A DNA stretch of 64,000 nt from positions 72,647 to 136,646 of the forward strand of contig CAZMIZ010000002.1 of assembly GCA_964566925.1 (NCBI GenBank), read 5' to 3'. The notes below the pieces were generated by a model. It saw nothing but the letters and a program-made list of their open reading frames with translations. It was not told where the DNA came from and searched no databases. The translations under genes were made by a program, and so were the position numbers. The DNA comes from an uncultured Gammaproteobacteria bacterium. Its GTDB lineage: Bacteria > Patescibacteriota > Microgenomatia > PFEM01 > DATLAM01. Below are positions 1 to 64,000 of this stretch, in pieces (the stretch's first letter is position 1; every line of letters starts with the position of its first letter).

Positions 1-328
1 CTAATTCGCGCTTATCCAAGGAGGCAATCGCCTGCCATTTTTGAACTCGATCTCCTTCTTTGACCCCCACCCAGGCCAACTGACCGGAGGTTTGAAACTT
101 AAGATCAACCTGGTTTTCCGAAACGACCTCTCCAGAAGCGGAAATCGATTGAATTAGGCCTTCTTTTTTTACTTTGGCGGTTTCAAACTTAGCCTCAGGC
201 CCTTGAAGAGCAGAGGTTACCCTTGATGGAAGAGTGATGAGGGCCCCGCCCAAGACGACCCCCGCAAGCACCACTTTGATTTTATTGGCTTTGAGAAAAG
301 TGATGATTTGATTGACTCTTTTTTTCAT
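1..328 (-). CDS. HlyD/membrane-fusion (periplasmic adaptor) family protein, N-terminal part only; gene continues left of the window
   Basis: Reverse-complement translation from the ATG at 326-328 gives MKKRVNQIITFLKANKIKVVLAGVVLGGALITLPSRVTSALQGPEAKFETAKVKKEGLIQSISASGEVVSENQVDLKFQTSGQLAWVGVKEGDRVQKWQAIASLDKREL. That is an N-terminal TM anchor followed by a biotin-lipoyl-like beta segment typical of membrane fusion proteins. It is absent from the ORF track because the window edge truncates it. Confidence 0.5.
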   Translation of the reverse strand, partial: MKKRVNQIITFLKANKIKVVLAGVVLGGALITLPSRVTSALQGPEAKFETAKVKKEGLIQSISASGEVVSENQVDLKFQTSGQLAWVGVKEGDRVQKWQAIASLDKREL

Positions 329-585
329 TTTGTGAATGTTTATGTAAAAATTCGAAACTTTTCCAAGACAAATTAATTAGCTCGCCTCGTTACGCGGAGG
401 CCGCTTTGCTTCGGTCCAGCTACACCACACCCCCACTTATATTTTTTGCTCGCGTAAAGACAAGAAATTTGTCCTTGCCCACCCGCCCAGGCGCGGACAA
501 ATATATTTTAACACTAATTTCCTTCTGTTTACCACTCACCCCGAAACGGGAGGTAGTGGCAACCCCGCCAAAGAATCCACACATC

Positions 586-873
586 TTAAATTATTACTTG
601 TTTGATTCCGCCTTGATTCAACTTTACCGCTGGCCTGCCTCGAATATTAGCCACCCTACCTATCCTCAATTGACAATCTGGCTCTGGACAATAAACGTCG
701 GTGCCTACTTCTAGTTCTTGGCTACTCGTATTATCTCTATTCATCTTATCAAAGTAGCATTGCCACAATCTGCCTCGACCCACCTTTTCATAACCCTCAA
801 AAAGCAAATGGCCGTTCTTGCACTGCACATCTATAGTAGTAAGCCTGCCTTCGTTTTCCTTGGATTTGGACAT
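586..873 (-). CDS. Small hypothetical Cys-rich (zinc-ribbon-like) protein; start chosen at the internal Met (MSKSKENEGRL...)
   Basis: ORF 586..906 (minus). There are two Cys pairs (CKNGH...LWQC and CPEPDC). A GGAAAGGA-like RBS lies upstream of the ATG at 871-873 (minus). The ORF is divergent from the ribA-like gene, and the surrounding intergenic region is 575 nt long. Support is weak. Confidence 0.25.
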   Translation of the reverse strand: MSKSKENEGRLTTIDVQCKNGHLLFEGYEKVGRGRLWQCYFDKMNRDNTSSQELEVGTDVYCPEPDCQLRIGRVANIRGRPAVKLNQGGIKQVII

Positions 874-904
874 AAAATTTGTCCTTTCCGTGTATAATAA
901 CACC

Positions 905-1588
905 ATGAGTAAAGAAAATGCGAATATAGCCTTAGGCGAATATGTAGATCTCTTGAAGGCAAAATTAGAGAATCCTGAACATAAAAATATTATCCTCCCA
1001 GGTGACCCAGAAAGAAAAGTCTACTCTGTAAATTTATTGGGAAGTGGTCCGATCATTGCTGACCTTGGAGAATTCAGACTATATGCTTTTCGAGTCAATG
1101 ACCAGTGGAATGACTATCAAATACTAACTTATGGAGGGAACCCGGAGGTTTTGGCGGAAACACCCTCGCTTTTTGTTAGGATTGATTCTGGTTGTGAAAG
1201 CGGTCAGACATTTCACGACCGAACCTGTGATTGTCAAGAGCAACTATATTTGGCAATGGCTCGATGTGTTGTGGAAGGCGCTGGAGCTATTGTTCATATT
1301 CCTAGTCAAGATGGTAGAGGTCAGGGATTAGCCTTTAAAATGGCTACACTGGATTTACAAGCAACTTTTGGGCTCGATACTTTAACCGCGTTCAAACTTT
1401 TAGATAAGGAAATAGATATCAGAACTTATGAAGGTGCGGTAGCCACGATGCTATTTTTGGGAATTGGTTCTAAGCATCCAATTACCCTAGGAACTAATAG
1501 TCCTCAAAAAGTGGAGGCAATTACTAAAAGTGGAATCGTTATAAATAGAGTTGTTCCCATTAAAATTCCCCCCCACAGAATTAACTAA
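905..1588 (+). CDS. ribA: GTP cyclohydrolase II family protein (RibA-like)
   Basis: The motif RIDSGCESGQTFHDRTCDCQEQL matches the Zn-binding C-x2-G-x-x-F-x-x-x-x-CDC-x-x-QL signature of GTP cyclohydrolase II. Start trimmed to the ATG at 905 (MSKENANIALGEY...); the track ORF begins upstream at 818. Confidence 0.6.
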   Translation: MSKENANIALGEYVDLLKAKLENPEHKNIILPGDPERKVYSVNLLGSGPIIADLGEFRLYAFRVNDQWNDYQILTYGGNPEVLAETPSLFVRIDSGCESGQTFHDRTCDCQEQLYLAMARCVVEGAGAIVHIPSQDGRGQGLAFKMATLDLQATFGLDTLTAFKLLDKEIDIRTYEGAVATMLFLGIGSKHPITLGTNSPQKVEAITKSGIVINRVVPIKIPPHRIN

Positions 1589-1629
1589 AAGACATTTTCA
1601 GGCCAAAAGGAGTCTAGGACATAACCTTG

Positions 1630-2520
1630 ATGTTTAATCCAAAAGAAACAGAAATTTCTCCCAAAACTCCATTTATCGAAAGGCTCAAGCATCGCTGGTA
1701 CACCACAGATAGTATGGCAGGGGTAGGACTGGATCCAGATTTAGATAAAATACCTGAATTTATCTGGAAGGAAGTTGGCGGAAGAGAAAATATCTCGGAG
1801 GGAATTATTGCCTTCAACCGCTTAGTAATCGAAGCTACACACCCGTTTGTATGTGCTTACAAACTGCAGAAAGGTTTCTACCAGGGACAAGAAGGTGAAA
1901 AGGCTCTTCAGACTACTGTTGAATTAATCAAAGATACAGACCCAAGCATTTTGATCGTCTACGATGGTAAGATAGGCGACATAGAAAATACTATGCTTCA
2001 ATATAGAAGATATTTATTTGACCAACTTGGAGTAGATGCTCTTCTGGTTAATCCTTATATGGGATCATCCGCCGTATTACCTGTTGCGGATAGGCCAGAG
2101 AAAGGAGTTATTGTGTTATGCAGAACCTCTAATCCAGAAGCAGAACAAATTCAGGGGCTTAGGCTAGACAATGGCAAGCAAGTTTGGCAAGTAGTCTTAG
2201 ATAGATGCCTTAACGAATGGAATGTCCATCAAAATATAATTGCTTGCTTGAGTGCTACCTTTCCTCAAGACTTAGTAGATATTAGACAAACAATTGGAGA
2301 CATGCCTGTCCTTTTAGCTGGAATAGGAGCGCAGGGTGGTAATTTAGAGGCTGCCATACCCCACGTCATAGATACACATGGATACGGCATTATAGTTTTT
2401 TCATCTAGATCCATTATTTTCTCCCACTCTCTACCAGACGAAACTCATGCTCAAACTATGGCCAGAGCAGCAGCAAACTTAAGAGATAGTTTAAGGCAGA
2501 CTAAAGATGCCTCTCAATAA
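1630..2520 (+). CDS. Orotidine-5'-phosphate decarboxylase type 2 family protein (paralog A)
   Basis: Carries the type-2 OMP decarboxylase motifs: VGLDPDLD near the N-terminus, KIGDIENT (K-x-GDI), DALLVNPYMG, IVLCRTSNPEA and LLAGIGAQGG. Length is 296 aa. Start taken at the ATG at 1630 (the track uses the TTG at 1627). Confidence 0.55.
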   Translation: MFNPKETEISPKTPFIERLKHRWYTTDSMAGVGLDPDLDKIPEFIWKEVGGRENISEGIIAFNRLVIEATHPFVCAYKLQKGFYQGQEGEKALQTTVELIKDTDPSILIVYDGKIGDIENTMLQYRRYLFDQLGVDALLVNPYMGSSAVLPVADRPEKGVIVLCRTSNPEAEQIQGLRLDNGKQVWQVVLDRCLNEWNVHQNIIACLSATFPQDLVDIRQTIGDMPVLLAGIGAQGGNLEAAIPHVIDTHGYGIIVFSSRSIIFSHSLPDETHAQTMARAAANLRDSLRQTKDASQ

Positions 2521-3094
2521 GAAAGAAACAGAGCCAAACCAGGGCTTATTCGTCCTCCTTCTAGGTCCATCTGGAGTAGGGAAATCCACCGTTATTAGAG
2601 AACTAGCCCAACAGCTAGATGTCACTTATATTACTCCAGTAATGGATAGGCCACTTCGCCCAGGAGAAACCGGAAAAATATCCGTATCTCCAGAAGAATT
2701 TACCCAAAGAGAGCAATTAGGAGAATTTATCGTCATTAATCACTTGTATGGGTTCCGTTATGGCACTCCTAAGGCCCTCATGGAACAAACACTTACTAAT
2801 TGTAGAATAGCTGTTTTGGATTTCCCTCTTGCTAGGTTAAATCTACTCTCAGATTATCGGCAAAGAGGTGTCCTACTTACTTTTTATCTACTTCCTCCAT
2901 CTAATGAGGAATTAGCTAGAAGATTGGGTAAAGATGACCGTGACCCAAATGGTGTGAGACTAGCTGAAGGGATTCAGGAAATTAAACAGTTACAAGATGA
3001 TGGTTTAACTCATCCTGATATTGACTTCTTTATAACTAACTACGATACTCAAACCACGGCCTGGCAAATTAAGCAGCTAATTTTATCCGATTAA
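2507..3094 (+). CDS. gmk: Guanylate kinase
   Basis: P-loop LLGPSGVGKST. Guanylate-kinase-like segment TPVMDRPLRPGETGKISVSPEEF followed by HLYGFRYGT. Length about 195 aa. Confidence 0.65.
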   Translation: MPLNKKETEPNQGLFVLLLGPSGVGKSTVIRELAQQLDVTYITPVMDRPLRPGETGKISVSPEEFTQREQLGEFIVINHLYGFRYGTPKALMEQTLTNCRIAVLDFPLARLNLLSDYRQRGVLLTFYLLPPSNEELARRLGKDDRDPNGVRLAEGIQEIKQLQDDGLTHPDIDFFITNYDTQTTAWQIKQLILSD

Positions 3095-3962
3095 TTTCGT
3101 CTCGATAATATCTAGCTTTCTTTCCAGCAGCTTGGGCAAAATCTTTTCCATCTGAAGCAAAAATAATCTTTTTAGCCGCTAATACTAGCAAGTTAGTTTT
3201 TTGATTATTAAGGCCCAACACTAAATCTTCCAATTTTCCTCCCTGACTACCAAATCCCAAAGTCAAAATTAATATGTCACCGCCTACGGCTAGTCTTATT
3301 TGCCTTAGAGTCTTTGGGAAATTCAACGGCGCCTCGACGAACACATTACCGTTCTTATTCCATTTATTGACTGCATATTCGGCGGCAAGTTGATAAAGTG
3401 GTTTTTCCTTAATCTCTAGATCCTGAATTTCTATCGATGACGGATTGCTATCTTTACACAACACAAGCACGCCTTTTTCTGGATCTTTGGCAAAACCTAG
3501 AACTGTATCCGAACCCATCCACGGAGTTACGGTAATCGCATCTGCCTCTAACCAATCAAATAATTCCTGTTTGGCTTTATTTATCCCCGTAGGGATATTC
3601 TCATCTTTCTTGCAATCCACAATATGCATTAATCCAGGATAATGTTGGTGCAAATAGCGACTAGTTTTCCGTAGCGCTTTCAACCCCGCATTCTTTTCAG
3701 ATGAGTAGAATACATAGTTAGATTTATAAGCAGCCGCGTATTCTTGAGTCGCATCAATAATGTGCTTGTTATACTCAAAAATTGCTTCACCTGAGGTTTT
3801 TTTATCTTTAAACCAGTCTGGTATTTGCTCCCAATCAGTATCCAGCCCCACTACTAACAGGGAATTAATTTGGACAATTCTATTTTTAATTTTATCTACG
3901 AAGTTCATATTTAATCCGGCAGCTTTCTTGTCTGTATAAAAAGGGCTTTGTGATGCTCGCAT
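3069..3962 (-). CDS. Orotidine-5'-phosphate decarboxylase type 2 family protein (paralog B)
   Basis: Motifs VVGLDTDWEQIP, VDCKKDENIPTG, DAITVTPWMG, LVLCKDSNPSS and LTLGFGSQGG parallel paralog A and type-2 OMP decarboxylase. The gene is convergent with gmk and overlaps it by 26 nt. Confidence 0.5.
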   Translation of the reverse strand: MRASQSPFYTDKKAAGLNMNFVDKIKNRIVQINSLLVVGLDTDWEQIPDWFKDKKTSGEAIFEYNKHIIDATQEYAAAYKSNYVFYSSEKNAGLKALRKTSRYLHQHYPGLMHIVDCKKDENIPTGINKAKQELFDWLEADAITVTPWMGSDTVLGFAKDPEKGVLVLCKDSNPSSIEIQDLEIKEKPLYQLAAEYAVNKWNKNGNVFVEAPLNFPKTLRQIRLAVGGDILILTLGFGSQGGKLEDLVLGLNNQKTNLLVLAAKKIIFASDGKDFAQAAGKKARYYRDEINRIKLAA

Positions 3963-3991
3963 CGCACCCCAACGATTTCGCCATTTCCAAA

Positions 3992-4081
<90 letters not shown>

Positions 4082-4136
4082 CGACTATGATCTTACATTA
4101 TACCAAAACTAATCTTGATCGTTAAATTCTGAAGTT

Positions 4137-5831
4137 TTATTGCATTGGGACTTCAATGACCTCTTCCCTTCTCTCCCTCAAGAAACTAGTCCATTCTTCA
4201 ACGATAGCAATGATGGTCTTAAGGGGAGCCTCAATTAAGAAGTCCATCAGGATCATTAGGAAGTTTAACTGAGCCAGGCCTTGGGAAAGCCAAACACCTA
4301 AATTTAAAAAGGGTAAGGTAAGATTATTGAAGAGATGGGCGATGAAACCTTCTCTTTCACCAGTGACGAGCAATTCGGAAGCAGTAAAACGGACCCGAAG
4401 GCCAAAGAGAAGGACCAGAGATAAGAAAATAAAGAAAATTAGACCGCTTACCGGGTTGAAATGAAGTTTCATTAAGATTAAGGAAATACCCCCAAAAGTT
4501 AAGAGGAAAAGGAGGAGATAAATTACAGAAAAAACGGTGGTTAGTAATTGGCTCCTTTTAATCGGGGCTAAGCTGAAACTAGTTTTTGCCTCAGTTTGAG
4601 GATAAACAAAGCTTTTGATTCTCTCAATTAATCTTTCAGTGTTGGCCTCATCTGGGGTTCTAATCGTCAAGCCAATTAGAAACATTAACGCAGGAGGGAC
4701 AATACCATTGATGATAATCGCCAGGGGCGACATTTTTTTCAAAATATAGATCTCATACGGGATTTCGATAATGAAAGCAAAAAGAACTTTGGTCACAAAG
4801 ATATAAACGATGCTGTGAATAATCCCTTGGTTGACCTTTTGCCTGATTTGGGCGTAGCGTTGACGGCAAACCTCTCGAATTTTCCGCTCTAACTTTTCAG
4901 GGTTGGCCAAAAGCTGCTCTGCCTTTTTATAATCTTCGTCGATAATATCTCTTAAAATTTGGAAAGGAGCGGTGTGTTTTTGGATATAGCGAAAGAGATT
5001 GAATCTGATCGGGTGATCGAGTTGCTTTTCAATTTCTTCATGGATTTTAGGAAGATTTTCAGCGATTTCGTCAAGGAGCTGATTATCAGCCTTTTTCCAG
5101 CCGGGGAAGGAAGGAGCTAAGAGATGATAGCGAATCATCGCCTTATCGGACTTTGGCAGGCTTCGATGGATAGCAATAAAAATCTGAATGTCGCGTTCTT
5201 TTAGGGAAAGATTACTTTTTCCCCACTGAAAGTTGTTTTTAAACCAACGGAACATTGCCCGAACGTACGCGTCAATATAAAATAAGGATGGAGCAAGAGC
5301 CTCTTCGATCTCACAAGAGGCGACGCCGAGAAGCCATTCCCTCCATTCGTTGGCATATTTTGAGCCATTACCTTTACCCACTACCCTATTAAGGAGATAA
5401 GAATATTTGGACAGGATTTTGCCGACCTCGATCGCCTTACTTTTAGGAATGGTGTCATTTTTCAAATAGCGGGCCCAAATTAGTTCTCTGATCAGAGAAA
5501 GGGCTAGTTTCTGGGGTTCAGCTGAGGGCCTTTCTCGGAGATGTCTTTTGATGATTCTTTCAATAGCATTTCGCCGCAAAAGATGTTCACCTTTATAATC
5601 GATAACATTTCTGATCCGTTCGTAAATAAAGGCAATTGAGCCTAAAACTTCACTAACACGAATGGTGGGTTCGGGCGCCCTAGCGGCTTCTTTAGCTGCC
5701 TGTTCTTTATAGGCGGTGAATAATTCTTCCACGGCCGAGAGACCACCTTTTTGGGGTTCCGACGTTGGCGGTTTAGAGAAAGCCGCCTCTTTTTTCCTTT
5801 GAGAAGAAAAAATAGTAATCCCGTCTTCCAT
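4137..5831 (-). CDS. Hypothetical membrane protein (564 aa; soluble N-terminal half, multi-TM C-terminal half)
   Basis: Long ORF with a hydrophobic C-terminal third (IVYIFVTKVLFAFIIEIPYEIYI..., LLLFLLTFGGISLILMKL...). No catalytic motif recognised. Confidence 0.45.
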   Translation of the reverse strand: MEDGITIFSSQRKKEAAFSKPPTSEPQKGGLSAVEELFTAYKEQAAKEAARAPEPTIRVSEVLGSIAFIYERIRNVIDYKGEHLLRRNAIERIIKRHLRERPSAEPQKLALSLIRELIWARYLKNDTIPKSKAIEVGKILSKYSYLLNRVVGKGNGSKYANEWREWLLGVASCEIEEALAPSLFYIDAYVRAMFRWFKNNFQWGKSNLSLKERDIQIFIAIHRSLPKSDKAMIRYHLLAPSFPGWKKADNQLLDEIAENLPKIHEEIEKQLDHPIRFNLFRYIQKHTAPFQILRDIIDEDYKKAEQLLANPEKLERKIREVCRQRYAQIRQKVNQGIIHSIVYIFVTKVLFAFIIEIPYEIYILKKMSPLAIIINGIVPPALMFLIGLTIRTPDEANTERLIERIKSFVYPQTEAKTSFSLAPIKRSQLLTTVFSVIYLLLFLLTFGGISLILMKLHFNPVSGLIFFIFLSLVLLFGLRVRFTASELLVTGEREGFIAHLFNNLTLPFLNLGVWLSQGLAQLNFLMILMDFLIEAPLKTIIAIVEEWTSFLRERREEVIEVPMQ

Positions 5832-5859
5832 GTCGATTAAGAATTATAAAGTAGCCAAC

Positions 5860-6405
5860 TTAAAGGGTCAAGGAAAGAGAATCAGATTGAGAGTTTAAAC
5901 TGCAGGCGTCAATTTTTTCCATAATAGAGATAACCTTGCCTGCCCAGGTTTTAGAAGGAGGAGCATAAACAGGCGCGATTTTAACCACGGTGTTAAGGCC
6001 GCGATCGTAATATTTTCCCTTAAGGGCTTGGGCAACATAGTTGATTGATTCAGGCCAGCTGGTGAATTGCCAGGCACCATTATTCCAGCCATAGGCGTTG
6101 TAGGAATTGGCCGGGATTTGCCTTCCATAAGTTGACTCCACTCCAGTAATTGCTGGTAGCAAGCGCCAGTCAAGACCATAGCGATCGGCGGCGACCACAA
6201 AATCTCGAGAAAACTCAGCCAGAGGAGAATTTTGGTAGGTAAGAAAGGATTCCAATTTTTCAGTTTGGATTTCAATTTTTTGGTTCTCTTCAATCTCTTT
6301 TTTAAGCACAGCGGAGCTAGCCGCTGTCTCGTTAGCTAAAGCGGGTTTAACTAGGGTGAGAATACTAATAAGGCTCGCCAAAGCGAGCGCCAATAGTTTC
6401 TTCAT
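5860..6405 (-). CDS. Secreted peptidoglycan hydrolase-like protein (glucosaminidase/GH73-like C-terminal domain), paralog of 7297..8007
   Basis: Signal peptide MKKLLALALASLISILTLVKPALA. C-terminal segment YGLDWRLLPAITGVESTYGRQ..NSYNAYGWNNG...YAPPS resembles the E-S-x-Y-G / N-x-x-G-(I/W) core of mannosyl-glycoprotein endo-beta-N-acetylglucosaminidase domains. Confidence 0.4.
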   Translation of the reverse strand: MKKLLALALASLISILTLVKPALANETAASSAVLKKEIEENQKIEIQTEKLESFLTYQNSPLAEFSRDFVVAADRYGLDWRLLPAITGVESTYGRQIPANSYNAYGWNNGAWQFTSWPESINYVAQALKGKYYDRGLNTVVKIAPVYAPPSKTWAGKVISIMEKIDACSLNSQSDSLSLTL

Positions 6406-6518
6406 ATATCTTATGGGACTTTTTGTCCCATAAAAAAATCCTAAAGTAAACCGGGTGGGCTTACCTCAGGATCTAGAGAGAGTATAGCATAAAACCCATA
6501 ATATGTCAAGTTTCTGAC

Positions 6519-7259
6519 TTATAGGTTTTTCTTCTGAGCAAGAATGAAAATTGAGGGTCCAAAATTAAAGAAAGAAAGGACTGGCTGGCAAATTGACTCT
6601 AAAAAAAGTAAAAAATTGAGAGGGAGAAATTTTTTAAACATCGGGTTGCGAAGGTTTGAAACAGATAGCGTTTCAATTTCCTCGAAACCATTAGCTAAAA
6701 GCAGGCTTTTAATGTGGGTGGGATGATAATTAAAAAAAGATACTCTCTGGCTACGGGAGATATTTTCTGGAAGATGGGATAAAAGATAATTAGCTTTTCG
6801 ACTAAAAAGAGCACGAACCACAGATTTGCCATGAACCTTATTGGCAAATTCGAGAATAAGATGGCCGCCAGGTTTAAGAACGCGCTGAATTTCGACAATA
6901 GCTTTTCCCAATTGAGGGAGATGATGAGCCACCCTGACGATCAGGACACAGTCAATTTGGCTGTCGGCCACCGGCAATTTTGGAAGTCCTCCCTTTTCGA
7001 CTTTGATATTTTTATATTTTTTGAGTCTTTTTTTAGCAATTTTTAAAAGCTTTTCTGAAGGATCGATCAGGAGGCAATGGTTAAAAAGGGGGGCGTAAAT
7101 TTTCGCTAAACGGCCAAAGCCTCCCCCGACATCTAATAAACGATCTTTATGGGAGACTTCAGCCAAAAGCCTTTTCAAGGCGATTGTTTCTGCCAGATGC
7201 TCATACTTCCTCTTTTGCCAATAATGAGGATAGTTATATGAATTGTATTGAGTCCGCAT
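6519..7259 (-). CDS. Class I SAM-dependent methyltransferase
   Basis: Motif I LDVGGGFGRLA, followed by a post-I acidic residue (LIDPSE) and LKPGGHLIL, typical of the Methyltransf_11/25 fold. Confidence 0.7.
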   Translation of the reverse strand: MRTQYNSYNYPHYWQKRKYEHLAETIALKRLLAEVSHKDRLLDVGGGFGRLAKIYAPLFNHCLLIDPSEKLLKIAKKRLKKYKNIKVEKGGLPKLPVADSQIDCVLIVRVAHHLPQLGKAIVEIQRVLKPGGHLILEFANKVHGKSVVRALFSRKANYLLSHLPENISRSQRVSFFNYHPTHIKSLLLANGFEEIETLSVSNLRNPMFKKFLPLNFLLFLESICQPVLSFFNFGPSIFILAQKKNL

Positions 7260-7296
7260 AGAGAGGATTATACGCTTAGTAATGGTTCAGGTAAAC

Positions 7297-8007
7297 CTAT
7301 TTGAGCTCTTCGAGGAACTGGTTAACGCATCTTGCCCAAGGCCCACCCTTTTCAACAGAGGGAGGAGCATATTTAGCCATGATTTCCTCTGGAGTAGAAA
7401 GGCCCTTATCGAGATATTCCTCTTTTAAGGTTTTGGCTACTTGCTCAATCGCTTGTTCCCAGGAAAGAAACTTCGTTTCTCCGTTTTCAAAACCCCAACA
7501 ATTGTAAGATTCGGGGGGTGCTTTTTTACAGAGATTTGATTCACATTGAGCAATGGCAATCATTAGACGATAATCAAGACCATATTTTTCGGCCATTTCA
7601 AAGAGAAATTCAGCGTGAGGTGCCATTGGTGAGTTATGGGCTTTTAAATATTGGTCAATAATTACCGGTCGGGCGTCTCCAGTGACAATGGCGGTGGAAA
7701 TGCCGCCGACAGCTTCCGGTAGGGCGGCAAAAAGTTGAGATGGAGTTTGAGCCGTAGAAACACCCTTGACAGTGTTGTAAGCCAGAACATCAAACTCTCT
7801 AACCCGGCTGACCTGATTTAAAGCAAAAAAACTTACCCCCAGGGTAACTGGTGTGATTAGGAAAAAAATGATAGGAAGAAAAATTTTCCTCATAAGGACA
7901 GGCTGATTTTCATGGTGACATATTTTGATACCCTTTGTCAAGAGGAGGGATCTATTGAAACAAAATACATCAAAAGGTATCAGGGGCGTTTTGACTAAAA
8001 GTGACAT
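7297..8007 (-). CDS. Peptidoglycan hydrolase-like protein (GH73-like C-terminal domain), paralog of 5860..6405
   Basis: C-terminal segment YGLDYRLMIAIAQCESNLCKK..ESYNCWGFENG...YAPPS aligns residue-for-residue with the 5860..6405 protein. The N-terminus has a TM/signal region (IFLPIIFFLITPVTLGVSFFAL). Confidence 0.4.
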   Translation of the reverse strand: MSLLVKTPLIPFDVFCFNRSLLLTKGIKICHHENQPVLMRKIFLPIIFFLITPVTLGVSFFALNQVSRVREFDVLAYNTVKGVSTAQTPSQLFAALPEAVGGISTAIVTGDARPVIIDQYLKAHNSPMAPHAEFLFEMAEKYGLDYRLMIAIAQCESNLCKKAPPESYNCWGFENGETKFLSWEQAIEQVAKTLKEEYLDKGLSTPEEIMAKYAPPSVEKGGPWARCVNQFLEELK

Positions 8008-8266
8008 CAGCCTATTTATTTGCTATAGTGAAGAGGAAGATGATCAAGATTCTTTTAGGAGATTTTGTTTATTTTTTCAAGCTGTTCTTCCTGGTTTTAG
8101 TTTTAGCCAAGATATTTTTGACCATTTATCGGATTGCCACCAAGCAGTGGCTTCCTTCGGTTCACTATCTTTGGCATTTGATTGATTGGCAAGTGGAAGC
8201 AAAAAAGATTCTCATTTTAGCCTTATTCGCCTTTTGCCTCTCCTTAATAAAATTTCTAATTCAATC

Positions 8267-9337
8267 ATGACTTCCCTTGAAGAAAAGATTAAAGCGATTG
8301 AGGAAGAAATCAGAAAAACTCCTTATCATAAGGCAACCGAACATCATATTGGCCGACTGCGGGCTAAATTGGCAAGATTTAAAGACCAACTGGAAATGCC
8401 ACCAAAAGGGAAAGGGAAAAAAGATGGTTTTGCTGTTAAAAAAAGCGGGGATGCTACCGTCGTTTTGGTTGGTCCCCCATCGGTGGGAAAATCGACTTTA
8501 CTTAATAAATTGACTCGAGCTTCTTCAAAAGTAGGCGAATATGATTTTACCACCCTTGAAGTAGTCCCAGGTATTTTGGAGTACCAAGGAGCCAAAATCC
8601 AAATTTTAGATATCCCTGGCTTGGTGGGCGGCGCGGCTAAAGGCCGGGGGCGCGGCCGAGAGATTATTTCCGTTACTCGGATAGCCGACCTGTTGATTTT
8701 GATGATTGACGTTAATTCGGTTGATAAAATTGATCAGATTAAAAATGAACTCTATGAAGCGGGAGTTCGCCTGAACCAGCCGCCGCCCCAAGTCAAAATC
8801 AAGAAGCTTCTTAAAGGTGGCCTTCGAATTATCTCGGAAACAAAAATTGCTCCTAAGACGATTGAGCAGATAGCCCGCGAATTTGGTTTAATCAATGCCG
8901 AAATTATGGTTAAAAAAGCAGCCACCGTTGACGAATTAATTGACGCTTTTACCGCTAACCGAGTTTATCTTCCCTGTTTAGTTTTGGTTAATAAAATTGA
9001 CACCTTGAGCAACAAGCAATTAAGTGAATTAAGGCAAAAAGCTGAAGTTTTAATTAGTGCTGAAAAGGGAATCGGGGTAGAAAAATTAAAAGAGGCCATC
9101 TTTGAAAGGCTTGCTCTGATCAGAGTTTATCTTAAGCCAAAGGCAGGAGAGCCTGACCTTGAAGACCCGTTGATCTTGAAAAAGGGGGCGACCATTATTG
9201 ATGCGGTTCGGAAAGTTTCTGAAGAATTATTGGAGGAGTTAAAACAGGCTCGGGTTTGGGGACCTTCAGCTAAATACCCTGGTCAGCAGGTTGGCCTTTC
9301 CCATCAACTGAGTGACAACGACATCCTTTCTTTTTGA
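8267..9337 (+). CDS. Obg-family GTPase of the DRG/Rbg type with C-terminal TGS domain
   Basis: N-terminus MTSLEEKIKAIEEEIRKTPYHKATEHHIGRLRAKLARFKDQL matches the DRG N-terminal helix. G1 is GPPSVGKST, G3 is DIPGL, G4 is LVNKID. A C-terminal TGS-like segment follows (IRVYLKPKAGEPDLEDPLILKKGATIIDAV). Start trimmed from 8186 to the ATG at 8267. Confidence 0.7.
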   Translation: MTSLEEKIKAIEEEIRKTPYHKATEHHIGRLRAKLARFKDQLEMPPKGKGKKDGFAVKKSGDATVVLVGPPSVGKSTLLNKLTRASSKVGEYDFTTLEVVPGILEYQGAKIQILDIPGLVGGAAKGRGRGREIISVTRIADLLILMIDVNSVDKIDQIKNELYEAGVRLNQPPPQVKIKKLLKGGLRIISETKIAPKTIEQIAREFGLINAEIMVKKAATVDELIDAFTANRVYLPCLVLVNKIDTLSNKQLSELRQKAEVLISAEKGIGVEKLKEAIFERLALIRVYLKPKAGEPDLEDPLILKKGATIIDAVRKVSEELLEELKQARVWGPSAKYPGQQVGLSHQLSDNDILSF

Positions 9338-9425
9338 ATATTTTAAAAAATCTGGGGTCGGCTATGGAACGATGTTTGAACCTATTATAGCACAATAAAA
9401 TCACTAGAAGACGAACAGGTCTACC

Positions 9426-10112
9426 TTATTCTTGCATTTGAGAAAGAATACTTTGAAGGGATTCAACAGGGTCTGGAGCTTTATAAATCGGACTTCCGCA
9501 AACTAAAATATCAGCCCCATTTACTATTGCTTCATGGGGAGTGACAACTTGTTTTTGGGCATCAGGTCCTCTTTGATGTTCTCTAGGGCGTATGCCAGAG
9601 ACTAATTTGTTTGTAAGAATATCTTTAACCTCGCCAAGGCAATTTCCCGGAAGAATAATTCCGTCACAGCCAGCTTCAACAGCTACTTGAGCAAAATGAC
9701 GAACTGATTTTCCCATTGATCGGCCAAAATGTCTCTGGCAGTACTCATCGTCAAATCGGGTTGTAATAGTTACGCCTAAAACTTTTGTTTTACTCCCCTC
9801 TACTGCTTCAACAGCCGGTTTAATTAAACCGTCGGCGAAGGCCCAAACATTAGTATGATTAACGCCCATTTCGGCAAGAGTAGCAAAAATATGAGACATT
9901 GTCCTTGGACCATTGTTTACTTTCAGGTCAACGAAAACCGGTTTTTCTTGACTTTGAATATCCCTGATATAATCCAAGCCCCAAAGAATAACGTGGTCAA
10001 GATTTACCTTAAAACCAAAATTGCCTGCTACTTCGGAAAGTTGATCTGCCAGGGTAAGGTTTTGTTTTCGTTCATTATGGTCAAGAGCGACATAAAGAAG
10101 TCTTTCGTTCAT
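9426..10112 (-). CDS. pyrF: Orotidine-5'-phosphate decarboxylase, type 1 (canonical PyrF)
   Basis: Motifs LYVALDHN, FVDLKVNNGPRTM (the type-1 D-L-K-x-x-D-I-P-x-T equivalent) and C-terminal GADILVCGSPI. It lies immediately downstream of an OPRT-like gene in the same orientation, forming a pyrE-pyrF pair. Confidence 0.6.
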   Translation of the reverse strand: MNERLLYVALDHNERKQNLTLADQLSEVAGNFGFKVNLDHVILWGLDYIRDIQSQEKPVFVDLKVNNGPRTMSHIFATLAEMGVNHTNVWAFADGLIKPAVEAVEGSKTKVLGVTITTRFDDEYCQRHFGRSMGKSVRHFAQVAVEAGCDGIILPGNCLGEVKDILTNKLVSGIRPREHQRGPDAQKQVVTPHEAIVNGADILVCGSPIYKAPDPVESLQSILSQMQE

Positions 10113-10125
10113 ATCAAACCTTCTA

Positions 10126-10893
10126 TCAAATTTTTTTCGGTTTCAGTCCTCTCTCAGCTTGCCAATGAAGTGGGTTTTGTAAGAAGTCTCGATAGCTCTC
10201 TATTGCTCTGGAGCTGGAGTAACCATACTCCTCAGCCACATCGATTAGCTTTGGAAGGCTGGTAAGCTCAACAACCGTAATCCCCGTTTCTCTTAAACGC
10301 TCCAAAGCTTTGGGATTGTGGTAGTGAAGAACGGTAGCCGCATTTTCCGCTGGAAATCCAAGCTCTCTTAATCCTATGGCCGAGTTGGAAGTAGATTGAG
10401 CAAAATTTATCAGCTCTTCTATTATGAGAGGTTTTTGACCTATTTGGATGGAAGGGTTTCCGTCGATGCCAGTTACTAACTCCTTATGACCTCCCAGCTT
10501 TCTTGTTCCTCTAGTGTAGACATAAGGAATGCTACGGCCAGTCATCCTTTGCAAATCTTCTCTTAGTTGATAGCCTGGTATCATCCCTCCTGTGGCATTG
10601 GCAGCAATAAAGTCAAATTCTGTTTGTAAATCTAATAACCGAAGAGCTAACTGTTCTGTAAGAGTTTTAAATACTCTTTCTTGTCCAACCAATCCCTTGA
10701 TTGAAACATAACCGGGGCCCCAATTGCCTGAGCTATAAAGAAAAGGCTCTTCGCCAGCATCGACATCTCTTATTTCAACAGCCCCTGCATTAAGGATGGC
10801 TCTACAAACTTCTTCCTCAGTTAGTTTCTCTGGGAGTTCAGTTAAGTTTTCAGCAGGTTTTGGGGTTGGGGTTCCTCTCCAAGCTTCTCTCAT
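10126..10893 (-). CDS. pyrE: Orotate phosphoribosyltransferase-like type I PRTase
   Basis: Motifs FLYSSGNWGPGYVSIK (OPRT-like F-x-x-S-S-G-x-x-S-P-x-Y) and IAANATGGMIPG. The PRPP loop is partly degenerate (PLIIEELINFAQST). Position upstream of pyrF supports the call. Confidence 0.5.
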   Translation of the reverse strand: MREAWRGTPTPKPAENLTELPEKLTEEEVCRAILNAGAVEIRDVDAGEEPFLYSSGNWGPGYVSIKGLVGQERVFKTLTEQLALRLLDLQTEFDFIAANATGGMIPGYQLREDLQRMTGRSIPYVYTRGTRKLGGHKELVTGIDGNPSIQIGQKPLIIEELINFAQSTSNSAIGLRELGFPAENAATVLHYHNPKALERLRETGITVVELTSLPKLIDVAEEYGYSSSRAIESYRDFLQNPLHWQAERGLKPKKI

Positions 10894-10960
10894 TTTTAAC
10901 TTCTGATGGAGAATACCATAAACGCTAAAATTTTACAAGAGGTTTCTGTCTTTAATATTA

Positions 10961-11035
10961 TGGGTGAGTGAGGGGACTCGAACCCCCGACATCCTGCTCC
11001 ACAGGCAGGCGCTCTACCGCTGAGCTACACTCACC
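10961..11035 (-). tRNA. tRNA-His (anticodon GTG) with 5' G-1
   Basis: Reverse complement reads GGTGAGTGTAGCTCAGCGGTAGAGCGCCTGCCTGTGGAGCAGGATGTCGGGGGTTCGAGTCCCCTCACTCACCCA. The extra 5' G pairs with C73. Anticodon stem CCTGC/GCAGG encloses loop CTGTGGA. Confidence 0.75.
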
Positions 11036-11071
11036 AGGGCGACCCGTTAGACGGGTCAGCCGCGTTCGACG

Positions 11072-11147
11072 TGGCGCCCCTGGAGGGATTCGAACCCCCA
11101 ACCTTGAGTTTAGAACACTCCTGCTCTATCCGTTGAGCTACAGGGGC
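11072..11147 (-). tRNA. tRNA-Arg (anticodon TCT), CCA encoded
   Basis: Reverse complement reads GCCCCTGTAGCTCAACGGATAGAGCAGGAGTGTTCTAAACTCAAGGTTGGGGGTTCGAATCCCTCCAGGGGCGCCA. Acceptor GCCCCTG pairs with CAGGGGC. Anticodon loop is GTTCTAA. Positions 27-43 form a G-A mismatch. Confidence 0.7.
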
Positions 11148-11152
11148 TAGTG

Positions 11153-11225
11153 AGCGGGAGACGGGATTCGAACCCGTGATCTTCTCCTTGGAAGGGAGAC
11201 GCTCTACCAGCTAAGCTACTCCCGC
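11153..11225 (-). tRNA. tRNA-Gly (anticodon TCC), no encoded CCA
   Basis: Reverse complement reads GCGGGAGTAGCTTAGCTGGTAGAGCGTCTCCCTTCCAAGGAGAAGATCACGGGTTCGAATCCCGTCTCCCGCT. The cloverleaf is canonical, with discriminator U. Confidence 0.8.
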
Positions 11226-11226
11226 T

Positions 11227-11303
11227 TGGTCGGGGATGGCGGACTCGAACCGCCGACCTCGCGCTCCCAAAGCGCGCGCGCTAGCCAACTGCGCCAATCC
11301 CCG
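11227..11303 (-). tRNA. tRNA-Pro (anticodon TGG), CCA encoded
   Basis: Reverse complement reads CGGGGATTGGCGCAGTTGGCTAGCGCGCGCGCTTTGGGAGCGCGAGGTCGGCGGTTCGAGTCCGCCATCCCCGACCA. Anticodon stem CGCGC/GCGCG encloses loop TTTGGGA. Confidence 0.8.
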
Positions 11304-11306
11304 TTG

Positions 11307-11344
11307 GTGACGCGTTGAACGCGCCTACCACGTTTGACGTGGTG
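11307..11344 (-). repeat. tRNA 3'-trailer repeat copy 1: double hairpin immediately downstream of tRNA-Leu(TAA)
   Basis: The 38-nt sequence gtgRcgcgttgaacgcgcctaccacgtttgacgtggtg recurs with a single mismatch at 11594..11631. On the transcribed (minus) strand it forms two hairpins, CCACGT-CAAA-ACGTGG and CGCGTT-CAA-CGCG, directly after the tRNA ACCA end. Confidence 0.6.
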
Positions 11345-11429
11345 GGCGAGGTGGGAGTCGAACCCACACGGTGGGGTAACCACCACGAGATTTTAAGTCT
11401 CGCGCGTCTGCCAGTTCCGCCACCCGCCC
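11340..11429 (-). tRNA. tRNA-Leu (anticodon TAA), class II, CCA encoded
   Basis: Reverse complement reads GGGCGGGTGGCGGAACTGGCAGACGCGCGAGACTTAAAATCTCGTGGTGGTTACCCCACCGTGTGGGTTCGACTCCCACCTCGCCCACCA. Anticodon stem CGAGA/TCTCG encloses loop CTTAAAA. The variable arm is long. Confidence 0.8.
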
Positions 11430-11432
11430 TAA

Positions 11433-11506
11433 TGGCTGCGAGGGATGGATTCGAACCATCATTGACGACTTCAAAGGCCGCTGTCCTACCCTTAGACGAC
11501 CTCGCA
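11433..11506 (-). tRNA. tRNA-Gln (anticodon TTG), CCA encoded
   Basis: Reverse complement reads TGCGAGGTCGTCTAAGGGTAGGACAGCGGCCTTTGAAGTCGTCAATGATGGTTCGAATCCATCCCTCGCAGCCA. Anticodon stem GCGGC/GTCGT has two G-U pairs and encloses loop CTTTGAA. The overall pattern parallels E. coli tRNA-Gln. Confidence 0.75.
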
Positions 11507-11513
11507 TTAAAGT

Positions 11514-11588
11514 TGGAGCGGGTGATGGGATTCGAACCCACGACCTTCTCGTTGGCAACGAGACGTTCTACTGCTGAACTACACCCGC
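11514..11588 (-). tRNA. tRNA-Gly (anticodon GCC), CCA encoded
   Basis: Reverse complement reads GCGGGTGTAGTTCAGCAGTAGAACGTCTCGTTGCCAACGAGAAGGTCGTGGGTTCGAATCCCATCACCCGCTCCA. Anticodon stem TCTCG/CGAGA encloses loop TTGCCAA. Confidence 0.8.
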
Positions 11589-11593
11589 GCTTA

Positions 11594-11631
11594 GTGGCGC
11601 GTTGAACGCGCCTACCACGTTTGACGTGGTG
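11594..11631 (-). repeat. tRNA 3'-trailer repeat copy 2: the same double hairpin downstream of tRNA-Phe
   Basis: Near-identical to 11307..11344. It sits between tRNA-Phe (3' end at 11627) and tRNA-Gly(GCC) (5' end at 11588). Confidence 0.6.
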
Positions 11632-11702
11632 CCAGGGCCCGGAGTTGCACCGGGATCTCATGTTTTTCAGACACGCGCCGTGACTACCTTGGCTACCCTG
11701 GC
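11627..11702 (-). tRNA. tRNA-Phe (anticodon GAA), CCA encoded; non-canonical T-loop
   Basis: Reverse complement reads GCCAGGGTAGCCAAGGTAGTCACGGCGCGTGTCTGAAAAACATGAGATCCCGGTGCAACTCCGGGCCCTGGCACCA. Anticodon stem CGTGT/ACATG encloses loop CTGAAAA. The T-loop TGCAACT has G where the conserved U55 is expected. The D-stem has one mismatch. Confidence 0.6.
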
Positions 11703-11708
11703 TGGTTG

Positions 11709-11782
11709 TGGGCTCGGCAGGAATTGAACCTGCAACCTTTTGGATGTAAACCAAACGCTCTAGCCAATTGAGCTACGAGCCC
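11709..11782 (-). tRNA. tRNA-Val (anticodon TAC), no encoded CCA
   Basis: Reverse complement reads GGGCTCGTAGCTCAATTGGCTAGAGCGTTTGGTTTACATCCAAAAGGTTGCAGGTTCAATTCCTGCCGAGCCCA. Anticodon stem TTTGG/CCAAA encloses loop TTTACAT. Confidence 0.8.
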
Positions 11783-11800
11783 ATTTTAGCAAAAATTAGG

Positions 11801-11888
11801 TGCCGAGGACAGGACTTGAACCTGCACGGGCTTTTAAAGGCCCACAGCCGCCTCAGGACTGCGTGTCTGCCATTTCCACCACCTCGGC
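11801..11888 (-). tRNA. tRNA-Leu (anticodon GAG), class II, no encoded CCA
   Basis: Reverse complement reads GCCGAGGTGGTGGAAATGGCAGACACGCAGTCCTGAGGCGGCTGTGGGCCTTTAAAAGCCCGTGCAGGTTCAAGTCCTGTCCTCGGCA. Anticodon stem CAGTC/GGCTG encloses loop CTGAGGC with G37. Variable-arm stem is GGGC/GCCC. Confidence 0.75.
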
Positions 11889-11894
11889 TCGAAG

Positions 11895-11978
11895 TGCCAG
11901 AGGTGGGACTCGAACCCACACGGTTATGAAACCACATAGTTCTGAACCATGCGCGTCTGCCAATTCCGCCACTCTGGC
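11895..11978 (-). tRNA. tRNA-Leu (anticodon CAG), class II, no encoded CCA
   Basis: Reverse complement reads GCCAGAGTGGCGGAATTGGCAGACGCGCATGGTTCAGAACTATGTGGTTTCATAACCGTGTGGGTTCGAGTCCCACCTCTGGCA. Anticodon stem CATGG/CTATG encloses loop TTCAGAA. Variable-arm stem is GGTT/AACC. Confidence 0.75.
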
Positions 11979-12121
11979 ATTTTGTACTTAAATTATACCA
12001 AAGAAAAAGACGGAGTTCAAAGAATTTTAAGTGAGGTTATCGAAGGTTAGATCCATTCCTTATCCGGCTCCAAAGGCGAGCAAAGAAAGTTCTCTAGGGG
12101 TATTTTGGTATAATATATAAA

Positions 12122-12523
12122 ATGGGCAGGGAAGAAAGAGAACCACAGTTAACCGGGGCACAATTGAGAGCTCTTAAAGGCCTTGCAGGTCCTCCTCCAT
12201 TAGAAGACGGTCAGTTAATTCGAGACGATCCACTAGAAGTGGTCAGTTACACCCGCCATGCGGAAATTCCAGCCACCTCTGTAATCCCAACATTCCCACC
12301 TACCGAAGAAGAATTTCAAAATGTCGTCGATACCCTCCGGTGGCTTGATGTCCCTGAGGGAGAAGCTTCTTTCAATCCTGTCCGGGAATATCAGGCCTAT
12401 GTCGAACTAGTAGGACTAGGTTTAGTCGAAATGACTCCTCTTCAGGGAACCAACAGAATTGTAGTTGATTTAACTCCGGCTGGAGCTGAATTCCTCGGAA
12501 GGAAATTGGTGAAAAGGGAATAA
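12122..12523 (+). CDS. Hypothetical protein (133 aa), ORFan in the GC-rich islet
   Basis: Clean ORF with about 48% GC against about 35-40% for the flanks. No recognisable motif. Confidence 0.4.
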   Translation: MGREEREPQLTGAQLRALKGLAGPPPLEDGQLIRDDPLEVVSYTRHAEIPATSVIPTFPPTEEEFQNVVDTLRWLDVPEGEASFNPVREYQAYVELVGLGLVEMTPLQGTNRIVVDLTPAGAEFLGRKLVKRE

Positions 12524-12606
12524 AGCGCAGAGGCTCAAAACACAACCTTAAAAAGCGTAAGCTTTTCTGTAGCGCTAATACTGCGCAAGACTAATTTATA
12601 ACCAGA

Positions 12607-13146
12607 TTAACTTTCTTTTGGTTCTTGATTGTCTTGATTGAGGGAATTTAAAATCTCAATCCCGAGTTGCATTATTGCGCCCGATTCTGGGTTATACTCC
12701 TCTACTCTCAATAAATGAATTCCATCCTGATGTGTCAGAAAATGTATTTCTTGTCTGAGCCGGCCATCTTTCATGGAGCATTCCGTTTGCATCCCCGCGC
12801 CTTTAAGAACCTCAAAATACTTGCAACCCAATTGACTAACTAAAAAAACTCTCATCGCCTCTGTCCAGCCATTATTATTTACCGCCCTCCAACCATCAGG
12901 AGTTTCTAGGGCATTAACCCTTCGGCCTTCCCGAACGGGTCCTCTTTCTCCTCTTTCTCTTCCTTTTATTAGATTCCCCATTAAAACCTGTCTTTCCTTT
13001 TGGCCATCCATTACTGGCTGGATTAATTCCCCCAAAAAACTAACCACCTGCTCTGTGGACGCTGTTTCTAATTTCCTATCTTCAAGCTGGCCCTCATATT
13101 CTTCAAGCTGGCCCTCATTATGAAGCTCGCTTTCTACGTCTGTCAT
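12607..13146 (-). CDS. Hypothetical acidic protein (179 aa) with in-frame 21-nt tandem duplication
   Basis: ORF in the GC-rich islet. Nucleotides 13081-13120 contain ttcaagctggccctcat twice (period 21 nt), encoding EGQLEEY/EGQLEDR. Confidence 0.4.
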   Translation of the reverse strand: MTDVESELHNEGQLEEYEGQLEDRKLETASTEQVVSFLGELIQPVMDGQKERQVLMGNLIKGRERGERGPVREGRRVNALETPDGWRAVNNNGWTEAMRVFLVSQLGCKYFEVLKGAGMQTECSMKDGRLRQEIHFLTHQDGIHLLRVEEYNPESGAIMQLGIEILNSLNQDNQEPKES

Positions 13147-13240
13147 ACTTCCTCACCTCCTCTCTTTAAAAAACAAAAACTACCCTTTCGGGCAGCGAGG
13201 ACATTATAACTTTAAAAATCAAGCATTTCAAGAATTCTCC

Positions 13241-13624
13241 TTAAAAAGCTATCTTTTTTCGTTTATGGAGACAGACTTTTCCTCCAATCGGAAGCTCGGT
13301 ACAGGCGCGAGGGCGGATTGGTGTATCCCAAACTCCACACTCCTGATCCTTTAATTCTGGACAAGGACCAGGAATAAAAACTACTACCCTTGCCTCGCCT
13401 AGGCTAAAGCGGCGATAATAAGTTGTATAATAAATTCCTTCTTCAAGCGTATCATCGCCTCTGATAAGACTAAATTCTTCTCGGGGCACCTGGTGGATTT
13501 CAACAGCATCGCCCAGATTCCCTGTGAACCTCTCAAACTTGCTCCATCTCATACAAATGGTTGGATTATGGCAACAAGCAGCAGGGCAGTCAAGCGATAA
13601 ACATTTATTCTCAACCCCCATCAC
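13241..13624 (-). CDS. Cysteine-cluster protein (YkgJ/CxxCxxCC-like putative Zn/Fe-binding)
   Basis: N-terminal CLSLDCPAACCH (C-x4-C-x3-CC) plus later Cys residues (CPELKDQEC, C, C), 127 aa. Family assignment is tentative. Confidence 0.35.
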   Translation of the reverse strand: MMGVENKCLSLDCPAACCHNPTICMRWSKFERFTGNLGDAVEIHQVPREEFSLIRGDDTLEEGIYYTTYYRRFSLGEARVVVFIPGPCPELKDQECGVWDTPIRPRACTELPIGGKVCLHKRKKIAF

Positions 13625-13715
13625 CAGCCAATTTTACCATACTAGTAGTAATAATTGATCATCGCTGAATAGACAAAGTGAGAATAAATTTTAGGGTGCT
13701 ATAATAATAGGCCAA

Positions 13716-14384
13716 ATGCCAGCACTAATTATCGGATTGGCTTTGTTGATCATCGGATTACTGGCGAACGCCGTCTTACCCGGCAGAATCAATTTCCCTC
13801 AACCTGAGATTAAGTCTGGGTTTGACGAGATCAAATCTGACTTTGAAGAATCTTGGGTGTCCCCCACCCCCACACCTTTACCTACTCCTGTCCCCAAATT
13901 GACTTTAGTTCCAATCCCTAATGAGCAAACAGAAAACGGAACTGATTCCGAATGGAGTTTGGAAAAGGTTGATGAAGGTCTTACTCTTGCTGAAATCCCC
14001 ACTGACCCTAGAATGTCTACTCCAGACGAGTTATTTGAAGCCATGAATAGCTATCGTTCGGCTCATGGCTTGTCAACATTAACAAAGGATGACACCCTCT
14101 GTTTTATTGCTCAAAGTCGGGCGGAAGAACTCCATCAACTGGGAAAACTTGATAATCATGAAGGTTTAAGTAAATATCTAGATTATTTTATTCAAGCAGG
14201 TTTCACCAACCAAGCAGGAGAGGTCTTATTTTATGGAGGTCCACTTTACGGAGTTCACATCATAGAGTATGGTTGGGATCGTTCTTTAACAGGTCATCGT
14301 GAAGTTATCCAGGATCCTAATTACAATCACGGTTGCGGTGGAATTAGTGGCGAAGCAGTGGTTTTTATTTTTGGCCAGAGGTGA
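13716..14384 (+). CDS. Secreted CAP/SCP (PR-1-like, YkwD-type) domain protein with N-terminal TM anchor and Pro/Thr-rich linker
   Basis: TM segment ALIIGLALLIIGLLANAV, then linker PTPTPLPTPVP, then a CAP domain: NSYRSAHGLSTL, HEG and TGHREVIQDPNYNHGCG, resembling the CAP GH(Y/F)TQVVW core. Confidence 0.55.
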   Translation: MPALIIGLALLIIGLLANAVLPGRINFPQPEIKSGFDEIKSDFEESWVSPTPTPLPTPVPKLTLVPIPNEQTENGTDSEWSLEKVDEGLTLAEIPTDPRMSTPDELFEAMNSYRSAHGLSTLTKDDTLCFIAQSRAEELHQLGKLDNHEGLSKYLDYFIQAGFTNQAGEVLFYGGPLYGVHIIEYGWDRSLTGHREVIQDPNYNHGCGGISGEAVVFIFGQR

Positions 14385-14397
14385 AAAAGTTTTGATT

Positions 14398-15000
14398 TTA
14401 AAGAAGGCCTGCTTTTTTCAATTTGTTTTTGAAATCTCTTATCCCTTGATAAACAGTTGCCTTGAAGCCGATCTTTTTTAAGGCTTTTATTCGCTCTTTT
14501 TTATCGTCAAAGCAAAGAGCTTCCTCTGGCTTCAGTTTATATTTTTCTTTAAGTACTTGAGAGAATTTTGGGTTGGGCTTGAGAGCACCCACGTCATAGC
14601 TGCCAATGATTTCGAAGATTTTGGAAAGCTGGTGTTTTTTATCTAAGTATTTAACTCTGGCTCTGGTATTGTTGGTCAGAATTAAATTGATAATCCCCTT
14701 TTTCTTTAGTTTTTTCGCCACTTCAACAACTTCCTTATTGATCTGGGCAAACTCAAACCAATCTTTTATCGCTTTTTTATAAGAAAATTGGTACTTTGGA
14801 TATTGCCGCCACTTTTGGTAGTAGGGTCTGAAGAATTCATCAAAGGTAATTTCCCCTTTTCTGCAATCAAGGTAGCTTTTATCTCTGGCAAAAACAGTGA
14901 CTTTGAGAGGTAACCCGAATCTGAGTTTTAAACTTTCGGTATAAAAGCGTGGCTCCGTAAAAACCATGCCGTCAAGATCATAAACAACTGCTTTAATCAT
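14398..15000 (-). CDS. HAD-superfamily hydrolase (subfamily IA-like)
   Basis: Motif I VVYDLDGMV (DxDG), motif II LILTNN, motif III K in GALKPNP, motif IV CFDDK. Confidence 0.7.
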   Translation of the reverse strand: MIKAVVYDLDGMVFTEPRFYTESLKLRFGLPLKVTVFARDKSYLDCRKGEITFDEFFRPYYQKWRQYPKYQFSYKKAIKDWFEFAQINKEVVEVAKKLKKKGIINLILTNNTRARVKYLDKKHQLSKIFEIIGSYDVGALKPNPKFSQVLKEKYKLKPEEALCFDDKKERIKALKKIGFKATVYQGIRDFKNKLKKAGLL

Positions 15001-15076
15001 CTTTTTAAGGATATCATTTACTCAGGGTTTCTTCAATTTTGTCTTAGGTTTGTTTGATGGTATAATCCTATAAGAT

Positions 15077-16018
15077 ATGAAAGAGTCGTTTCCAAGCGCT
15101 CTCTCTAGGCGTGACTTTCTAACCGTTGGATGGTCAAGAAGACAGACTAGCGCGTCTGAGCAGGAGAAAAATAGTGGTTTTAGAGTGGTTGTCTCTCAAC
15201 CGGATCAACTTCCAGAAGATTTACCAGGGATTATTTTCTCAAATTGGATTGATTTTCCCTCTCCTCCTAAACCAAGACCAGCTAATGTCATGACAGTTAG
15301 CCACGAAAAGGGAAGAAAAAATTTCTCCCAAGAGGCATTAAGAGAAGATTGCTTTCTTTCGCCAATTTTAGTTGAGCCAATTAGTCCTATCCAAACAACT
15401 CAAGAAGAAAAGGTGCTTGAATTAGTTGCCCTTGCTGGAGAATGGTGGCTTCCTTTGATTCCTGTTGTCCAGGGGTCTTGGGCGCTATTCAAGGCAGGAG
15501 ATGTTCCCGAAATGCCCCGGCGGCGCTTTTTGTATTTCCTTGGAGGTCTTTTGGCCGGCTTTGGGGTTTCAAAGCTGGGTTTAACTCGACTTGCCGCTCG
15601 CCAAGAAAACTCCTCTGATGTTCTTGCTTCGGAATTTTCCATGAAGGCTAAGGTTTCGTCAATGCGGGCAATGATTATCATGGAAGACGCTTGGAAACTT
15701 CATAGAGAGCAAGTTTGCCAGGAGCCAGTGCTGGCAATTTCTGAAAGCAAGGCGGACGCCCTGGAACTATTTGCTGATCAAGATCCCGAAAGGTTAAAAA
15801 CCCAATTGTTGTCTTTGCCTGAATATCATGGGACTTTAGTCGAGTCAACTCGTGAAGCAGGTTCGGTTGAACAGCTTTTTACTTATAATATTACCGATCT
15901 TTACTATGGTGTTACTAATTCGATAACCCTTCGCGATGGAGTTTTTTTACAAAATCTTAAAAGAGTGGTTAGTCTATATCTTCCAGAACCTCTTCGTGAA
16001 GGCGAATGGTGTGCCTAA
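15077..16018 (+). CDS. Hypothetical protein with twin-arginine-like N-terminus
   Basis: N-terminus MKESFPSALSRRDFLTVGWS resembles the S-R-R-x-F-L-x Tat motif but no clear h-region/AxA site follows. Otherwise no motif. Confidence 0.4.
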   Translation: MKESFPSALSRRDFLTVGWSRRQTSASEQEKNSGFRVVVSQPDQLPEDLPGIIFSNWIDFPSPPKPRPANVMTVSHEKGRKNFSQEALREDCFLSPILVEPISPIQTTQEEKVLELVALAGEWWLPLIPVVQGSWALFKAGDVPEMPRRRFLYFLGGLLAGFGVSKLGLTRLAARQENSSDVLASEFSMKAKVSSMRAMIIMEDAWKLHREQVCQEPVLAISESKADALELFADQDPERLKTQLLSLPEYHGTLVESTREAGSVEQLFTYNITDLYYGVTNSITLRDGVFLQNLKRVVSLYLPEPLREGEWCA

Positions 16019-16089
16019 TCCACTTAATTGATTTGGACAAAAATAATTTTGCCGAAGAATAGTTTCAGTGATATAATTAGAGATGTTCA

Positions 16090-16137
16090 GCGCCAGTAGT
16101 TCAGCGGATTAGAGCATCTGCCTCTCGTCTTTGCGGA
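16090..16137 (+). pseudogene. tRNA 5'-half fragment (acceptor 5' strand, D-arm, start of anticodon stem) without a matching 3' half
   Basis: GCGCCAGTAGTTCAGCGGATTAGAGCATCTGCCTC... parallels the 5' half of the downstream tRNA-Lys(CTT) (GGGTCCATAGCTCAGCGGTAGAGCACCTGCCTC). No complementary CTGGCGC acceptor strand or T-arm follows. It abuts the 5' end of tRNA-Arg(TCG). Confidence 0.3.
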
Positions 16138-16209
16138 GCCTCTGTAGCTTAATGGACAAAGCGGCGGTCTTCGGAACCGTTGATGGGGGTTCGATTCCCT
16201 CCAGAGGCG
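16138..16209 (+). tRNA. tRNA-Arg (anticodon TCG)
   Basis: GCCTCTGTAGCTTAATGGACAAAGCGGCGGTCTTCGGAACCGTTGATGGGGGTTCGATTCCCTCCAGAGGCG. Acceptor GCCTCTG pairs with CAGAGGC. D-stem is GCTT/AAGC. Anticodon stem GCGGT/ACCGT encloses loop CTTCGGA. T-loop is TTCGATT. Confidence 0.75.
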
Positions 16210-16232
16210 CATTTGTCTAAGACGCAATTTAA

Positions 16233-16304
16233 GGGTCCATAGCTCAGCGGTAGAGCACCTGCCTCTTAAGCAGGGTGTCGGAGGTTCGAATCCTCCTGGA
16301 CCCA
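16233..16304 (+). tRNA. tRNA-Lys (anticodon CTT)
   Basis: GGGTCCATAGCTCAGCGGTAGAGCACCTGCCTCTTAAGCAGGGTGTCGGAGGTTCGAATCCTCCTGGACCCA. The cloverleaf is canonical, with anticodon loop CTCTTAA. Confidence 0.8.
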
Positions 16305-16420
16305 CTAAGAAAATTGCTTGGATTGCCTTTGGCAAAAAAGCAGTTAGTTGAAGGCTTCCGCCTCGGCGGACCCGCCGAAGACATGGCGAGTCTTTCCGGG
16401 GTCACTTACTTGGATCCAAA

Positions 16421-17311
16421 TTATATTCGCCAGCACCTTTGTTTTTCAAAATTTTTATGAGGCTTAAAGGGGCTAACGAGTTTTTTGGGATCCTCTCCCA
16501 GAATTTCAATTTTGTCTTTGGGGTATAAAAATCCATATTTTTCTTCCCATAATAGATTTAAATAGCCAACATCATCAGTATTAAAGCCCATTAAAGAGGT
16601 TGCTAGTGAGTCTGCTGCCAGAGCATCGAAGGATGAAAGAACCCATCCAGCCATTTTTTTAGTCCCCTTCCCCACCGGACCATCTCCTTCCATGCCGATA
16701 GTTCCGTCAATGATCACAAAATCTGGGTAGGCGTATTGAGCAATCGAACCCATAACATGATGAATAAATTTACCTTTGTGGATTTTTAGTCTCGTAGTAT
16801 AGCCGGGGACGACACCGACGAGAACGTTTTTTATTGAGGCGGTTATCACCACACGGTTATGCGTTTTAGGCCGAACGATGGAAACTAGAAAGGGGGCCTC
16901 AACAATTGTTTTGCTCATTGGGAGAGAAAATTCACCTTCCGGATATTTTAGTTTTTTGCTTACCACTTCGTCGTCGTTTAAGTCTAAAAGTTTGATTTGG
17001 GGATTTTTTTTGGCTAATTCTGTAAAACCATACTTTTCAAAAGCGTTAATTTTTACCCCCCAAGTTGCCCCCTCAGCAATAATGACTTCCTTTTTGTAAA
17101 ACGGCTGGACAAAGTTAATAAAGCTTTCAACTGCCTTAAATGGAGTGGTTGATAATTCTACCCTGGTGTCAACGAAATTAACTTTTATAACTAACGAAGA
17201 TATTTTTGTCAAAGCCTTTTTAAGCTCTCCCTCTAAAAGACCCAGGGAATCCTGAACACCCTTGAAGTGTTCACTGCTTTTAACCAGAGACACTTTTGCT
17301 TTATTTTTCAT
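16421..17311 (-). CDS. DUF362 domain protein
   Basis: Segments LVIKVNFVD, KTHNRVVITASIKN and IIDGTIGMEGDGPVGKG match the layout of DUF362-family proteins. The function is unknown. Confidence 0.45.
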   Translation of the reverse strand: MKNKAKVSLVKSSEHFKGVQDSLGLLEGELKKALTKISSLVIKVNFVDTRVELSTTPFKAVESFINFVQPFYKKEVIIAEGATWGVKINAFEKYGFTELAKKNPQIKLLDLNDDEVVSKKLKYPEGEFSLPMSKTIVEAPFLVSIVRPKTHNRVVITASIKNVLVGVVPGYTTRLKIHKGKFIHHVMGSIAQYAYPDFVIIDGTIGMEGDGPVGKGTKKMAGWVLSSFDALAADSLATSLMGFNTDDVGYLNLLWEEKYGFLYPKDKIEILGEDPKKLVSPFKPHKNFEKQRCWRI

Positions 17312-17447
17312 TTATTAAATCTCTTATACAATAATAAAAATTTTAGTGCAAGAGAGGGTATTGTTGTTTCCGCATCGGAAGTTTTGTATAATCAAGGCCC
17401 TGCTCCTAAAATGGTTTGAGCTTTCTTACAGATACCCACTAAATAAA

Positions 17448-18029
17448 ATGAAAGAAATTTTAAAAGGCGGAGATTTGATTGCCCACCAAAGAAGGCTTTT
17501 AGAACAGTTTCTTGTAGACTGCCGGTCTGGAATTTTACCCTTAAGATCATACAGACAAATTCGAGAGAGCGGAAGTCTCGTCTTTGAAGAAGGCCAGGAA
17601 GAGTCATTAAAGAGACAAATTATTGAAAAATCGGAGGGGAAATTAAAGCCCGAAAGTGGAAAATTATGCGAAATCGAAGATTACGGTATACCCCAGTTTC
17701 GCCATCATGGGAAAACGTTTGACACTGGCCTAGAAGAAGGGGCTCGGGTAGTTCGAGGGTTCTTTTTTTTAATCATCCTTGATGATTCTTGCCCATACCC
17801 TTGCGAATGTATGGTTCTTGACAATGGAATCTCTCGCGAATTTTATGACAAGATGACGCCAATCGAAAGGAAATCTTTTGTCAAGCGGGTAGCTCGCAGA
17901 TACAGAGGATTTATTTGTCTTTACCCTTCAGATATTTGTGGTTTTACCGCGTTTATTAATGACACTCCAGACGGTTTTACTGTTGACGGGCTTTACCCCG
18001 CCTACTCTCTTTATGATTATAAACGGTAA
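17448..18029 (+). CDS. Hypothetical protein (194 aa from the internal ATG; the track ORF starts at a GTG at 17346)
   Basis: A TATAAT box at 17387-17392 precedes the ATG at 17448 (MKEILKGGD...). Several Cys residues are present (CPYPCEC, C, C). No family recognised. Confidence 0.35.
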   Translation: MKEILKGGDLIAHQRRLLEQFLVDCRSGILPLRSYRQIRESGSLVFEEGQEESLKRQIIEKSEGKLKPESGKLCEIEDYGIPQFRHHGKTFDTGLEEGARVVRGFFFLIILDDSCPYPCECMVLDNGISREFYDKMTPIERKSFVKRVARRYRGFICLYPSDICGFTAFINDTPDGFTVDGLYPAYSLYDYKR

Positions 18030-18037
18030 AGAGGTTT

Positions 18038-19387
18038 TTATTTTCTGGAAACAGTGTAAAGAGTCGGGTGAAAAAGAAAGATAGCCGGTGTGTCTTCAAC
18101 TAAAAAGCGCTGAAAATCTTGGTAAATTTCCTTCCGCTCCTCCTGGTTCATCGTTTTTCTGCCATCCTCAAGTAGTTTGTCGATCTTCGGACTTTGATAA
18201 CGGCTAATATTGGTCCCCGCCTGAGTAGAATGCCAGAGTGAATATTGATCTGGATCAGACGACACTTCTTGGGCTACCAGGAGCGCTTCGTAATCCTCGG
18301 GGATGGTATTAACTACCTTAATGTGGGTTTTAACCGGAATTTTTTCCCAGTCAGCTTTAATTTCTTCCGCAACCGATAAAAGGGAGGGAACGGTTGCCAA
18401 TTCGATTTCGATCGACTCCGGAACCTCCCCACCCTCAAACGCCTTCTCCATTAAATTTTTGGCGTTCTCTAGGTCTAGATCATAAGGTTTAACGCTGGGA
18501 TTGTAAGCCCACGATTGAGGGTCAATTGGGCTTAGAGCCCGAGGTGTCCATTTTTTTTCTAAAGCATAGGCTAAGGCTTGGCGGAACGACTTATCAGAAA
18601 GCTTATCAGATTGAGTGTTAAGAAAAATAGCCACATAGCGATTATATTTGACTTCACGGACGATCTGAAGATTTTCCCATTCTTCTAACTCCCCTAAAGC
18701 TGAAAGATTTTTAATCGTGTCAATTTCACCCAACTTAAAGGCCGTCCTCGCTGTCTCTTCGGTGGGATAAAAACGTAAAACAAGATTCTCTTTTTGAGAA
18801 CCTTTTTCGGCTACTTTTAAGACAATTTGTTCAACGATTTGGCCGTTCCGTTCCAGCGAGACCACTTGGTATTCACCCGTCCCAATCAACCCTTTCTTAA
18901 AAACAGGTTTAGAAACAGTTATGGGGAAAGGCGAAAACGGCTCTTTCAGTTGAAATTTAATTGTTTTCTCATCCAAGAATGAAGTGGCCACGTCAGAAAA
19001 ATTATAATTAATATCGCGGGCGGTTACCCTACTGCCGTCATGCCAGAAAAGATTTTCCTTAAGGACGAAAGTATAAGTCTCGCCATCCTCATCGACTTGC
19101 CAAGAAGTAGCCATCGAGGGGACAACACTTTTATCGTTTTGAATGGAGGTTAATCCAGAACTGATTAAATTTTGAACCTCAAGAGGAAGCTGGGAAGTTG
19201 AAAATTTACCTACCAGGCCGATTCTTTGAGTCCCCTTTTTGAAGGGCATCGTCTTAAGAATTCTTGGTAAAACGATGAAACTGACGATTCCAATCAAAAA
19301 ACTTAAAACGAGAAGCCTCGAGTGTTTTTCGAGAAAAGCGGTGCCTAAACGAAGATAGAAACGAATCTTTTTAAAAATTGACGGCAT
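18038..19387 (-). CDS. Membrane-anchored solute-binding protein, family 5 (oligopeptide/nickel SBP-like)
   Basis: N-terminal TM LLVLSFLIGIVSFIVL, then SMATSWQVDEDGETYTFVLKENLFWHDGSRVTARD, typical of the SBP_bac_5 N-lobe. Confidence 0.5.
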   Translation of the reverse strand: MPSIFKKIRFYLRLGTAFLEKHSRLLVLSFLIGIVSFIVLPRILKTMPFKKGTQRIGLVGKFSTSQLPLEVQNLISSGLTSIQNDKSVVPSMATSWQVDEDGETYTFVLKENLFWHDGSRVTARDINYNFSDVATSFLDEKTIKFQLKEPFSPFPITVSKPVFKKGLIGTGEYQVVSLERNGQIVEQIVLKVAEKGSQKENLVLRFYPTEETARTAFKLGEIDTIKNLSALGELEEWENLQIVREVKYNRYVAIFLNTQSDKLSDKSFRQALAYALEKKWTPRALSPIDPQSWAYNPSVKPYDLDLENAKNLMEKAFEGGEVPESIEIELATVPSLLSVAEEIKADWEKIPVKTHIKVVNTIPEDYEALLVAQEVSSDPDQYSLWHSTQAGTNISRYQSPKIDKLLEDGRKTMNQEERKEIYQDFQRFLVEDTPAIFLFHPTLYTVSRK

Positions 19388-19395
19388 TTTAATTT

Positions 19396-19614
19396 TTAGC
19401 TCAGGATTGGGCTGATGATTGAAATGAGAAGGAAGGCGGCAGCGAGAACAATCGTGGCGATGAAAATAATCCGCTCCATTCCCCTTTTAGATCGGTAAAA
19501 CTCTCCGCCTCCTCCCCAGGTACTGCCTAAACCAGTTCCTCGAGCCTGGACGAGAATAGCTGCCATTAAGGAGAGGGCGATAATGATTTGGATAACCGTG
19601 ATCACTTCTTTCAT
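19396..19614 (-). CDS. secG: Preprotein translocase subunit SecG
   Basis: 72 aa with two TM helices flanking the Gly-rich loop ILVQARGTGLGSTWGGGGEFYRSKRG. Confidence 0.6.
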   Translation of the reverse strand: MKEVITVIQIIIALSLMAAILVQARGTGLGSTWGGGGEFYRSKRGMERIIFIATIVLAAAFLLISIISPILS

Positions 19615-19622
19615 TTTTCTTA

Positions 19623-20027
19623 TTACTTTTTAACCAGCCAAAAAAGGAAACTACTGGTCAAGCTAATGAGAAAAGAGGCCAAAATGAAAACCAAAATAAC
19701 GCTCAACTCTAAAGGAGGAATAACAAAACCTTGGTAAACAAATCCCAAAAAGTGAAAACTGACGATTTGGAATTGGGGAACCAGGATGGTAACCAGGTAA
19801 AGAGAAGCAACATTGACTAGCCAACGAAAGGCGCCCAGAGTTAAGAGATTGATTGGGAGTAAAAGAAGGTTGACTAAAGGTTTGACTACCAGGTTAACGA
19901 CAGTGAGGACGAAGGCAGCAATCAAGAGAGTCTGATAATTGGCACCATAACTCATACCTGGCAAAACTTGGCTCACTAACCAGAGAGAGACAAGATTGAT
20001 TGCGAAGGAGCGAAGATGCCTTTTCAT
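19623..20027 (-). CDS. Four-TM membrane protein of the phage-holin-4 (PF04020-like) family
   Basis: MKRHLRSFAINLVSLWLVSQVLPGM...VVKPLVNLLLLPINLLTLGAFRWLVNVASLYLVTILVPQFQIVSF parallels holin family 4 proteins (W..V..LAL.L...LLPG...VRPLL..LTLPL.ILTLGLF). Confidence 0.45.
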   Translation of the reverse strand: MKRHLRSFAINLVSLWLVSQVLPGMSYGANYQTLLIAAFVLTVVNLVVKPLVNLLLLPINLLTLGAFRWLVNVASLYLVTILVPQFQIVSFHFLGFVYQGFVIPPLELSVILVFILASFLISLTSSFLFWLVKK

Positions 20028-20071
20028 TACCTAATTTTTACCATGAATTAAGCGAAATGTCAAAGAAATTT

Positions 20072-21928
20072 TTAAGCTGAAGGCCGGCGAATTTTTCGGA
20101 TCAATAAAGGGGCAGCTTTATAAATTGTCAGGAAAAGGAAAACACCCATTAGACTGCCAATAACGGCAGGAATAATTTGGTGCCAGATTAGCGATTTAAT
20201 CTCTAGGTGATAATCAAATTTTTCGTTATTGATTAAAATGGAGATCGTTCCTTGACCCGATTTAAGCCAAGTTTGATTTTTAAGCCTAACTGCTAGGACC
20301 TGGCTGGCAAAGGGCGGTAAAATGGTAATTTCTTCTGGGTGATAATCAACATTAAGGAAAGCGCTATTGATCTCAATAGGCAAATTGTAAAGAGCGCTTG
20401 AACCGCTGTTTTTAACAATGACCTCGCCGGCTGATTCAAAGCCTGCGAAAACACTTTTAGGCAAGTCAAAACTCACCTCAAGATTAACTGGTGTCTCTAC
20501 TGCATATGTCCCAAAAGCCACCTGAATATCTTTTTGGATGGACTCTTCTAGTTTATAGGCGCCGGCAGGATAGGGAGTCTCACTGTCTGCGCCGTGAGTA
20601 ACAAAGGCAAAGTGGCTAAGGTCAAGTTTAGAAAAATAATCTATCCCGCCGGTCGTCTTACCCCAGGTGGGATCGACCGGAACCCAAATTTGTTTTTCCT
20701 CGTCCCAGTACTCAGGCCAAGCATGGAGAACATCGGCCATTAAACTCAGCGGGCGGAGTTTTTCGTTGGTTGCGTAAGCAAACCCGTTGATCTCCCTAGC
20801 TGGATAGCCAGCCGCCCGAGAAAGAGCGACGAAGAGGTCAGTAAATTCTGTGCAGATAGCTTTGTCCGGATTTTTTAAAGATTCAAGAGCTCCTAGCCGC
20901 TCCGCCCCCCTTTTTACTCGAGAATAATCGTAATCTAAATTTTCAATCACAAAATTATAAATATCTTGAGGGGTGGCCAAATTTTCCGCTTGAGATTTAA
21001 TTATTTCCTCCTCTGTTTCCCAAAAAACATCCGGTTTAAGATTAGACTCTAAAGCGCTTTGAGTAGGTATTGGGAAATGTTCTTGGGGGTGGGTGTAGAT
21101 TTTAACCTGGCCTGAAGCTTTAATGGTTAGCTTTTCTTTGGCTGCTAATCGATACGAGGCAAGCCAATTTCCATCAACATCTATTTTGACATTCAAAGGA
21201 GGCGGATCGATAGTTTTATAGATAACCTTTTGATAAGCAGTGTCAGGGGGTAAGGCAATGCTCGTTTCACCAGTGACCATCTCTGGATTTTTCAAATGAT
21301 AAAAAAGAGTAAAATCAAAAACTTGAAAATCGCCGAAAACCGCAACGCCGCCCGAATCTCCCAGTTGGCCTTTATTGAAAAAATAGATGTTTGATTCAGA
21401 ATCGCTTCTTTTGGATGCAGGTTGAGGCGTAATATAAGCCAACTCCCCAAAGCTTTTAGGTACAGTGAGGGAAAGAGAATAGGAATTAATTTCTTCTGGG
21501 TGGGAAAGCTTGGGAAGGGTAATTTCCCAAACCTGGCCATTTTTACTGGCGACTCCTAGTGTCTCGTATTTTAGACTAAATTTGAGACTCTTGCCACTCC
21601 CAACCACTTGTTCATTAAAAGTTAGGTCGATAATCGTTGTCTTGCCTTCTTCTTTAACTTCAGTCGCCAGTGGACCCAAAGAATCTTCGGCGACTACGTT
21701 TTGGATATGGCCGATTTCGGTGGTCAGTGAATAGCGAGTAGCGTAAACTTGAGAAAGCTTATTGGTCAAAGAGATTTCCTGAGTAACCTGGGTCACCCCT
21801 CTCGGATTAACCGCGTAACGGACCTGATAGTCAGTTTCGAATTCTTCGGAAGAATATCCTTTTGGAGCGGTTATTAAACCGATACTGCTAAAAAGAATTA
21901 GAAAAAAGACGAGGGGAAAACGCCTCAT
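20072..21928 (-). CDS. Transglutaminase-like domain protein, secreted and C-terminally membrane-anchored
   Basis: Signal peptide present. Catalytic-core-like segment CTEFTDLFVALSRAAGYPAREINGFAY matches C-x-x-F-A-x-x-F-x-x-L-x-R-x-x-G-I-P-A-R. C-terminal TM is IIPAVIGSLMGVFLFLTIY. Confidence 0.6.
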   Translation of the reverse strand: MRRFPLVFFLILFSSIGLITAPKGYSSEEFETDYQVRYAVNPRGVTQVTQEISLTNKLSQVYATRYSLTTEIGHIQNVVAEDSLGPLATEVKEEGKTTIIDLTFNEQVVGSGKSLKFSLKYETLGVASKNGQVWEITLPKLSHPEEINSYSLSLTVPKSFGELAYITPQPASKRSDSESNIYFFNKGQLGDSGGVAVFGDFQVFDFTLFYHLKNPEMVTGETSIALPPDTAYQKVIYKTIDPPPLNVKIDVDGNWLASYRLAAKEKLTIKASGQVKIYTHPQEHFPIPTQSALESNLKPDVFWETEEEIIKSQAENLATPQDIYNFVIENLDYDYSRVKRGAERLGALESLKNPDKAICTEFTDLFVALSRAAGYPAREINGFAYATNEKLRPLSLMADVLHAWPEYWDEEKQIWVPVDPTWGKTTGGIDYFSKLDLSHFAFVTHGADSETPYPAGAYKLEESIQKDIQVAFGTYAVETPVNLEVSFDLPKSVFAGFESAGEVIVKNSGSSALYNLPIEINSAFLNVDYHPEEITILPPFASQVLAVRLKNQTWLKSGQGTISILINNEKFDYHLEIKSLIWHQIIPAVIGSLMGVFLFLTIYKAAPLLIRKIRRPSA

Positions 21929-21972
21929 AAGATCATTTTAAAATCTGTCTTGAAATTTGTCTAGGGCGAGAC

Positions 21973-22001
21973 TTGACAAAGAATTCTTTTTCGGGTATTC
22001 T
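21973..22001 (+). promoter_or_regulatory. Sigma-70-like promoter of lexA (TTGACA-17-TATTCT) overlapped by inverted repeat AGAATTC...GGTATTCT
   Basis: TTGACA at 21973-21978, 17-nt spacer, TATTCT at 21996-22001, then the ATG at 22009 with no room for a Shine-Dalgarno. The inverted repeat AGAAT-N12-ATTCT (21980-22001) spans the -10 and is a candidate operator. Confidence 0.4.
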
Positions 22002-22008
22002 TGGGGTG

Positions 22009-22623
22009 ATGCCCGTTACTCTTTATAAGCGCCAAAAACAAATTCTTGATTTTATTTCTCAATATATCCAAAAAAACGGATTCTCACCCACCCTTCAAGA
22101 TATTGCCGACGCTCTTGGCGTTTCCTCGTTAGCTACCGTTCATGAACACTTAACGGCGATGACCAAAAAGGGCGTCATTAAACGCTACGAGGGAGCTGTT
22201 CGAGGAATTGAGTTGGCGGATAAGAAATTAGGCAAACTGACTCAAGGGGTAGAATTGCCTATTTTGGGCTTCATTGCCGCAGGCAAACCAATTGAAGCTC
22301 ATACTGACCCCAATGCTTCGACTAAGATTTCACCCAGCATGCTCTCTGGTAAGAAGCGCGCTTTCGTCCTCCAAGTTAAAGGAGAAAGTATGATTGAAGA
22401 CGGAATTCTGGATGGCGATTATGTAGTCGTCGAACAACAGGAATTAGCCAATAATGGCGACTTAGTCGTGGCTATTCTGGAAAATGGAATGGCTACCTTA
22501 AAACGATTCTTTAAAGAAGCAACGCGGGTTAGACTAGAGCCAGCCAACGCCGAGATGAGTCCTATTTTTGCTAAAAAGGTAAGGATTCAGGGAAAAGTCG
22601 TCGGCGTGGTTCGTAGATATTAA
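22009..22623 (+). CDS. lexA: LexA repressor (S24 peptidase)
   Basis: N-terminal wHTH LTKRQKQILDFISQYIQKNGFSPTLQDIADALGVSS. Cleavage-site region GFIAAGKPIEA. Ser in VKGESM and Lys in TLKRF. Confidence 0.75.
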   Translation: MPVTLYKRQKQILDFISQYIQKNGFSPTLQDIADALGVSSLATVHEHLTAMTKKGVIKRYEGAVRGIELADKKLGKLTQGVELPILGFIAAGKPIEAHTDPNASTKISPSMLSGKKRAFVLQVKGESMIEDGILDGDYVVVEQQELANNGDLVVAILENGMATLKRFFKEATRVRLEPANAEMSPIFAKKVRIQGKVVGVVRRY

Positions 22624-22682
22624 TTTTCTTCTAACTAACTTCTTCTTGAAATTCCTTCTCTTTGGGTATTTAATAAGGATTA

Positions 22683-23252
22683 TTGAAGAATTCAGTTAGT
22701 CCCTACCAGCCTCATCAGTATATAAAAGATATTTTGGGAGGCCAGTTTATTTCTGTTCTTGGCGGTCTTTTGGCCGGACTCCTTCTCGCTTCCCGGATTG
22801 ATCATCTTGAACTTTTTCCCGGTTTCTTCATCCTTTTTCCTGGCTTCTTAGAACTTCAGGGAGGTCTTAACGGGAGCTTGGCAGCAAGAATTGGGTCTCT
22901 AATTCATGTCGACGGGGTTGAAAGCGTCGATGGTTTAACTGATCTGCGAGTTAAAGAGAATTTGGCGGTTAGTTTTAGTCTTTGTCTAGTTGCCAGTTTG
23001 ATTTTAGGTATTTTTGCCTTTTTCTTAGCCTATTTAGTACTTGACAAAATGATTTTTTCTCTTATTTTTGTTTCCTCTTTGGCTGGCCTCCTCGCCAGTC
23101 TTTTCCTAATCCCACTAACCTTCTTTATCGCGATTTGGCTGTATAAAAAGGGGCATGATCCCGATAATGTTATGGGACCATTTATTACCTCTCTAGGAGA
23201 TATTATTAGCGTTATCTCTTTGATTACGATTATCAGTTTAATCGTCAAATGA
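22683..23252 (+). CDS. MgtE-family divalent-cation transporter TM-domain protein (half 1)
   Basis: Five predicted TMs with FPGFFILFPGFLELQGGLNGSLAARIGSLIH, matching the P-x-L-x-x-x-x-G-x-x-G-x-x-x-x-S-R MgtE membrane-domain signature. Confidence 0.45.
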   Translation: MKNSVSPYQPHQYIKDILGGQFISVLGGLLAGLLLASRIDHLELFPGFFILFPGFLELQGGLNGSLAARIGSLIHVDGVESVDGLTDLRVKENLAVSFSLCLVASLILGIFAFFLAYLVLDKMIFSLIFVSSLAGLLASLFLIPLTFFIAIWLYKKGHDPDNVMGPFITSLGDIISVISLITIISLIVK

Positions 23253-23809
23253 CTAAAGGAATAAGAGAAAATTTTTCTCAAAACCTACCCTCTCTTATTT
23301 TTGCTTCGTGCCTAAGTTCAATTGGCGGCATTAGTCTTAGTTTTACCAGGGAGAAGATTCTCCTTATTTTGCCGCTTCTTATTCTTCTGCCTGCCTTAAA
23401 TAATATGGTTGGAGGCTATGGAACCATTATTGCCTCCAAATTTACCACCTGGCTTTATCGAGGGACGATTCCTCCTCATTGGTGGAAGTCAAAAAGATTG
23501 AGAAGTCTTTTTAAAAATATTTTTCTAATTGCCTGTCTTTATTCATTCCTGAATGCAGGCTTAGCCAGTGCCCTTTCTTTTTATCAAGATTTTCCCTTAA
23601 CCTTATCTGTTTTTTTAAGAGTTCTTTTAATTGGCGTGGTTACCACGACGGCGATAGTTTTCTTTCTATCTTTCCTGGTTATCTTAATTGGAATTTATCT
23701 TAATCGAAGAAGGCTTGATCCTGACAATTATCTTATTCCCTTTGCCACCGCCCTGGCCGATCTCGGAGCTCTAATGGTTTTTGGTGGTTTAGTTTCTCTT
23801 TTGTTCTGA
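23249..23809 (+). CDS. MgtE-family divalent-cation transporter TM-domain protein (half 2)
   Basis: Five predicted TMs with LILPLLILLPALNNMVGGYGTIIASKFTT. Starts 4 nt inside the stop of half 1 (ATGA coupling). Together the two halves resemble an SLC41-like tandem. Confidence 0.45.
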   Translation: MTKGIRENFSQNLPSLIFASCLSSIGGISLSFTREKILLILPLLILLPALNNMVGGYGTIIASKFTTWLYRGTIPPHWWKSKRLRSLFKNIFLIACLYSFLNAGLASALSFYQDFPLTLSVFLRVLLIGVVTTTAIVFFLSFLVILIGIYLNRRRLDPDNYLIPFATALADLGALMVFGGLVSLLF

Positions 23810-24475
23810 GTTACTTTTTTTGATTTTCTTGAGCTTATACCAAACATAAAAAATGACTGCGCCTACTCCGACAGCAACGATTAAAAGATCGAATTTTCTA
23901 AAATAAACCTCTAAGATGTTCCAATTTTCACCGAGAAGGACGCCAAAATAAGCCAAGATAGCTGACCAAATTAGTGCCCCAGCCAAACTAAAAACAGAAA
24001 ATTTAAAAATGTTCATTTGGGAAAAGCCAGCCGGCAGGGAAATAAAGGTTCTAATTACCGGTAATAATCTCGAGGCAAAGGCAATCAATTCTCCCTTTTC
24101 TCTGAACCATTTTTCCGCTGTCTCCACTTCCTCATAGGTAATCAAAAGAAACTTCCCGTATTTTTTAACCAATCGCCGGACAAATCTTTCTTGACCCCAA
24201 TAACCCAAACCGTAAGCCATTAATGAACCGACCAAGTTCCCAATTCCGCCTGCCAAAACAACCAGCCAAAAATTTAGCTTACCTAAGCCAACCATGAAAC
24301 CGGCAAAAGGCATGGTTACTTCAGAAGGAATGGGGATTAAAGCAGATTCAACCAGCATTAAAAGAAAGACGGCTGGATATCCCAGGGTTGAGATAGAATT
24401 TGTGATCCAGTGGCCAATGGGTTCAAGTAAGGCTTCAATCATCGTTGTGATATACTCTCCATTGTATGGGGACAT
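23789..24475 (-). CDS. DedA/VTT-domain family membrane protein
   Basis: GYPAVFLLMLVESALIPIPSEVTMPFAGFMVG...LLPVIRTFISLPAG matches the DedA core (E-x-x-x-P-x-P-S-E and R-x-x-P-x-x-R). Confidence 0.65.
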   Translation of the reverse strand: MSPYNGEYITTMIEALLEPIGHWITNSISTLGYPAVFLLMLVESALIPIPSEVTMPFAGFMVGLGKLNFWLVVLAGGIGNLVGSLMAYGLGYWGQERFVRRLVKKYGKFLLITYEEVETAEKWFREKGELIAFASRLLPVIRTFISLPAGFSQMNIFKFSVFSLAGALIWSAILAYFGVLLGENWNILEVYFRKFDLLIVAVGVGAVIFYVWYKLKKIKKSNSEQKRN

Positions 24476-25149
24476 TGTTTATTGTGTCAACCCCGATTGG
24501 CAATTTAAAAGACATTACCTTAAGGGCTTTGGAGATTTTAGCCAAAGTTGACCTGATTGCCTGCGAAGACACTCGAAAAGCAGGCTTGCTCTTAAAACGT
24601 CATCAAATAAAAAAGCCTTCACTCCTTTCGTATTATGAAGAAAATGAAACCCAGCGAATTCCCCAGATGATAAGGCTTTTAAAAGAGGGAAAGGCAGTTG
24701 CTTTGGTGTCCAATGCTGGCACGCCGGCGATTTCGGATCCCGGCTTTAAACTCATTAGAAAATGCGTTGAGGAGAATATCAAAATTGAAATTATTCCAGG
24801 CGCTTCAGCCATTCTGGCTGCTCTAATTTCTTCTGGATTACCCACTGATAAATTCCTTTTTTTAGGTTATTTGCCGAAAAAGCAAGGAAAGCGCTTAAAG
24901 CTTCTTAAAAACTGGACTTTAAGTTTGGTTGCCTCTACGCTGATTATTTTTGAATCCCCGCATCGGTTGGTTAAAACATTGGTTGACATTAAAAACGTTT
25001 TTGGCGATATAGAGATTGTCATTTGTCGGGAGATGACCAAGATTCATGAGGAAATTAGACGAGAAAGAATCAGTCAATCAATTAAACATTTTGAGAAAAC
25101 GAAACCAAGAGGAGAATTAACACTAGTCTTCAGAATTCTTCCAAAGTAG
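24466..25149 (+). CDS. rsmI: 16S rRNA (cytidine1402-2'-O)-methyltransferase RsmI
   Basis: MGTLFIVSTPIGNLKDITLRALEILAKVDLIACEDTRKAG is a tetrapyrrole-methylase-fold N-terminus identical in pattern to RsmI. Also SNAGTPAISDPG. Confidence 0.75.
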   Translation: MGTLFIVSTPIGNLKDITLRALEILAKVDLIACEDTRKAGLLLKRHQIKKPSLLSYYEENETQRIPQMIRLLKEGKAVALVSNAGTPAISDPGFKLIRKCVEENIKIEIIPGASAILAALISSGLPTDKFLFLGYLPKKQGKRLKLLKNWTLSLVASTLIIFESPHRLVKTLVDIKNVFGDIEIVICREMTKIHEEIRRERISQSIKHFEKTKPRGELTLVFRILPK

Positions 25150-26836
25150 AAACGTCGCCGGTGGGGAGGCCGAGTTCTTTTGCTTTTAGGTATCTTCTCA
25201 TAATTTTGCCTGAGCGAGTTTTAGGCAATCGGTCAACAAACTCAATTTCTCTGGGGTAGGCATGACCGGCAAGCTCGCGTTTAACATAGGCCTGGATATC
25301 CTTTTTAAGCCTCTCAGACCCCTTCTGGCCTGGTTTTAGAGCCATAAAGGCTTTGATGATCTCTCCCCTCATCGGATCAGGTTTGCCAATTACCCCGGCC
25401 TCAATAATGGCTGGGTGAGAAACTAAGGCTGATTCGACTTCAAAAGGGCCAACTCTCTCACCAGCCGTTTTAATGACATCGTCAGCTCGACCAACAAACC
25501 AAAAATAGCCATCTTTATCTTGATAAGCTAAGTCGCCGGAAATATACCAATCATTAGTGAAATAACTTTTATATTTTTTTGGCCGTCGCCAAATTTTCTT
25601 CATCATTGATGGCCAACCTGGCTTAATGGCTAAATTGCCAATTTTCCCGGTCGAAAGTTTTTTACCCTGATCACTAACGATGGCCGCTTCCACGCCAGGA
25701 ATGGGCTTACCCATTGAACCAGGTTTGATGTCCATTGAAGGATAATTGGCAATTAAAATCCCGCCTGTTTCTGTTTGCCACCAATTGTCGTGGAACGGAA
25801 GGCCGAAAGCCTTCATCCCCCAAAAGACTGCCTCCGGATTTAGCGGCTCACCTACACTAGCCAGATGACGAAGACTTGACAAATCATGTTTTTTAACGAG
25901 TTTCAATCCTGCTGCCGCTAGCATCCGGATGGCTGTCGGAGCGGTATACCAGACATTCACTTTATAATCTTGAATAAGTTGATACCAAGTTTCTGGTGAA
26001 AAACGACCTTCATAGACAAGAGAAGAGGCGCCATTGCTCCATGAGCCTAAAATTTCGTAAGCAATGCCTGTCACCCAGCCTGGATCAGCCGTGCACCAAT
26101 AAACGTCTTCTTCGCGAAGGTCCAAAACCCATTTGGCGGTCATGTGCTCCAATAAAATGGCTCGATGAGAATGGATGACTCCCTTAGGCTTCCCCGTAGT
26201 GCCCGAGGTATAAAGCATAAAAGCAGGGTCAGTAGGCTTCATTTGAGCGCATTTAAACTTGTCCGAAGCCTTAGCGATTAAATCAGGCAGTTCTTTGTCA
26301 ACTAAAATTATTTTCTTAAGGGCCGGTAAATCTTTTTTGATTTTTGCGACTCGACGATATAAATCTTTGTTCGTCACCAAAACTTTGGCGTCCGAGTTGC
26401 TAAGGCGATCATAAAGAGCTTGATGACCAAAAGCGGCAAATAAAGTTCCGGCAATAGCTCCCACCTTTAGAGTTCCCAAAAAACCGTAGTAGAGTTCGGG
26501 GACGCGAGGGAGAAAGAAGAAGACCCGATCTCCTTTTTCTACCCCCAATTTCTTGAGACCATTGGCAAATTGATTAGAGAGAAGAGAGATTTCCGCAAAA
26601 GTAAATTTCTTTTTTTGATGGTCTGCTCCATGCCAATAAAGGGCAACCTTATTTTTTCGTGGACCGATGGCGTTACGGTCAATGGCATTGTAAGCAGCAT
26701 TAATTCTTTTTCCTTTAAACCAAAACAGTTCATTTTCAGCCTCTTTCCAGGAAAATTTTTTGGATAAGTGGTCGTAATCAGCCAAATTTGGCTTAACTTT
26801 AATGATTTTTTTTGTTTTCTTAATAATTTTTCTCAT
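25130..26836 (-). CDS. acs: Acetyl-CoA synthetase family AMP-forming ligase
   Basis: AMP-binding motif YTSGTTGKPKGV. WYISGDLAYQDKDGYFWFVGRADDVIKTAGERVGPFEVESAL and C-terminal PKTRSGKIMRR. Confidence 0.7.
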   Translation of the reverse strand: MRKIIKKTKKIIKVKPNLADYDHLSKKFSWKEAENELFWFKGKRINAAYNAIDRNAIGPRKNKVALYWHGADHQKKKFTFAEISLLSNQFANGLKKLGVEKGDRVFFFLPRVPELYYGFLGTLKVGAIAGTLFAAFGHQALYDRLSNSDAKVLVTNKDLYRRVAKIKKDLPALKKIILVDKELPDLIAKASDKFKCAQMKPTDPAFMLYTSGTTGKPKGVIHSHRAILLEHMTAKWVLDLREEDVYWCTADPGWVTGIAYEILGSWSNGASSLVYEGRFSPETWYQLIQDYKVNVWYTAPTAIRMLAAAGLKLVKKHDLSSLRHLASVGEPLNPEAVFWGMKAFGLPFHDNWWQTETGGILIANYPSMDIKPGSMGKPIPGVEAAIVSDQGKKLSTGKIGNLAIKPGWPSMMKKIWRRPKKYKSYFTNDWYISGDLAYQDKDGYFWFVGRADDVIKTAGERVGPFEVESALVSHPAIIEAGVIGKPDPMRGEIIKAFMALKPGQKGSERLKKDIQAYVKRELAGHAYPREIEFVDRLPKTRSGKIMRRYLKAKELGLPTGDVSTLEEF

Positions 26837-28472
26837 TGCCAGTGATTTTTTCTAACAAGTTTTTTCCGGACATCAATTCGGGTTTTCGAATTCCCATTAA
26901 AGCCAAGACTGTTGGCGCGACGTCAGCCAAGATACCCTTAGGTAAAACTTGACCCCTACTGCTAAACTTTCGATTAACTACAATGAAAGGAACCGGATTA
27001 GTGGAATGTTCGGTATCCACCTCACCGGTAGCCAGATTGATCATTTCTTCCACGTTACCATGGTCAGCGGTGATTATGGCAGCACCCCCAAGGTTAATCG
27101 TTGTCTCCACTACTTTTTTGAGACATTTATCCACCACCTCACAAGCTTTAACGCCCGCTTCAAGAATACCGGTGTGGCCAACCATATCGGGATTAGCGTA
27201 ATTGATGATGATAAAGTCATACATCCTTGTTTTTATTCTCTTAAGAACCTCCTCGGTTACTCCAAGGGCAGACATTTCTGGTTTTTGATCGTAAGTAGGA
27301 ACATCTGGGGAAGGAATTTCGGTTCTATCTTCGCCAGGAAAAGGCTCTTCTCTCTGACCATTAAAATAATAGGTAACAAATCTTTCTTTCTCTGTTTCGC
27401 TGAGATGGAATTGACGAAGACTTTTCTCGGCCAGAATTCTTCCTAAAGGCATTTTCACCGTTTCTGGGGGAAAGGCAGTTTGGACCGGAAGACCTTTTTC
27501 ATACTCGGTCATGGTAACAAAGTACAAACCGGAAAGAATAACCTCTCTTTTAAAAGTGGTTGTCTCTTTGGGGACTTCATAGAGATGGAGGCCATAACGC
27601 TCGGCATAAGGATCAAAAGCAGCTTTCTTGATTACCAACGTTTCAAAGTTGGGCAAAATAAACGCTTTGGTTAACTGTCTTGGTCGATCAATCCGGAAAT
27701 TGAAAAAAATTACGGCATCATTATCTTGAACGGTCCCGACTGGATTCCCTTGGTCATCAACGAGAATAATCGGCTCTAAAAATTCATCAGTAACCTCTTT
27801 TTGATAAGAGGCTTCTATTGCTTCTAAAGCCGATTTACTTTGGTGCCCCACACCCTGGACGATGGCTTTATAAGCTTTTTCTGTCCTTTCCCAGCGGTGG
27901 TCTCGATCCATGGCAAAATAACGACCGGACAGGCTGGCAATCTGACCAACGCCTACTTTTCGAATTTCTTCTTCAGTTTGGGAAACATAGGTTCGAGCAG
28001 ATCTGGGAGGAGAGTCCCTGCCATCAGTAAAAAGGTGTAAAAAGACTCTTTGGATACCTTCATTTTTGGCAAAAAGAAGTAAGGCAAAAAGATGGTTCAT
28101 ACTAGAATGAACGCCGCCGGCCCCGATTAGTCCTAATAAATGAAGGTTGGAGTTATTTTTTCTAACATGTTCAGCGGCGGTTTTAAAAGCAGGAATTCCA
28201 TAAAAACTGCCGTCGGCGACGGACATATTGATTCGCGGCAGATCTTGATAGACAATTTGCCCAGCGCCTAAATTAAGGTGGCCTGTTTCTGAGTTGCCAT
28301 CTTCTCCTTTCGGGAGTCCGACAGCTTCACCAGAAGCCACCAGCTGGGTATGAGGATAGACTTTCCAGTAGCGATCGATATTGGGTGTTTTCGCCAGGGC
28401 AACTGCATTCCCTGGACCCTCTGGCGCTAAACCCCATCCGTCGAGAATAATAAGAACCACCGGTCGAGACAT
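26820..28472 (-). CDS. gpmI: 2,3-bisphosphoglycerate-independent phosphoglycerate mutase
   Basis: MSRPVVLIILDGWGLAPEGPGNA is the hallmark iPGM N-terminus. Metal-binding DHGN region is ITADHGNVE. Length 550 aa. Confidence 0.8.
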   Translation of the reverse strand: MSRPVVLIILDGWGLAPEGPGNAVALAKTPNIDRYWKVYPHTQLVASGEAVGLPKGEDGNSETGHLNLGAGQIVYQDLPRINMSVADGSFYGIPAFKTAAEHVRKNNSNLHLLGLIGAGGVHSSMNHLFALLLFAKNEGIQRVFLHLFTDGRDSPPRSARTYVSQTEEEIRKVGVGQIASLSGRYFAMDRDHRWERTEKAYKAIVQGVGHQSKSALEAIEASYQKEVTDEFLEPIILVDDQGNPVGTVQDNDAVIFFNFRIDRPRQLTKAFILPNFETLVIKKAAFDPYAERYGLHLYEVPKETTTFKREVILSGLYFVTMTEYEKGLPVQTAFPPETVKMPLGRILAEKSLRQFHLSETEKERFVTYYFNGQREEPFPGEDRTEIPSPDVPTYDQKPEMSALGVTEEVLKRIKTRMYDFIIINYANPDMVGHTGILEAGVKACEVVDKCLKKVVETTINLGGAAIITADHGNVEEMINLATGEVDTEHSTNPVPFIVVNRKFSSRGQVLPKGILADVAPTVLALMGIRKPELMSGKNLLEKITGNEKNY

Positions 28473-28478
28473 AGACGA

Positions 28479-29744
28479 TTAACTTGTTTTAGTTTTTAAT
28501 TCTTCTTCTATTGCCAATAAACGATTATACTTGACCACTCTTTCACCTCGGGCAGGCGCTCCGAATTTAGTAAAATCGGCCCTAACTCCAACCGCAAAAT
28601 CGGCAATAAAATCGTCATTGGTTTCCCCACTCCGATGAGAAACAATTATCTTCCAGCCTGCATTTCGAGCAGCCTTGATGACCTCCAGTGTTTCTGAGAT
28701 AGTTCCAATTTGATTAGGCTTAGCCAGTAAAGCGCTACAGGCTTTATCCTTAACTGCTCGTTCAACCCGTTCCTTATTGGTAACTAAGAGATCGTCGCCC
28801 ACCACCGTGATTTTGGGTAACATGGTGACTAATCTACTCCACCCTCCCCAGTCGTCTTCGAAGAGAGGATCTTCCAGGATTCTGAGCGGATATTGATTAG
28901 CTAAATCACGATAATATTCAATCATTTCGCCAGGCTCTAGCGGTAAAGTTTTATCTCTAATTTTATATTTACCTTCTTTGTAAAAATGGGAGGCAGCTAC
29001 GTCTAGGCCAAGAACAACATCTTTTTCAATCAGATGGCCAGATTCTTTGATGGCCTCAATGATAACCTCCAAAGCGTCGATGTTAGTAAAAAGATTAGGA
29101 GCAAAACCGCCCTCGTCGCCAACTGAATGAATAGCCCCATGACGAATCAAGACTTTTTCTGTTGCCTGATAAATTTCTTCAGCCATTTCGAGAATTTGTT
29201 GGTAAGGTATCTCAGAGGTAGGAATGATGTGAAATTCTTGAAATTCTAAATTGCCAGCACCGTGTTTGCCACCATTGATGAGATTAAAAGTGGGGGTGGG
29301 GATGACCAAGCTTTGGCCTTTTTTCCCAGAATAAAGTTCCTCAACATGGCGGTAGATAGGTAGACCCTTAATTAAGGCTCCGGCTTCACAAATTCCCTGG
29401 GAGACCGACAAAATGGCATTTGCCCCAAGCTTTGATTTATTTTTGGTGCCATCAAGTCCAATAATTAAATCATCAATCTCTTTTTGTTTCGTGGGGTCTT
29501 TGCCCATCAGTTTGGGGGCGATTATTCGGTTAACATTCTCAACTGCCTTAAGAACGCCCATGCCGTTATAGCGATCTTGATCTCCGTCTCTTAATTCAAC
29601 TGCCTCATATTTACCCAAAGATTCTCCGGCCGGAACCGAAGCAATTACTTGGTGGCGAGTTTCCAAAGTGACTTTTGCCTCGACCGTAGGATTACCCCGT
29701 GAATCTAAAATTTCCCTTGCCTTAATTTCTTTTATTTTGGCCAT
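28479..29744 (-). CDS. eno: Enolase
   Basis: IKEIKAREILDSRGNPTVEAKV, SHRSGETNDDFIADFAVG and LLAKPNQIGT are invariant enolase signatures. Confidence 0.9.
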   Translation of the reverse strand: MAKIKEIKAREILDSRGNPTVEAKVTLETRHQVIASVPAGESLGKYEAVELRDGDQDRYNGMGVLKAVENVNRIIAPKLMGKDPTKQKEIDDLIIGLDGTKNKSKLGANAILSVSQGICEAGALIKGLPIYRHVEELYSGKKGQSLVIPTPTFNLINGGKHGAGNLEFQEFHIIPTSEIPYQQILEMAEEIYQATEKVLIRHGAIHSVGDEGGFAPNLFTNIDALEVIIEAIKESGHLIEKDVVLGLDVAASHFYKEGKYKIRDKTLPLEPGEMIEYYRDLANQYPLRILEDPLFEDDWGGWSRLVTMLPKITVVGDDLLVTNKERVERAVKDKACSALLAKPNQIGTISETLEVIKAARNAGWKIIVSHRSGETNDDFIADFAVGVRADFTKFGAPARGERVVKYNRLLAIEEELKTKTS

Positions 29745-29749
29745 GATTC

Positions 29750-32053
29750 CTACTTTCTTTTTTCTGCGATCCGTTTTTCGACTTGAGCCACCAGCTCTCG
29801 GGTAGACTCAATTGCGTCAGGATTGACGGAAATACTGGTAATTCCCCATTCTACCAGTTTTTGAGTTAATTCGGGATAAACTGAAGGAGCTTGGCCGCAG
29901 ATGGAGCTGGTGATTTTTGCCTTTTGACAAGTCTTGATCACCCTTTCTAGAGCCCAGAGAACGGCTGGATGTCGTTCGTCAAAAACATTGGCTAGTTCGG
30001 CATTATCCCGATCAACGCCCAGAACGAGCATTGTTAGATCATTTGAGCCAATTGAAACACCATCGATGCCTACTTTAATAAATTCGGGCAGAAGAAAAAC
30101 ATTAGAAGGAATTTCTACCATTAACCAGAGCTTGAAAGAGGGGCTTCGGATTAACCCCGCTGCGCCGATTAGTCTTTTTACTTTCATTAATTCTTCAGGT
30201 GTTCGCACAAAGGGCAACATCATCCAAAGATTTTTAAAACCTAGTTGATTGCGAACTTTTTTAACTGCTTCTAATTCCATTTCAAAGACTTTGGGATCAG
30301 CCAGATAGCGGAAGGCGCCGCGATAGCCGAGCATGGGATTCTCTTCCTCTGGTTCATAGCTTTTGCCGCCAGTTAGATTTCGATATTCGTTGGTTTTGAA
30401 ATCAGTCGTTCGGTAAACAACTGGTCGGGGGCTGAAATTTTCGCAAAAATTAGCCAAATTTGAAGATAATTTGTCGACGAACATTTTTTGTTTTTTGTCT
30501 TTGATTACTTTCTTGGGATGAATGCCTATATCAGCGATCATAAATTCCGCTCTCAATAGACCCACTCCATCAACTGGTCTTTTGGCGGTTTCTTTGGCTA
30601 AATCAGGTGCGGCCAGATTAACATAAATCTTAGTAGCTGTTTTAATCGTTTTCAGAGCAGTGGTCTTAAGTTTTTTTTGGCTTTCCCCAGAGATTGGGAA
30701 TCTCAAACTAGAAGCTTCCTCCATTCCCCCTTTATAAACTTCTCCTTTAGAGCCATTAACAGTAACCATCGAGCCCTTTTTTAGATCCCGGGTAGCTTTA
30801 CCGGTGCCAACAATACAAGGAATTCCCAGCTCACGACTGACAATGGCGGCATGAGACGTTTGTCCCCCTTTATCAGTGATAATGGCCACTACTTTTTTCA
30901 TTGCCGGGACGAAATCAGGAGTGGTCATTGAAGTCACCAAAACATCACCCTTGTTCACCTTGCCGATTTGCTTAGAAGAAAGGATGATTTTTACTGGCCC
31001 GGCCGCAATGCCCGGACTAGCCGCCTGTCCCTTCAGAATCGGCTCTCTTTTAACCTTCTCAATTCCTTTCTTTTTTTTACCTTTAACTTCTTTGATGGTA
31101 GTCACCGGTCTAGTTTGAAGAATATAGATTTTTTTCTTTTCAATCGCCCATTCAATATCTTGGGGAAAATAATAATGGTGGTGAATTTTCTTGCCTAATT
31201 TGGCCAACTTGCGAATTTCTTTATCTGAGATTTTCTGGAGATCCTGTTTTTTCATCGGCACCGATCGATTCTTGGTAATCTTTCCCACTTTAATTAATTG
31301 AACTTCTTGTTGACCGATTGCCTTTTTAATAATCTTTAAAGAAGATTTGTTTAGAAGGTAGTGGTCTGGAGAGACGGCTCCTTGGACGATTAGTTCACCA
31401 AGACCATAAATGGCCTCAATAACAATCCTGTTCTTTTGATTAGAAAGAGGATCGAGAGTAAACATCACTCCTGAGGTTTCTGATTGAACCATCTTTTGGA
31501 CAATAACGGCAATGCCCACTTTCAAATGGTCAAAACCCTGTTCTTCTCGGTAGAAAATGGCTCTTGGTTCAAAAAGAGAGGCCCAGCATTGCCTGACTGA
31601 ATCAACCACGCTAGCTTCGCCCTGGACATTTAAGAAAGTGGCCTGTTGACCAGCAAATGAAGCGGTCGGCAAGTCTTCGGCGGTGGCTGATGAACGAACC
31701 GAAACTAACGACTGTTTAAAAAGACTCCCCAACTTTAAATAATCCTTAACCACCTCATCGGCAATCTCTTTGGGAATTTTGCCGTTAAGAATGAGTTTTT
31801 TAATTTTTTCCGAGACTTCCTGAAAAGATTGAGGATCAGAAGCATCAACCTGTTTTAAAATTTCACCAATCTTAGGCTTAAGTTTGTTTTCGTCGAGAAA
31901 TTGATAATAGGCTTCAGCGGTGACAATAAAGCCAGGCGGGACAGGAATATCGAAGCTGACCATTTCGCCTAGGTTGGCTCCTTTTCCGCCAACTAAACTA
32001 ATGTCGTCTTTATCAACTTCATCAAACCAAACGATACGGGCAGGCTTTTTCAT
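29750..32053 (-). CDS. ppsA: Phosphoenolpyruvate synthase (PEP-utilising enzyme family, about 767 aa)
   Basis: N-terminal ATP-grasp SLVGGKGANLGEM. Phospho-His domain GGQTSHAAIVSRELGIPCIVG. C-terminal PEP/pyruvate domain GIDGVSIGSNDLTM. The length fits PpsA rather than PPDK. Confidence 0.8.
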   Translation of the reverse strand: MKKPARIVWFDEVDKDDISLVGGKGANLGEMVSFDIPVPPGFIVTAEAYYQFLDENKLKPKIGEILKQVDASDPQSFQEVSEKIKKLILNGKIPKEIADEVVKDYLKLGSLFKQSLVSVRSSATAEDLPTASFAGQQATFLNVQGEASVVDSVRQCWASLFEPRAIFYREEQGFDHLKVGIAVIVQKMVQSETSGVMFTLDPLSNQKNRIVIEAIYGLGELIVQGAVSPDHYLLNKSSLKIIKKAIGQQEVQLIKVGKITKNRSVPMKKQDLQKISDKEIRKLAKLGKKIHHHYYFPQDIEWAIEKKKIYILQTRPVTTIKEVKGKKKKGIEKVKREPILKGQAASPGIAAGPVKIILSSKQIGKVNKGDVLVTSMTTPDFVPAMKKVVAIITDKGGQTSHAAIVSRELGIPCIVGTGKATRDLKKGSMVTVNGSKGEVYKGGMEEASSLRFPISGESQKKLKTTALKTIKTATKIYVNLAAPDLAKETAKRPVDGVGLLRAEFMIADIGIHPKKVIKDKKQKMFVDKLSSNLANFCENFSPRPVVYRTTDFKTNEYRNLTGGKSYEPEEENPMLGYRGAFRYLADPKVFEMELEAVKKVRNQLGFKNLWMMLPFVRTPEELMKVKRLIGAAGLIRSPSFKLWLMVEIPSNVFLLPEFIKVGIDGVSIGSNDLTMLVLGVDRDNAELANVFDERHPAVLWALERVIKTCQKAKITSSICGQAPSVYPELTQKLVEWGITSISVNPDAIESTRELVAQVEKRIAEKRK

Positions 32054-33114
32054 TCAGCTAATTTTTTCTTAAAGTAATCAACCCAAGGCAAGGTAGCCGG
32101 ATTGACCTTATTGAGAATTGCCAAATAATAGCTAAGATAGCCGCCAAGATGAATCAGCTCTAATGCTTGAGAAAGCTTATCTTCTCCCAAAAGGTTATAT
32201 TTATAAACCTTAATGCCGTTTTTCAAGATTACCTCTTCAGTCAACCTAACTCTTTTTTCAATTTTAGGAGAATAAAAATTGGAAATAAGAATCAAAAAGA
32301 CCAGATTTTCTTTGGCAAACCGAAGCCCTTCCATTAAATGGTGATTTAGCTCAGGGATGACAAAGTAGTCAGCAAAATTTTTGGCGCTCTCATGAAGTGA
32401 ATTTCTCATCGCGTGAATGCTTCCCTGTAAAAATCCTCCCGAAACAAAAATTGGAATTTTGCCCTTAAACTCCTTAGCAATCCTTTTAGCCTGGTTGTCG
32501 GTGGTGGGTTTTTTGATCCCCAAAATTTGATTATTTTTTCTCAAAATGGTTAAGAGGCTGTTTAAAGAAACTTTGGTTTTGGCGATCATCCCACAGTTTG
32601 ATAAAAGGCCGATCTCGCCAAGAATCATATAGCCTTGACCCAGGCGAGGTTGCTGGCTAGGATTGTTTTTGGGAAGAAAAAAATAACCAGGATATTGGTT
32701 GTCTTGAAGAAATTTCTTTAACTTGCCTCCAGAAGTTATTCCCAAAACCTTTGCCTTTTTCCTTTTAGCTTTTTGGGCACAACTTAAAACTTCCTCCGTT
32801 CCTCCTGAGTAGCTTGCCAAAAGAACCAAGCTCCTTTCATTAATGTAGCCAGGGAGCCGATAATTACTGGTAATATCTAGAGGAATCTTAAGGTTCTCAG
32901 CGAAAACACTTTTGATGACTCTGGCTCCAAAAGCTGATCCACCCATGCCAACAATCACCATATTTTGACAATTTTTATAATCAGTAGGGATCTTAATTTT
33001 GGTTGATTCATCCCAGGCTTGTTGAGCTTGCCCAGAAAGGGCCTCAATAGAAGTTAGAACATTAGCTTTATCAAGTCTCCTGATCGCTATCTGATCGTCA
33101 AGGATATTCATCAC
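32050..33114 (-). CDS. Bifunctional phosphoglucose/phosphomannose isomerase (archaeal-type SIS-domain PGI/PMI)
   Basis: SIS motif VGMGGSAFGARV. Second SIS region ILLASYSGGTEE. The 354-aa length and pattern match PGI/PMI-family enzymes. Confidence 0.6.
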   Translation of the reverse strand: MMNILDDQIAIRRLDKANVLTSIEALSGQAQQAWDESTKIKIPTDYKNCQNMVIVGMGGSAFGARVIKSVFAENLKIPLDITSNYRLPGYINERSLVLLASYSGGTEEVLSCAQKAKRKKAKVLGITSGGKLKKFLQDNQYPGYFFLPKNNPSQQPRLGQGYMILGEIGLLSNCGMIAKTKVSLNSLLTILRKNNQILGIKKPTTDNQAKRIAKEFKGKIPIFVSGGFLQGSIHAMRNSLHESAKNFADYFVIPELNHHLMEGLRFAKENLVFLILISNFYSPKIEKRVRLTEEVILKNGIKVYKYNLLGEDKLSQALELIHLGGYLSYYLAILNKVNPATLPWVDYFKKKLAE

Positions 33115-33168
33115 ACCTCATTGTACGCAAGACAAAGAAAATTGGCAAGAGCGGAAAGAAATTAGAAG

Positions 33169-34542
33169 CTATTCGCTGGATTTTTTCGCGCCTGAAGAAA
33201 TTAAAAAGTCTACCAAATCCTTTTTTCTTTCAGCTAAGATTTTTTGATTATCAGCCTCGATGTTTAGCCTTAAGAGAGGTTGGGTATTAGAAGGCCTAAC
33301 ATTTATCCAACTGTCCTTAAACCAAACACTAATCCCGTCAAGCCAGTCAATTTTGGTTGCCTTCTTCTTATATGCACTTTCGATTTTTTCCATCATGGCC
33401 GTTTTGTCTTCCACCTCAAAATTTGTTTCTGGAATAATTGGATATTTGTCAAACTCGGAGGCAATTAAAGATAAGGGTTTGTTTTTTTCTGAAAATAACT
33501 CAAGGCATGAAAGCATGGCAATAAAAGCAGAATCGGCATAATAGTTCTCCCGGAAATAGTAGTGGCCTGAATGCTCGCCAGCAAAAAGAGCATTATGTTT
33601 TCTCATCGCCTCTTTAATCAGGGTATGACCCACCCTGACCCTGATTCCCTTACCCCCAAATTTTTTTATCGTTTCTGGGGCAATCCGGCCAACAACCGCA
33701 TTGTAAAGAATAGTCTCCCCGGGATGTTTTTTAAGTAAGGCCTCAGCAATAATAGCGGTGATGATCGTTCCGTTAATAAATTTAGCCTTTTCATCAATAA
33801 AATAGATCCGATCCGCATCACCATCAAAGGCCATTCCCAAATCTGCTTTTTCTGTTAAAACTTTTTTTTCCAAATCAGCCACATTTTCAGGCTTTAAAGG
33901 GTTAGGGATATGATTAGGGAAAGTGCCGTCAAGCTCGAAGTAGAGGGGGATGATTTTTAAAGGTAGAAAAGGGGCAAATTTAGGGATTAGATAACCAGCC
34001 ATAGCATTACCAGCGTCAATAACCACCTTAAACGGCTTGACTTTCTTAACGTTGATGAAGTTGAGGCAATGTTTTACATAATCATCAACAATATTTTTCT
34101 TAACCCTTTTTCCTTTTTTCAAAGAGGTCTTAATTTTTCTATTAGAAGTTGCCAGGTCTCTAATTTTGTAGATCCCACTATCACCGGAAACAGCAATGGC
34201 GTTCTTTTTAACCAATTTGAATCCATTATATTCCGGTGGGTTATGAGAGGCGGAAATCGAGAGAGCAAGATCAAATCCATATTTGCCGGCCGCGAAATAG
34301 GCCATATCGGTGCTAATCAAGCCCAGGTCAACCACATCCGCTCCTTGTTTCATCACTCCCTCTGCAATTCCACCAGCAATATCATCAGCCGAAACTCTCA
34401 TATCGTGTCCAAGAGCAACCGTTTCTGGCTTAAAAAGTTCCACCAGGACCTGACCAATTCTTTCTGCCCCTTCTTTGTCTAATTCATCGGGGACGATGGC
34501 CCTAACGTCGTAGTCTCTGAAGATGTTTGGGGTAATTTTCAT
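33169..34542 (-). CDS. Phosphoglucomutase/phosphomannomutase (alpha-D-phosphohexomutase)
   Basis: Phosphoserine loop ISASHNPPEYNGFK. Metal loop FDGDADR. Sugar-binding GEHSGH. Confidence 0.8.
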   Translation of the reverse strand: MKITPNIFRDYDVRAIVPDELDKEGAERIGQVLVELFKPETVALGHDMRVSADDIAGGIAEGVMKQGADVVDLGLISTDMAYFAAGKYGFDLALSISASHNPPEYNGFKLVKKNAIAVSGDSGIYKIRDLATSNRKIKTSLKKGKRVKKNIVDDYVKHCLNFINVKKVKPFKVVIDAGNAMAGYLIPKFAPFLPLKIIPLYFELDGTFPNHIPNPLKPENVADLEKKVLTEKADLGMAFDGDADRIYFIDEKAKFINGTIITAIIAEALLKKHPGETILYNAVVGRIAPETIKKFGGKGIRVRVGHTLIKEAMRKHNALFAGEHSGHYYFRENYYADSAFIAMLSCLELFSEKNKPLSLIASEFDKYPIIPETNFEVEDKTAMMEKIESAYKKKATKIDWLDGISVWFKDSWINVRPSNTQPLLRLNIEADNQKILAERKKDLVDFLISSGAKKSSE

Positions 34543-34552
34543 AAATTGAATT

Positions 34553-35245
34553 CTAAAGATCAGTAATTAAAAGGTCAAGCTGGGAGGCTAGCGGCATGGG
34601 GGCTTTGCCAGTCTTCTGCTCATAATCGATCCTTAAAAGCCGTTGGTGGATTTTCAGAAGCTGATCTAAGCTGAATTTCTGAGCTTGATTGAGGAACTTG
34701 GCTTGTTGCCAGGGGGCCAGCGGTAAACCCTTCTCGCCTAAATCTCGGGCGATAATTAACAGCCTCATCTGTCTGCAAATCATATAAAAAACTATTTCCG
34801 GCGAGTCGGTCCGGAGACATTGGTGGAGCAACTTAAGCGTCTCTTTTTTGTTTTGAGAGGAAAGTGAATCGAGGAATTTAAAAATTAATGGTGGGATTTT
34901 AAAGAGATTGATCTTTGCTTTTGAAGTCAGTTTTTTTAGACCTAATTTACCAATTTCTTTTGATTCCCAAAGGATAAGGGGTTTGTCCCTGTTTTCCTGT
35001 TTGAGATAATCAAGCATCTCCTCTTTTCTTTTCCCTTTGGTTGAAGATAAAAGGTTTTCAATAATCACTAGACGATTTTTTCCTAAAAGAGAGGTTGATT
35101 CCAGGGCTTGTTTAAGCTCGGTTAACTCTAATTTCCCGCCGTCAAGGGCAATAATTTCATCCGCCCCTTTTTTCTTGAAAGTGGCCACTTCTTGCTCCAG
35201 CGCCTTACGGCTGGCAACGATATTCTCTCCGTGTAAAATAACCAT
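34553..35245 (-). CDS. DNA polymerase III delta subunit-like protein (short, 230 aa)
   Basis: N-terminal VILHGENIVASRKALEQEV resembles the HolA LYGEE start. Predicted helical. Assignment is tentative. Confidence 0.4.
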   Translation of the reverse strand: MVILHGENIVASRKALEQEVATFKKKGADEIIALDGGKLELTELKQALESTSLLGKNRLVIIENLLSSTKGKRKEEMLDYLKQENRDKPLILWESKEIGKLGLKKLTSKAKINLFKIPPLIFKFLDSLSSQNKKETLKLLHQCLRTDSPEIVFYMICRQMRLLIIARDLGEKGLPLAPWQQAKFLNQAQKFSLDQLLKIHQRLLRIDYEQKTGKAPMPLASQLDLLITDL

Positions 35246-35256
35246 AACCTTTTGGA

Positions 35257-35631
35257 TTATTTTTTTAATTGTTTAAAAAGTTTTTCTACTGATCTCTGAT
35301 CAATTCTAATTCTCCCTCTTCCCCGGTGAGGCAGAAGAGCGCCAGAAAAGGTCTTGGGAATATGGAGGAGTTCGTGGATTAAGATTCGGCGTTGATCATC
35401 CATGTTGAGGTGGTCAAACCGCTCTGAAAGGACCTCAAGGCAGTAATGAGGCTTAATTTGAAGAGCCTTTTGCCAAATTTTAGGAAAACCCCAGATTCTT
35501 GCCCGAGCTCGAGATTTCGAACCAAAACTGCGAAAAACAATCACTCGCTTAGGATCAATATGAGGGAGGTTCAAAGAGGCAACAATTTTGGCTACCTCTT
35601 TTTGGAGATGAGGATCGCGTCGCCAGTCCAT
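35257..35631 (-). CDS. HExxH-motif putative zinc metallopeptidase (SprT/DUF45-like)
   Basis: ILIHELLHIPKTFSGALLPH contains HExxH plus a downstream His. 124 aa. Confidence 0.35.
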   Translation of the reverse strand: MDWRRDPHLQKEVAKIVASLNLPHIDPKRVIVFRSFGSKSRARARIWGFPKIWQKALQIKPHYCLEVLSERFDHLNMDDQRRILIHELLHIPKTFSGALLPHRGRGRIRIDQRSVEKLFKQLKK

Positions 35632-35637
35632 TGTCTC

Positions 35638-35895
35638 TTAAGAAATTTTAAAAATTTCGTCGCCCTTTTTTACCGGTTGATCCACTTTTAAGCCAACCGT
35701 CTCACCCTTCTTCGTTGTTTCAACGTTTTCGTGCTCAACCTGCATTGAGCCAATCGTCTGCTCAAACTCATTATCGTGGCCTGAAATTTTTACTTTGTCG
35801 CCGACGGCCAAGGTTCCTAAAATGTCAACGACGGCCACGCTGATCTTGTCGTAATAATGGGTGACTCTGCCAACCTTAAAATTTGCCACCAACAC
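35638..35895 (-). CDS. Small beta-barrel protein resembling EF-Tu domain 2
   Basis: 85 aa. VGRVTHYYDKISVAVVDILGTLAVGDKV...GETVGLKV resembles translation-factor domain II-like OB barrels. Low certainty. Confidence 0.3.
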   Translation of the reverse strand: MLVANFKVGRVTHYYDKISVAVVDILGTLAVGDKVKISGHDNEFEQTIGSMQVEHENVETTKKGETVGLKVDQPVKKGDEIFKIS

Positions 35896-35932
35896 CTCAC
35901 CCCCTTTCTATTTTAGAGTTTACCATATTAAG

Positions 35933-36415
35933 TTAAGTTTTTCCCTTCTTGCTAGATTGACAATGACAGATAGCCACCGCTAAAGCATCAGCAGTATGGG
36001 TTGGCCGAGGCAAAGAGCGCAATTTTAACGTCTTCCTGACGGTGGATTGAATCTGTCTTTTTTTGGCCCGGCCTTGTCCAGTTAAAACCATTTTAATTCT
36101 TAAAGGTGGATATTCAAAAACCTTAACTTTTCTTCTGGCAGCGGCTAGTTTAATGACGCCAATAGCTTGGCCTACGGCTGAAGCCGATTTGGCGTTGAGA
36201 TTAAAAAATAAACTTTCTATCGCTAGGACTTGAGGCTGATGTTTACGGAGAATTTTTAGAGTTTGTTGATAGATTGAATTAAGCCTTCTGGGGGCTTCGT
36301 GATCTACTGAGGTTTTGATAAGACCCTTATCGATAAGAGTAATTTCCCCTCGCCAGTAACGAACAATACCAAAGCCAGTCTCGGCCGTGCCTGGATCAAT
36401 TCCCAAAATAAGCAT
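35933..36415 (-). CDS. ruvC: Holliday junction resolvase RuvC
   Basis: MLILGIDPGTAETGFGIV (catalytic Asp), ALAIESLFF (Glu) and the C-terminal THTADALAVAICH match RuvC. Confidence 0.8.
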   Translation of the reverse strand: MLILGIDPGTAETGFGIVRYWRGEITLIDKGLIKTSVDHEAPRRLNSIYQQTLKILRKHQPQVLAIESLFFNLNAKSASAVGQAIGVIKLAAARRKVKVFEYPPLRIKMVLTGQGRAKKRQIQSTVRKTLKLRSLPRPTHTADALAVAICHCQSSKKGKT

Positions 36416-36535
36416 AGATTTAGTAAACTGCGCCTTTCGGCTTGTATAATTTTCTCTTGAGTTAAAATTATAGCATTCTTGTTAAAAAGCCTCAAATTGT
36501 GGTAAAATTAAGGAGATTTATAGAAGATCTGGACA

Positions 36536-36826
36536 GTGTATTATACTTATGTTCTAAGGAGCTTAAAAGACGGTAAACTATATATCGGCTGGGCAGGAGA
36601 TCTCAAGAAAAGACTAAAAAAGCACAACTCAGGACTGGTTTTAGCTACTAAATCTAGGTTGCCCTTAAAATTAATCTTCTATGAAGCTTTATTAAATAAA
36701 AAAGATGCGATTAATAGAGAAAAATTTTTCAAAACAGGCTGGGGTAGGAGACATTTGAAAAAGGCTTTAAAATACTCTTTAGGCAAAAAGGTGGGTTCGA
36801 TTCTTAAGTCGGGCCCGCCCGCCTAA
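36536..36826 (+). CDS. GIY-YIG nuclease-domain protein (96 aa)
   Basis: MYYTYVLRSLKDGKLYIGWAGDLKKRLKKHNSG contains G-I-Y(YVL)...Y-I-G and the conserved R and N/H. Confidence 0.65.
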   Translation: MYYTYVLRSLKDGKLYIGWAGDLKKRLKKHNSGLVLATKSRLPLKLIFYEALLNKKDAINREKFFKTGWGRRHLKKALKYSLGKKVGSILKSGPPA

Positions 36827-36850
36827 ATATTTGCAAAACAAATTTTTGGC

Positions 36851-36925
36851 GGGCCCGTAGCTCAGTGGTAGAGCACCTGCCTTTTAAGCAGGGTGTCGAA
36901 GGTTCGATCCCTTCCGGGCTCACCA
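36851..36925 (+). tRNA. tRNA-Lys (anticodon TTT), CCA encoded
   Basis: GGGCCCGTAGCTCAGTGGTAGAGCACCTGCCTTTTAAGCAGGGTGTCGAAGGTTCGATCCCTTCCGGGCTCACCA. Anticodon loop is CTTTTAA. The upstream cgggcccgcc at 36813-36822 is the inverted complement of the acceptor 5' strand. Confidence 0.8.
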
Positions 36926-36991
36926 CGTATAGCGCCAAATAAATTTGGCACATGTGGTAAACCACATAAAATTATTGTGCGTAGTAAACGG

Positions 36992-37252
36992 ATGTACTAC
37001 GTTTATTTGCTTGAGAGCATTAAGGATAAATCCTGGTATCTTGGATTTACGCCAGAAAGTCCTTTTAAAAGATTAGAGAAACATAATTCGGGTAGCGAGT
37101 ATTACACAAAACGCAAGCTACCATGGAGGCTGATATATTTCGAAGCGTACCTTAACAGGAGCGATGCTACCAGCAGAGAGAAATTCTTAAAAAGCGGTGC
37201 AGGCAGGACTTTTCTAAAAAAGCAAATTAAAAATTATTTAATTAACAGATAA
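36992..37252 (+). CDS. GIY-YIG nuclease-domain protein (86 aa from the internal ATG)
   Basis: MYYVYLLESIKDKSWYLGFTPESPFKRLEKHNSG. The track ORF (36893) would run through tRNA-Lys, so the start was moved to the ATG at 36992. Confidence 0.6.
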   Translation: MYYVYLLESIKDKSWYLGFTPESPFKRLEKHNSGSEYYTKRKLPWRLIYFEAYLNRSDATSREKFLKSGAGRTFLKKQIKNYLINR

Positions 37253-37354
37253 TATTAATTCGCCGCGCGCAGGCAGTCGTATTTTGTAGCTTTCGCATGA
37301 TGGATGAAGTGAATTTTGCGGCTTGCCGCGTGGCGAGCAAAGCGAGCTTTACGC

Positions 37355-37427
37355 GGCCCCGTCGTCTAGTGGCCTAGGACATCAGGTTTTCATCCTGAAA
37401 ACAGGGGTTCGATTCCCCTCGGGGTCA
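37355..37427 (+). tRNA. tRNA-Glu (anticodon TTC)
   Basis: GGCCCCGTCGTCTAGTGGCCTAGGACATCAGGTTTTCATCCTGAAAACAGGGGTTCGATTCCCCTCGGGGTCA. Anticodon stem TCAGG/CCTGA encloses loop TTTTCAT. The 3' 46 nt are overlapped on the opposite strand by the end of the recombinase ORF. Confidence 0.8.
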
Positions 37428-39091
37428 CACATTGGGACTAAAGAGGAGCCAGAATCGTCTTTTAGTCCGATAAATGGAGCCAATTTTGGTGTTCCAGAAA
37501 CCAATTCTTCGTAGGTAGGCGGTTTTTCAAAGATAAGTCCGAAGTAATCAGCCCTTTTTAAAGGATTTGAGCCTCCCAGGATCAGTTCCTCCAGGTGTTC
37601 CAGAAAGTAGCCGACAAACTCCATCACTCGCTCCATATTGACGTCTTTTTCTTTATTTTCTACTTTGCTGGCTTGCAGATTTCTAATTTCTTTTTCAGTT
37701 TTGACCAGCTCTTCTTCCATGTATTTAATGGCCGTTGCAGACTCAAGGTATTTAATCTTGTCAACGGTTATCTTGGCTAACGATTTAAGCTCTTCAATCT
37801 TCCGGTCTATCTGTTTATTGTCCTTTTGGCTGCTTTCTATTTTATCCTGCCATAAATCAATTACACACTTTTTCAAGTCCTTGACGTATTTTGGTTTGAT
37901 GCCTAAATTGCTGACAAAACCGGCAATGGTGTCTTCAAATTCCTGCTTAGGCACCCGGAAATAATGGCCCCGCTTATTACAGTGATAGGCAGGATAATAT
38001 TTGCCAAGCCTTCCCCGGGAAGCGCTGCCATATAGAGCTTTCCCGCAAATCGGGCACATAACGTATCTTTTGTAGGGAAATTTGGGATTCCTAACCGATT
38101 TATAAAGCAAATGATCGGGCGGCTTTTTCTTCCAGAATTTTATCTGGCCGTTTTCTTCGGAAATGATAATTTTTCCCTTATTAGCTTTATTAAAAGTCTC
38201 AACCGACACCAAGCCCTTAAACTTGCATTTTATCGGCTTGTCTTTAGTCCAGCTTTCAATATTGATGCCGGCATAAATCGGATTTTGAATATATTTCCAG
38301 AGGGCTTTTAAAGACAACGGGCATTCTCCCGCCTGGCCGATTATTTTTGTCCTGTCTTTAGGGTCGCGACGGTAACGCTTTCTGGTTTTAAAACCCAACT
38401 TGTTTAACTTATCAACGATTTCCTGGTCATTTAAGTTACTGCTTGCCCGAAGCTCAAACATCCTAATAATCCATTTTGATTCCTTCGGGTGGGGTTTTAG
38501 GATGACTCTTTTACCATGGGCGGTTTCCACTTTTTCGTTGACATAGCCAAAAGGAGCTTGTCTGACCCTGTAACCCATTCTAACGTATCTAATTTCGGCA
38601 CCAATCATCCTGGTCATGATATCTCTCATCTCGTCTTTGGCCCGCTCTGCTTCCAAAATTTCCGTTTTTTTAGTAGGGTTGTAAACACTCCAGTCGTATT
38701 TGATGTTTAAATGCTCTAAGGTGTTTATTTCCTGACTACTGATGACCCCATAAATATCAACCAGTTTGACATCATACTTGGTCAGTTGCATTTTAAGATG
38801 GTCATAAAGATAAGAACCGCCTCTGGTAAAGCGGTCAATCGATTTGACAATAAATAGCTGGATGTCGTTTTTTGGCTTTTTGCAGTAATCAATCGCTTCT
38901 TGGACCGGCTGCTCTTCTCTGGAAGCGCTCTCCATGAAGATAAAAAACTTTTTAATCTTGATGTTGTGGTTTTCCGCAAACCTTTCGATTTGCTCTTTCT
39001 GGTCTTCCGGTGAATCGCCTTGAAGCCCTTGTTTTAAGGAAGAAATTCTGATGGCGGCAACGGCATTTTCAGGTTTTGGCAGGTTATTCAT
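37382..39091 (-). CDS. Large serine recombinase (resolvase/invertase N-domain + recombinase domain + zinc ribbon + coiled coil)
   Basis: Catalytic Ser context AAIRISSLKQG. Resolvase core includes SIDRFTRG. Recombinase-domain Zn ribbon is CPICGKALYGSASRGRLGKYYPAYHC. A C-terminal coiled coil is present. The ORF 3' end reads through the antisense of tRNA-Glu. Confidence 0.8.
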   Translation of the reverse strand: MNNLPKPENAVAAIRISSLKQGLQGDSPEDQKEQIERFAENHNIKIKKFFIFMESASREEQPVQEAIDYCKKPKNDIQLFIVKSIDRFTRGGSYLYDHLKMQLTKYDVKLVDIYGVISSQEINTLEHLNIKYDWSVYNPTKKTEILEAERAKDEMRDIMTRMIGAEIRYVRMGYRVRQAPFGYVNEKVETAHGKRVILKPHPKESKWIIRMFELRASSNLNDQEIVDKLNKLGFKTRKRYRRDPKDRTKIIGQAGECPLSLKALWKYIQNPIYAGINIESWTKDKPIKCKFKGLVSVETFNKANKGKIIISEENGQIKFWKKKPPDHLLYKSVRNPKFPYKRYVMCPICGKALYGSASRGRLGKYYPAYHCNKRGHYFRVPKQEFEDTIAGFVSNLGIKPKYVKDLKKCVIDLWQDKIESSQKDNKQIDRKIEELKSLAKITVDKIKYLESATAIKYMEEELVKTEKEIRNLQASKVENKEKDVNMERVMEFVGYFLEHLEELILGGSNPLKRADYFGLIFEKPPTYEELVSGTPKLAPFIGLKDDSGSSLVPMCDPEGNRTPVFRMKT

Positions 39092-39277
39092 TTGACTACT
39101 TCCTCAGTTAATTCCTTATTTTGCTCTTCGACAATTCTGTCGACAAGGAAGTTGGCAAATATCTTCATTCGGTCTTCTTTCTTATCCTTTCTCGTCTTAT
39201 TATGCTTTGAAACCCGCTCCTTATTCATTGATTTTACTCTTAACCTAGCCACAAAACTTGTATCCTTAGTTTATTAA

Positions 39278-39295
39278 CTATCCATATATGGATAG
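39278..39295. promoter_or_regulatory. Perfect 18-bp palindrome CTATCCATATATGGATAG between the divergent recombinase and T4CP genes
   Basis: Exact self-complementarity can be read from the sequence. A further TATCC half-site lies upstream (39262-39266) and a TAGTATACTA palindrome at 39363-39372. Candidate operator or recombinase site. Confidence 0.45.
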
Positions 39296-39412
39296 TATAA
39301 CAAGGGTAAAACAGCTTGTCAAGTAGTAAAGATAAAAAGGTTTCGATTTCTTGTTTTATGTAGTATACTATAGCCAACCTGCCTCATAATCATCCTGCCT
39401 GAAGGGTAAATT

Positions 39413-42073
39413 ATGAGGATTTTTGGTGAATTAGCAAACTTTTTTAGAGACAGCTTTGTTTTTACTTCTTCTTTTCAGACTCTACAAAGCAATCTTTCCC
39501 TTAATAAAACCCTGAAGCTGCTACCTATTTCTTTCTTAGGAGACTTGCTTACTATCCTAGCCTTAGCTTTTACCGCCTTTCTGACTCTCTATGCCTTATT
39601 AAAATTATTGCTGGTAAGAAAAGAGCTAAAGCAGAAGTATGTTTTGTTTGAAATCAGGCCATTGACCGAAACCCTGCAAAGCCCGCTTTCCACTCAGCAA
39701 CTTTTTAATCTTATTCATGGTCTAGCCAGACAGCGATCTCTATTTTATAAACTAATGGATGCCTACAAAAGCTATTCTTTTGAAATTGTTTCCACCAAAA
39801 AAGAGGGTATCAGGTATTTGCTGAGAATCAACTGCGAAGACGCAGAATTGGTTAAAAAGAGTCTCCTTTCCTACCTTCCGGGAATTAGTATCAATCGGGT
39901 CAGCGATTATCTGCCAAAAAAACTTAAAAATGACCGATTTAAAATCGCCGACTTTAAGCAATCAAATCAATTTGCTTATCCTCTGAAAAAACAAAAACTG
40001 CTTAAAGAACACGACCCCATTGCTTATATCACCGGCAGTATGACCAAACTGGACAAAGATGAACTGGTTTCTTTCCAAATCGTTGCTTCTCCGGCTAACA
40101 GGCGCTACTTAAAACAGGCAAGGACAATTACCAATTTGATTGCCGCTAAAAGTGACTTGGTAACCGGCTTAAAAACCTTGAAATTAAATCAGCAATTATT
40201 CAGCTCACTTAAATTATCGCTAAGATTTGTTCTCTATTTATTTCTTATTCCCTTTGGGTTTTTGATATTTTTAATCACCGGAGGCAAAGAAGGTCCTCTC
40301 TTACATCTTGGGATTTTGAATCAGAACAGCAGGAAGAGCGATATTTACCAAAAAGAACTTGAAGAAGTAATAAAAGACAAATTAGATCAACCACTTTTCA
40401 AAACTTCTTTGCGCTTGCTAGTCGTCAGTAAAATCCCGAGAAAACAAAGCGAGCAGATTAAAGGTTTTACCTCCGCCCTTTCCTCGTTTAATAATTCCAA
40501 TTACCAGTCGTTAGTTCCTTTTTTTAAGTTTAAACACGGTTTAATTAAACAAATTAAAGCCTATTTATTTAGAAATAGACTGCTTGGTTTATGGGGAAAG
40601 TCGGTTCTATCGGCCTCAGAGGTGGCCGATATTTATCACCTGCCTTTCACCATCAAAACTAAAACAGAAGATTTAGTCAAACAGCACAGCAAGCAACTAC
40701 CGGCGCCGCTCTCTTTAAAAAGGGCCGATAATTTTGATGTCGTCTTTGCCGAAAACTCCTATGGCGGAACGGTCACTAAAATCGGTTTAACCGAAGACGA
40801 AAGAAGAAGGCATATCTATATCCTCGGGGCCACTGGCACCGGCAAGTCAACTTTGCTTTTGTCAATGATTTTACAGGATATTGAAAACAAAAAAGGGCTA
40901 TGTGTCATTGACCCTCACGGAGATTTAATTGAACAAATTCTGCCCGCTATTCCCCAAGAAAGGGTCAATGATGTCATCTATTTTAATCCGGATGATGTTA
41001 GCCATCCAATTGGTCTTAACCTTTTAGAACTGACACCCGGCTTGAATGAAGATGATGCCCTTCGGGAAAAAGAATTTTTGACGGAAAGTATTATTTCCCT
41101 GTTTCACAAAATCTATTCGGAAAAATATTCCGGGCCGAGGATGGAATATATTTTAAGAAACACCATCCATACTGCTTTTACCACTGAAAACTCGACTTTG
41201 TTTACAGTTTATAAACTGTTGATTAATACTCCTTACCGCAAAAGGGTTGTCAGAGGCTTGGATGATGAAGACTTGAGGGATTTTTGGCGCTATGAATTTG
41301 CCAAAGCCGGCGATTACCAGAAGGTTAAAATGATTTCACCGATTACTAATAAAATCGGCCGCTTCCTTTTTTCGCCAACCGCCAAAAGAATTTTGGAACA
41401 AGAGAAATCCAGCATCAACTTTGATGAGATTTTATCTTCGGGAAAAATCCTGCTCTGCAATGTTTCCAAAGGCAGGATCGGTGAAGACTCTTCCGAAGTC
41501 TTCGGGATCCTAATCATGACCAAAATCCAGCTGGCGGCTTTAAAAAGAGCCAGAACAGCCGATAAAGAGAGGAGAGACTTTTATCTCTACGTTGACGAAT
41601 TTCAGAATTTTGCCACCCCCGCTTTCGCGGAAATCCTGTCGGAAGCCAGAAAATATCGACTGAATGCCATTATGGCTCACCAAACCACTTCCCAGCTTGA
41701 AGATAAATCTTTGGTTAATGTTACTTTGGCTAATACGGGAACGGTAATTTGTTTTCGAACCGCCAACCCAGAAGATGAAAAATTGATTTTACCCCAATTC
41801 TCGCCATACGTCGAAAAAGGCGAAATTGCCAGTCTGCCATCGTTTAATTTTTACATCAAAATCAGCGCCCTTAACCCGGAAGAGCCCTTTTCGGGGATAA
41901 CCACGCCCGTCTTTACCAATTTGGATAATCAAAGAACCAATCAAATCATCGAGCGGTCAAGAAAACTCTACACCTTGCCCTATAAAAAACAAGTGAAGAA
42001 AGATAAAAAAATGAACAAAGAGTTGCAGCCTAAGCTAATTACCAAGACTCAAACTGGAAGCCTCCTGCCCTAA
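39413..42073 (+). CDS. Type IV secretion coupling protein (VirD4/TraG/TraD-like ATPase) with N-terminal TM segment
   Basis: N-terminal hydrophobic LLTILALAFTAFLTLYALLKLLLV. Walker A HIYILGATGTGKSTLL. Walker B-like LYVDEFQNF. The 886-aa length is typical of T4CPs. Confidence 0.55.
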   Translation: MRIFGELANFFRDSFVFTSSFQTLQSNLSLNKTLKLLPISFLGDLLTILALAFTAFLTLYALLKLLLVRKELKQKYVLFEIRPLTETLQSPLSTQQLFNLIHGLARQRSLFYKLMDAYKSYSFEIVSTKKEGIRYLLRINCEDAELVKKSLLSYLPGISINRVSDYLPKKLKNDRFKIADFKQSNQFAYPLKKQKLLKEHDPIAYITGSMTKLDKDELVSFQIVASPANRRYLKQARTITNLIAAKSDLVTGLKTLKLNQQLFSSLKLSLRFVLYLFLIPFGFLIFLITGGKEGPLLHLGILNQNSRKSDIYQKELEEVIKDKLDQPLFKTSLRLLVVSKIPRKQSEQIKGFTSALSSFNNSNYQSLVPFFKFKHGLIKQIKAYLFRNRLLGLWGKSVLSASEVADIYHLPFTIKTKTEDLVKQHSKQLPAPLSLKRADNFDVVFAENSYGGTVTKIGLTEDERRRHIYILGATGTGKSTLLLSMILQDIENKKGLCVIDPHGDLIEQILPAIPQERVNDVIYFNPDDVSHPIGLNLLELTPGLNEDDALREKEFLTESIISLFHKIYSEKYSGPRMEYILRNTIHTAFTTENSTLFTVYKLLINTPYRKRVVRGLDDEDLRDFWRYEFAKAGDYQKVKMISPITNKIGRFLFSPTAKRILEQEKSSINFDEILSSGKILLCNVSKGRIGEDSSEVFGILIMTKIQLAALKRARTADKERRDFYLYVDEFQNFATPAFAEILSEARKYRLNAIMAHQTTSQLEDKSLVNVTLANTGTVICFRTANPEDEKLILPQFSPYVEKGEIASLPSFNFYIKISALNPEEPFSGITTPVFTNLDNQRTNQIIERSRKLYTLPYKKQVKKDKKMNKELQPKLITKTQTGSLLP

Positions 42074-42218
42074 AAATTGTCCTCGCGCTTTGGGACAAAA
42101 AATTGCTGAATTTAGCCTTAAAAATGACGATAATCTCTACCCCTTATCCCTTATAAATAAGGAGGAGAAACGTAAACCAGTCAAGAGTTTGGGAAAATAA
42201 ACCAACACAAACGACCTT

Positions 42219-42998
42219 ATGAATCAAACAAAAAAGCCAACCTCAAAGCAAATTGAAATCCTTATTCTTTTATATCGCTTCCGCTTTCTCAATCGCCGCC
42301 ATCTCCAAAAATTTCTCAACCACCAAGACCATCGACGAATCAACGCCTGGCTGAAAGATCTCACCGAAAAAAAATATCTTGGTCGAATCTACTCCCGAAA
42401 ATTTGGAGAAAACACCCAGCCAGCCATTTACTTCCTGAAATCAAAAGCGGCTGGTGTTTTGAGAAAAAAACCAGAGATTAACCAATCCCTGCTTAACCGA
42501 ATCTATCGGGAAAATCTACGCTCAAGAAAATTCATTAACCACTGCCTTTTCTTGGCTGATATCTATTTTCATCTGAACCAGCTTTGTTCAGAAGACAAAG
42601 CCAAGCTTCAGTTTTTCCATCGGACCGATTTAAGCAGCCATGATTATCTACCCGAACCCCTGCCTGATTTGTATTTTGTCATCCAGGAACCGAGGGGGGA
42701 AGCCAAAAGGTATTTCTTGGAAATGTTCGTCAGGAAGACTCCCCGTTATGCCTTGCGGCATCGTCTTTTTAGATTTTTTAATTATTATCAATCCAATCTC
42801 TGGGAAAAAACCACCCGCCATCCCTTCCCGACCATTCTTTTGGTCTGTTCCGACAGGTACATGCAGGCCTATTTGAATAAATTCATCAAAGAAACCCAGG
42901 AAGACGAAGAAAATTACGAAATTCAATTCTTTTTAACCACCATAGGAAAAATAAGGAAAGAGGGAGTAGGCAAGAAGGTCTGGAAAGCAATCGTTTAA
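42219..42998 (+). CDS. Replication-relaxation (Replic_Relax, PF13814-like) family protein
   Basis: N-terminus TSKQIEILILLYRFRFLNRRHLQKFL matches the Replic_Relax wHTH signature (L-T-x-x-x-x-x-I-L-x-x-L-x-x-x-R-x-L-x-x-x-x-L-x-x-L). Confidence 0.5.
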   Translation: MNQTKKPTSKQIEILILLYRFRFLNRRHLQKFLNHQDHRRINAWLKDLTEKKYLGRIYSRKFGENTQPAIYFLKSKAAGVLRKKPEINQSLLNRIYRENLRSRKFINHCLFLADIYFHLNQLCSEDKAKLQFFHRTDLSSHDYLPEPLPDLYFVIQEPRGEAKRYFLEMFVRKTPRYALRHRLFRFFNYYQSNLWEKTTRHPFPTILLVCSDRYMQAYLNKFIKETQEDEENYEIQFFLTTIGKIRKEGVGKKVWKAIV

Positions 42999-43025
42999 CC
43001 ATCAGGCAAAAAGATAGAAAGCGCC

Positions 43026-44060
43026 TTATTTTTCTTTTAACTGGTAGTAACTGGCTTTCCCTTTTCCCTTTCTTTCGATCAACCCCAAGTCAATCAGTTT
43101 TTTGAAATCCAGGTTTCTGGTCGCCCTGGCCCGGTCAGTCAGTCCGGCATAATCGCGATCGGAGATATAACCCTTTTGGCTGATGAATTCTAAAATCCGT
43201 TGATGGTAAGGCTTCAGTTCTGTTTTGGGGCTGACCGAAGTTTCGGGCAGGATTTTTTTCACCCGCAAGAGTTCGTCGATGATCCCGTCCGTAAAGTATT
43301 CCAGCCAGTCGGTAAAATCAATGGCCTTAACCAGGTCATAATAATTGCCCAGCACCCCAATCTTCTTAAAGTAGTTGGTTACGTTTCGGTTATAGTAATT
43401 CTCGAAACTGAAAAGGTTAAAAGTATCAAGGCCCATGTCTGCTAAAAGAACTTTGGTGGCCAACCTGGCCGTCCGGCCGTTGCCGTCCATAAAGGGATGA
43501 ATAATCACCAACTGCTTATGAAAGATACCGGCGATGATCAGGGGGTCAACCAAACCTTTATTTTTGACCACAAATTTAATCAGTCCGTCCAGCAATTGGT
43601 CAAGGTCCTGGTGATCGGGTGGCCAATAGACGGTTTTACCGGTCCGGGGATCATTGACAAAAACAGGTTCCCGTCTTAATTTTCCCAGTTGATCGCGGGG
43701 AGCTAACTGATTAAGGATTTGCCGGTGAACAGACAAAATCAGCTGAAGATCAAAGGCAATCCGGCCGCTTTTCAGTTTTTTATTTAATTCCTTCAGAGCT
43801 TGATTGTAATTAATGATCTCCTGCTCGCTCCTTCTTAAATTTTTAGGCTGGGTTTTAAGAATCTGCTTGACGTCGGTCAGCGGCAAGGGGTTGCCTTCAA
43901 TGCTGGTTGAAGCAAAGGCAGAAGTTTCCCGAGCCTTTCTTTCCAGCTCATAAAGAACCACCTTCGGAAATCTTCTATTATTCAGGTCCAAAACAATCGA
44001 ATTTATCTGTTTGATCTTGGCCAGAAGCCTGTCGGTAATGGTATATTGAGGCTCAAACAT
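43026..44060 (-). CDS. Fic/Doc family protein (AMPylator-type)
   Basis: Canonical Fic motif HPFMDGNGRTARL (HPFx[D/E]GNGR) at about residue 190. Confidence 0.8.
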   Translation of the reverse strand: MFEPQYTITDRLLAKIKQINSIVLDLNNRRFPKVVLYELERKARETSAFASTSIEGNPLPLTDVKQILKTQPKNLRRSEQEIINYNQALKELNKKLKSGRIAFDLQLILSVHRQILNQLAPRDQLGKLRREPVFVNDPRTGKTVYWPPDHQDLDQLLDGLIKFVVKNKGLVDPLIIAGIFHKQLVIIHPFMDGNGRTARLATKVLLADMGLDTFNLFSFENYYNRNVTNYFKKIGVLGNYYDLVKAIDFTDWLEYFTDGIIDELLRVKKILPETSVSPKTELKPYHQRILEFISQKGYISDRDYAGLTDRARATRNLDFKKLIDLGLIERKGKGKASYYQLKEK

Positions 44061-44078
44061 GAGACATATTATAGACGA

Positions 44079-44417
44079 TTATTGGACGATTTGCAACCCC
44101 TCACTCTCCGGCCGATTCCTGGTAACGATTTTGCTTGAAAGACATTCTTCAAACTCATAATCTCTTTCAATACCGGTTCCAGATGGGCTCTCAAAGTCTT
44201 CCAGTTCTTTTAGGGAAAAGAAACCCCACTCATTCCAGTCGCCATAAATTGACACATAGCCAAAAAACATTCTGCTTTTCGAATCGTATTCCGTGGCGTA
44301 CCAGTTGCCGGATCCTGCCGGATTAAAAAACTTGCCAATCACCACTGGGTCTTTTTCGTTTCTCTGACGGCCAACCTTGGCAAATCTTCTTCCCAGCCCT
44401 CTGGTCATCAGATTCAT
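44079..44417 (-). CDS. DUF2958 family protein (plasmid/ICE-associated)
   Basis: KFFNPAGSGNWYATEYDSKSRMFFGYVSIYGDWNEWGFFSLKELEDFESPSGTGIERDYEF matches the DUF2958 pattern (FF-x-P-x-x-x-W-Y-A-T-E-Y-D...FFG-x-V...G-x-F-S-L-x-E-L...IERD). Confidence 0.55.
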   Translation of the reverse strand: MNLMTRGLGRRFAKVGRQRNEKDPVVIGKFFNPAGSGNWYATEYDSKSRMFFGYVSIYGDWNEWGFFSLKELEDFESPSGTGIERDYEFEECLSSKIVTRNRPESEGLQIVQ

Positions 44418-44635
44418 TTAATCTCACCTCCTTTCTTTATCTGCCAGTCAACTGTTTTTAGATAAAGGTCAATCGCTTCGGCCACCAGCTTGGTAATCGG
44501 CCTGCCGGTCTTTCTTTTCAGAAGCCAAAGCAGGCAAAGATGCTCGGCGGAAACCCTGGGCTTGTAATTCGCCTCTGGTTTTATTTCAAACTCCGGTGAG
44601 CCTAAAATAGCGGTTTGGATTTGAGTGATTGTCAT
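44414..44635 (-). CDS. Small hypothetical protein (73 aa), possibly DNA-binding
   Basis: Overlaps the DUF2958 gene start by 4 nt (operonic). No motif assigned. Confidence 0.3.
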   Translation of the reverse strand: MTITQIQTAILGSPEFEIKPEANYKPRVSAEHLCLLWLLKRKTGRPITKLVAEAIDLYLKTVDWQIKKGGEIK

Positions 44636-44786
44636 TTTTAAAATTTTTTTGGTGGAGGCCTTGCCTCCGATAGCTGATCAACCGCACAGCTGGCGAAGTG
44701 AAGTCAAGGGCAAGCGAAGCGCCGTTCATTGAAAACCCTTGACGAGCGAAGACAGATGTGCCAAGAAAATGAAAAAATATAACAGA

Positions 44787-44809
44787 AGCCCTATTTATTG
44801 GGCTTTTTT
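44787..44809 (+). terminator. Rho-independent terminator-like hairpin (AGCCC-tatttatt-GGGCT + TTTTT)
   Basis: 5-bp GC-rich stem, 8-nt loop and T5 tract on the plus strand, directly upstream of the TATAAT at 44822-44827. Confidence 0.35.
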
Positions 44810-44833
44810 GATTCTTCCTGCTATAATCCGCAC

Positions 44834-45667
44834 ATGCGTGGTTTTTTAAAGTCAATTTTGCATTCAGGCCCCACCAAAGAACATGGACAGAGATTGGCTG
44901 TTACTCAACCTTTTGATGTCGAAGTCGAGAGATTAGGTTATGAGGAGACACTCCTTCTTGCAAGACACCTGATGACTTTAGCCCGCCGACGCCGTTGCGC
45001 CACCAACCATTTAGGCGAATACGCAACAAGAGAAAGAGGCTTAAACTGGCAATTAGAAGGCTGGTATTACATAAACGGATTCACTGATGCCGATGATGCC
45101 CATAGCAAGATGCTAGATGATCTAGAAGCAATCGCTCAAGACCCAGATCAAACAAGCAGAACTATTAAAGAAAGAGTCATTTTAACTAATTATTTTTCAG
45201 AGAGAGGCGAATTGGAGGACTGTTATTCTTATGGAGAAATCAATCCATTTATTTTTGAAACCGAAGGCAGGATTGTTGGTTTACGGGATACGCTATTCGA
45301 CCAAATGGATTTTCCTTCGAGGGTCTCTACAATAGTTTCATTTGATCCAGAAATTAGAGGCCACAAACATCAAATCCGATATTTCCGTTCATTACTTGTA
45401 GCTTATTCTCTAGCTCATATTTTGAACGATAGAGGAATTGAAAGCGATCCAATAACAATTTTTCTTCAGGATGAGCGTGCTTTAGCAAATGGATGGCTAG
45501 CTGTTGCCCAACGGATGAAAAGTTTTTCCATTACACCAGATGGATTACCTCCTGATGAGAACTTTCTTTACGACCATGGCAAGGTTTCTGAGTCCGCAAT
45601 GCTTTTTAATGGTTATTGTCATTTATCTGAAGCAGTTCTTGGATTAAGAAGTTGGAGTGATTTCTGA
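44834..45667 (+). CDS. Hypothetical protein (277 aa from the ATG at 44834); apparently leaderless
   Basis: A TATAAT box at 44822-44827 lies 6 nt before the ATG with no SD. The track ORF starts at an upstream TTG (44798). No family recognised. Confidence 0.4.
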   Translation: MRGFLKSILHSGPTKEHGQRLAVTQPFDVEVERLGYEETLLLARHLMTLARRRRCATNHLGEYATRERGLNWQLEGWYYINGFTDADDAHSKMLDDLEAIAQDPDQTSRTIKERVILTNYFSERGELEDCYSYGEINPFIFETEGRIVGLRDTLFDQMDFPSRVSTIVSFDPEIRGHKHQIRYFRSLLVAYSLAHILNDRGIESDPITIFLQDERALANGWLAVAQRMKSFSITPDGLPPDENFLYDHGKVSESAMLFNGYCHLSEAVLGLRSWSDF

Positions 45668-45803
45668 TAAACTATTCTTGGAGAGTAGTTTTTTTAACCG
45701 AACCCTCTATATCTACAGCTCAACACTCAAAGTGTATCAGCTAAAAGCTCAATAAAGCAAATGAAACAGCATAAAAAAGGAAATGTGAAATAGCTTGATA
45801 TAT

Positions 45804-46340
45804 TTAAAATCCGAATCCTAAAGTTATACTGCCTCCAGCTTTAGTACCTCTGAAATCAATATTCGCCATGATTCCTTCCCGCTTCATGTCTATATATCGA
45901 AATTCAGCAATATTGGGCGTTGGGTTAACGATTGGTTGATCTGCTAAAATTTGCGTTAAAGCAATCATAAAATCCATCCATTCACTGTCACTTTTACAAA
46001 ACTTACTGGGCAAATCGTACTTTTCTAAAAGTTTTATTAGTTCTTCTCTGAATTCGGGCAACAGAAGAAAATCAATATTTCCACCTTTGGGGTATATATC
46101 TATTGATTTTTCAATCTTGGTCATAATTGTTTTCATTGCAGGAGTAATATGGTCTTTTCTAGTATGAACGGCCCAATCAGCGTGGAAGCGAACTAAAAAA
46201 TAAGTAACTGACTTGTTTTGCTCTTTTTCTCTATCGAGAAGTTTTCTTAACTCAACTAACAAATAGACCACCTCGCATTCTTCTTTCATTGGATGTTCGG
46301 TAAGAAATTTTTTTAACTTTTCAATTATTTGTACTTTCAT
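45804..46340 (-). CDS. Hypothetical protein (178 aa), last gene of the Shedu-like operon
   Basis: Clean ORF, AT-rich, no motif. Confidence 0.4.
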   Translation of the reverse strand: MKVQIIEKLKKFLTEHPMKEECEVVYLLVELRKLLDREKEQNKSVTYFLVRFHADWAVHTRKDHITPAMKTIMTKIEKSIDIYPKGGNIDFLLLPEFREELIKLLEKYDLPSKFCKSDSEWMDFMIALTQILADQPIVNPTPNIAEFRYIDMKREGIMANIDFRGTKAGGSITLGFGF

Positions 46341-46352
46341 GATTAAGACTTT

Positions 46353-47162
46353 TTATCGCTTCAGATATCTATTAAACCAATTCTCGATTAGAAGATAAAC
46401 GCCTCGTCTTTTAGGTTTGAGATCATGCCCAGCTCCTTTTTCAATATCTGTTTCTTTACCTCCTTTTTTGGCATAGTAAAAGGACCACATTTCTGATATA
46501 GGAACCTTATCGTCTTTCTCGCCGTGAATAAACAATATTGGGCAAGAGATTTTCTTCATAGATGCCAATAAATCATATTGCTCTAAATCTTGCCAGAAAA
46601 TTGGCTTTACTCTGGTAATATTTCCACCTGATCGTTTTCGTGACGATATACCATTGGGGTTGAAATCCTCCTTAAATAGTTCTTTCATCAGTTCATGGGG
46701 ATGTGCGATTGAACCCATTAAAATAATGGCGTTAACATTTGGTTCTAGAGCAACGGTGACAGAAGTTCCAAAAGATTGGGCCAGTATGCCTATTTTATTT
46801 TTGTCGACTTTAGGATGCTTTCTAACAAAATCTAACATGATTCCGAGGTCTGACACGAGCTTTGATAATGAAGTTTCGCTGTAATCACCTTCACTATCTC
46901 CACATCCAGAAAAGTCAAATTTGAATACAAGAAACCCGGCAGATGATAGTTTGAGGGCAATATCAGTAAACATCCCCCCTTCGGTTCTCTCAACGCCAAA
47001 ACCGTGCACCAAAAGAACAGCTGGGTTTTTTTCTTGAGATCTCTCAGGAAAAGTTATATCACCATGTAAATATTCTCCTTTTTTGTTGTTTAATCCTACC
47101 AATTCTTCTTTTATTTCCAGTCTTTGATTATTCATATTTATTTTCGAAATTGGCTCGGCCAC
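46353..47162 (-). CDS. Alpha/beta-hydrolase fold protein
   Basis: HGFG oxyanion region LLVHGFGVERTEG. Nucleophile elbow GILAQSFGTSV (G-x-S-x-G). C-terminal His in KGAGHDL. Confidence 0.6.
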   Translation of the reverse strand: MAEPISKINMNNQRLEIKEELVGLNNKKGEYLHGDITFPERSQEKNPAVLLVHGFGVERTEGGMFTDIALKLSSAGFLVFKFDFSGCGDSEGDYSETSLSKLVSDLGIMLDFVRKHPKVDKNKIGILAQSFGTSVTVALEPNVNAIILMGSIAHPHELMKELFKEDFNPNGISSRKRSGGNITRVKPIFWQDLEQYDLLASMKKISCPILFIHGEKDDKVPISEMWSFYYAKKGGKETDIEKGAGHDLKPKRRGVYLLIENWFNRYLKR

Positions 47163-47494
47163 TGCCGATTCTGAAAAGCCCGGATGCGGTGTGTTAATCT
47201 CTCTCTTTCCTTTTTGAGATATTCAACTTGATTAGAAGTAAAACGTCCTGGGAATTTTTCACTATACGCAAGTTCCAGGTCTATTAAAATTCTACTCTCT
47301 CTATCAAAAGCCAAAGCCATCTTAAAAATGTCTGTTGGTTTAATTGGCTCTCCCGGGATCAACTCCTTGGCGTTAAACTTTTCTGACCGCTGATGAGCAA
47401 CCCGGAAATCTTTTAATATATTTTTGATTTTCTGATCAATTTTGTCGTTCACTTTCTGGTTTAGGAATGATGTTTTTAATATATTCATCGGCAA
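47138..47494 (-). CDS. Hypothetical protein (118 aa)
   Basis: Overlaps the upstream gene by 59 nt and the downstream gene by 25 nt, so it is likely co-transcribed. No motif. Confidence 0.35.
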   Translation of the reverse strand: MPMNILKTSFLNQKVNDKIDQKIKNILKDFRVAHQRSEKFNAKELIPGEPIKPTDIFKMALAFDRESRILIDLELAYSEKFPGRFTSNQVEYLKKERERLTHRIRAFQNRQWPSQFRK

Positions 47495-48830
47495 TATTAA
47501 TTATCTCGTCAAATGTCAAAATCTCAATGCTGTGTAAACTGTTTCTTAGCTTAGTAAAGTCTCTTTTAAGTTTTTCATTTTCTCCTATATGTGTTGTAAG
47601 CCTTCTTTCGGACGAAATTACAATAATTCCCCTTGGGTGATAGAGATTTTCTTCGTCTACGAAATTCGTGATTTTTTGCTGATCTTCTGGATTTTTAAAG
47701 CGTTCTTGTACAATTGCATCCATGTAATTTGTTGTCTGAACGATTGCCTTGCTCATCTCTGGCGAAAAATAGAAGTTCTGATGGCTGTTATCCCACATTA
47801 ACGCATTTTTAAGGTGTGTTTTAATTTCAATAACATCTAGGCCATTATAATGATTTATACCAATAAAGTCTGGATATTTCTTATCGCCTACCACGTCTTT
47901 TAATTCAACTTTGGGGAAGATTTTTTTATAAGTAAATATTAAATAAAGAAGATACTTTTCAAAATATTTTTGCCATACACTTTCTAATTGCCCGGCAGAT
48001 TCTATTTCCAAAGCCTGCGTTACTTGACGCCCAGATTTTGTTGATAAATTTGTGCTACCCAAAGACAATATTTTTCGCCCCAACGCGATAATATCTCGCA
48101 GCCTTTCTTTTATAAAATAATCATTGAGCACCTGTAAAAAACTATCTGATAAAACTTCATTTTTTAGAAGCAAGCGTAATAGATCTTCTACAGATGTCAG
48201 ATCGTCCCGATCAAGATATTTGGTAAAATCGCTCTTTGCTTTTTTTGTTTTAAGATAAAGACGGTCTACTAGGAATTTAAACTCGCCGGCCTCAATGTAT
48301 GTTGTTCTTCTTCTGACGTTTTTGTTATATTTACGAGATTTAATATTTGAAAGATAATTCTCTGTAGAGTTTCTATAAGATAATCCTTTTTCAAAAACGT
48401 TTTTAGCATCAGTCATGATGTCTGAAAATAAATTTAAGGGAATTATCAAGGTATCTTTATAAAATCTCATTGCTTTTGAGTTTTTGCTCAGTTTGGTTCT
48501 CTTAACACCTTTGTTTAACGGATTGACTATTTTTTTAAACTGCCTTTCATTTACCAACTTATAACTTCCTGTACGTCGGAACTGTAGAAATTTTCTAATA
48601 TCAAAGTCTTTTGGAAAAACTATCTCGGAAAATCTTTCTCTCTGGCCATATTCTCTTTTCTCAGGATTGTAATACCAAAAACTAAGGTGGAATTCGCCGC
48701 GCTTGATGCTTAGGATTTCTCCCTTAGGGCACTTAAGTTGTTGTCTCCCTTCATTTAAAACTAAATCTGGCCAGCGTGCACCAATTAAAGTATCTGAAAT
48801 ATATTTTGCTAATGTTTTCCTTCTTGGCAT
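47436..48830 (-). CDS. Putative PD-(D/E)xK nuclease, Shedu (DUF4263)-like C-terminal domain
   Basis: C-terminal KYPDFIGINHYNGLDVIEIKTHLK gives D...(D)-x-I-E-I-K, i.e. a PD-(D/E)xK core. It is followed by RGIIVISSERR. The N-terminal 250 aa are basic with no motif. The family call rests on motif memory only. Confidence 0.35.
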   Translation of the reverse strand: MPRRKTLAKYISDTLIGARWPDLVLNEGRQQLKCPKGEILSIKRGEFHLSFWYYNPEKREYGQRERFSEIVFPKDFDIRKFLQFRRTGSYKLVNERQFKKIVNPLNKGVKRTKLSKNSKAMRFYKDTLIIPLNLFSDIMTDAKNVFEKGLSYRNSTENYLSNIKSRKYNKNVRRRTTYIEAGEFKFLVDRLYLKTKKAKSDFTKYLDRDDLTSVEDLLRLLLKNEVLSDSFLQVLNDYFIKERLRDIIALGRKILSLGSTNLSTKSGRQVTQALEIESAGQLESVWQKYFEKYLLYLIFTYKKIFPKVELKDVVGDKKYPDFIGINHYNGLDVIEIKTHLKNALMWDNSHQNFYFSPEMSKAIVQTTNYMDAIVQERFKNPEDQQKITNFVDEENLYHPRGIIVISSERRLTTHIGENEKLKRDFTKLRNSLHSIEILTFDEIINIADEYIKNIIPKPESERQN

Positions 48831-48976
48831 ATTTTTAATAAGACCACGGGTTGTAAATTGGCTCTAATTGTATTATATCTGTCTTGTGGTTACTTATCAT
48901 TTTATTATCTTCATTAAGTCTTTAAATTCTTGAGTAGCTTTATCGGACAAGGTCATGTTTGTTTTTCTTCTTGCAA

Positions 48977-49909
48977 TCAAATATTCTTTGGATAACTTTG
49001 GGAGAATTTGGATAAAAGTCTGCTGATTAAGTCATTCTTCAAATCATTTTCTCGATAGTATTTATCCGCCTCGACCATTTGTTCATAAGCTGAATCCTTG
49101 TATTCCAGCATTTCATTCTCCGGATCATCAAGAATGTTTTTGTGCCAGTTGGTAACCACCTCATTAAAATCAATCTCCGAGCCTCTCTCGCCAATAGCGT
49201 CAAGTTGCTGGCCAACAGCTTCGTCGTAAGCTCCGGAGGCATAGTTCTCCGGATCGGTGATAATCTCGTAGAAGTCGATTATATTATTAGAGTAGAGGAT
49301 AACATAATCTCTTAATCCTTCATCTATTATCTTGTCTTGATAGAGACCCTCTGCCTGGGCGATGATGCTTGGGGCAACGTCATAAGCGTCGGTCATGTCT
49401 TGGAAGCGCTCCTCATCGCTTTTCTCCTCGCCCAAGCCGGCAAACTTGGCATTGGCGGTATCAAGCTGCTGGACCAAGCGAAAACCCTGATGCTCCTTTT
49501 TCTTTAATTCAATGAAAACTGCCAGCGATTTTTGATAGTTCTCAAAAGCAGGTTTTTTCAATTCCTGATATTTTTTGTATCTGGCCGGCAAAAAGGGGAT
49601 CTTATCCTGCCGGTTAACGAAAACCTGATAAGAATCAACTAATTTTTGGGCAAACTTCAAACCTTCCTCAATATCTTCCGGGATTTTATTCATCTTCTCC
49701 TGGTCAGAGATGAAAGCGCTTTCCTCTCCGGTCCTGATGGCAATCAAGTAGTCAATTTGATCCCGGACTTCTTCGGTGAGCAGATAGTGGGCCCTTGCCC
49801 GCCACTCAAACTCGTTGTAAACAAAAGCAGGGATGTTTTGATTGAAGATAACTACTAAAGCAACGACTAAAACCGCCAGACCCAGAAGAATCTTCTTTAG
49901 AATTTTCAC
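48977..49909 (-). CDS. N-terminally membrane-anchored hypothetical protein (310 aa), last gene of the Type IIG-led operon
   Basis: TM LLGLAVLVVALVVIF. Acidic C-terminal region. Start overlaps the stop of the Cas4-like gene by 4 nt. Confidence 0.4.
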   Translation of the reverse strand: MKILKKILLGLAVLVVALVVIFNQNIPAFVYNEFEWRARAHYLLTEEVRDQIDYLIAIRTGEESAFISDQEKMNKIPEDIEEGLKFAQKLVDSYQVFVNRQDKIPFLPARYKKYQELKKPAFENYQKSLAVFIELKKKEHQGFRLVQQLDTANAKFAGLGEEKSDEERFQDMTDAYDVAPSIIAQAEGLYQDKIIDEGLRDYVILYSNNIIDFYEIITDPENYASGAYDEAVGQQLDAIGERGSEIDFNEVVTNWHKNILDDPENEMLEYKDSAYEQMVEADKYYRENDLKNDLISRLLSKFSQSYPKNI

Positions 49910-50664
49910 CTTTCTTCTTTGCTAATCAATCTTCTATAAGCACAATATTCACAGTTCTCACTGGCAGAGGGGATTTTGTCGGAATCCAGACATTTCTTCA
50001 TGGCAAAAATAGCTGGCTCTACCCAGGAATCATCACCATTGTGAGCAATAATTTGCAACTCAAACTCTAACCGGGCGTCAAACTTGGGTCTATTTTTACC
50101 GGCATTGGCAAAAATAAAATAGCCGGTGTTGGAGACTTTAAAACCGCTCTGCTTGAAAATCCATTGATAAACCTCCATCTGTTTTTTATAGTTTTGTTTG
50201 TATTCATCCTCAAGCGAAATCTCCTGGGAAGTGCTAGTGGCTTTGTAGTCAACAATCAACAACTCTTCTTTTTTGTTTATCCAGAGATCATCCACGGCTC
50301 CAAAGACTAAAAAATTAGTCCCTTCATGAAGATACTGCTTGCCAACAAAATTATTCCGCCACTCCTCAATATCCGGATGAGAAAAGGGCACGGCGTCAAT
50401 CTGGTACTGCTTCATTAATTGATGCTGTTCACCATTTTTACGAAGAAGATCAAACTCGTTTTTCAAAAGCTGGTCCACGGCTGAGTTTAAAGCCCATCCT
50501 GGCATGCTGGGACGGCCCAAGCCTAAACGGCGGTCAAGATAAAAACAACGCGGACATTCCAAGAATAAATCAATCTTGCTCCGACTGATTTTAAAAGGCA
50601 CCTTCTGTCCAGGTTGATAAAGACCTCTCTGGCGTTTTTGGTATTTGTTCATATTAAGATACAA
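49906..50664 (-). CDS. Cas4/RecB-like PD-(D/E)xK nuclease with Fe-S cysteine cluster (PDDEXK_1-like)
   Basis: N-terminal CPRCFY. Motif II GAVDDLW. Motif III LIVDYKAT (D-x-K). QxxxY appears in KQMEVYQ. C-terminal C-x12-C-x2-C (CLDSDKIPSASENCEYC). Confidence 0.55.
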   Translation of the reverse strand: MYLNMNKYQKRQRGLYQPGQKVPFKISRSKIDLFLECPRCFYLDRRLGLGRPSMPGWALNSAVDQLLKNEFDLLRKNGEQHQLMKQYQIDAVPFSHPDIEEWRNNFVGKQYLHEGTNFLVFGAVDDLWINKKEELLIVDYKATSTSQEISLEDEYKQNYKKQMEVYQWIFKQSGFKVSNTGYFIFANAGKNRPKFDARLEFELQIIAHNGDDSWVEPAIFAMKKCLDSDKIPSASENCEYCAYRRLISKEER

Positions 50665-50673
50665 AGTTTACTT

Positions 50674-53600
50674 TTACTGTCTCAACCATTCTTGTTTATC
50701 GTCTAAGAAATTAGGATTACGTTCAATAAGTTTATTAAAAATTCTTGCCACTTGTTTGTTGCTCTTAGGTAGCTTTTTGAGGGGACCTATCGCGTCTGCG
50801 AGATCATTTGCTATTAAAACTTCTATTGGATAATCAGCTAAAAACTCAAACCATTTTAAATATTCCGTGGTTCCTTTGTGCTTAGCAACCGCAAGTAAAA
50901 TCTTTCCGTTATAGAAAAACGGCCACCAGTAAACGTTGGGAACATTTTCTTTGTCTTTTGCCGCTTCAATTAAAAACGGCTTTTCAACTTCAAGGCATTT
51001 CGTCCAAAGTTTAAAACAATCTTCAAAATAAGAATCGATGTAATCTTCAATAAATCTGTAAATATTCTCAAAAACCCGGTGCTCGTATTTATTTATTAAA
51101 ATTTTAAAGTAAGAAACCGCTAAGGCAACCGCTTCATCAACTGTCATCTGACTTTTTTCTTTAGGAGTCTTGCTTATTTCGTCCGTTAACCTATTGAATT
51201 GCCAAGACAAATCTGACTTGACTTCAGACGAACCATTTTTCAGCAAATCCACCAAGAGGGCTTTGAATGGTTTACTATCAAACTTTGTGATATCACCCCA
51301 AGGCCAGTTTTTAAAAGACTTACTCCTAAATTCGGCAAAAAATATGTATAAAGGCGATGCTTCCTGCATCACTTCATCAAAGCCAGTGTTTTTGAAAGTT
51401 TTAAGGACAAGCATTGCCCGTTTTTCATCCAGATTTCTCATGTATGTAAAAACCGTCGCCAAGTGCTTCATTACTACCTTAAGTTTGTGATTTTCTTTAT
51501 CCTTAAGCATAGCAAAAGCGATGCCTTCAATTTGTTCAGCTACTCTCATTGGCAAAAACCTTTCCTTGCTGTCTTCTGATAAAAACGTATGTCTATTTTT
51601 TACGAGTTCTATAAGAGGAATGCATGCCTGCACGCGTACATAGTAATTTGGGTCTTTTGATAGCTGTTTAACTAGAGGTAGTATTTCGGCAATATAATCT
51701 CGGCCATAGCGGATACAGAATTTTTGTAAAACCCAGGCGCAATAACCACGAACCGTGTTAAGTGTCGGATTATCATCACCCTCTATGACTTTTTGATGAA
51801 AATTAAAATCACCTTTTGGATCATCTGGATAGTTTTTTAATATCGGGTCACTGTCGTTGATAAATATCTTGACTAGCCAAAGTGCTTCATCAAAGTAGCG
51901 GAGTTTGGCCAATTTTTCGGCAAATTGTACAAGAGACTCACGAGAGTATCTGTGGCTGAAACGCCGCTCTATCCTTTTGATATCACCTAATCCTTCTAGT
52001 GTTGGTTTCAAGAACTCCTTATATACCTTAAGTAGAATATCCTTTTTCTCATCAGGGATGTTATAAAGCCCGCCACTAATTATTATTTGTTGATTGACAG
52101 TAAGTGTTTTCGCTTTATCTATCACTTTTAGTAATCCAATACCGACCGCAGGCTTTTTTTCAATAACCCTGGCAACTGCCTTGGCCACATCATAAGCGTC
52201 AAAGGAGACCAATTTGTTTTTAAAATAATCTGTTGACAGATAAGACTCCAACAGCCCAACAGCCTTATCAAAATTATTTTCTAAAAGCAGTAAAATCCCA
52301 TCTGTTGGGCCATAAGAACCAATTACATGACGGGTATTATATTTTGGGTTTTGAATCCAACTCATGATTACATCTCCTGCTTTTTTGGCAAGTTTAGACG
52401 AAGGTTTTGAAGCAATATTAAAAACTATTTGTTCTACAAATACATTTGTTGGCAGATTATCGAATTCCTTAAGACTTGCATCCACTAATTTCCATTTCTG
52501 TTCATCTGTAAATTCATCGTTGTTTATTCCTTGGAAAATTAAATCATTTTTCCAGGGGATACCTTTACGCATCTTCACAAAAGTCTTCAAAATTTCGAAA
52601 ATTTCTTCACTGAACTCACCGCCTTTATATTCCTCGAGGAGAATAGGTAGTGTGGCGCGGTTCAAGAAATCAGGGTTTTTTCTACTCACGTCTTTAAGAG
52701 AAAGGCATTTCTTTACAATAAAATCCAGCCCCTTCTCTTTATCTGCCTCGTATAGTTTTTTTAGCGATGGGGTTAATATCTGGGTTACGAAGTAGCGGTC
52801 AGTAATTGAGAATAAACTTCCTGATTGTGAAATTCCGCTACCCATATGCTCCCAACCTTCAAACTTAAGTTTTTTACCGAATTTTCTGTAGAATTTGTCA
52901 TATTGTTCAACGCACCTTTTAGTAAACCAGGGTATTCGTATTTCGGGATTACTTGAAACATACTTTCCTAAGATTTTAAATATGCTGGGTGGGGTGTAAT
53001 GCCAAAATCTACCGTCATCCGCAACCAAATTAAAATTGCTAACGATATAGTCGATAACATCATGTTTAAGTCTTTTATTTTTGCTTTTGTTGTAGAGTTC
53101 CTCCAGTAATTCGGCTGTCTTTTCCCTTTCCCATGTATCATCTCTTCTTCTTTTTACGTAAAGAAATTTGTCAATGGAATGTTTATAGACTTGCTTTATT
53201 ACCTGGAATACTTGCCCTTCGAGCGCCCTGTTTAATTCCAATATTTTCCCACTCAATTTCACTATGTCGTATTTAATAAACTCTTCCCTAAAATAGTTGG
53301 TTGCTTCGCCGATTATACTAAGAATAAAGTTAAGCGCGAATTCTTGATTTTCCTTATTATGGATATTATTTTCAAATATTTTAAAAAGCTCTATGGAGAA
53401 AGCACTTTGGTAGGTAGCCTTCCAAAGATTTAGCCAATCAGATAATTTTAAATTTTTTTCGCCTTCCAATTTTTGTAGAGCGAAGTGGTGAATTGAAGGA
53501 TTTGCATAAAGCTTAACCAGTTCGTTATTAATATTTAGCTTTTTACTCCTTGATTTTATCGATTTGATTATTTTTCTAACTTCTTTCTCTTCGATTTGCT

Positions 53601-54258
53601 TAACTTTCTCGTAGTCATAGCCATCATCTTCTAATATTTGGGCTTTTTTACTTTCAAGTAATTTCAAAAAGTCATCTCTATTGAGAGTTTCACCTTTTTG
53701 AGATCCCTGATAGACCCTGTCTTCGACCAGGCTTTTGGTAATTTCTTGTAACCGATGTTCAGGTACCCAGAAAGCCTCAGGATAACTCAAAACTTTCGCC
53801 ATGAGAATTTCAACCGCTTGGCGGTTTATATCCTGGCTTACTTCCCAAAATCTAAGTTGAGGTAGTAACTTTAGGTGTTTATCTTCAAATTTATGTTTTT
53901 TACTTTTAAGTTTCTTTTTAATATCTTTTTCAAAATATTTGAAATTTTCAATCAATCCTTTTGCCTCTTTGTTTACCTTTTTACAGACTATTAGAATTTC
54001 ATCTTGATCTGCCACTTGGGCGTGTTTAATCACTTTATCAAGAATCTTTCTTATATCTGCTAGGTTTATATTTCCCGCTTTTGACTCGCAGATTATTTTT
54101 CTTCCGTCTTCAAAAACAAGGTGAAAATCCTCAAGCTTTTTGCCCTCAAAACCTATATACCTGAAATCTTTACGAGTAACGTACTGTAGAAACAATGACA
54201 TAGCCGCCCAATTTTGAGCATTTATACCTTTTTGTAGCCGTTGTCCTTGAGTTGTCAT
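50674..54258 (-). CDS. Giant hypothetical protein (1194 aa) with N-terminal restriction-endonuclease-like motif and long helical-repeat body
   Basis: The N-terminal 70 aa contain LEDFHLVFEDGRKIICESKAG, fitting D-x13-E-x-K. No Walker A, HKD or phosphatase motif was found in the rest, which is mostly predicted alpha-repeat. Start overlaps the AlbA_2 gene stop by 4 nt. Confidence 0.45.
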   Translation of the reverse strand: MTTQGQRLQKGINAQNWAAMSLFLQYVTRKDFRYIGFEGKKLEDFHLVFEDGRKIICESKAGNINLADIRKILDKVIKHAQVADQDEILIVCKKVNKEAKGLIENFKYFEKDIKKKLKSKKHKFEDKHLKLLPQLRFWEVSQDINRQAVEILMAKVLSYPEAFWVPEHRLQEITKSLVEDRVYQGSQKGETLNRDDFLKLLESKKAQILEDDGYDYEKVKQIEEKEVRKIIKSIKSRSKKLNINNELVKLYANPSIHHFALQKLEGEKNLKLSDWLNLWKATYQSAFSIELFKIFENNIHNKENQEFALNFILSIIGEATNYFREEFIKYDIVKLSGKILELNRALEGQVFQVIKQVYKHSIDKFLYVKRRRDDTWEREKTAELLEELYNKSKNKRLKHDVIDYIVSNFNLVADDGRFWHYTPPSIFKILGKYVSSNPEIRIPWFTKRCVEQYDKFYRKFGKKLKFEGWEHMGSGISQSGSLFSITDRYFVTQILTPSLKKLYEADKEKGLDFIVKKCLSLKDVSRKNPDFLNRATLPILLEEYKGGEFSEEIFEILKTFVKMRKGIPWKNDLIFQGINNDEFTDEQKWKLVDASLKEFDNLPTNVFVEQIVFNIASKPSSKLAKKAGDVIMSWIQNPKYNTRHVIGSYGPTDGILLLLENNFDKAVGLLESYLSTDYFKNKLVSFDAYDVAKAVARVIEKKPAVGIGLLKVIDKAKTLTVNQQIIISGGLYNIPDEKKDILLKVYKEFLKPTLEGLGDIKRIERRFSHRYSRESLVQFAEKLAKLRYFDEALWLVKIFINDSDPILKNYPDDPKGDFNFHQKVIEGDDNPTLNTVRGYCAWVLQKFCIRYGRDYIAEILPLVKQLSKDPNYYVRVQACIPLIELVKNRHTFLSEDSKERFLPMRVAEQIEGIAFAMLKDKENHKLKVVMKHLATVFTYMRNLDEKRAMLVLKTFKNTGFDEVMQEASPLYIFFAEFRSKSFKNWPWGDITKFDSKPFKALLVDLLKNGSSEVKSDLSWQFNRLTDEISKTPKEKSQMTVDEAVALAVSYFKILINKYEHRVFENIYRFIEDYIDSYFEDCFKLWTKCLEVEKPFLIEAAKDKENVPNVYWWPFFYNGKILLAVAKHKGTTEYLKWFEFLADYPIEVLIANDLADAIGPLKKLPKSNKQVARIFNKLIERNPNFLDDKQEWLRQ

Positions 54259-55061
54259 AAGTTATGAATATCTTTAAAATTTTTAATAAAATCCTCGACT
54301 AGTGTTTCAAGATCATTGTGTAAACTATTTAGTCTTTCGTTATCGGTCGCACTAACAGATTCTCCGTAAGTCGCTCCTGCGCTAAAAATATTTCTAATAG
54401 CCTCATATAAACGGATAACTTTTCTCAATTTATCAAGTAGGTCGTTGAAGTCTTCACTATCCGCAAGTCTGTTTTCCAGATAACCCCTCAGCTGCAGAAA
54501 ATACATAAAATCGATGGCGTCTGGATTTAACTTGCATTGTTTTATCTTGTCTAACTCGTTCTCTAATTGATAGATGTGACTGGGGGAAAATTTATCTACT
54601 AAAAACAATTTTCTTAAAATGCTACCATCTTCTATTGGATCGCAAGTACCATTTCCTCTAACATAAACCTTCTTATCAGTTATATGCGGTCTATCAAAAT
54701 AAAGGGAAGGGTATATATACAAAAGATAAACATATTTGCTTTTTTGGGGCAACTTAATTTCATTTATATCCCAACTTTTGATAGGGATTGGGGGACCTAT
54801 ACCATTTTTAATTTTTCTGTTTACTTTTGTTTTCAGTTCTGTATCCCTATCTATACCTACTATTTTTATGTCATTATTTATTCCGTGCAAAATAAATCCA
54901 CCATTAGTGTTTGCAAAAGAACAAAATATCCTCCGTATTCTCTCCGTGTCTCCCAAAGAAATTCCTTTGAAGTCGTGATACCAGCCCTCCAAAACATTTG
55001 CACCATTTACAAATGATTTGATTTCACTAAACCCCCACGTTTTAACCTGGTCTATATTCAT
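54255..55061 (-). CDS. AlbA_2 (Schlafen-like, PF04326-type) domain protein
   Basis: RIRRIFCSFANTNGGFILHGINNDIKIVGI matches the AlbA_2 core a-f-A-N-t-x-G-G-x-l-x-x-G-V-x-D-x-x-x-i-v-G. 268 aa. Confidence 0.5.
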   Translation of the reverse strand: MNIDQVKTWGFSEIKSFVNGANVLEGWYHDFKGISLGDTERIRRIFCSFANTNGGFILHGINNDIKIVGIDRDTELKTKVNRKIKNGIGPPIPIKSWDINEIKLPQKSKYVYLLYIYPSLYFDRPHITDKKVYVRGNGTCDPIEDGSILRKLFLVDKFSPSHIYQLENELDKIKQCKLNPDAIDFMYFLQLRGYLENRLADSEDFNDLLDKLRKVIRLYEAIRNIFSAGATYGESVSATDNERLNSLHNDLETLVEDFIKNFKDIHNL

Positions 55062-57772
55062 TTTTTACTTTTTCCCTCAACTAGTTCTGTCTCCTCCGGC
55101 GTGAGGTTGTAGAGTTTGTAAATTAGTTGGTCGGTTTCATCCTGAAGTTTTGCAATTTCACTTCTCAATCTAGTCCATTTATCTGAATTTTGTGTGGTCT
55201 TTAATAATTCCTCATTAATTTTGATCATTCTATTCACAAGTTTAAAGAGACTTTTGTTTTTTGTATTGTATTTAGGAAGTGGTAAATTCCTTACATCGTT
55301 GACCAAAATTTTAGGGAATAACCCCTTTTTAGCTTTAGGAGATTTATTTAAATTATACCAACCCATTAGTGTAGAGTTCACAATACCCAGTAATACCTTC
55401 AGGGAATAATTGCTATTTTTCTTTTTTATAACATTAATAATAGAGGGTGTATTATAATACTCTTCTTTTGTCCAAGAACAAATTAGATTTACACCGGTAA
55501 TTTCTCGTACAAGAACCCTCTCCTCTCTAAAAAATTTTGGTTCTCTCGGTGCTGCAAGCCAATTTCCATAGCTTATCCATGACTTTCCATTCCACTTTAT
55601 AGAATAGCGCTTAACGTCACCACCCTTTAATTCCTTTTTGTAGGTAGCATCCTTTTTATGATCGGCATGCCAAATTCTATTTTTAATTGTATATTCATCA
55701 TGTCCTCGATATTTATCATAAGGAATTAAACCTTGAGAAACTTCAAAATAGTCGCTAACTCTAGCTCCTACTGATTCAATTTTCTTTAAAATGCGATCCT
55801 TTTCTGCAGAGTAATCAAATAGAGCTAGCCAATTATCTAACTCTTTCTCTAAAACCTCTTTTCCGAAGGCATTAAATAATTCAAACAATTGCTTAGTCCT
55901 GTCATACTTGAAGAAAGTGACATTCTTGCCGCTTTCGAACCTATCTTTTTTCGCTATTACAATACAGTTTCTAACAGAAGCGTCTTTGAAAGTCTGATCC
56001 TCTGTCAAATCTATAATTGAAATTATTTTGAAATTTTTAAGCAACTTCTCTCTGAAACCTTTTCCATAGAATGTCGATAAAAAGGTGTTGGGTATTATAT
56101 AAGATAAGCAACCTCCTTGCTTCAAAAGAGACAATCCCCTAGAAATGAAATAGATATAGCTTTCATAATCAGGAACCATAGGGTAGACATTACTTAAGTA
56201 TGACTTATCTTCTTGGGTAAAACTTGCCCCATAGGGAGGATTTCCTATGATTACGTCAAACCCTTCTTGTTTAAATACCTCTGGAAATTCTTCTTTCCAG
56301 TTGAAGGGTTTTTTCTCCTGCCAGTTTTTTCCAAAATACTTTTTGAGTTTCTTTTCGGTGCCAGAAATAAGCGAGTTGCCAACTTTAGTGTTGTCGGAAA
56401 GTAACGGTAGTTTATGGTTTGGTTCAAGCGCTTTTAGCAGAAGATTTAAGCGGGCGATTTCAATGGCTTGAGAATCAAGGTCAACACCATAAATATTATT
56501 CTTTAAGATATTGTATTTTCTGAAAGCTGCATGCGGTCCAGATTTCTCTTGAGCTTTTTCTTCGGCTAGTTTCTCATCCAGCAAAGCAAAGGCCTTAATA
56601 AGAAAGGAGCCGCTACCACAAGCAGGGTCCAGAATTTTGATATTCTCAATTTCTTTTAATGACTTTTCTTTTAAAGCAACACCAAGCGTATTTTGAACAA
56701 TATAATCAACGATATGAGCCGGTGTATAGTAAATTCCTTGTTTCTTCCTTTTAGCCCCATTCACTAATCCTTTTCCTTGAACAAAACCGAGATACTGTTC
56801 ATAAATGGAACCTAAAACATCAGCGTCGATGGCGGCAAAATTATATTTAACTCCTCTTTCTTTATCCGCATAAAGATCATTAATGATTTGCTCAAAAGGA
56901 GTCCCTTCGGTGTCGAGCTTCTCACAAAGATGCTCCAAAAACAGATTGCTATTATATTTTCTGTCAAAATCTTTAAAGATTGGCTTTAAAGCCTGCATGA
57001 AGTTATCGGGTTTTCGATTATGGGTAATCCACTTTCGAAGAGCAGGCCAAAGTATTTGGGGTTCAAGTTTACGATCTTCACAAGTCCGAATGAAGATAAA
57101 TCTATCCAAAACTCTTTGAACCGCTTCATCAACATCGGATTCATCAACTTCGGGATTATATCTCTTGAAGTATTTTCTTAAAAGCTCTCTCCATTCGAGG
57201 AGATCAGCCGCCAGTTTTTCACTAACTTTAAGCCTTTTAGCTTTGATGCCCCACTTCTCAGCTTGTTTATCAAGCTCACCTTTCTCAATGCTTTCCCTGG
57301 AGAGAAACCAAAGGTCATCCAGGCGAGTAAGGAATTTATCATAAGCAAATTCTAAATTTGGTTTTGGGGTGTCCACTAACCATTCTGAATTAAAAAGCTT
57401 TAAGCCTTTGAAATCGGTTAAAACTACCCAAGGAATACCTTTGTTCCAGCCATAGGTGACTGCCTGCTTTGCCCATTCAACTTTATCAAGGTCAACTTTT
57501 AGGGATTTTGCTTCAAGGAGAAATTGGGGAATGTTGTTAAGACGAAAAGAATAATCAACTTTTCCCTTAACAGCAACTTCTTCTTCAACTACCTCTCGGT
57601 CAGTAAATTCGTTGTAGACATCCCAACCTAAGGCTTGAAAGAATGGCTCAATGAAAACTCTTCGAGTATCTGCCTCATCATATCTTCTTAACTGTTTTGC
57701 CTTTTTTACTCTTTCATATTTTTCAATGAGCTTTTTGATTTCCTTTTTAGCCTGTTCTCTAGAAGTCGCCAT
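55058..57772 (-). CDS. Type IIG restriction-modification enzyme (fused PD-ExK endonuclease + gamma-class N6-adenine methyltransferase + target-recognition domain)
   Basis: N-terminal nuclease VDYSFRL...LLEAKSL (D...EAK). MTase motif I ILDPACGSGSFL. Motif IV IIGNPPYGASF. About 300 aa of C-terminal target-recognition domain. 904 aa total. Confidence 0.7.
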   Translation of the reverse strand: MATSREQAKKEIKKLIEKYERVKKAKQLRRYDEADTRRVFIEPFFQALGWDVYNEFTDREVVEEEVAVKGKVDYSFRLNNIPQFLLEAKSLKVDLDKVEWAKQAVTYGWNKGIPWVVLTDFKGLKLFNSEWLVDTPKPNLEFAYDKFLTRLDDLWFLSRESIEKGELDKQAEKWGIKAKRLKVSEKLAADLLEWRELLRKYFKRYNPEVDESDVDEAVQRVLDRFIFIRTCEDRKLEPQILWPALRKWITHNRKPDNFMQALKPIFKDFDRKYNSNLFLEHLCEKLDTEGTPFEQIINDLYADKERGVKYNFAAIDADVLGSIYEQYLGFVQGKGLVNGAKRKKQGIYYTPAHIVDYIVQNTLGVALKEKSLKEIENIKILDPACGSGSFLIKAFALLDEKLAEEKAQEKSGPHAAFRKYNILKNNIYGVDLDSQAIEIARLNLLLKALEPNHKLPLLSDNTKVGNSLISGTEKKLKKYFGKNWQEKKPFNWKEEFPEVFKQEGFDVIIGNPPYGASFTQEDKSYLSNVYPMVPDYESYIYFISRGLSLLKQGGCLSYIIPNTFLSTFYGKGFREKLLKNFKIISIIDLTEDQTFKDASVRNCIVIAKKDRFESGKNVTFFKYDRTKQLFELFNAFGKEVLEKELDNWLALFDYSAEKDRILKKIESVGARVSDYFEVSQGLIPYDKYRGHDEYTIKNRIWHADHKKDATYKKELKGGDVKRYSIKWNGKSWISYGNWLAAPREPKFFREERVLVREITGVNLICSWTKEEYYNTPSIINVIKKKNSNYSLKVLLGIVNSTLMGWYNLNKSPKAKKGLFPKILVNDVRNLPLPKYNTKNKSLFKLVNRMIKINEELLKTTQNSDKWTRLRSEIAKLQDETDQLIYKLYNLTPEETELVEGKSKK

Positions 57773-57871
57773 TTGGCTTTAATTTTACCACAATACCCCT
57801 CTCAACTAAATAGAATTTGACTTTTACTTTACAATTTGCTATAAGCTAGTTAGTTGAAAGTCAGCGTTTGG

Positions 57872-57894
57872 CTGCCCGAGAGGGCAGTTTTTTT
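57872..57894 (+). terminator. Terminator-like hairpin CTGCCC-GAGA-GGGCAG + T7 upstream of the pilin gene
   Basis: 6-bp GC-rich stem and T7 tract on the plus strand, 33 nt before the AAGGAGGTGAG SD of the pilin gene. No plus-strand gene lies upstream, so it may act as an insulator or attenuator. Confidence 0.35.
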
Positions 57895-57926
57895 ATTTAT
57901 CTCCTGCCGATTAGCAAAGGAGGTGA

Positions 57927-58256
57927 GTGATGAGAATCTTGCTGACGCTGCAATCTTTTGTCTTAACGGCTTTAATTTTTGCTGCCCAAGTTCAGGCCCA
58001 AGCTGACGACGTTTCCAAAGTCCAAAACTTCATGACCAACATTATTCAGATCATGGTCACTCTGGCCGGAGTTCTGGCCGCCCTTTTCTTTGTCTGGGGC
58101 GGGGTCGGCTATATTACCAGTACAGGCAACCCCGAGAATTTGGAAAAATCAAAAAAGACGATTTTTTACTCGGCTATCGGCTTGGCCGTTACCCTGGGAG
58201 CCTATGTCCTGGTCAATATTGTCACCCAGACGGCGCAGAGTGCTTTTGGCCAATAA
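57927..58256 (+). CDS. TrbC/VirB2-family pilin precursor
   Basis: Signal peptide plus two hydrophobic helices. IMVTLAGVLAALFFVWGGVGYITSTGNPENLEKSKKTI is the typical VirB2/TrbC layout. A strong SD (AAGGAGGTGAG) precedes it. Confidence 0.6.
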   Translation: MMRILLTLQSFVLTALIFAAQVQAQADDVSKVQNFMTNIIQIMVTLAGVLAALFFVWGGVGYITSTGNPENLEKSKKTIFYSAIGLAVTLGAYVLVNIVTQTAQSAFGQ

Positions 58257-58272
58257 TTAACGACAAAAAACA

Positions 58273-59559
58273 ATGGTTGTCCTAGCAGTTTTTTTAACTG
58301 CCTTAGTCTTCCTTCTCAATCCTCCTTTGGCCTTCGCCCTTGAACAATATCCCGAAATCCAATCTTTCACCGGCGACCTGATCGCCAACCTTTCCATTCT
58401 GGCTTCGGTTTTCGTCCTCTTCTTCCTCATCCGCGGCGGCTATTTGTATCTCACCTCCAGCGGCAATCCGGAGGCCCTGGAAGACGCCAAAATAACCATC
58501 AGGAATGCCCTCATCGGCTTGGTTTTAATTCTTTCGGCCAGTACTTTCTCTTCAATCCTAACGACTTCCTTCACCACCCCTTCGCCAGGCACCGAGACCA
58601 GCCAGATCGAACTGGCGCCATTGGAAACGGTCGAACCCGAAGACGGTCTCACCCAGGTCTTGACCGAAGCGATTGCCGGCTTTTTAAGGAACATCATCCA
58701 GAGCGCCACCAAGCCCTTGACCGACAGCGTCATTTCCTTTTTAACCACCACGCCTTTGGTGGCCACCAATCGGTCCATCTTCAATTTTTGGCTGATCATT
58801 CTGGGAATCACCGATTCGCTTTTTGTCTTGGTGATTATCCTCCTCGGCTTTCAAGTGATGAGCGCCACCACTTTCGGTTTCGAAGAGGTGAAGCTGAAAA
58901 AACTACTCCCTCGAATTGGCCTGGCTTTCCTTTTGGCCAACGTTTCCATTTTTATGGTCGACTGGGTGCTGCGGTGCAACAATGCCTTGGTTGCCGCCGT
59001 TCTCAATGCCACCGGCGGCTTGAACCAGGCCTGGATTGAGAACGCCTTTAACCCGCCGGTGATGACCATGGAGAGCGTCCTGGTGATTACCCTGATTTTT
59101 GGCGTCCTCTTTATTATCATCACCGTCGTCCTGCTCCTTTTTTATATCAGCCGTTTAATCATTATTGCCTTGGGGGCGGTCCTTTCGCCTTTAATCTTTA
59201 TGCTTTGGGCTATTCCCAGGCTGGCCGATTTTTCCGAAATTGCCATCAAAAGCTATCTGACGACGATTTTTTCCGTTTTTATCCATGTGGTGGTCATCCA
59301 GCTGGCGGCCTCATTCTTAACCCTGCCAGGCGAGTCGGGAGGCTCGGGCCTGATGGCCGTCCTCATCGGCATCGGCTTGATGTTTACCTTGATTAAAACC
59401 CAATCCGTCGTTTATCAATTGGTTTTTTACAACACCGGCCGGGCGGTCTTTAAAAAGGTGGGCGGCCAAATCGTCAACGTTCTTCAGGCCAAGCAGACCG
59501 AAGAAGCGGCTCTTGGCGAAGCCCAGGTTAAAACGCCGAGAAAGGTAGTCAACGCATGA
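58273..59559 (+). CDS. VirB6/TrbL-like polytopic membrane protein with N-terminal pilin-like domain
   Basis: N-terminal LASVFVLFFLIRGGYLYLTSSGNPEALEDAKITI is paralogous to the upstream pilin (GG-x-x-Y-x-T-S-x-G-N-P-E-x-L-E-x-x-K-x-T-I). At least six further TM helices follow, as in VirB6. Confidence 0.5.
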   Translation: MVVLAVFLTALVFLLNPPLAFALEQYPEIQSFTGDLIANLSILASVFVLFFLIRGGYLYLTSSGNPEALEDAKITIRNALIGLVLILSASTFSSILTTSFTTPSPGTETSQIELAPLETVEPEDGLTQVLTEAIAGFLRNIIQSATKPLTDSVISFLTTTPLVATNRSIFNFWLIILGITDSLFVLVIILLGFQVMSATTFGFEEVKLKKLLPRIGLAFLLANVSIFMVDWVLRCNNALVAAVLNATGGLNQAWIENAFNPPVMTMESVLVITLIFGVLFIIITVVLLLFYISRLIIIALGAVLSPLIFMLWAIPRLADFSEIAIKSYLTTIFSVFIHVVVIQLAASFLTLPGESGGSGLMAVLIGIGLMFTLIKTQSVVYQLVFYNTGRAVFKKVGGQIVNVLQAKQTEEAALGEAQVKTPRKVVNA

Positions 59560-60056
59560 AAACAAACCCCATTCCGGCTCAAGTAACCACGGTCGAGGAT
59601 AAAATCGCCGCCAATCTGAGCCTGACCCAGCTCATTCTCCTTTTGGCCCCGCTTTTTATCAGCGTCTTTGTTTTTGCCGTCCTGCCCGAGAGGATGTATT
59701 TTAGCCTTTATAAAATCATTCTTATAATTCTGTCTCTGATTATTTTCTTAACCCTGGCCATTAGGGTCAAGGAACGAATTGTTTTGACCTGGCTGATTCT
59801 GCTGGTCGCTTACTATTTAAGACCCCATCTTTTTCTCTTTGACAAAAATGATGATTACCTGCGAAAGGAAAAACACCCGCCGGACGACGAGATTGAAAAA
59901 ACCGCCAGTCGCCAACCAATTCCGGCCAAAAAAGAAAAAAAGAATCACTTATCAATTCTGAATCTGATTCAGCTGGAGAACCTGATGAACGCCAGAAATA
60001 CCAGAATGTCAATTAAATTCAGTCAAAAAAGGAGGCTCAGATTAAACCGCTTTTAA
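59556..60056 (+). CDS. Small two-TM membrane protein, VirB3/PrgI-like position
   Basis: Two TM helices (LILLLAPLFISVFVFAVL and IILIILSLIIFLTLAI). Start is coupled to the VirB6-like gene stop. The call rests on position and topology only. Confidence 0.3.
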   Translation: MKTNPIPAQVTTVEDKIAANLSLTQLILLLAPLFISVFVFAVLPERMYFSLYKIILIILSLIIFLTLAIRVKERIVLTWLILLVAYYLRPHLFLFDKNDDYLRKEKHPPDDEIEKTASRQPIPAKKEKKNHLSILNLIQLENLMNARNTRMSIKFSQKRRLRLNRF

Positions 60057-60112
60057 ATAATAAAGTCTCCTCCAGGAGACAAATTAAAATCAAGGAAGTC
60101 CGAGACGGGATT

Positions 60113-60667
60113 TTGGTTCTGCCGGAAAACAAATATCGGGTGGTGGTGGAAACCTCGGCGATTAACTTTGAACTTAAAAGTGAGGCCGAACAAGACGCTT
60201 TGATTGATAATTTCCAAAATTTCATCAATGCCCTGCCCTGCCCGATCCAGATTTTAATCCGGGTCCGCGAAGTGGAGATTGACCACTATCTCGAGGTTTT
60301 CAACAGCAGAAATAATCACGAAACCAGCAAGCTTTACCGCCAGCAAATCAAACACTACGGCCAGTTTGTCAAGAAATTGGTTAAGGGCAATAAAATCCTT
60401 TCCCGGCGCTTTTACCTGGTCATTCCCTACGAACCGGAGCCGGAAAAAAACGACTTTAATTTGATTAAGGAGCAAATCAATCTCAGCCTGGATATCATTG
60501 CCAAGGGCTTGGAGCGGCTGGGGATGAAAACCAGAAACCTCAACACCCTGGAAATTCTCGAACTTTTTTACAGTTTTTATAATCCCGGGGGCTCTAAAAC
60601 CCAGCCCATCAAGGAGAAAACTTATCAGCTTTTAGCAAAAAATAAAGATGTTATTCAAACTCCCTAA
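60113..60667 (+). CDS. virB4: VirB4/TraC-family ATPase, N-terminal domain (separate ORF, or 5' part of a frameshifted virB4)
   Basis: VVETSAINFELKSEAEQDALIDNFQNFINALPCPIQILIRV is the conserved VirB4 N-domain pattern. It ends at 60667, overlapping the next ORF by 20 nt in a different frame. Confidence 0.55.
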   Translation: MVLPENKYRVVVETSAINFELKSEAEQDALIDNFQNFINALPCPIQILIRVREVEIDHYLEVFNSRNNHETSKLYRQQIKHYGQFVKKLVKGNKILSRRFYLVIPYEPEPEKNDFNLIKEQINLSLDIIAKGLERLGMKTRNLNTLEILELFYSFYNPGGSKTQPIKEKTYQLLAKNKDVIQTP

Positions 60668-62408
60668 CTTTAAAAAAGGCAGAAAACGGGGTCAAAAAAC
60701 CATCGAGCTCTCGTTTGGCGAACAGGATCAGGTGGACTTAATCTCCTATGACGGCCTTGAGGAGTACCAAAACTACCTCAATCTGGGCGGCAGATATCTG
60801 CGGACGCTTTTCATTTCCGGCTACCCTTACGTGGCGACCACCGGCTGGCTGAACAACCTCGTTAATTTCAATCACGACATCGACATTGCCTATCACCTGG
60901 AGCAGATCGATTCCAAGATCTCCCTGCCCAAGCTTAATCGAAAAATTACCGAATTGGAATCAACCCGAAGAGTCCTCCAGCAGCAGGGAAAAATCATCGG
61001 CCCGGAAGTGCTTGACCCCTTGAAATCGGCCGTTGATTTGAAAAACAGAATCCTGCGGGGCCAGGAAAAGCTTTTCCAGGTCTCCATCTACATCCACTTG
61101 ACGGCCGACTCTCTGGTGGAATTGGAAAAACTGACCACCTTGGCGGAGACGGTGCTGGCGACGAGATTGTTCTACACGAAAACGGCGGTTTTCCAGCAGC
61201 TTGAGGGCCTCCAGTCCATCCTGCCTCGAGCGGAAAACCTGCTTGACCAAAAAAGAAATTTGGACAGTTCTTCGGCGGCCCTCACTTTTCCTTTTACTTC
61301 ATCCGAGCTGGTCCAGGAAACCGGTATTTTATACGGCGTCAATCTTTCCAACAATTCCTTGGTGATGATTGACCGCTTCAGTCTCAATAACGCCAACAGC
61401 ATCGTTTTTGCCCAATCCGGCTGCGGCAAGAGCTACGCGGCCAAGGTGGAAATCCTGCGCCAATTGATTCAAAAGACGAAAGTGATCGTCATCGACCCGG
61501 AGCGCGAATACCAGCAGCTTGCCCGCTCTTTAGACGGCACCTACATCAAACTCTCGGCCAAATCCAAGGAAAAGATCAATCCTTTTGATTTCTCGGTCAG
61601 CTCCTTTGGCCAGGGCAACAACCTGGTCGAGCATATCCAGGATTTGACGGAGATCGTTTCCTTAATGGTCGAAGGCCTGACTTCGGAAGAAAAAGCGATT
61701 GTTGATAAAGCGATTGTCAAAACTTACAAAAACCTTGGCTGGGCAATCCACGGCCGAAAAAAAGGCAAAAGATACCCGTTGATGAAGGATTTATACCAAA
61801 CCTTGAAAAAAGACCGGCAGAGAAAACTCTGCGTCCGCCTGGAAAAATACGTCAAAGGATCGCTGGCCAATGTCTTCAATCAGCAAACCAATATCAAGCT
61901 CGACAACCGCTTGATTATTTTTGACATTAAGGATCTGCCCGAATCTTTACGCCAAATCATGATTCTGATTATCTCCAATTATGTTTATAACCAGGTCAAA
62001 TCCGATCCCCAAAAACGATTGCTGGTGATTGACGAAGCCTGGATTCTTTTGGAGCATGAGGAAAGCGCCCGCTTTATTGCCGGCTTGACCAGAAGAGCGC
62101 GCAAATACTACCTGGGGGTGAACATCATCTCCCAGGCGGCCAACGACTTTCTGGGCAACGAATACGGCCAGGCGATTGCCTCCCAAGCTTCGCTGCGGAT
62201 TCTGATGCGCCAAGACACGACGACGATTAAAAAAGTGGTTGAGGAGTTCAAGCTCAGCGAATACGAGCAGAAATTCCTGCTGACTTGCGATAAAGGCGAG
62301 GCGATTGTCATTGCCGATCAAAACCATGTCGCCCTGAAAGTGGTCGCCTCGGAAAAAGAACACCCCCTGATCACCACTGACCCAGCCGAAAGATACTCCC
62401 TGCGATGA
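60648..62408 (+). CDS. virB4: VirB4/TraC-family ATPase, central and C-terminal ATPase domains
   Basis: Walker A AQSGCGKSYAAK. Walker B LLVIDEAWILLE. Also YLGVNIISQA and the middle-domain RYLRTLFISGYPYVATTGWL. Confidence 0.7.
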   Translation: MLFKLPNFKKGRKRGQKTIELSFGEQDQVDLISYDGLEEYQNYLNLGGRYLRTLFISGYPYVATTGWLNNLVNFNHDIDIAYHLEQIDSKISLPKLNRKITELESTRRVLQQQGKIIGPEVLDPLKSAVDLKNRILRGQEKLFQVSIYIHLTADSLVELEKLTTLAETVLATRLFYTKTAVFQQLEGLQSILPRAENLLDQKRNLDSSSAALTFPFTSSELVQETGILYGVNLSNNSLVMIDRFSLNNANSIVFAQSGCGKSYAAKVEILRQLIQKTKVIVIDPEREYQQLARSLDGTYIKLSAKSKEKINPFDFSVSSFGQGNNLVEHIQDLTEIVSLMVEGLTSEEKAIVDKAIVKTYKNLGWAIHGRKKGKRYPLMKDLYQTLKKDRQRKLCVRLEKYVKGSLANVFNQQTNIKLDNRLIIFDIKDLPESLRQIMILIISNYVYNQVKSDPQKRLLVIDEAWILLEHEESARFIAGLTRRARKYYLGVNIISQAANDFLGNEYGQAIASQASLRILMRQDTTTIKKVVEEFKLSEYEQKFLLTCDKGEAIVIADQNHVALKVVASEKEHPLITTDPAERYSLR

Positions 62409-63010
62409 ATCCCTTTTTAGTAACGACTCTTTTTTCTTTCAAGAAAGAGTTTTTTTATGTTCTCCTGGCTTTCCTTCTGGTCATTTCAATGCCCCTTGTC
62501 GGGGTGATTATTCTTACCCGAACCGGTTTGGATTTTGTTTCCGAACGATTGGTGGCGATTAATGAGGTCACCAACGAAGTTCAAATCCTAAATCCGCTAG
62601 ACGGCAGCGTCTACAAAACCATCAAGGGTCCCTTCGTCTGGCCGGTGACGGGAATCATTACCCTCGAGTTCGGCGAATCAAGCCGCTGGCAGCTCTTCCA
62701 TACCGGAATTGACATCGCCAATCCCGAAGGTAAAAATGGCGACCCGATCACCCCCTTTATGCCCGGGACGGTTGTTTATGCTGGTCAAATCTCCTGGGGG
62801 TTTGGCAAACACGTAATCATCGATCACGGCGATAATCTCGCTTCCATCTACGCCCATTTGGAGACCATCTGGGTGGAAGTAGGCCAGGCAGTCAAACCGG
62901 GCGAGATTATCGGCACCGAGGACAGCACCGGCTGGTCAACCGGACCGCATCTGCACTTTCAAATAAACGTCTTTGGCATCCCGGTTAATCCGAGGATATT
63001 TTTGAAGTAG
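62405..63010 (+). CDS. M23 family metallopeptidase (LytM-like) with N-terminal TM anchor
   Basis: HTGIDIA (HxxxD), YAHL and HLHFQI (HxH) are M23 zinc ligands. TM is VLLAFLLVISMPLVGVIIL. Start is coupled to the virB4 stop. Confidence 0.75.
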   Translation: MNPFLVTTLFSFKKEFFYVLLAFLLVISMPLVGVIILTRTGLDFVSERLVAINEVTNEVQILNPLDGSVYKTIKGPFVWPVTGIITLEFGESSRWQLFHTGIDIANPEGKNGDPITPFMPGTVVYAGQISWGFGKHVIIDHGDNLASIYAHLETIWVEVGQAVKPGEIIGTEDSTGWSTGPHLHFQINVFGIPVNPRIFLK

Positions 63011-63041
63011 AGCCATGCTGATAATTCTTATTATTGGAGCC

Positions 63042-63938
63042 TTAACTTTTCAACCAAAGCCAGATTTGATTTTTAAGTCTTTGGGTCAGCTCAAAGCTGT
63101 TTGCGTGCGAAAGGTAACCCAGATAAGATTGAAGGGATTGTTCGAAAGCAGGGGAACCAATCCTCTCTCTTAATTTTTCAAAGATTCTTCTCTTCGTTTT
63201 GGTTCTCGGCAGACGGTAATGCGGCAGAACAACATAGCCTAAAAATTCGATTCCCCAGTCAAGTTTTCGGAAAATAATTTTTTTGGAATGCATTTCAAGC
63301 TTCAACTCCTTTTCTAAAAACTCCTGCAAGGGTCCAATGTAGCTTTCCAGCTCTTTTTTGTTTTGGGAGAGAAAGACAAAATCATCCGCATAACGAAGAT
63401 AATATTTAACCTTCAGTTGATGCTTGACCAAATGGTCAAGCCTGTTCAGATAAATGTTGGCAAATATTTGACTGGTTAAATTGCCAAGAGGAATCCCTTG
63501 GCCGCGCCCCCTGTCTGAATTAAAACTATGTATAACCTGAGAAAGAAGCCGGAGAATATTCTTGTCTTTAATTCGCTCCCGAAGCAGGTTTTTAAGGATC
63601 TGGTGGTCAACACTGGCAAAGAATTTCTTGATATCACACTTTAGAGACCAACAATTTCTCGTATAATTTTGGGAAACAATTCTCGCAAACTTTTCAAGCC
63701 TGGCGACGGCCTTATGCGTCCCTTTGTCAAGACGGCAAGAATAAGAATCAAAAATAAAGGTATGGTCGGTGGCTTTATACAAGAAGGTGTAAAGCAAATG
63801 ATGCAAAATTCTGTCTTCTACGCCTGCCTTGTGGATGTGCCTCTTCTTGGGGTCGTGAACATAAAAGGATTGGTAGTCACCATGTTGATAAGTTTGGGAA
63901 ATAAGTTTTCGGCGAAGATTAAAGAGGTTATCCTCCAA
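63042..63938 (-). CDS. Reverse transcriptase of the diversity-generating retroelement (DGR) type
   Basis: RT motifs read FDSYSCRLDKGTHKA, GIPLGNLTSQIFANIYLN (DGR-typical I/LGxxxSQ in place of QGxxxSP) and YLRYADDFVFL (YxDD). 298 aa with no maturase or endonuclease domains. Confidence 0.55.
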   Translation of the reverse strand: MEDNLFNLRRKLISQTYQHGDYQSFYVHDPKKRHIHKAGVEDRILHHLLYTFLYKATDHTFIFDSYSCRLDKGTHKAVARLEKFARIVSQNYTRNCWSLKCDIKKFFASVDHQILKNLLRERIKDKNILRLLSQVIHSFNSDRGRGQGIPLGNLTSQIFANIYLNRLDHLVKHQLKVKYYLRYADDFVFLSQNKKELESYIGPLQEFLEKELKLEMHSKKIIFRKLDWGIEFLGYVVLPHYRLPRTKTKRRIFEKLRERIGSPAFEQSLQSYLGYLSHANSFELTQRLKNQIWLWLKS

Positions 63939-64000
63939 ATTTAGTTCAAACGCCTGAACGTCTCTCTTTCTCTTTTTGCCTTTCTTAAATCCGTCCCACG

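What the first reader, a model, noticed from the sequence alone, without database searches (positions are those of the whole stretch)
63042..64000. DGR-type reverse transcriptase at the window edge; template and variable repeats expected nearby
The 298-aa RT carries the DGR-diagnostic LGNLTSQ motif in place of the retroviral/group-II QGxxSP. It also has YADDFVFL and the SYSCRLDKGTHKA block, and lacks maturase or endonuclease domains.

DGRs are common in CPR genomes and diversify surface or ligand-binding proteins. The RT's upstream region, where the template repeat (TR) usually lies, runs off the window at 64000. Only a 31-nt gap separates the RT from the opposite-strand M23 gene, so the TR and the target gene with its variable repeat (VR) are most likely to the right.
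Basis: partly seen in the sequence, partly recalled or inferred. Interest (0 to 1): 0.65.

Follow-up and report, generated by a model that had tools for sequence, protein, structure and literature searches.

The report
DGR reverse transcriptase cut by window edge
The gene at the window's right edge is an intact reverse transcriptase of the well-known diversity-generating retroelement type common in CPR bacteria, so it is ordinary, but its relatives (and apparently this copy) carry a slippage-prone simple repeat that looks like an on/off switch for the hypermutation machinery.

Summary
A minus-strand ORF at 63042 to beyond 64000 encodes a reverse transcriptase with IPLGNLTSQ, YADD and SYSCRLDKGTHKA. 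It is open to the window edge. The full protein (P0001) has 337-352 aa, not 298.

Its best solved relative is the Bordetella phage BPP-1 DGR enzyme bRT (139 bits; group II RT 64). In 59 of 80 homologous CPR loci, and in all of the closest relatives' loci fetched, the RT sits in a DGR cassette. The layout is target gene with 3' VR, then TR, then reverse-oriented avd, then RT. Of 1152 TR/VR mismatches, 93% fall at TR adenines. This is the published CPR "B3" architecture.

The window holds no TR, VR, avd or target. They are predicted at about 64.1-65.9 kb, but the contig could not be fetched, so this is inference.

Verdict: a new member of a known kind.

Side finding: a G/C run or dinucleotide repeat lies in the 5' end of avd in 45 of 78 relatives. 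It is 250-fold enriched there. It puts avd out of frame in 30 of 45 loci. Its length varies between otherwise identical contigs in 3 of 4 loci tested. This suggests phase-variable DGR activity. P0001's N-terminus implies a (TG)~16 tract here too.

The parts
63042..64000 (-). 3' 957 nt (318 codons plus stop) of the DGR-type reverse transcriptase gene. The 5' end (about 19-34 codons) lies beyond the window edge.
   Evidence: ORF and translation. Pfam RVT_1 E = 3e-21. 100% identical to P0001, 352 aa, from a 138,421-nt NCBI contig. Best PDB hit is 8ub7_A, which is BPP-1 bRT: 138.8 bits, E = 2.4e-39.
63468..63497 (-). RT motif 4, GIPLGNLTSQ: the DGR signature [I/V/L]GxxxSQ. The Leu aligns with bRT Ile181.
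   Evidence: Coordinates, alignment to bRT, motif definition and the role of I181 from PMC7826257.
63834..63854 (-). DPKKRHI segment. The Arg aligns with bRT Arg74, a promoter of adenine mutagenesis.
63369..63392 (-). Catalytic motif 5, YADDFVFL.
63708..63746 (-). SYSCRLDKGTHKA block (RT motif 2/2a region). It aligns with bRT YACRPDKGTHAG.
63011..63041 (.). 31-nt spacer between the convergent stop codons of the M23 peptidase gene and the RT gene. It marks the right-hand synteny breakpoint of the conserved T4SS-like block.
   Evidence: BLAST against L081-L084 ends at window position 63004.

Best explanation
The ORF is the reverse transcriptase of a diversity-generating retroelement of the CPR/Patescibacteria lineage. 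This is architecture 'B3' (TR-(avd)-RT) of Wu et al. 2018 and DGR clade 2 of Roux et al. 2021.

Shown here: the gene is intact over its in-window part, has all the catalytic and DGR-signature motifs, and belongs to a protein family whose members almost always sit in complete DGR cassettes.

Inferred by homology: just beyond the window lie the following parts.
- The RT start, at about 64055.
- A (TG)n tract.
- An avd gene on the + strand, at about 64.1-64.45 kb.
- A template repeat of about 125 nt on the minus strand, at about 64.44-64.62 kb.
- The 3' end of a 200-300-aa target gene carrying the variable repeat, at about 64.9-65.05 kb.

Inferred mechanism, established for the BPP-1 prototype: the RT-Avd complex reverse transcribes TR RNA and misincorporates opposite adenines. 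The resulting cDNA replaces VR. This rewrites the C-terminal ligand-binding codons of the target protein.
For: Motifs and intact ORF.

Similarity to known RTs:
- bRT is the best solved relative: 138.8 bits over residues 23-333, against 64 bits for the group II RT GsI-IIC.
- 8ub7_A is 100% identical to BPP-1 brt.
- R74 is conserved and the I181 position is a conservative Leu.

Cassettes in relatives:
- 59 of 80 homologous loci have a TR/VR pair, and 1072 of 1152 mismatches (93%) fall at TR adenines.
- The distance from TR end to RT start has a median of 404 nt (range 349-578). The distance from VR start to TR start has a median of 458 nt.
- Of the 21 loci without a pair, 18 are cut by a contig end within 1.5 kb upstream.
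- The closest relatives (69-71% identity) all have pairs, with 23/24, 17/20 plus 6/6, and 21/24 mismatches at adenines.
- An Avd core lies on the opposite strand between TR and RT in 78 loci. It matches NCBIfam DivGenRetAVD at 87.7 bits (cut-off 80) and Pfam bAvd.
- VR lies at the extreme 3' end of the target gene.
- The family is active in nature. In 7 near-identical contigs, 21 of 37 variable columns fall in the 92-nt VR, giving 3 VR haplotypes.

[quoted passage not shown] Clade 2 is restricted to Patescibacteria (PMC8144416).
Against: No TR, VR, avd or target gene of this locus was seen.
- The window contains none.
- The contig beyond 64000 could not be fetched.
- Database searches for an Avd or a target protein from the 138,421-nt contig did not list one.

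Three of 62 relatives with enough flank lack a detectable pair: L036, L054 and L064.

Close relatives of the neighbouring T4SS block have no DGR at this position. The cassette is therefore a local acquisition and could be incomplete.
Confidence: 0.88

Rival explanations
1. A solo or decayed DGR-type RT. The gene is of DGR descent, but this locus has lost or never had a functional TR/VR/avd set, so nothing is diversified.
For: L036, L054 and L064 have at least 5 kb upstream and no detectable pair. The cassette is absent at this site in the nearest relatives of the flanking T4SS block. No Avd or target protein from the 138,421-nt contig surfaced.
Against: The ORF is full length and all its motifs are intact. 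59 of 62 relatives with adequate flank, and all of the closest relatives, have complete cassettes. The protein searches list only the top 120 of more than 5000 hits, or depend on shared 5-mers, so their silence is weak evidence.
Confidence: 0.08
2. A non-DGR defence-type RT (retron, DRT/UG or Abi class). On this reading it would be part of the defence island that lies to the left at 47-58 kb.
For: The neighbourhood holds Shedu, a PD-(D/E)XK nuclease, a Schlafen/AlbA_2 protein and an MmeI-like R-M gene. PADLOC and NCBIfam give sub-threshold hits to RT_UG17, Drt3a and a retron RT.
Against: All NCBIfam hits are far below their cut-offs: retron 65 against 235, Drt3a 80 against 200. bRT is by far the best solved relative. 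Homologues sit in TR/VR cassettes and not next to msr/msd or effector genes. The RT is separated from the defence genes by the 5-kb T4SS block.
Confidence: 0.02
3. A fragment of a group II intron, i.e. an intron-encoded protein.
For: The best NCBIfam hit by score is TIGR04416, group II RT/maturase, at 138 bits. Several database copies are named 'reverse transcriptase/maturase family'.
Against: 138 bits is under half of the 300-bit cut-off. Pfam finds no maturase (X) or endonuclease domain. Rfam finds no group II ribozyme domain at E <= 1 in 61500-64000, although D5/D6 should follow the ORF. The stop codon lies 31 nt from a convergent gene. Motif 4 is LGxxxSQ, not QGxxxSP.
Confidence: 0.01
4. 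This rival concerns the side finding only. The simple-sequence tract at the avd/RT junction is a neutral or artefactual feature (assembly error, or a tolerated linker) and not a regulatory switch.
For: Homopolymer lengths are error-prone in assemblies. The frame offsets of the nearest upstream ATG are close to uniform, at 10/16/18. That would also be expected if the ATG were irrelevant. The upstream ATGs are complements of conserved His codons of the partner gene, so they could be fortuitous.
Against: The tract is 250-fold enriched at this one site: 46 of 63 tracts in 1.07 Mb. Different repeat types (G/C, TG, GA, CT) occupy the same position. Dinucleotide tracts, which are less error-prone, differ by one unit between otherwise identical contigs, and each allele recurs in several independent assemblies. 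Tract-free loci always have an ATG directly at the Avd core (28 of 28), whereas tract loci almost never have a start between tract and core. Called Avd proteins read through the tract with a conserved leader, M-x(3-9)-(HT)n.
Confidence: 0.35

Closest known systems
Bordetella phage BPP-1 DGR (brt, avd, TR, mtd-VR)
   Same: The RT aligns with bRT over almost its full length (138.8 bits). It shares the IG/LGxxxSQ motif, Arg74, YxDD and the THxG block. Relatives have Avd, a TR of about 125 nt, and a VR at the 3' end of the target with adenine-specific changes.
   Different: Sequence identity is low. In the relatives, avd lies between TR and RT on the opposite strand, whereas BPP-1 has avd-TR-brt co-directional. 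The host is cellular CPR rather than a phage. The targets have no Pfam match and only a weak C-type-lectin-like fold signal.
CPR/Patescibacteria DGRs: architecture B3 of Wu et al. 2018 (PMC5758913); DGR clade 2 of Roux et al. 2021 (PMC8144416)
   Same: The host group is the same (all hits are Levy-, Woese-, Curtiss- and similar CPR bacteria). The TR-(avd)-RT layout is the same in relatives. The targets are uncharacterised.
   Different: For this locus only the RT is visible. The simple-sequence tract in the avd 5' end is not mentioned in the papers I could read. Paul et al. 2017 is not held.
Group II intron RTs (e.g. GsI-IIC, PDB 6ar1)
   Same: They share the RT fingers and palm with motif 2a. 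This is the second-best class of solved relatives, at 64 bits.
   Different: There is no maturase/X domain, no ribozyme RNA and no QGxxxSP motif. The score is under the family cut-off.
Simple-sequence contingency loci (SSR phase variation, as in Neisseria, Haemophilus, Campylobacter)
   Same: This applies to the side finding. A G/C homopolymer or a dinucleotide tract lies inside the 5' coding region. Both in-frame and out-of-frame states occur. Alleles differing by one unit are found in otherwise identical DNA.
   Different: The gated genes are the accessory protein of a hypermutation machine and, in one subgroup, its RT, not a surface antigen or a methyltransferase. Switching has not been observed directly. 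The hosts are CPR bacteria.

Membership tests
Diversity-generating retroelement (DGR) | RT with motif 4 [I/V/L]GxxxSQ in place of QGxxxSP, plus YxDD | tested here: met
   IPLGNLTSQ at 63468-63497 and YADD at 63381-63392. Motif definition from PMC7826257.
Diversity-generating retroelement (DGR) | RT closer to characterised DGR RTs than to other RT classes | tested here: met
   bRT (8ub7_A) scores 138.8 bits against 64 for group II and 47 or less for retron-type RTs. 8ub7_A is BPP-1 brt. All NCBIfam non-DGR RT models score below their cut-offs.
Diversity-generating retroelement (DGR) | TR/VR near-repeat pair whose mismatches fall at adenines of one copy | not testable with these tools
   The expected site is beyond 64000 and the contig could not be fetched. 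The window itself has none. Relatives: 59 of 80 loci have a pair, with 93% of 1152 mismatches at TR adenines, and all of the closest relatives' loci have one.
Diversity-generating retroelement (DGR) | Accessory gene avd next to the RT | not testable with these tools
   None in the window (tblastn). It is present in 78 relatives and passes NCBIfam DivGenRetAVD at 87.7 bits against a cut-off of 80.
Diversity-generating retroelement (DGR) | Target gene with VR at its 3' end in a variation-tolerant (C-type lectin or Ig) fold | not testable with these tools
   There is no target homologue in the window. In relatives the VR ends 1-30 nt before the stop codon. The fold of the L085-type target is inconclusive: pLDDT 88.6, best Foldseek E = 0.24, with C-type-lectin domains only at E of about 5.
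CPR DGR architecture B3 (TR-(avd)-RT) | avd between TR and RT, on the opposite strand | not testable with these tools
   For this locus it is inferred only. In relatives avd is on the minus strand in 51 of 55 ORF calls, and the HMM core is found there in 78 loci. Definition from PMC5758913.
Group II intron (intron-encoded RT) | Ribozyme domains flanking the ORF; maturase X (and En) domain; passes TIGR04416 | tested here: not met
   No Rfam hit at E <= 1 in 61500-64000. Pfam finds RVT_1 only. TIGR04416 scores 138 bits against a cut-off of 300.
Retron | msr/msd structured RNA directly upstream of the RT; retron RT model | tested here: inconclusive
   The upstream region is off the window. The retron RT model NF038233 scores 65.5 bits against a cut-off of 235, so it is not met. 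Relatives have avd and TR upstream instead.
SSR-mediated phase variation (side finding, avd/RT junction) | Slippage-prone tract inside the coding 5' end, with in-frame and out-of-frame states | tested here: met
   45 loci have a tract within 20 nt of the Avd core: 12 ON, 30 OFF, 3 with an alternative start. The 28 tract-free loci all have an ATG at the core. This was tested in relatives. For this locus the tract is inferred from P0001's N-terminus MCVCVCVCVCV.
SSR-mediated phase variation (side finding, avd/RT junction) | Repeat-number polymorphism between otherwise identical sequences | tested here: met
   P0067 locus: tracts of 13 nt (3 contigs), 15 nt (10) and 19 nt (1), plus a 17-nt ON allele seen as protein P0132. 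The P0093 and P0048 loci each show a one-unit difference, and the P0079 locus is invariant.
SSR-mediated phase variation (side finding, avd/RT junction) | Reversible switching of expression within a clonal population | not testable with these tools
   This needs read-level or experimental data.

The most novel reading that the evidence does not exclude
CPR DGRs, this one included, may be phase-variable. A slippage-prone tract lies in the 5' coding end of avd: a G/C run of 7-13 nt, or (TG), (GA) or (CT) repeats. In one subgroup it lies in the same-register antisense overlap of the avd and RT 5' ends. Gain or loss of one repeat unit then switches Avd alone, or Avd and RT together, between in-frame and out-of-frame. 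Targeted hypermutation would therefore run only in a stochastic minority of cells. That would be one mutational switch controlling another mutator.
Probability: 0.42. Interest if true: 0.72.

Novelty: new member of a known kind. Interest (0 to 1): 0.4.

Why it matters
As a DGR RT in a CPR genome the finding adds one more member to a large, well-described class. DGRs are significantly enriched in CPR (PMC8144416).

The comparative work it prompted may matter more. How DGR activity is regulated is largely unknown. Roux et al. reported that the CPR clade shows lower-than-average activity.

A hypermutable repeat that leaves avd out of frame in about two thirds of assembled loci would give a simple, testable explanation. 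It could be tested from existing metagenome reads.

Tried and rejected
**Extending the contig.** Exact look-ups of P0001 and of the window's M23 protein found no record. An exact 34-mer scan of the JGI metagenomes found nothing. The GTDB genome scan returned only relatives of 65% identity or less.

**Looking for the cassette's proteins from the same 138,421-nt contig.** An Avd profile search listed 120 of 5455 hits, none from that contig. A search with the target of the closest relative gave only 13 hits, none from that contig. Both results are uninformative and do not count as negative evidence.

**Close relatives of the M23/T4SS block (L081-L084).** They have no RT after M23, so they cannot stand in for the missing sequence.

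**M23 peptidase as a convergent DGR target, as in L023 or L044.** Rejected. Its 3' end is 89.5% conserved with non-DGR relatives and encodes the catalytic HxH motif. No TR-profile hit was found.

**Statistical coupling of RT-ON and Avd-ON.** Fisher p = 0.057. Counting TTG and GTG codons adds noise. I then saw that in that subgroup the coupling follows from geometry.

**Paul et al. 2017 (CPR DGRs).** Not held in the library, so I could not check it for prior mention of the tract.

Full report
**1. The observation**

The minus-strand ORF listed at 63042-63938 (298 aa from a TTG) is really open up to the last full codon of the window, 63998, giving 318 codons. It contains these motifs:
- DPKKRHI at 63834-63854
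- SYSCRLDKGTHKA at 63708-63746
- GIPLGNLTSQ at 63468-63497
- YADDFVFL at 63369-63392

Pfam finds only RVT_1 (E = 3e-21) and no maturase or endonuclease domain. The M23 peptidase gene (62405-63010, + strand) is convergent and leaves a 31-nt gap.

A database protein identical over all 318 residues, P0001, is 352 aa and comes from a 138,421-nt NCBI contig. The window's M23 protein comes from a contig of the same length. P0001 begins MCVCVCVCVCVTLLT-MNIHSDYQ. The real start is probably the second Met, which gives about 337 aa with the ATG at about 64055. The gene caller ran upstream through a (TG)n tract.

**2. What kind of RT it is**

The best solved relative is chain 8ub7_A, at 138.8 bits and E = 2.4e-39, aligned over residues 23-333. 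A 118-aa stretch of that chain is 100% identical to brt of Bordetella phage BPP-1, the prototype DGR. The next classes score far lower: group II RT GsI-IIC at 64 bits, and retron-type, G2L4, Drt2/3 and retron RTs at 47 bits or less.

In that alignment the window protein keeps Arg at the bRT R74 position. It has Leu at the I181 position, the first residue of the signature [I/V/L]GxxxSQ. Both residues promote adenine mutagenesis in bRT (PMC7826257).

Every non-DGR RT model in NCBIfam scores far below its cut-off: group II 138 against 300, Drt3a 80 against 200, retron 65 against 235. Rfam finds nothing at E <= 1 in 61500-64000, so no group II ribozyme domains follow the ORF. Across the whole window it finds only 16 tRNAs.

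**3. The family context**

The protein has thousands of homologues, all from CPR bacteria where named, and the top 120 are 61-71% identical. I fetched 80 genomic loci of relatives at 48-66% identity.

Self-comparison found a repeat pair with strongly adenine-biased mismatches in 59 of them. In total 1072 of 1152 mismatches (93%) fall at adenines of one copy. Of the 21 loci without a pair, 18 are cut by a contig end within 1.5 kb upstream of the RT. Only L036, L054 and L064 have room and no pair.

The layout is very regular:
- a target gene of about 200-300 aa with the VR ending 1-30 nt before its stop codon;
- about 300 nt further on, the TR (median 124 nt);
- then 349-578 nt (median 404) to the RT start.

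That last interval holds an ORF on the opposite strand in 51 of 55 loci. An HMM of its core matches the minus strand in 78 loci. The ORF passes NCBIfam's DivGenRetAVD model (87.7 bits against a cut-off of 80) and Pfam bAvd. In 5 loci the VR lies downstream of the RT in a convergent gene.

The three closest RT relatives I could fetch (69-71% identity; loci L085, L086/L087, L088) all have the same cassette. Their adenine-mismatch counts are 23/24, 17/20 plus 6/6 (two targets), and 21/24.

[quoted passage not shown] It is also the Patescibacteria-restricted DGR clade 2 (PMC8144416).

The family is active in nature. In seven near-identical contigs from different samples that encode the same RT (P0067), 21 of 37 variable columns in 2.6 kb fall within the 92-nt VR. 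They define three VR haplotypes.

**4. This locus**

The window contains no DGR part other than the RT:
- The only repeat families in the 64 kb are tRNA-related.
- An nhmmer profile of 56 family TRs finds nothing at E <= 10.
- tblastn with 55 target and 55 Avd proteins finds nothing.

The downstream-VR layout is therefore excluded, and the M23 gene is not a target.

From the family geometry I predict the following positions beyond the window (inference):
- the (TG)n tract at about 64.07-64.10 kb;
- avd on the + strand up to about 64.45 kb;
- TR on the minus strand at about 64.44-64.62 kb;
- VR at about 64.92-65.04 kb.

I could not confirm this. The contig is not on record, is not in the JGI metagenomes and is not a GTDB representative. 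Protein searches did not surface its Avd or target.

I put 0.88 on a complete DGR, about 0.08 on a solo or decayed RT, and very little on a retron, defence RT or group II intron.

**5. Context**

The block 57814-63004 holds T4SS-type pilins, a TrbL-like protein, PrgI, a TraC-like protein, a VirB4/TraG-type ATPase and the M23 peptidase. It is 89.5% identical to a block on contigs from other samples. There the block is followed not by an RT but by an HTH protein, a PLD nuclease, an integrase and a tRNA. Synteny ends exactly at the M23 stop codon.

To the left lie an MmeI-like R-M gene, a Schlafen/AlbA_2 gene, a PD-(D/E)XK nuclease and a Shedu SduA gene. The DGR therefore sits at the edge of a variable, island-like region.

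**6. Side finding: a simple-sequence tract at the avd/RT junction**

*Occurrence.* In the relatives, the short region between the Avd core and the RT start very often holds a G/C run of 7-13 nt, or a (TG), (GA) or (CT) repeat. Of 63 such tracts in 1.07 Mb, 46 lie in the 150 nt upstream of the RT. That is 4.0 per kb against 0.016 per kb elsewhere. The window itself has none in 64 kb.

*Position relative to the avd start.* On the avd strand the tract lies 0-20 nt 5' of the conserved core in 45 of 78 loci. The 28 tract-free loci all have an ATG directly at the core. The tract loci almost never have a canonical start between the tract and the core.

An ATG 5' of the tract is in frame with the core in 12 loci (ON) and out of frame in 30 (OFF). 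Three loci have an alternative start.

Called Avd proteins of this subclade read through the tract with a leader M-x(3-9)-(HT)2-5-x(3-6)-LDIPIF. P0129 and P0130 differ only by one HT unit.

*Length polymorphism.* In 14 contigs of the P0067 locus with identical flanks, the tract is 13 nt in 3, 15 nt in 10 and 19 nt in 1. All of these are out of frame. Protein P0132, which has the same Avd, corresponds to 17 nt and is in frame. Contigs carrying RT P0093 and RT P0048 also differ by one GT unit. Those carrying P0079 do not.

*A subgroup where the tract also lies in the RT reading frame.* In 21 loci, mostly poly-G, the RT has no start codon 3' of the tract. There the upstream RT ATG is the complement of the Avd His codon in PI(L/F)H. 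The Avd ATG is the complement of the RT His codon in S-H-x-F-E. The two divergent ORFs therefore overlap in the same codon register, and one indel restores or destroys both. I checked this by hand for L010, L021, L042, L063 and L072 (both ON) and for L009, L037 and L066 (both OFF; the same +1 or -1 change fixes both). This part is inference from sequence.

*This locus.* In the (TG)n subclade to which the window's RT belongs, the RT has its own ATG after the tract, so only avd would be gated. P0001's N-terminus implies about 16 TG units at this locus.

*Literature.* I found no mention of this tract in the papers I could search or read. Paul et al. 2017 was not available. The idea fits the report that clade 2 DGRs show lower-than-average activity.

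*Rivals.* The alternatives are assembly error, a tolerated linker, transcriptional slippage in place of DNA slippage, or non-canonical initiation after the tract. I give the phase-variation reading, as a novel mechanism, a probability of about 0.4.

**7. Verdict**

The rest of the cassette is predicted, not shown, just to the right. On its own this is a new member of a known kind and of modest interest. The repeat tract at the avd/RT junction is the part worth following up.

Noticed in passing
Just beyond the window (about 64068-64100, inferred from P0001); L001-L111 junctions upstream of the RT, e.g. L001 9999-10030, L089 1486-1500: A G/C homopolymer (7-13 nt) or a (TG), (GA) or (CT) repeat lies in the 5' end of the reverse-oriented avd gene in 45 of 78 relatives. 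It is 250-fold enriched at this site. avd is out of frame in 30 of 45 loci. One-unit length alleles occur between otherwise identical contigs in 3 of 4 loci tested. This points to a possible phase-variable switch of DGR activity.
   Followed up: yes
L010, L021, L042, L063, L072 (ON); L009, L037, L066 (OFF): 100 nt upstream of the RT: In the poly-G subgroup the RT and avd 5' ends overlap antisense in the same codon register. Each gene's ATG is the complement of a conserved His codon of the other. One tract-length change therefore shifts both genes together.
   Followed up: partly
L034 2534-2553, L047 3780-3805, L058 919-930: Three loci that lack the junction tract carry a (GA)n repeat inside the RT coding sequence, about 540-590 nt after the start and just before motif 4. 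This may be a second place for repeat-mediated switching.
   Followed up: no
L089-L097, columns 596-687 of the alignment (VR): Contigs from different samples that encode the identical RT (P0067) carry three different VR haplotypes, while the rest of the 2.6 kb is almost invariant. This shows natural DGR activity. Contigs with different tract lengths can share one VR haplotype.
   Followed up: partly
window 57814-63004: A T4SS-like block (two pilins, TrbL-like, PrgI, TraC-like, VirB4/TraG-type ATPase, M23 peptidase) is 89.5% identical to JGI and ENA contigs L081-L084. Synteny breaks at both ends. In those contigs an HTH gene, a PLD nuclease, an integrase and a tRNA follow where the window has the RT. 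This suggests a mobile or island-borne module.
   Followed up: partly
window 47436-57772 (minus strand): A run of defence-type genes: Shedu SduA (47436-48830), a PD-(D/E)XK nuclease (49906-50664), a 1194-aa protein with no Pfam match (50674-54258), Schlafen/AlbA_2 (54255-55061) and an MmeI/Eco57I-like R-M fusion (55058-57772).
   Followed up: no
window 10963-11978 (minus strand): A dense array of 11 tRNA genes within about 1 kb. There are further tRNAs at 3995-4081, 16138-16304, 36851-36922 and 37355-37427.
   Followed up: no
window 37355-37433 vs L081 14238-14316: A tRNA gene in the window is 96% identical over 79 nt to a stretch next to the integrase and NYN genes of the related element in L081. 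It is a possible integration site for that element.
   Followed up: no
L086 3099-3195 and 4505-4568 vs TR 4965-5075: One TR matches two VRs in two paralogous target genes (31% identical proteins), so this is a two-target DGR. Targets across the family are very diverse (25-42% identity) and have no Pfam match.
   Followed up: partly
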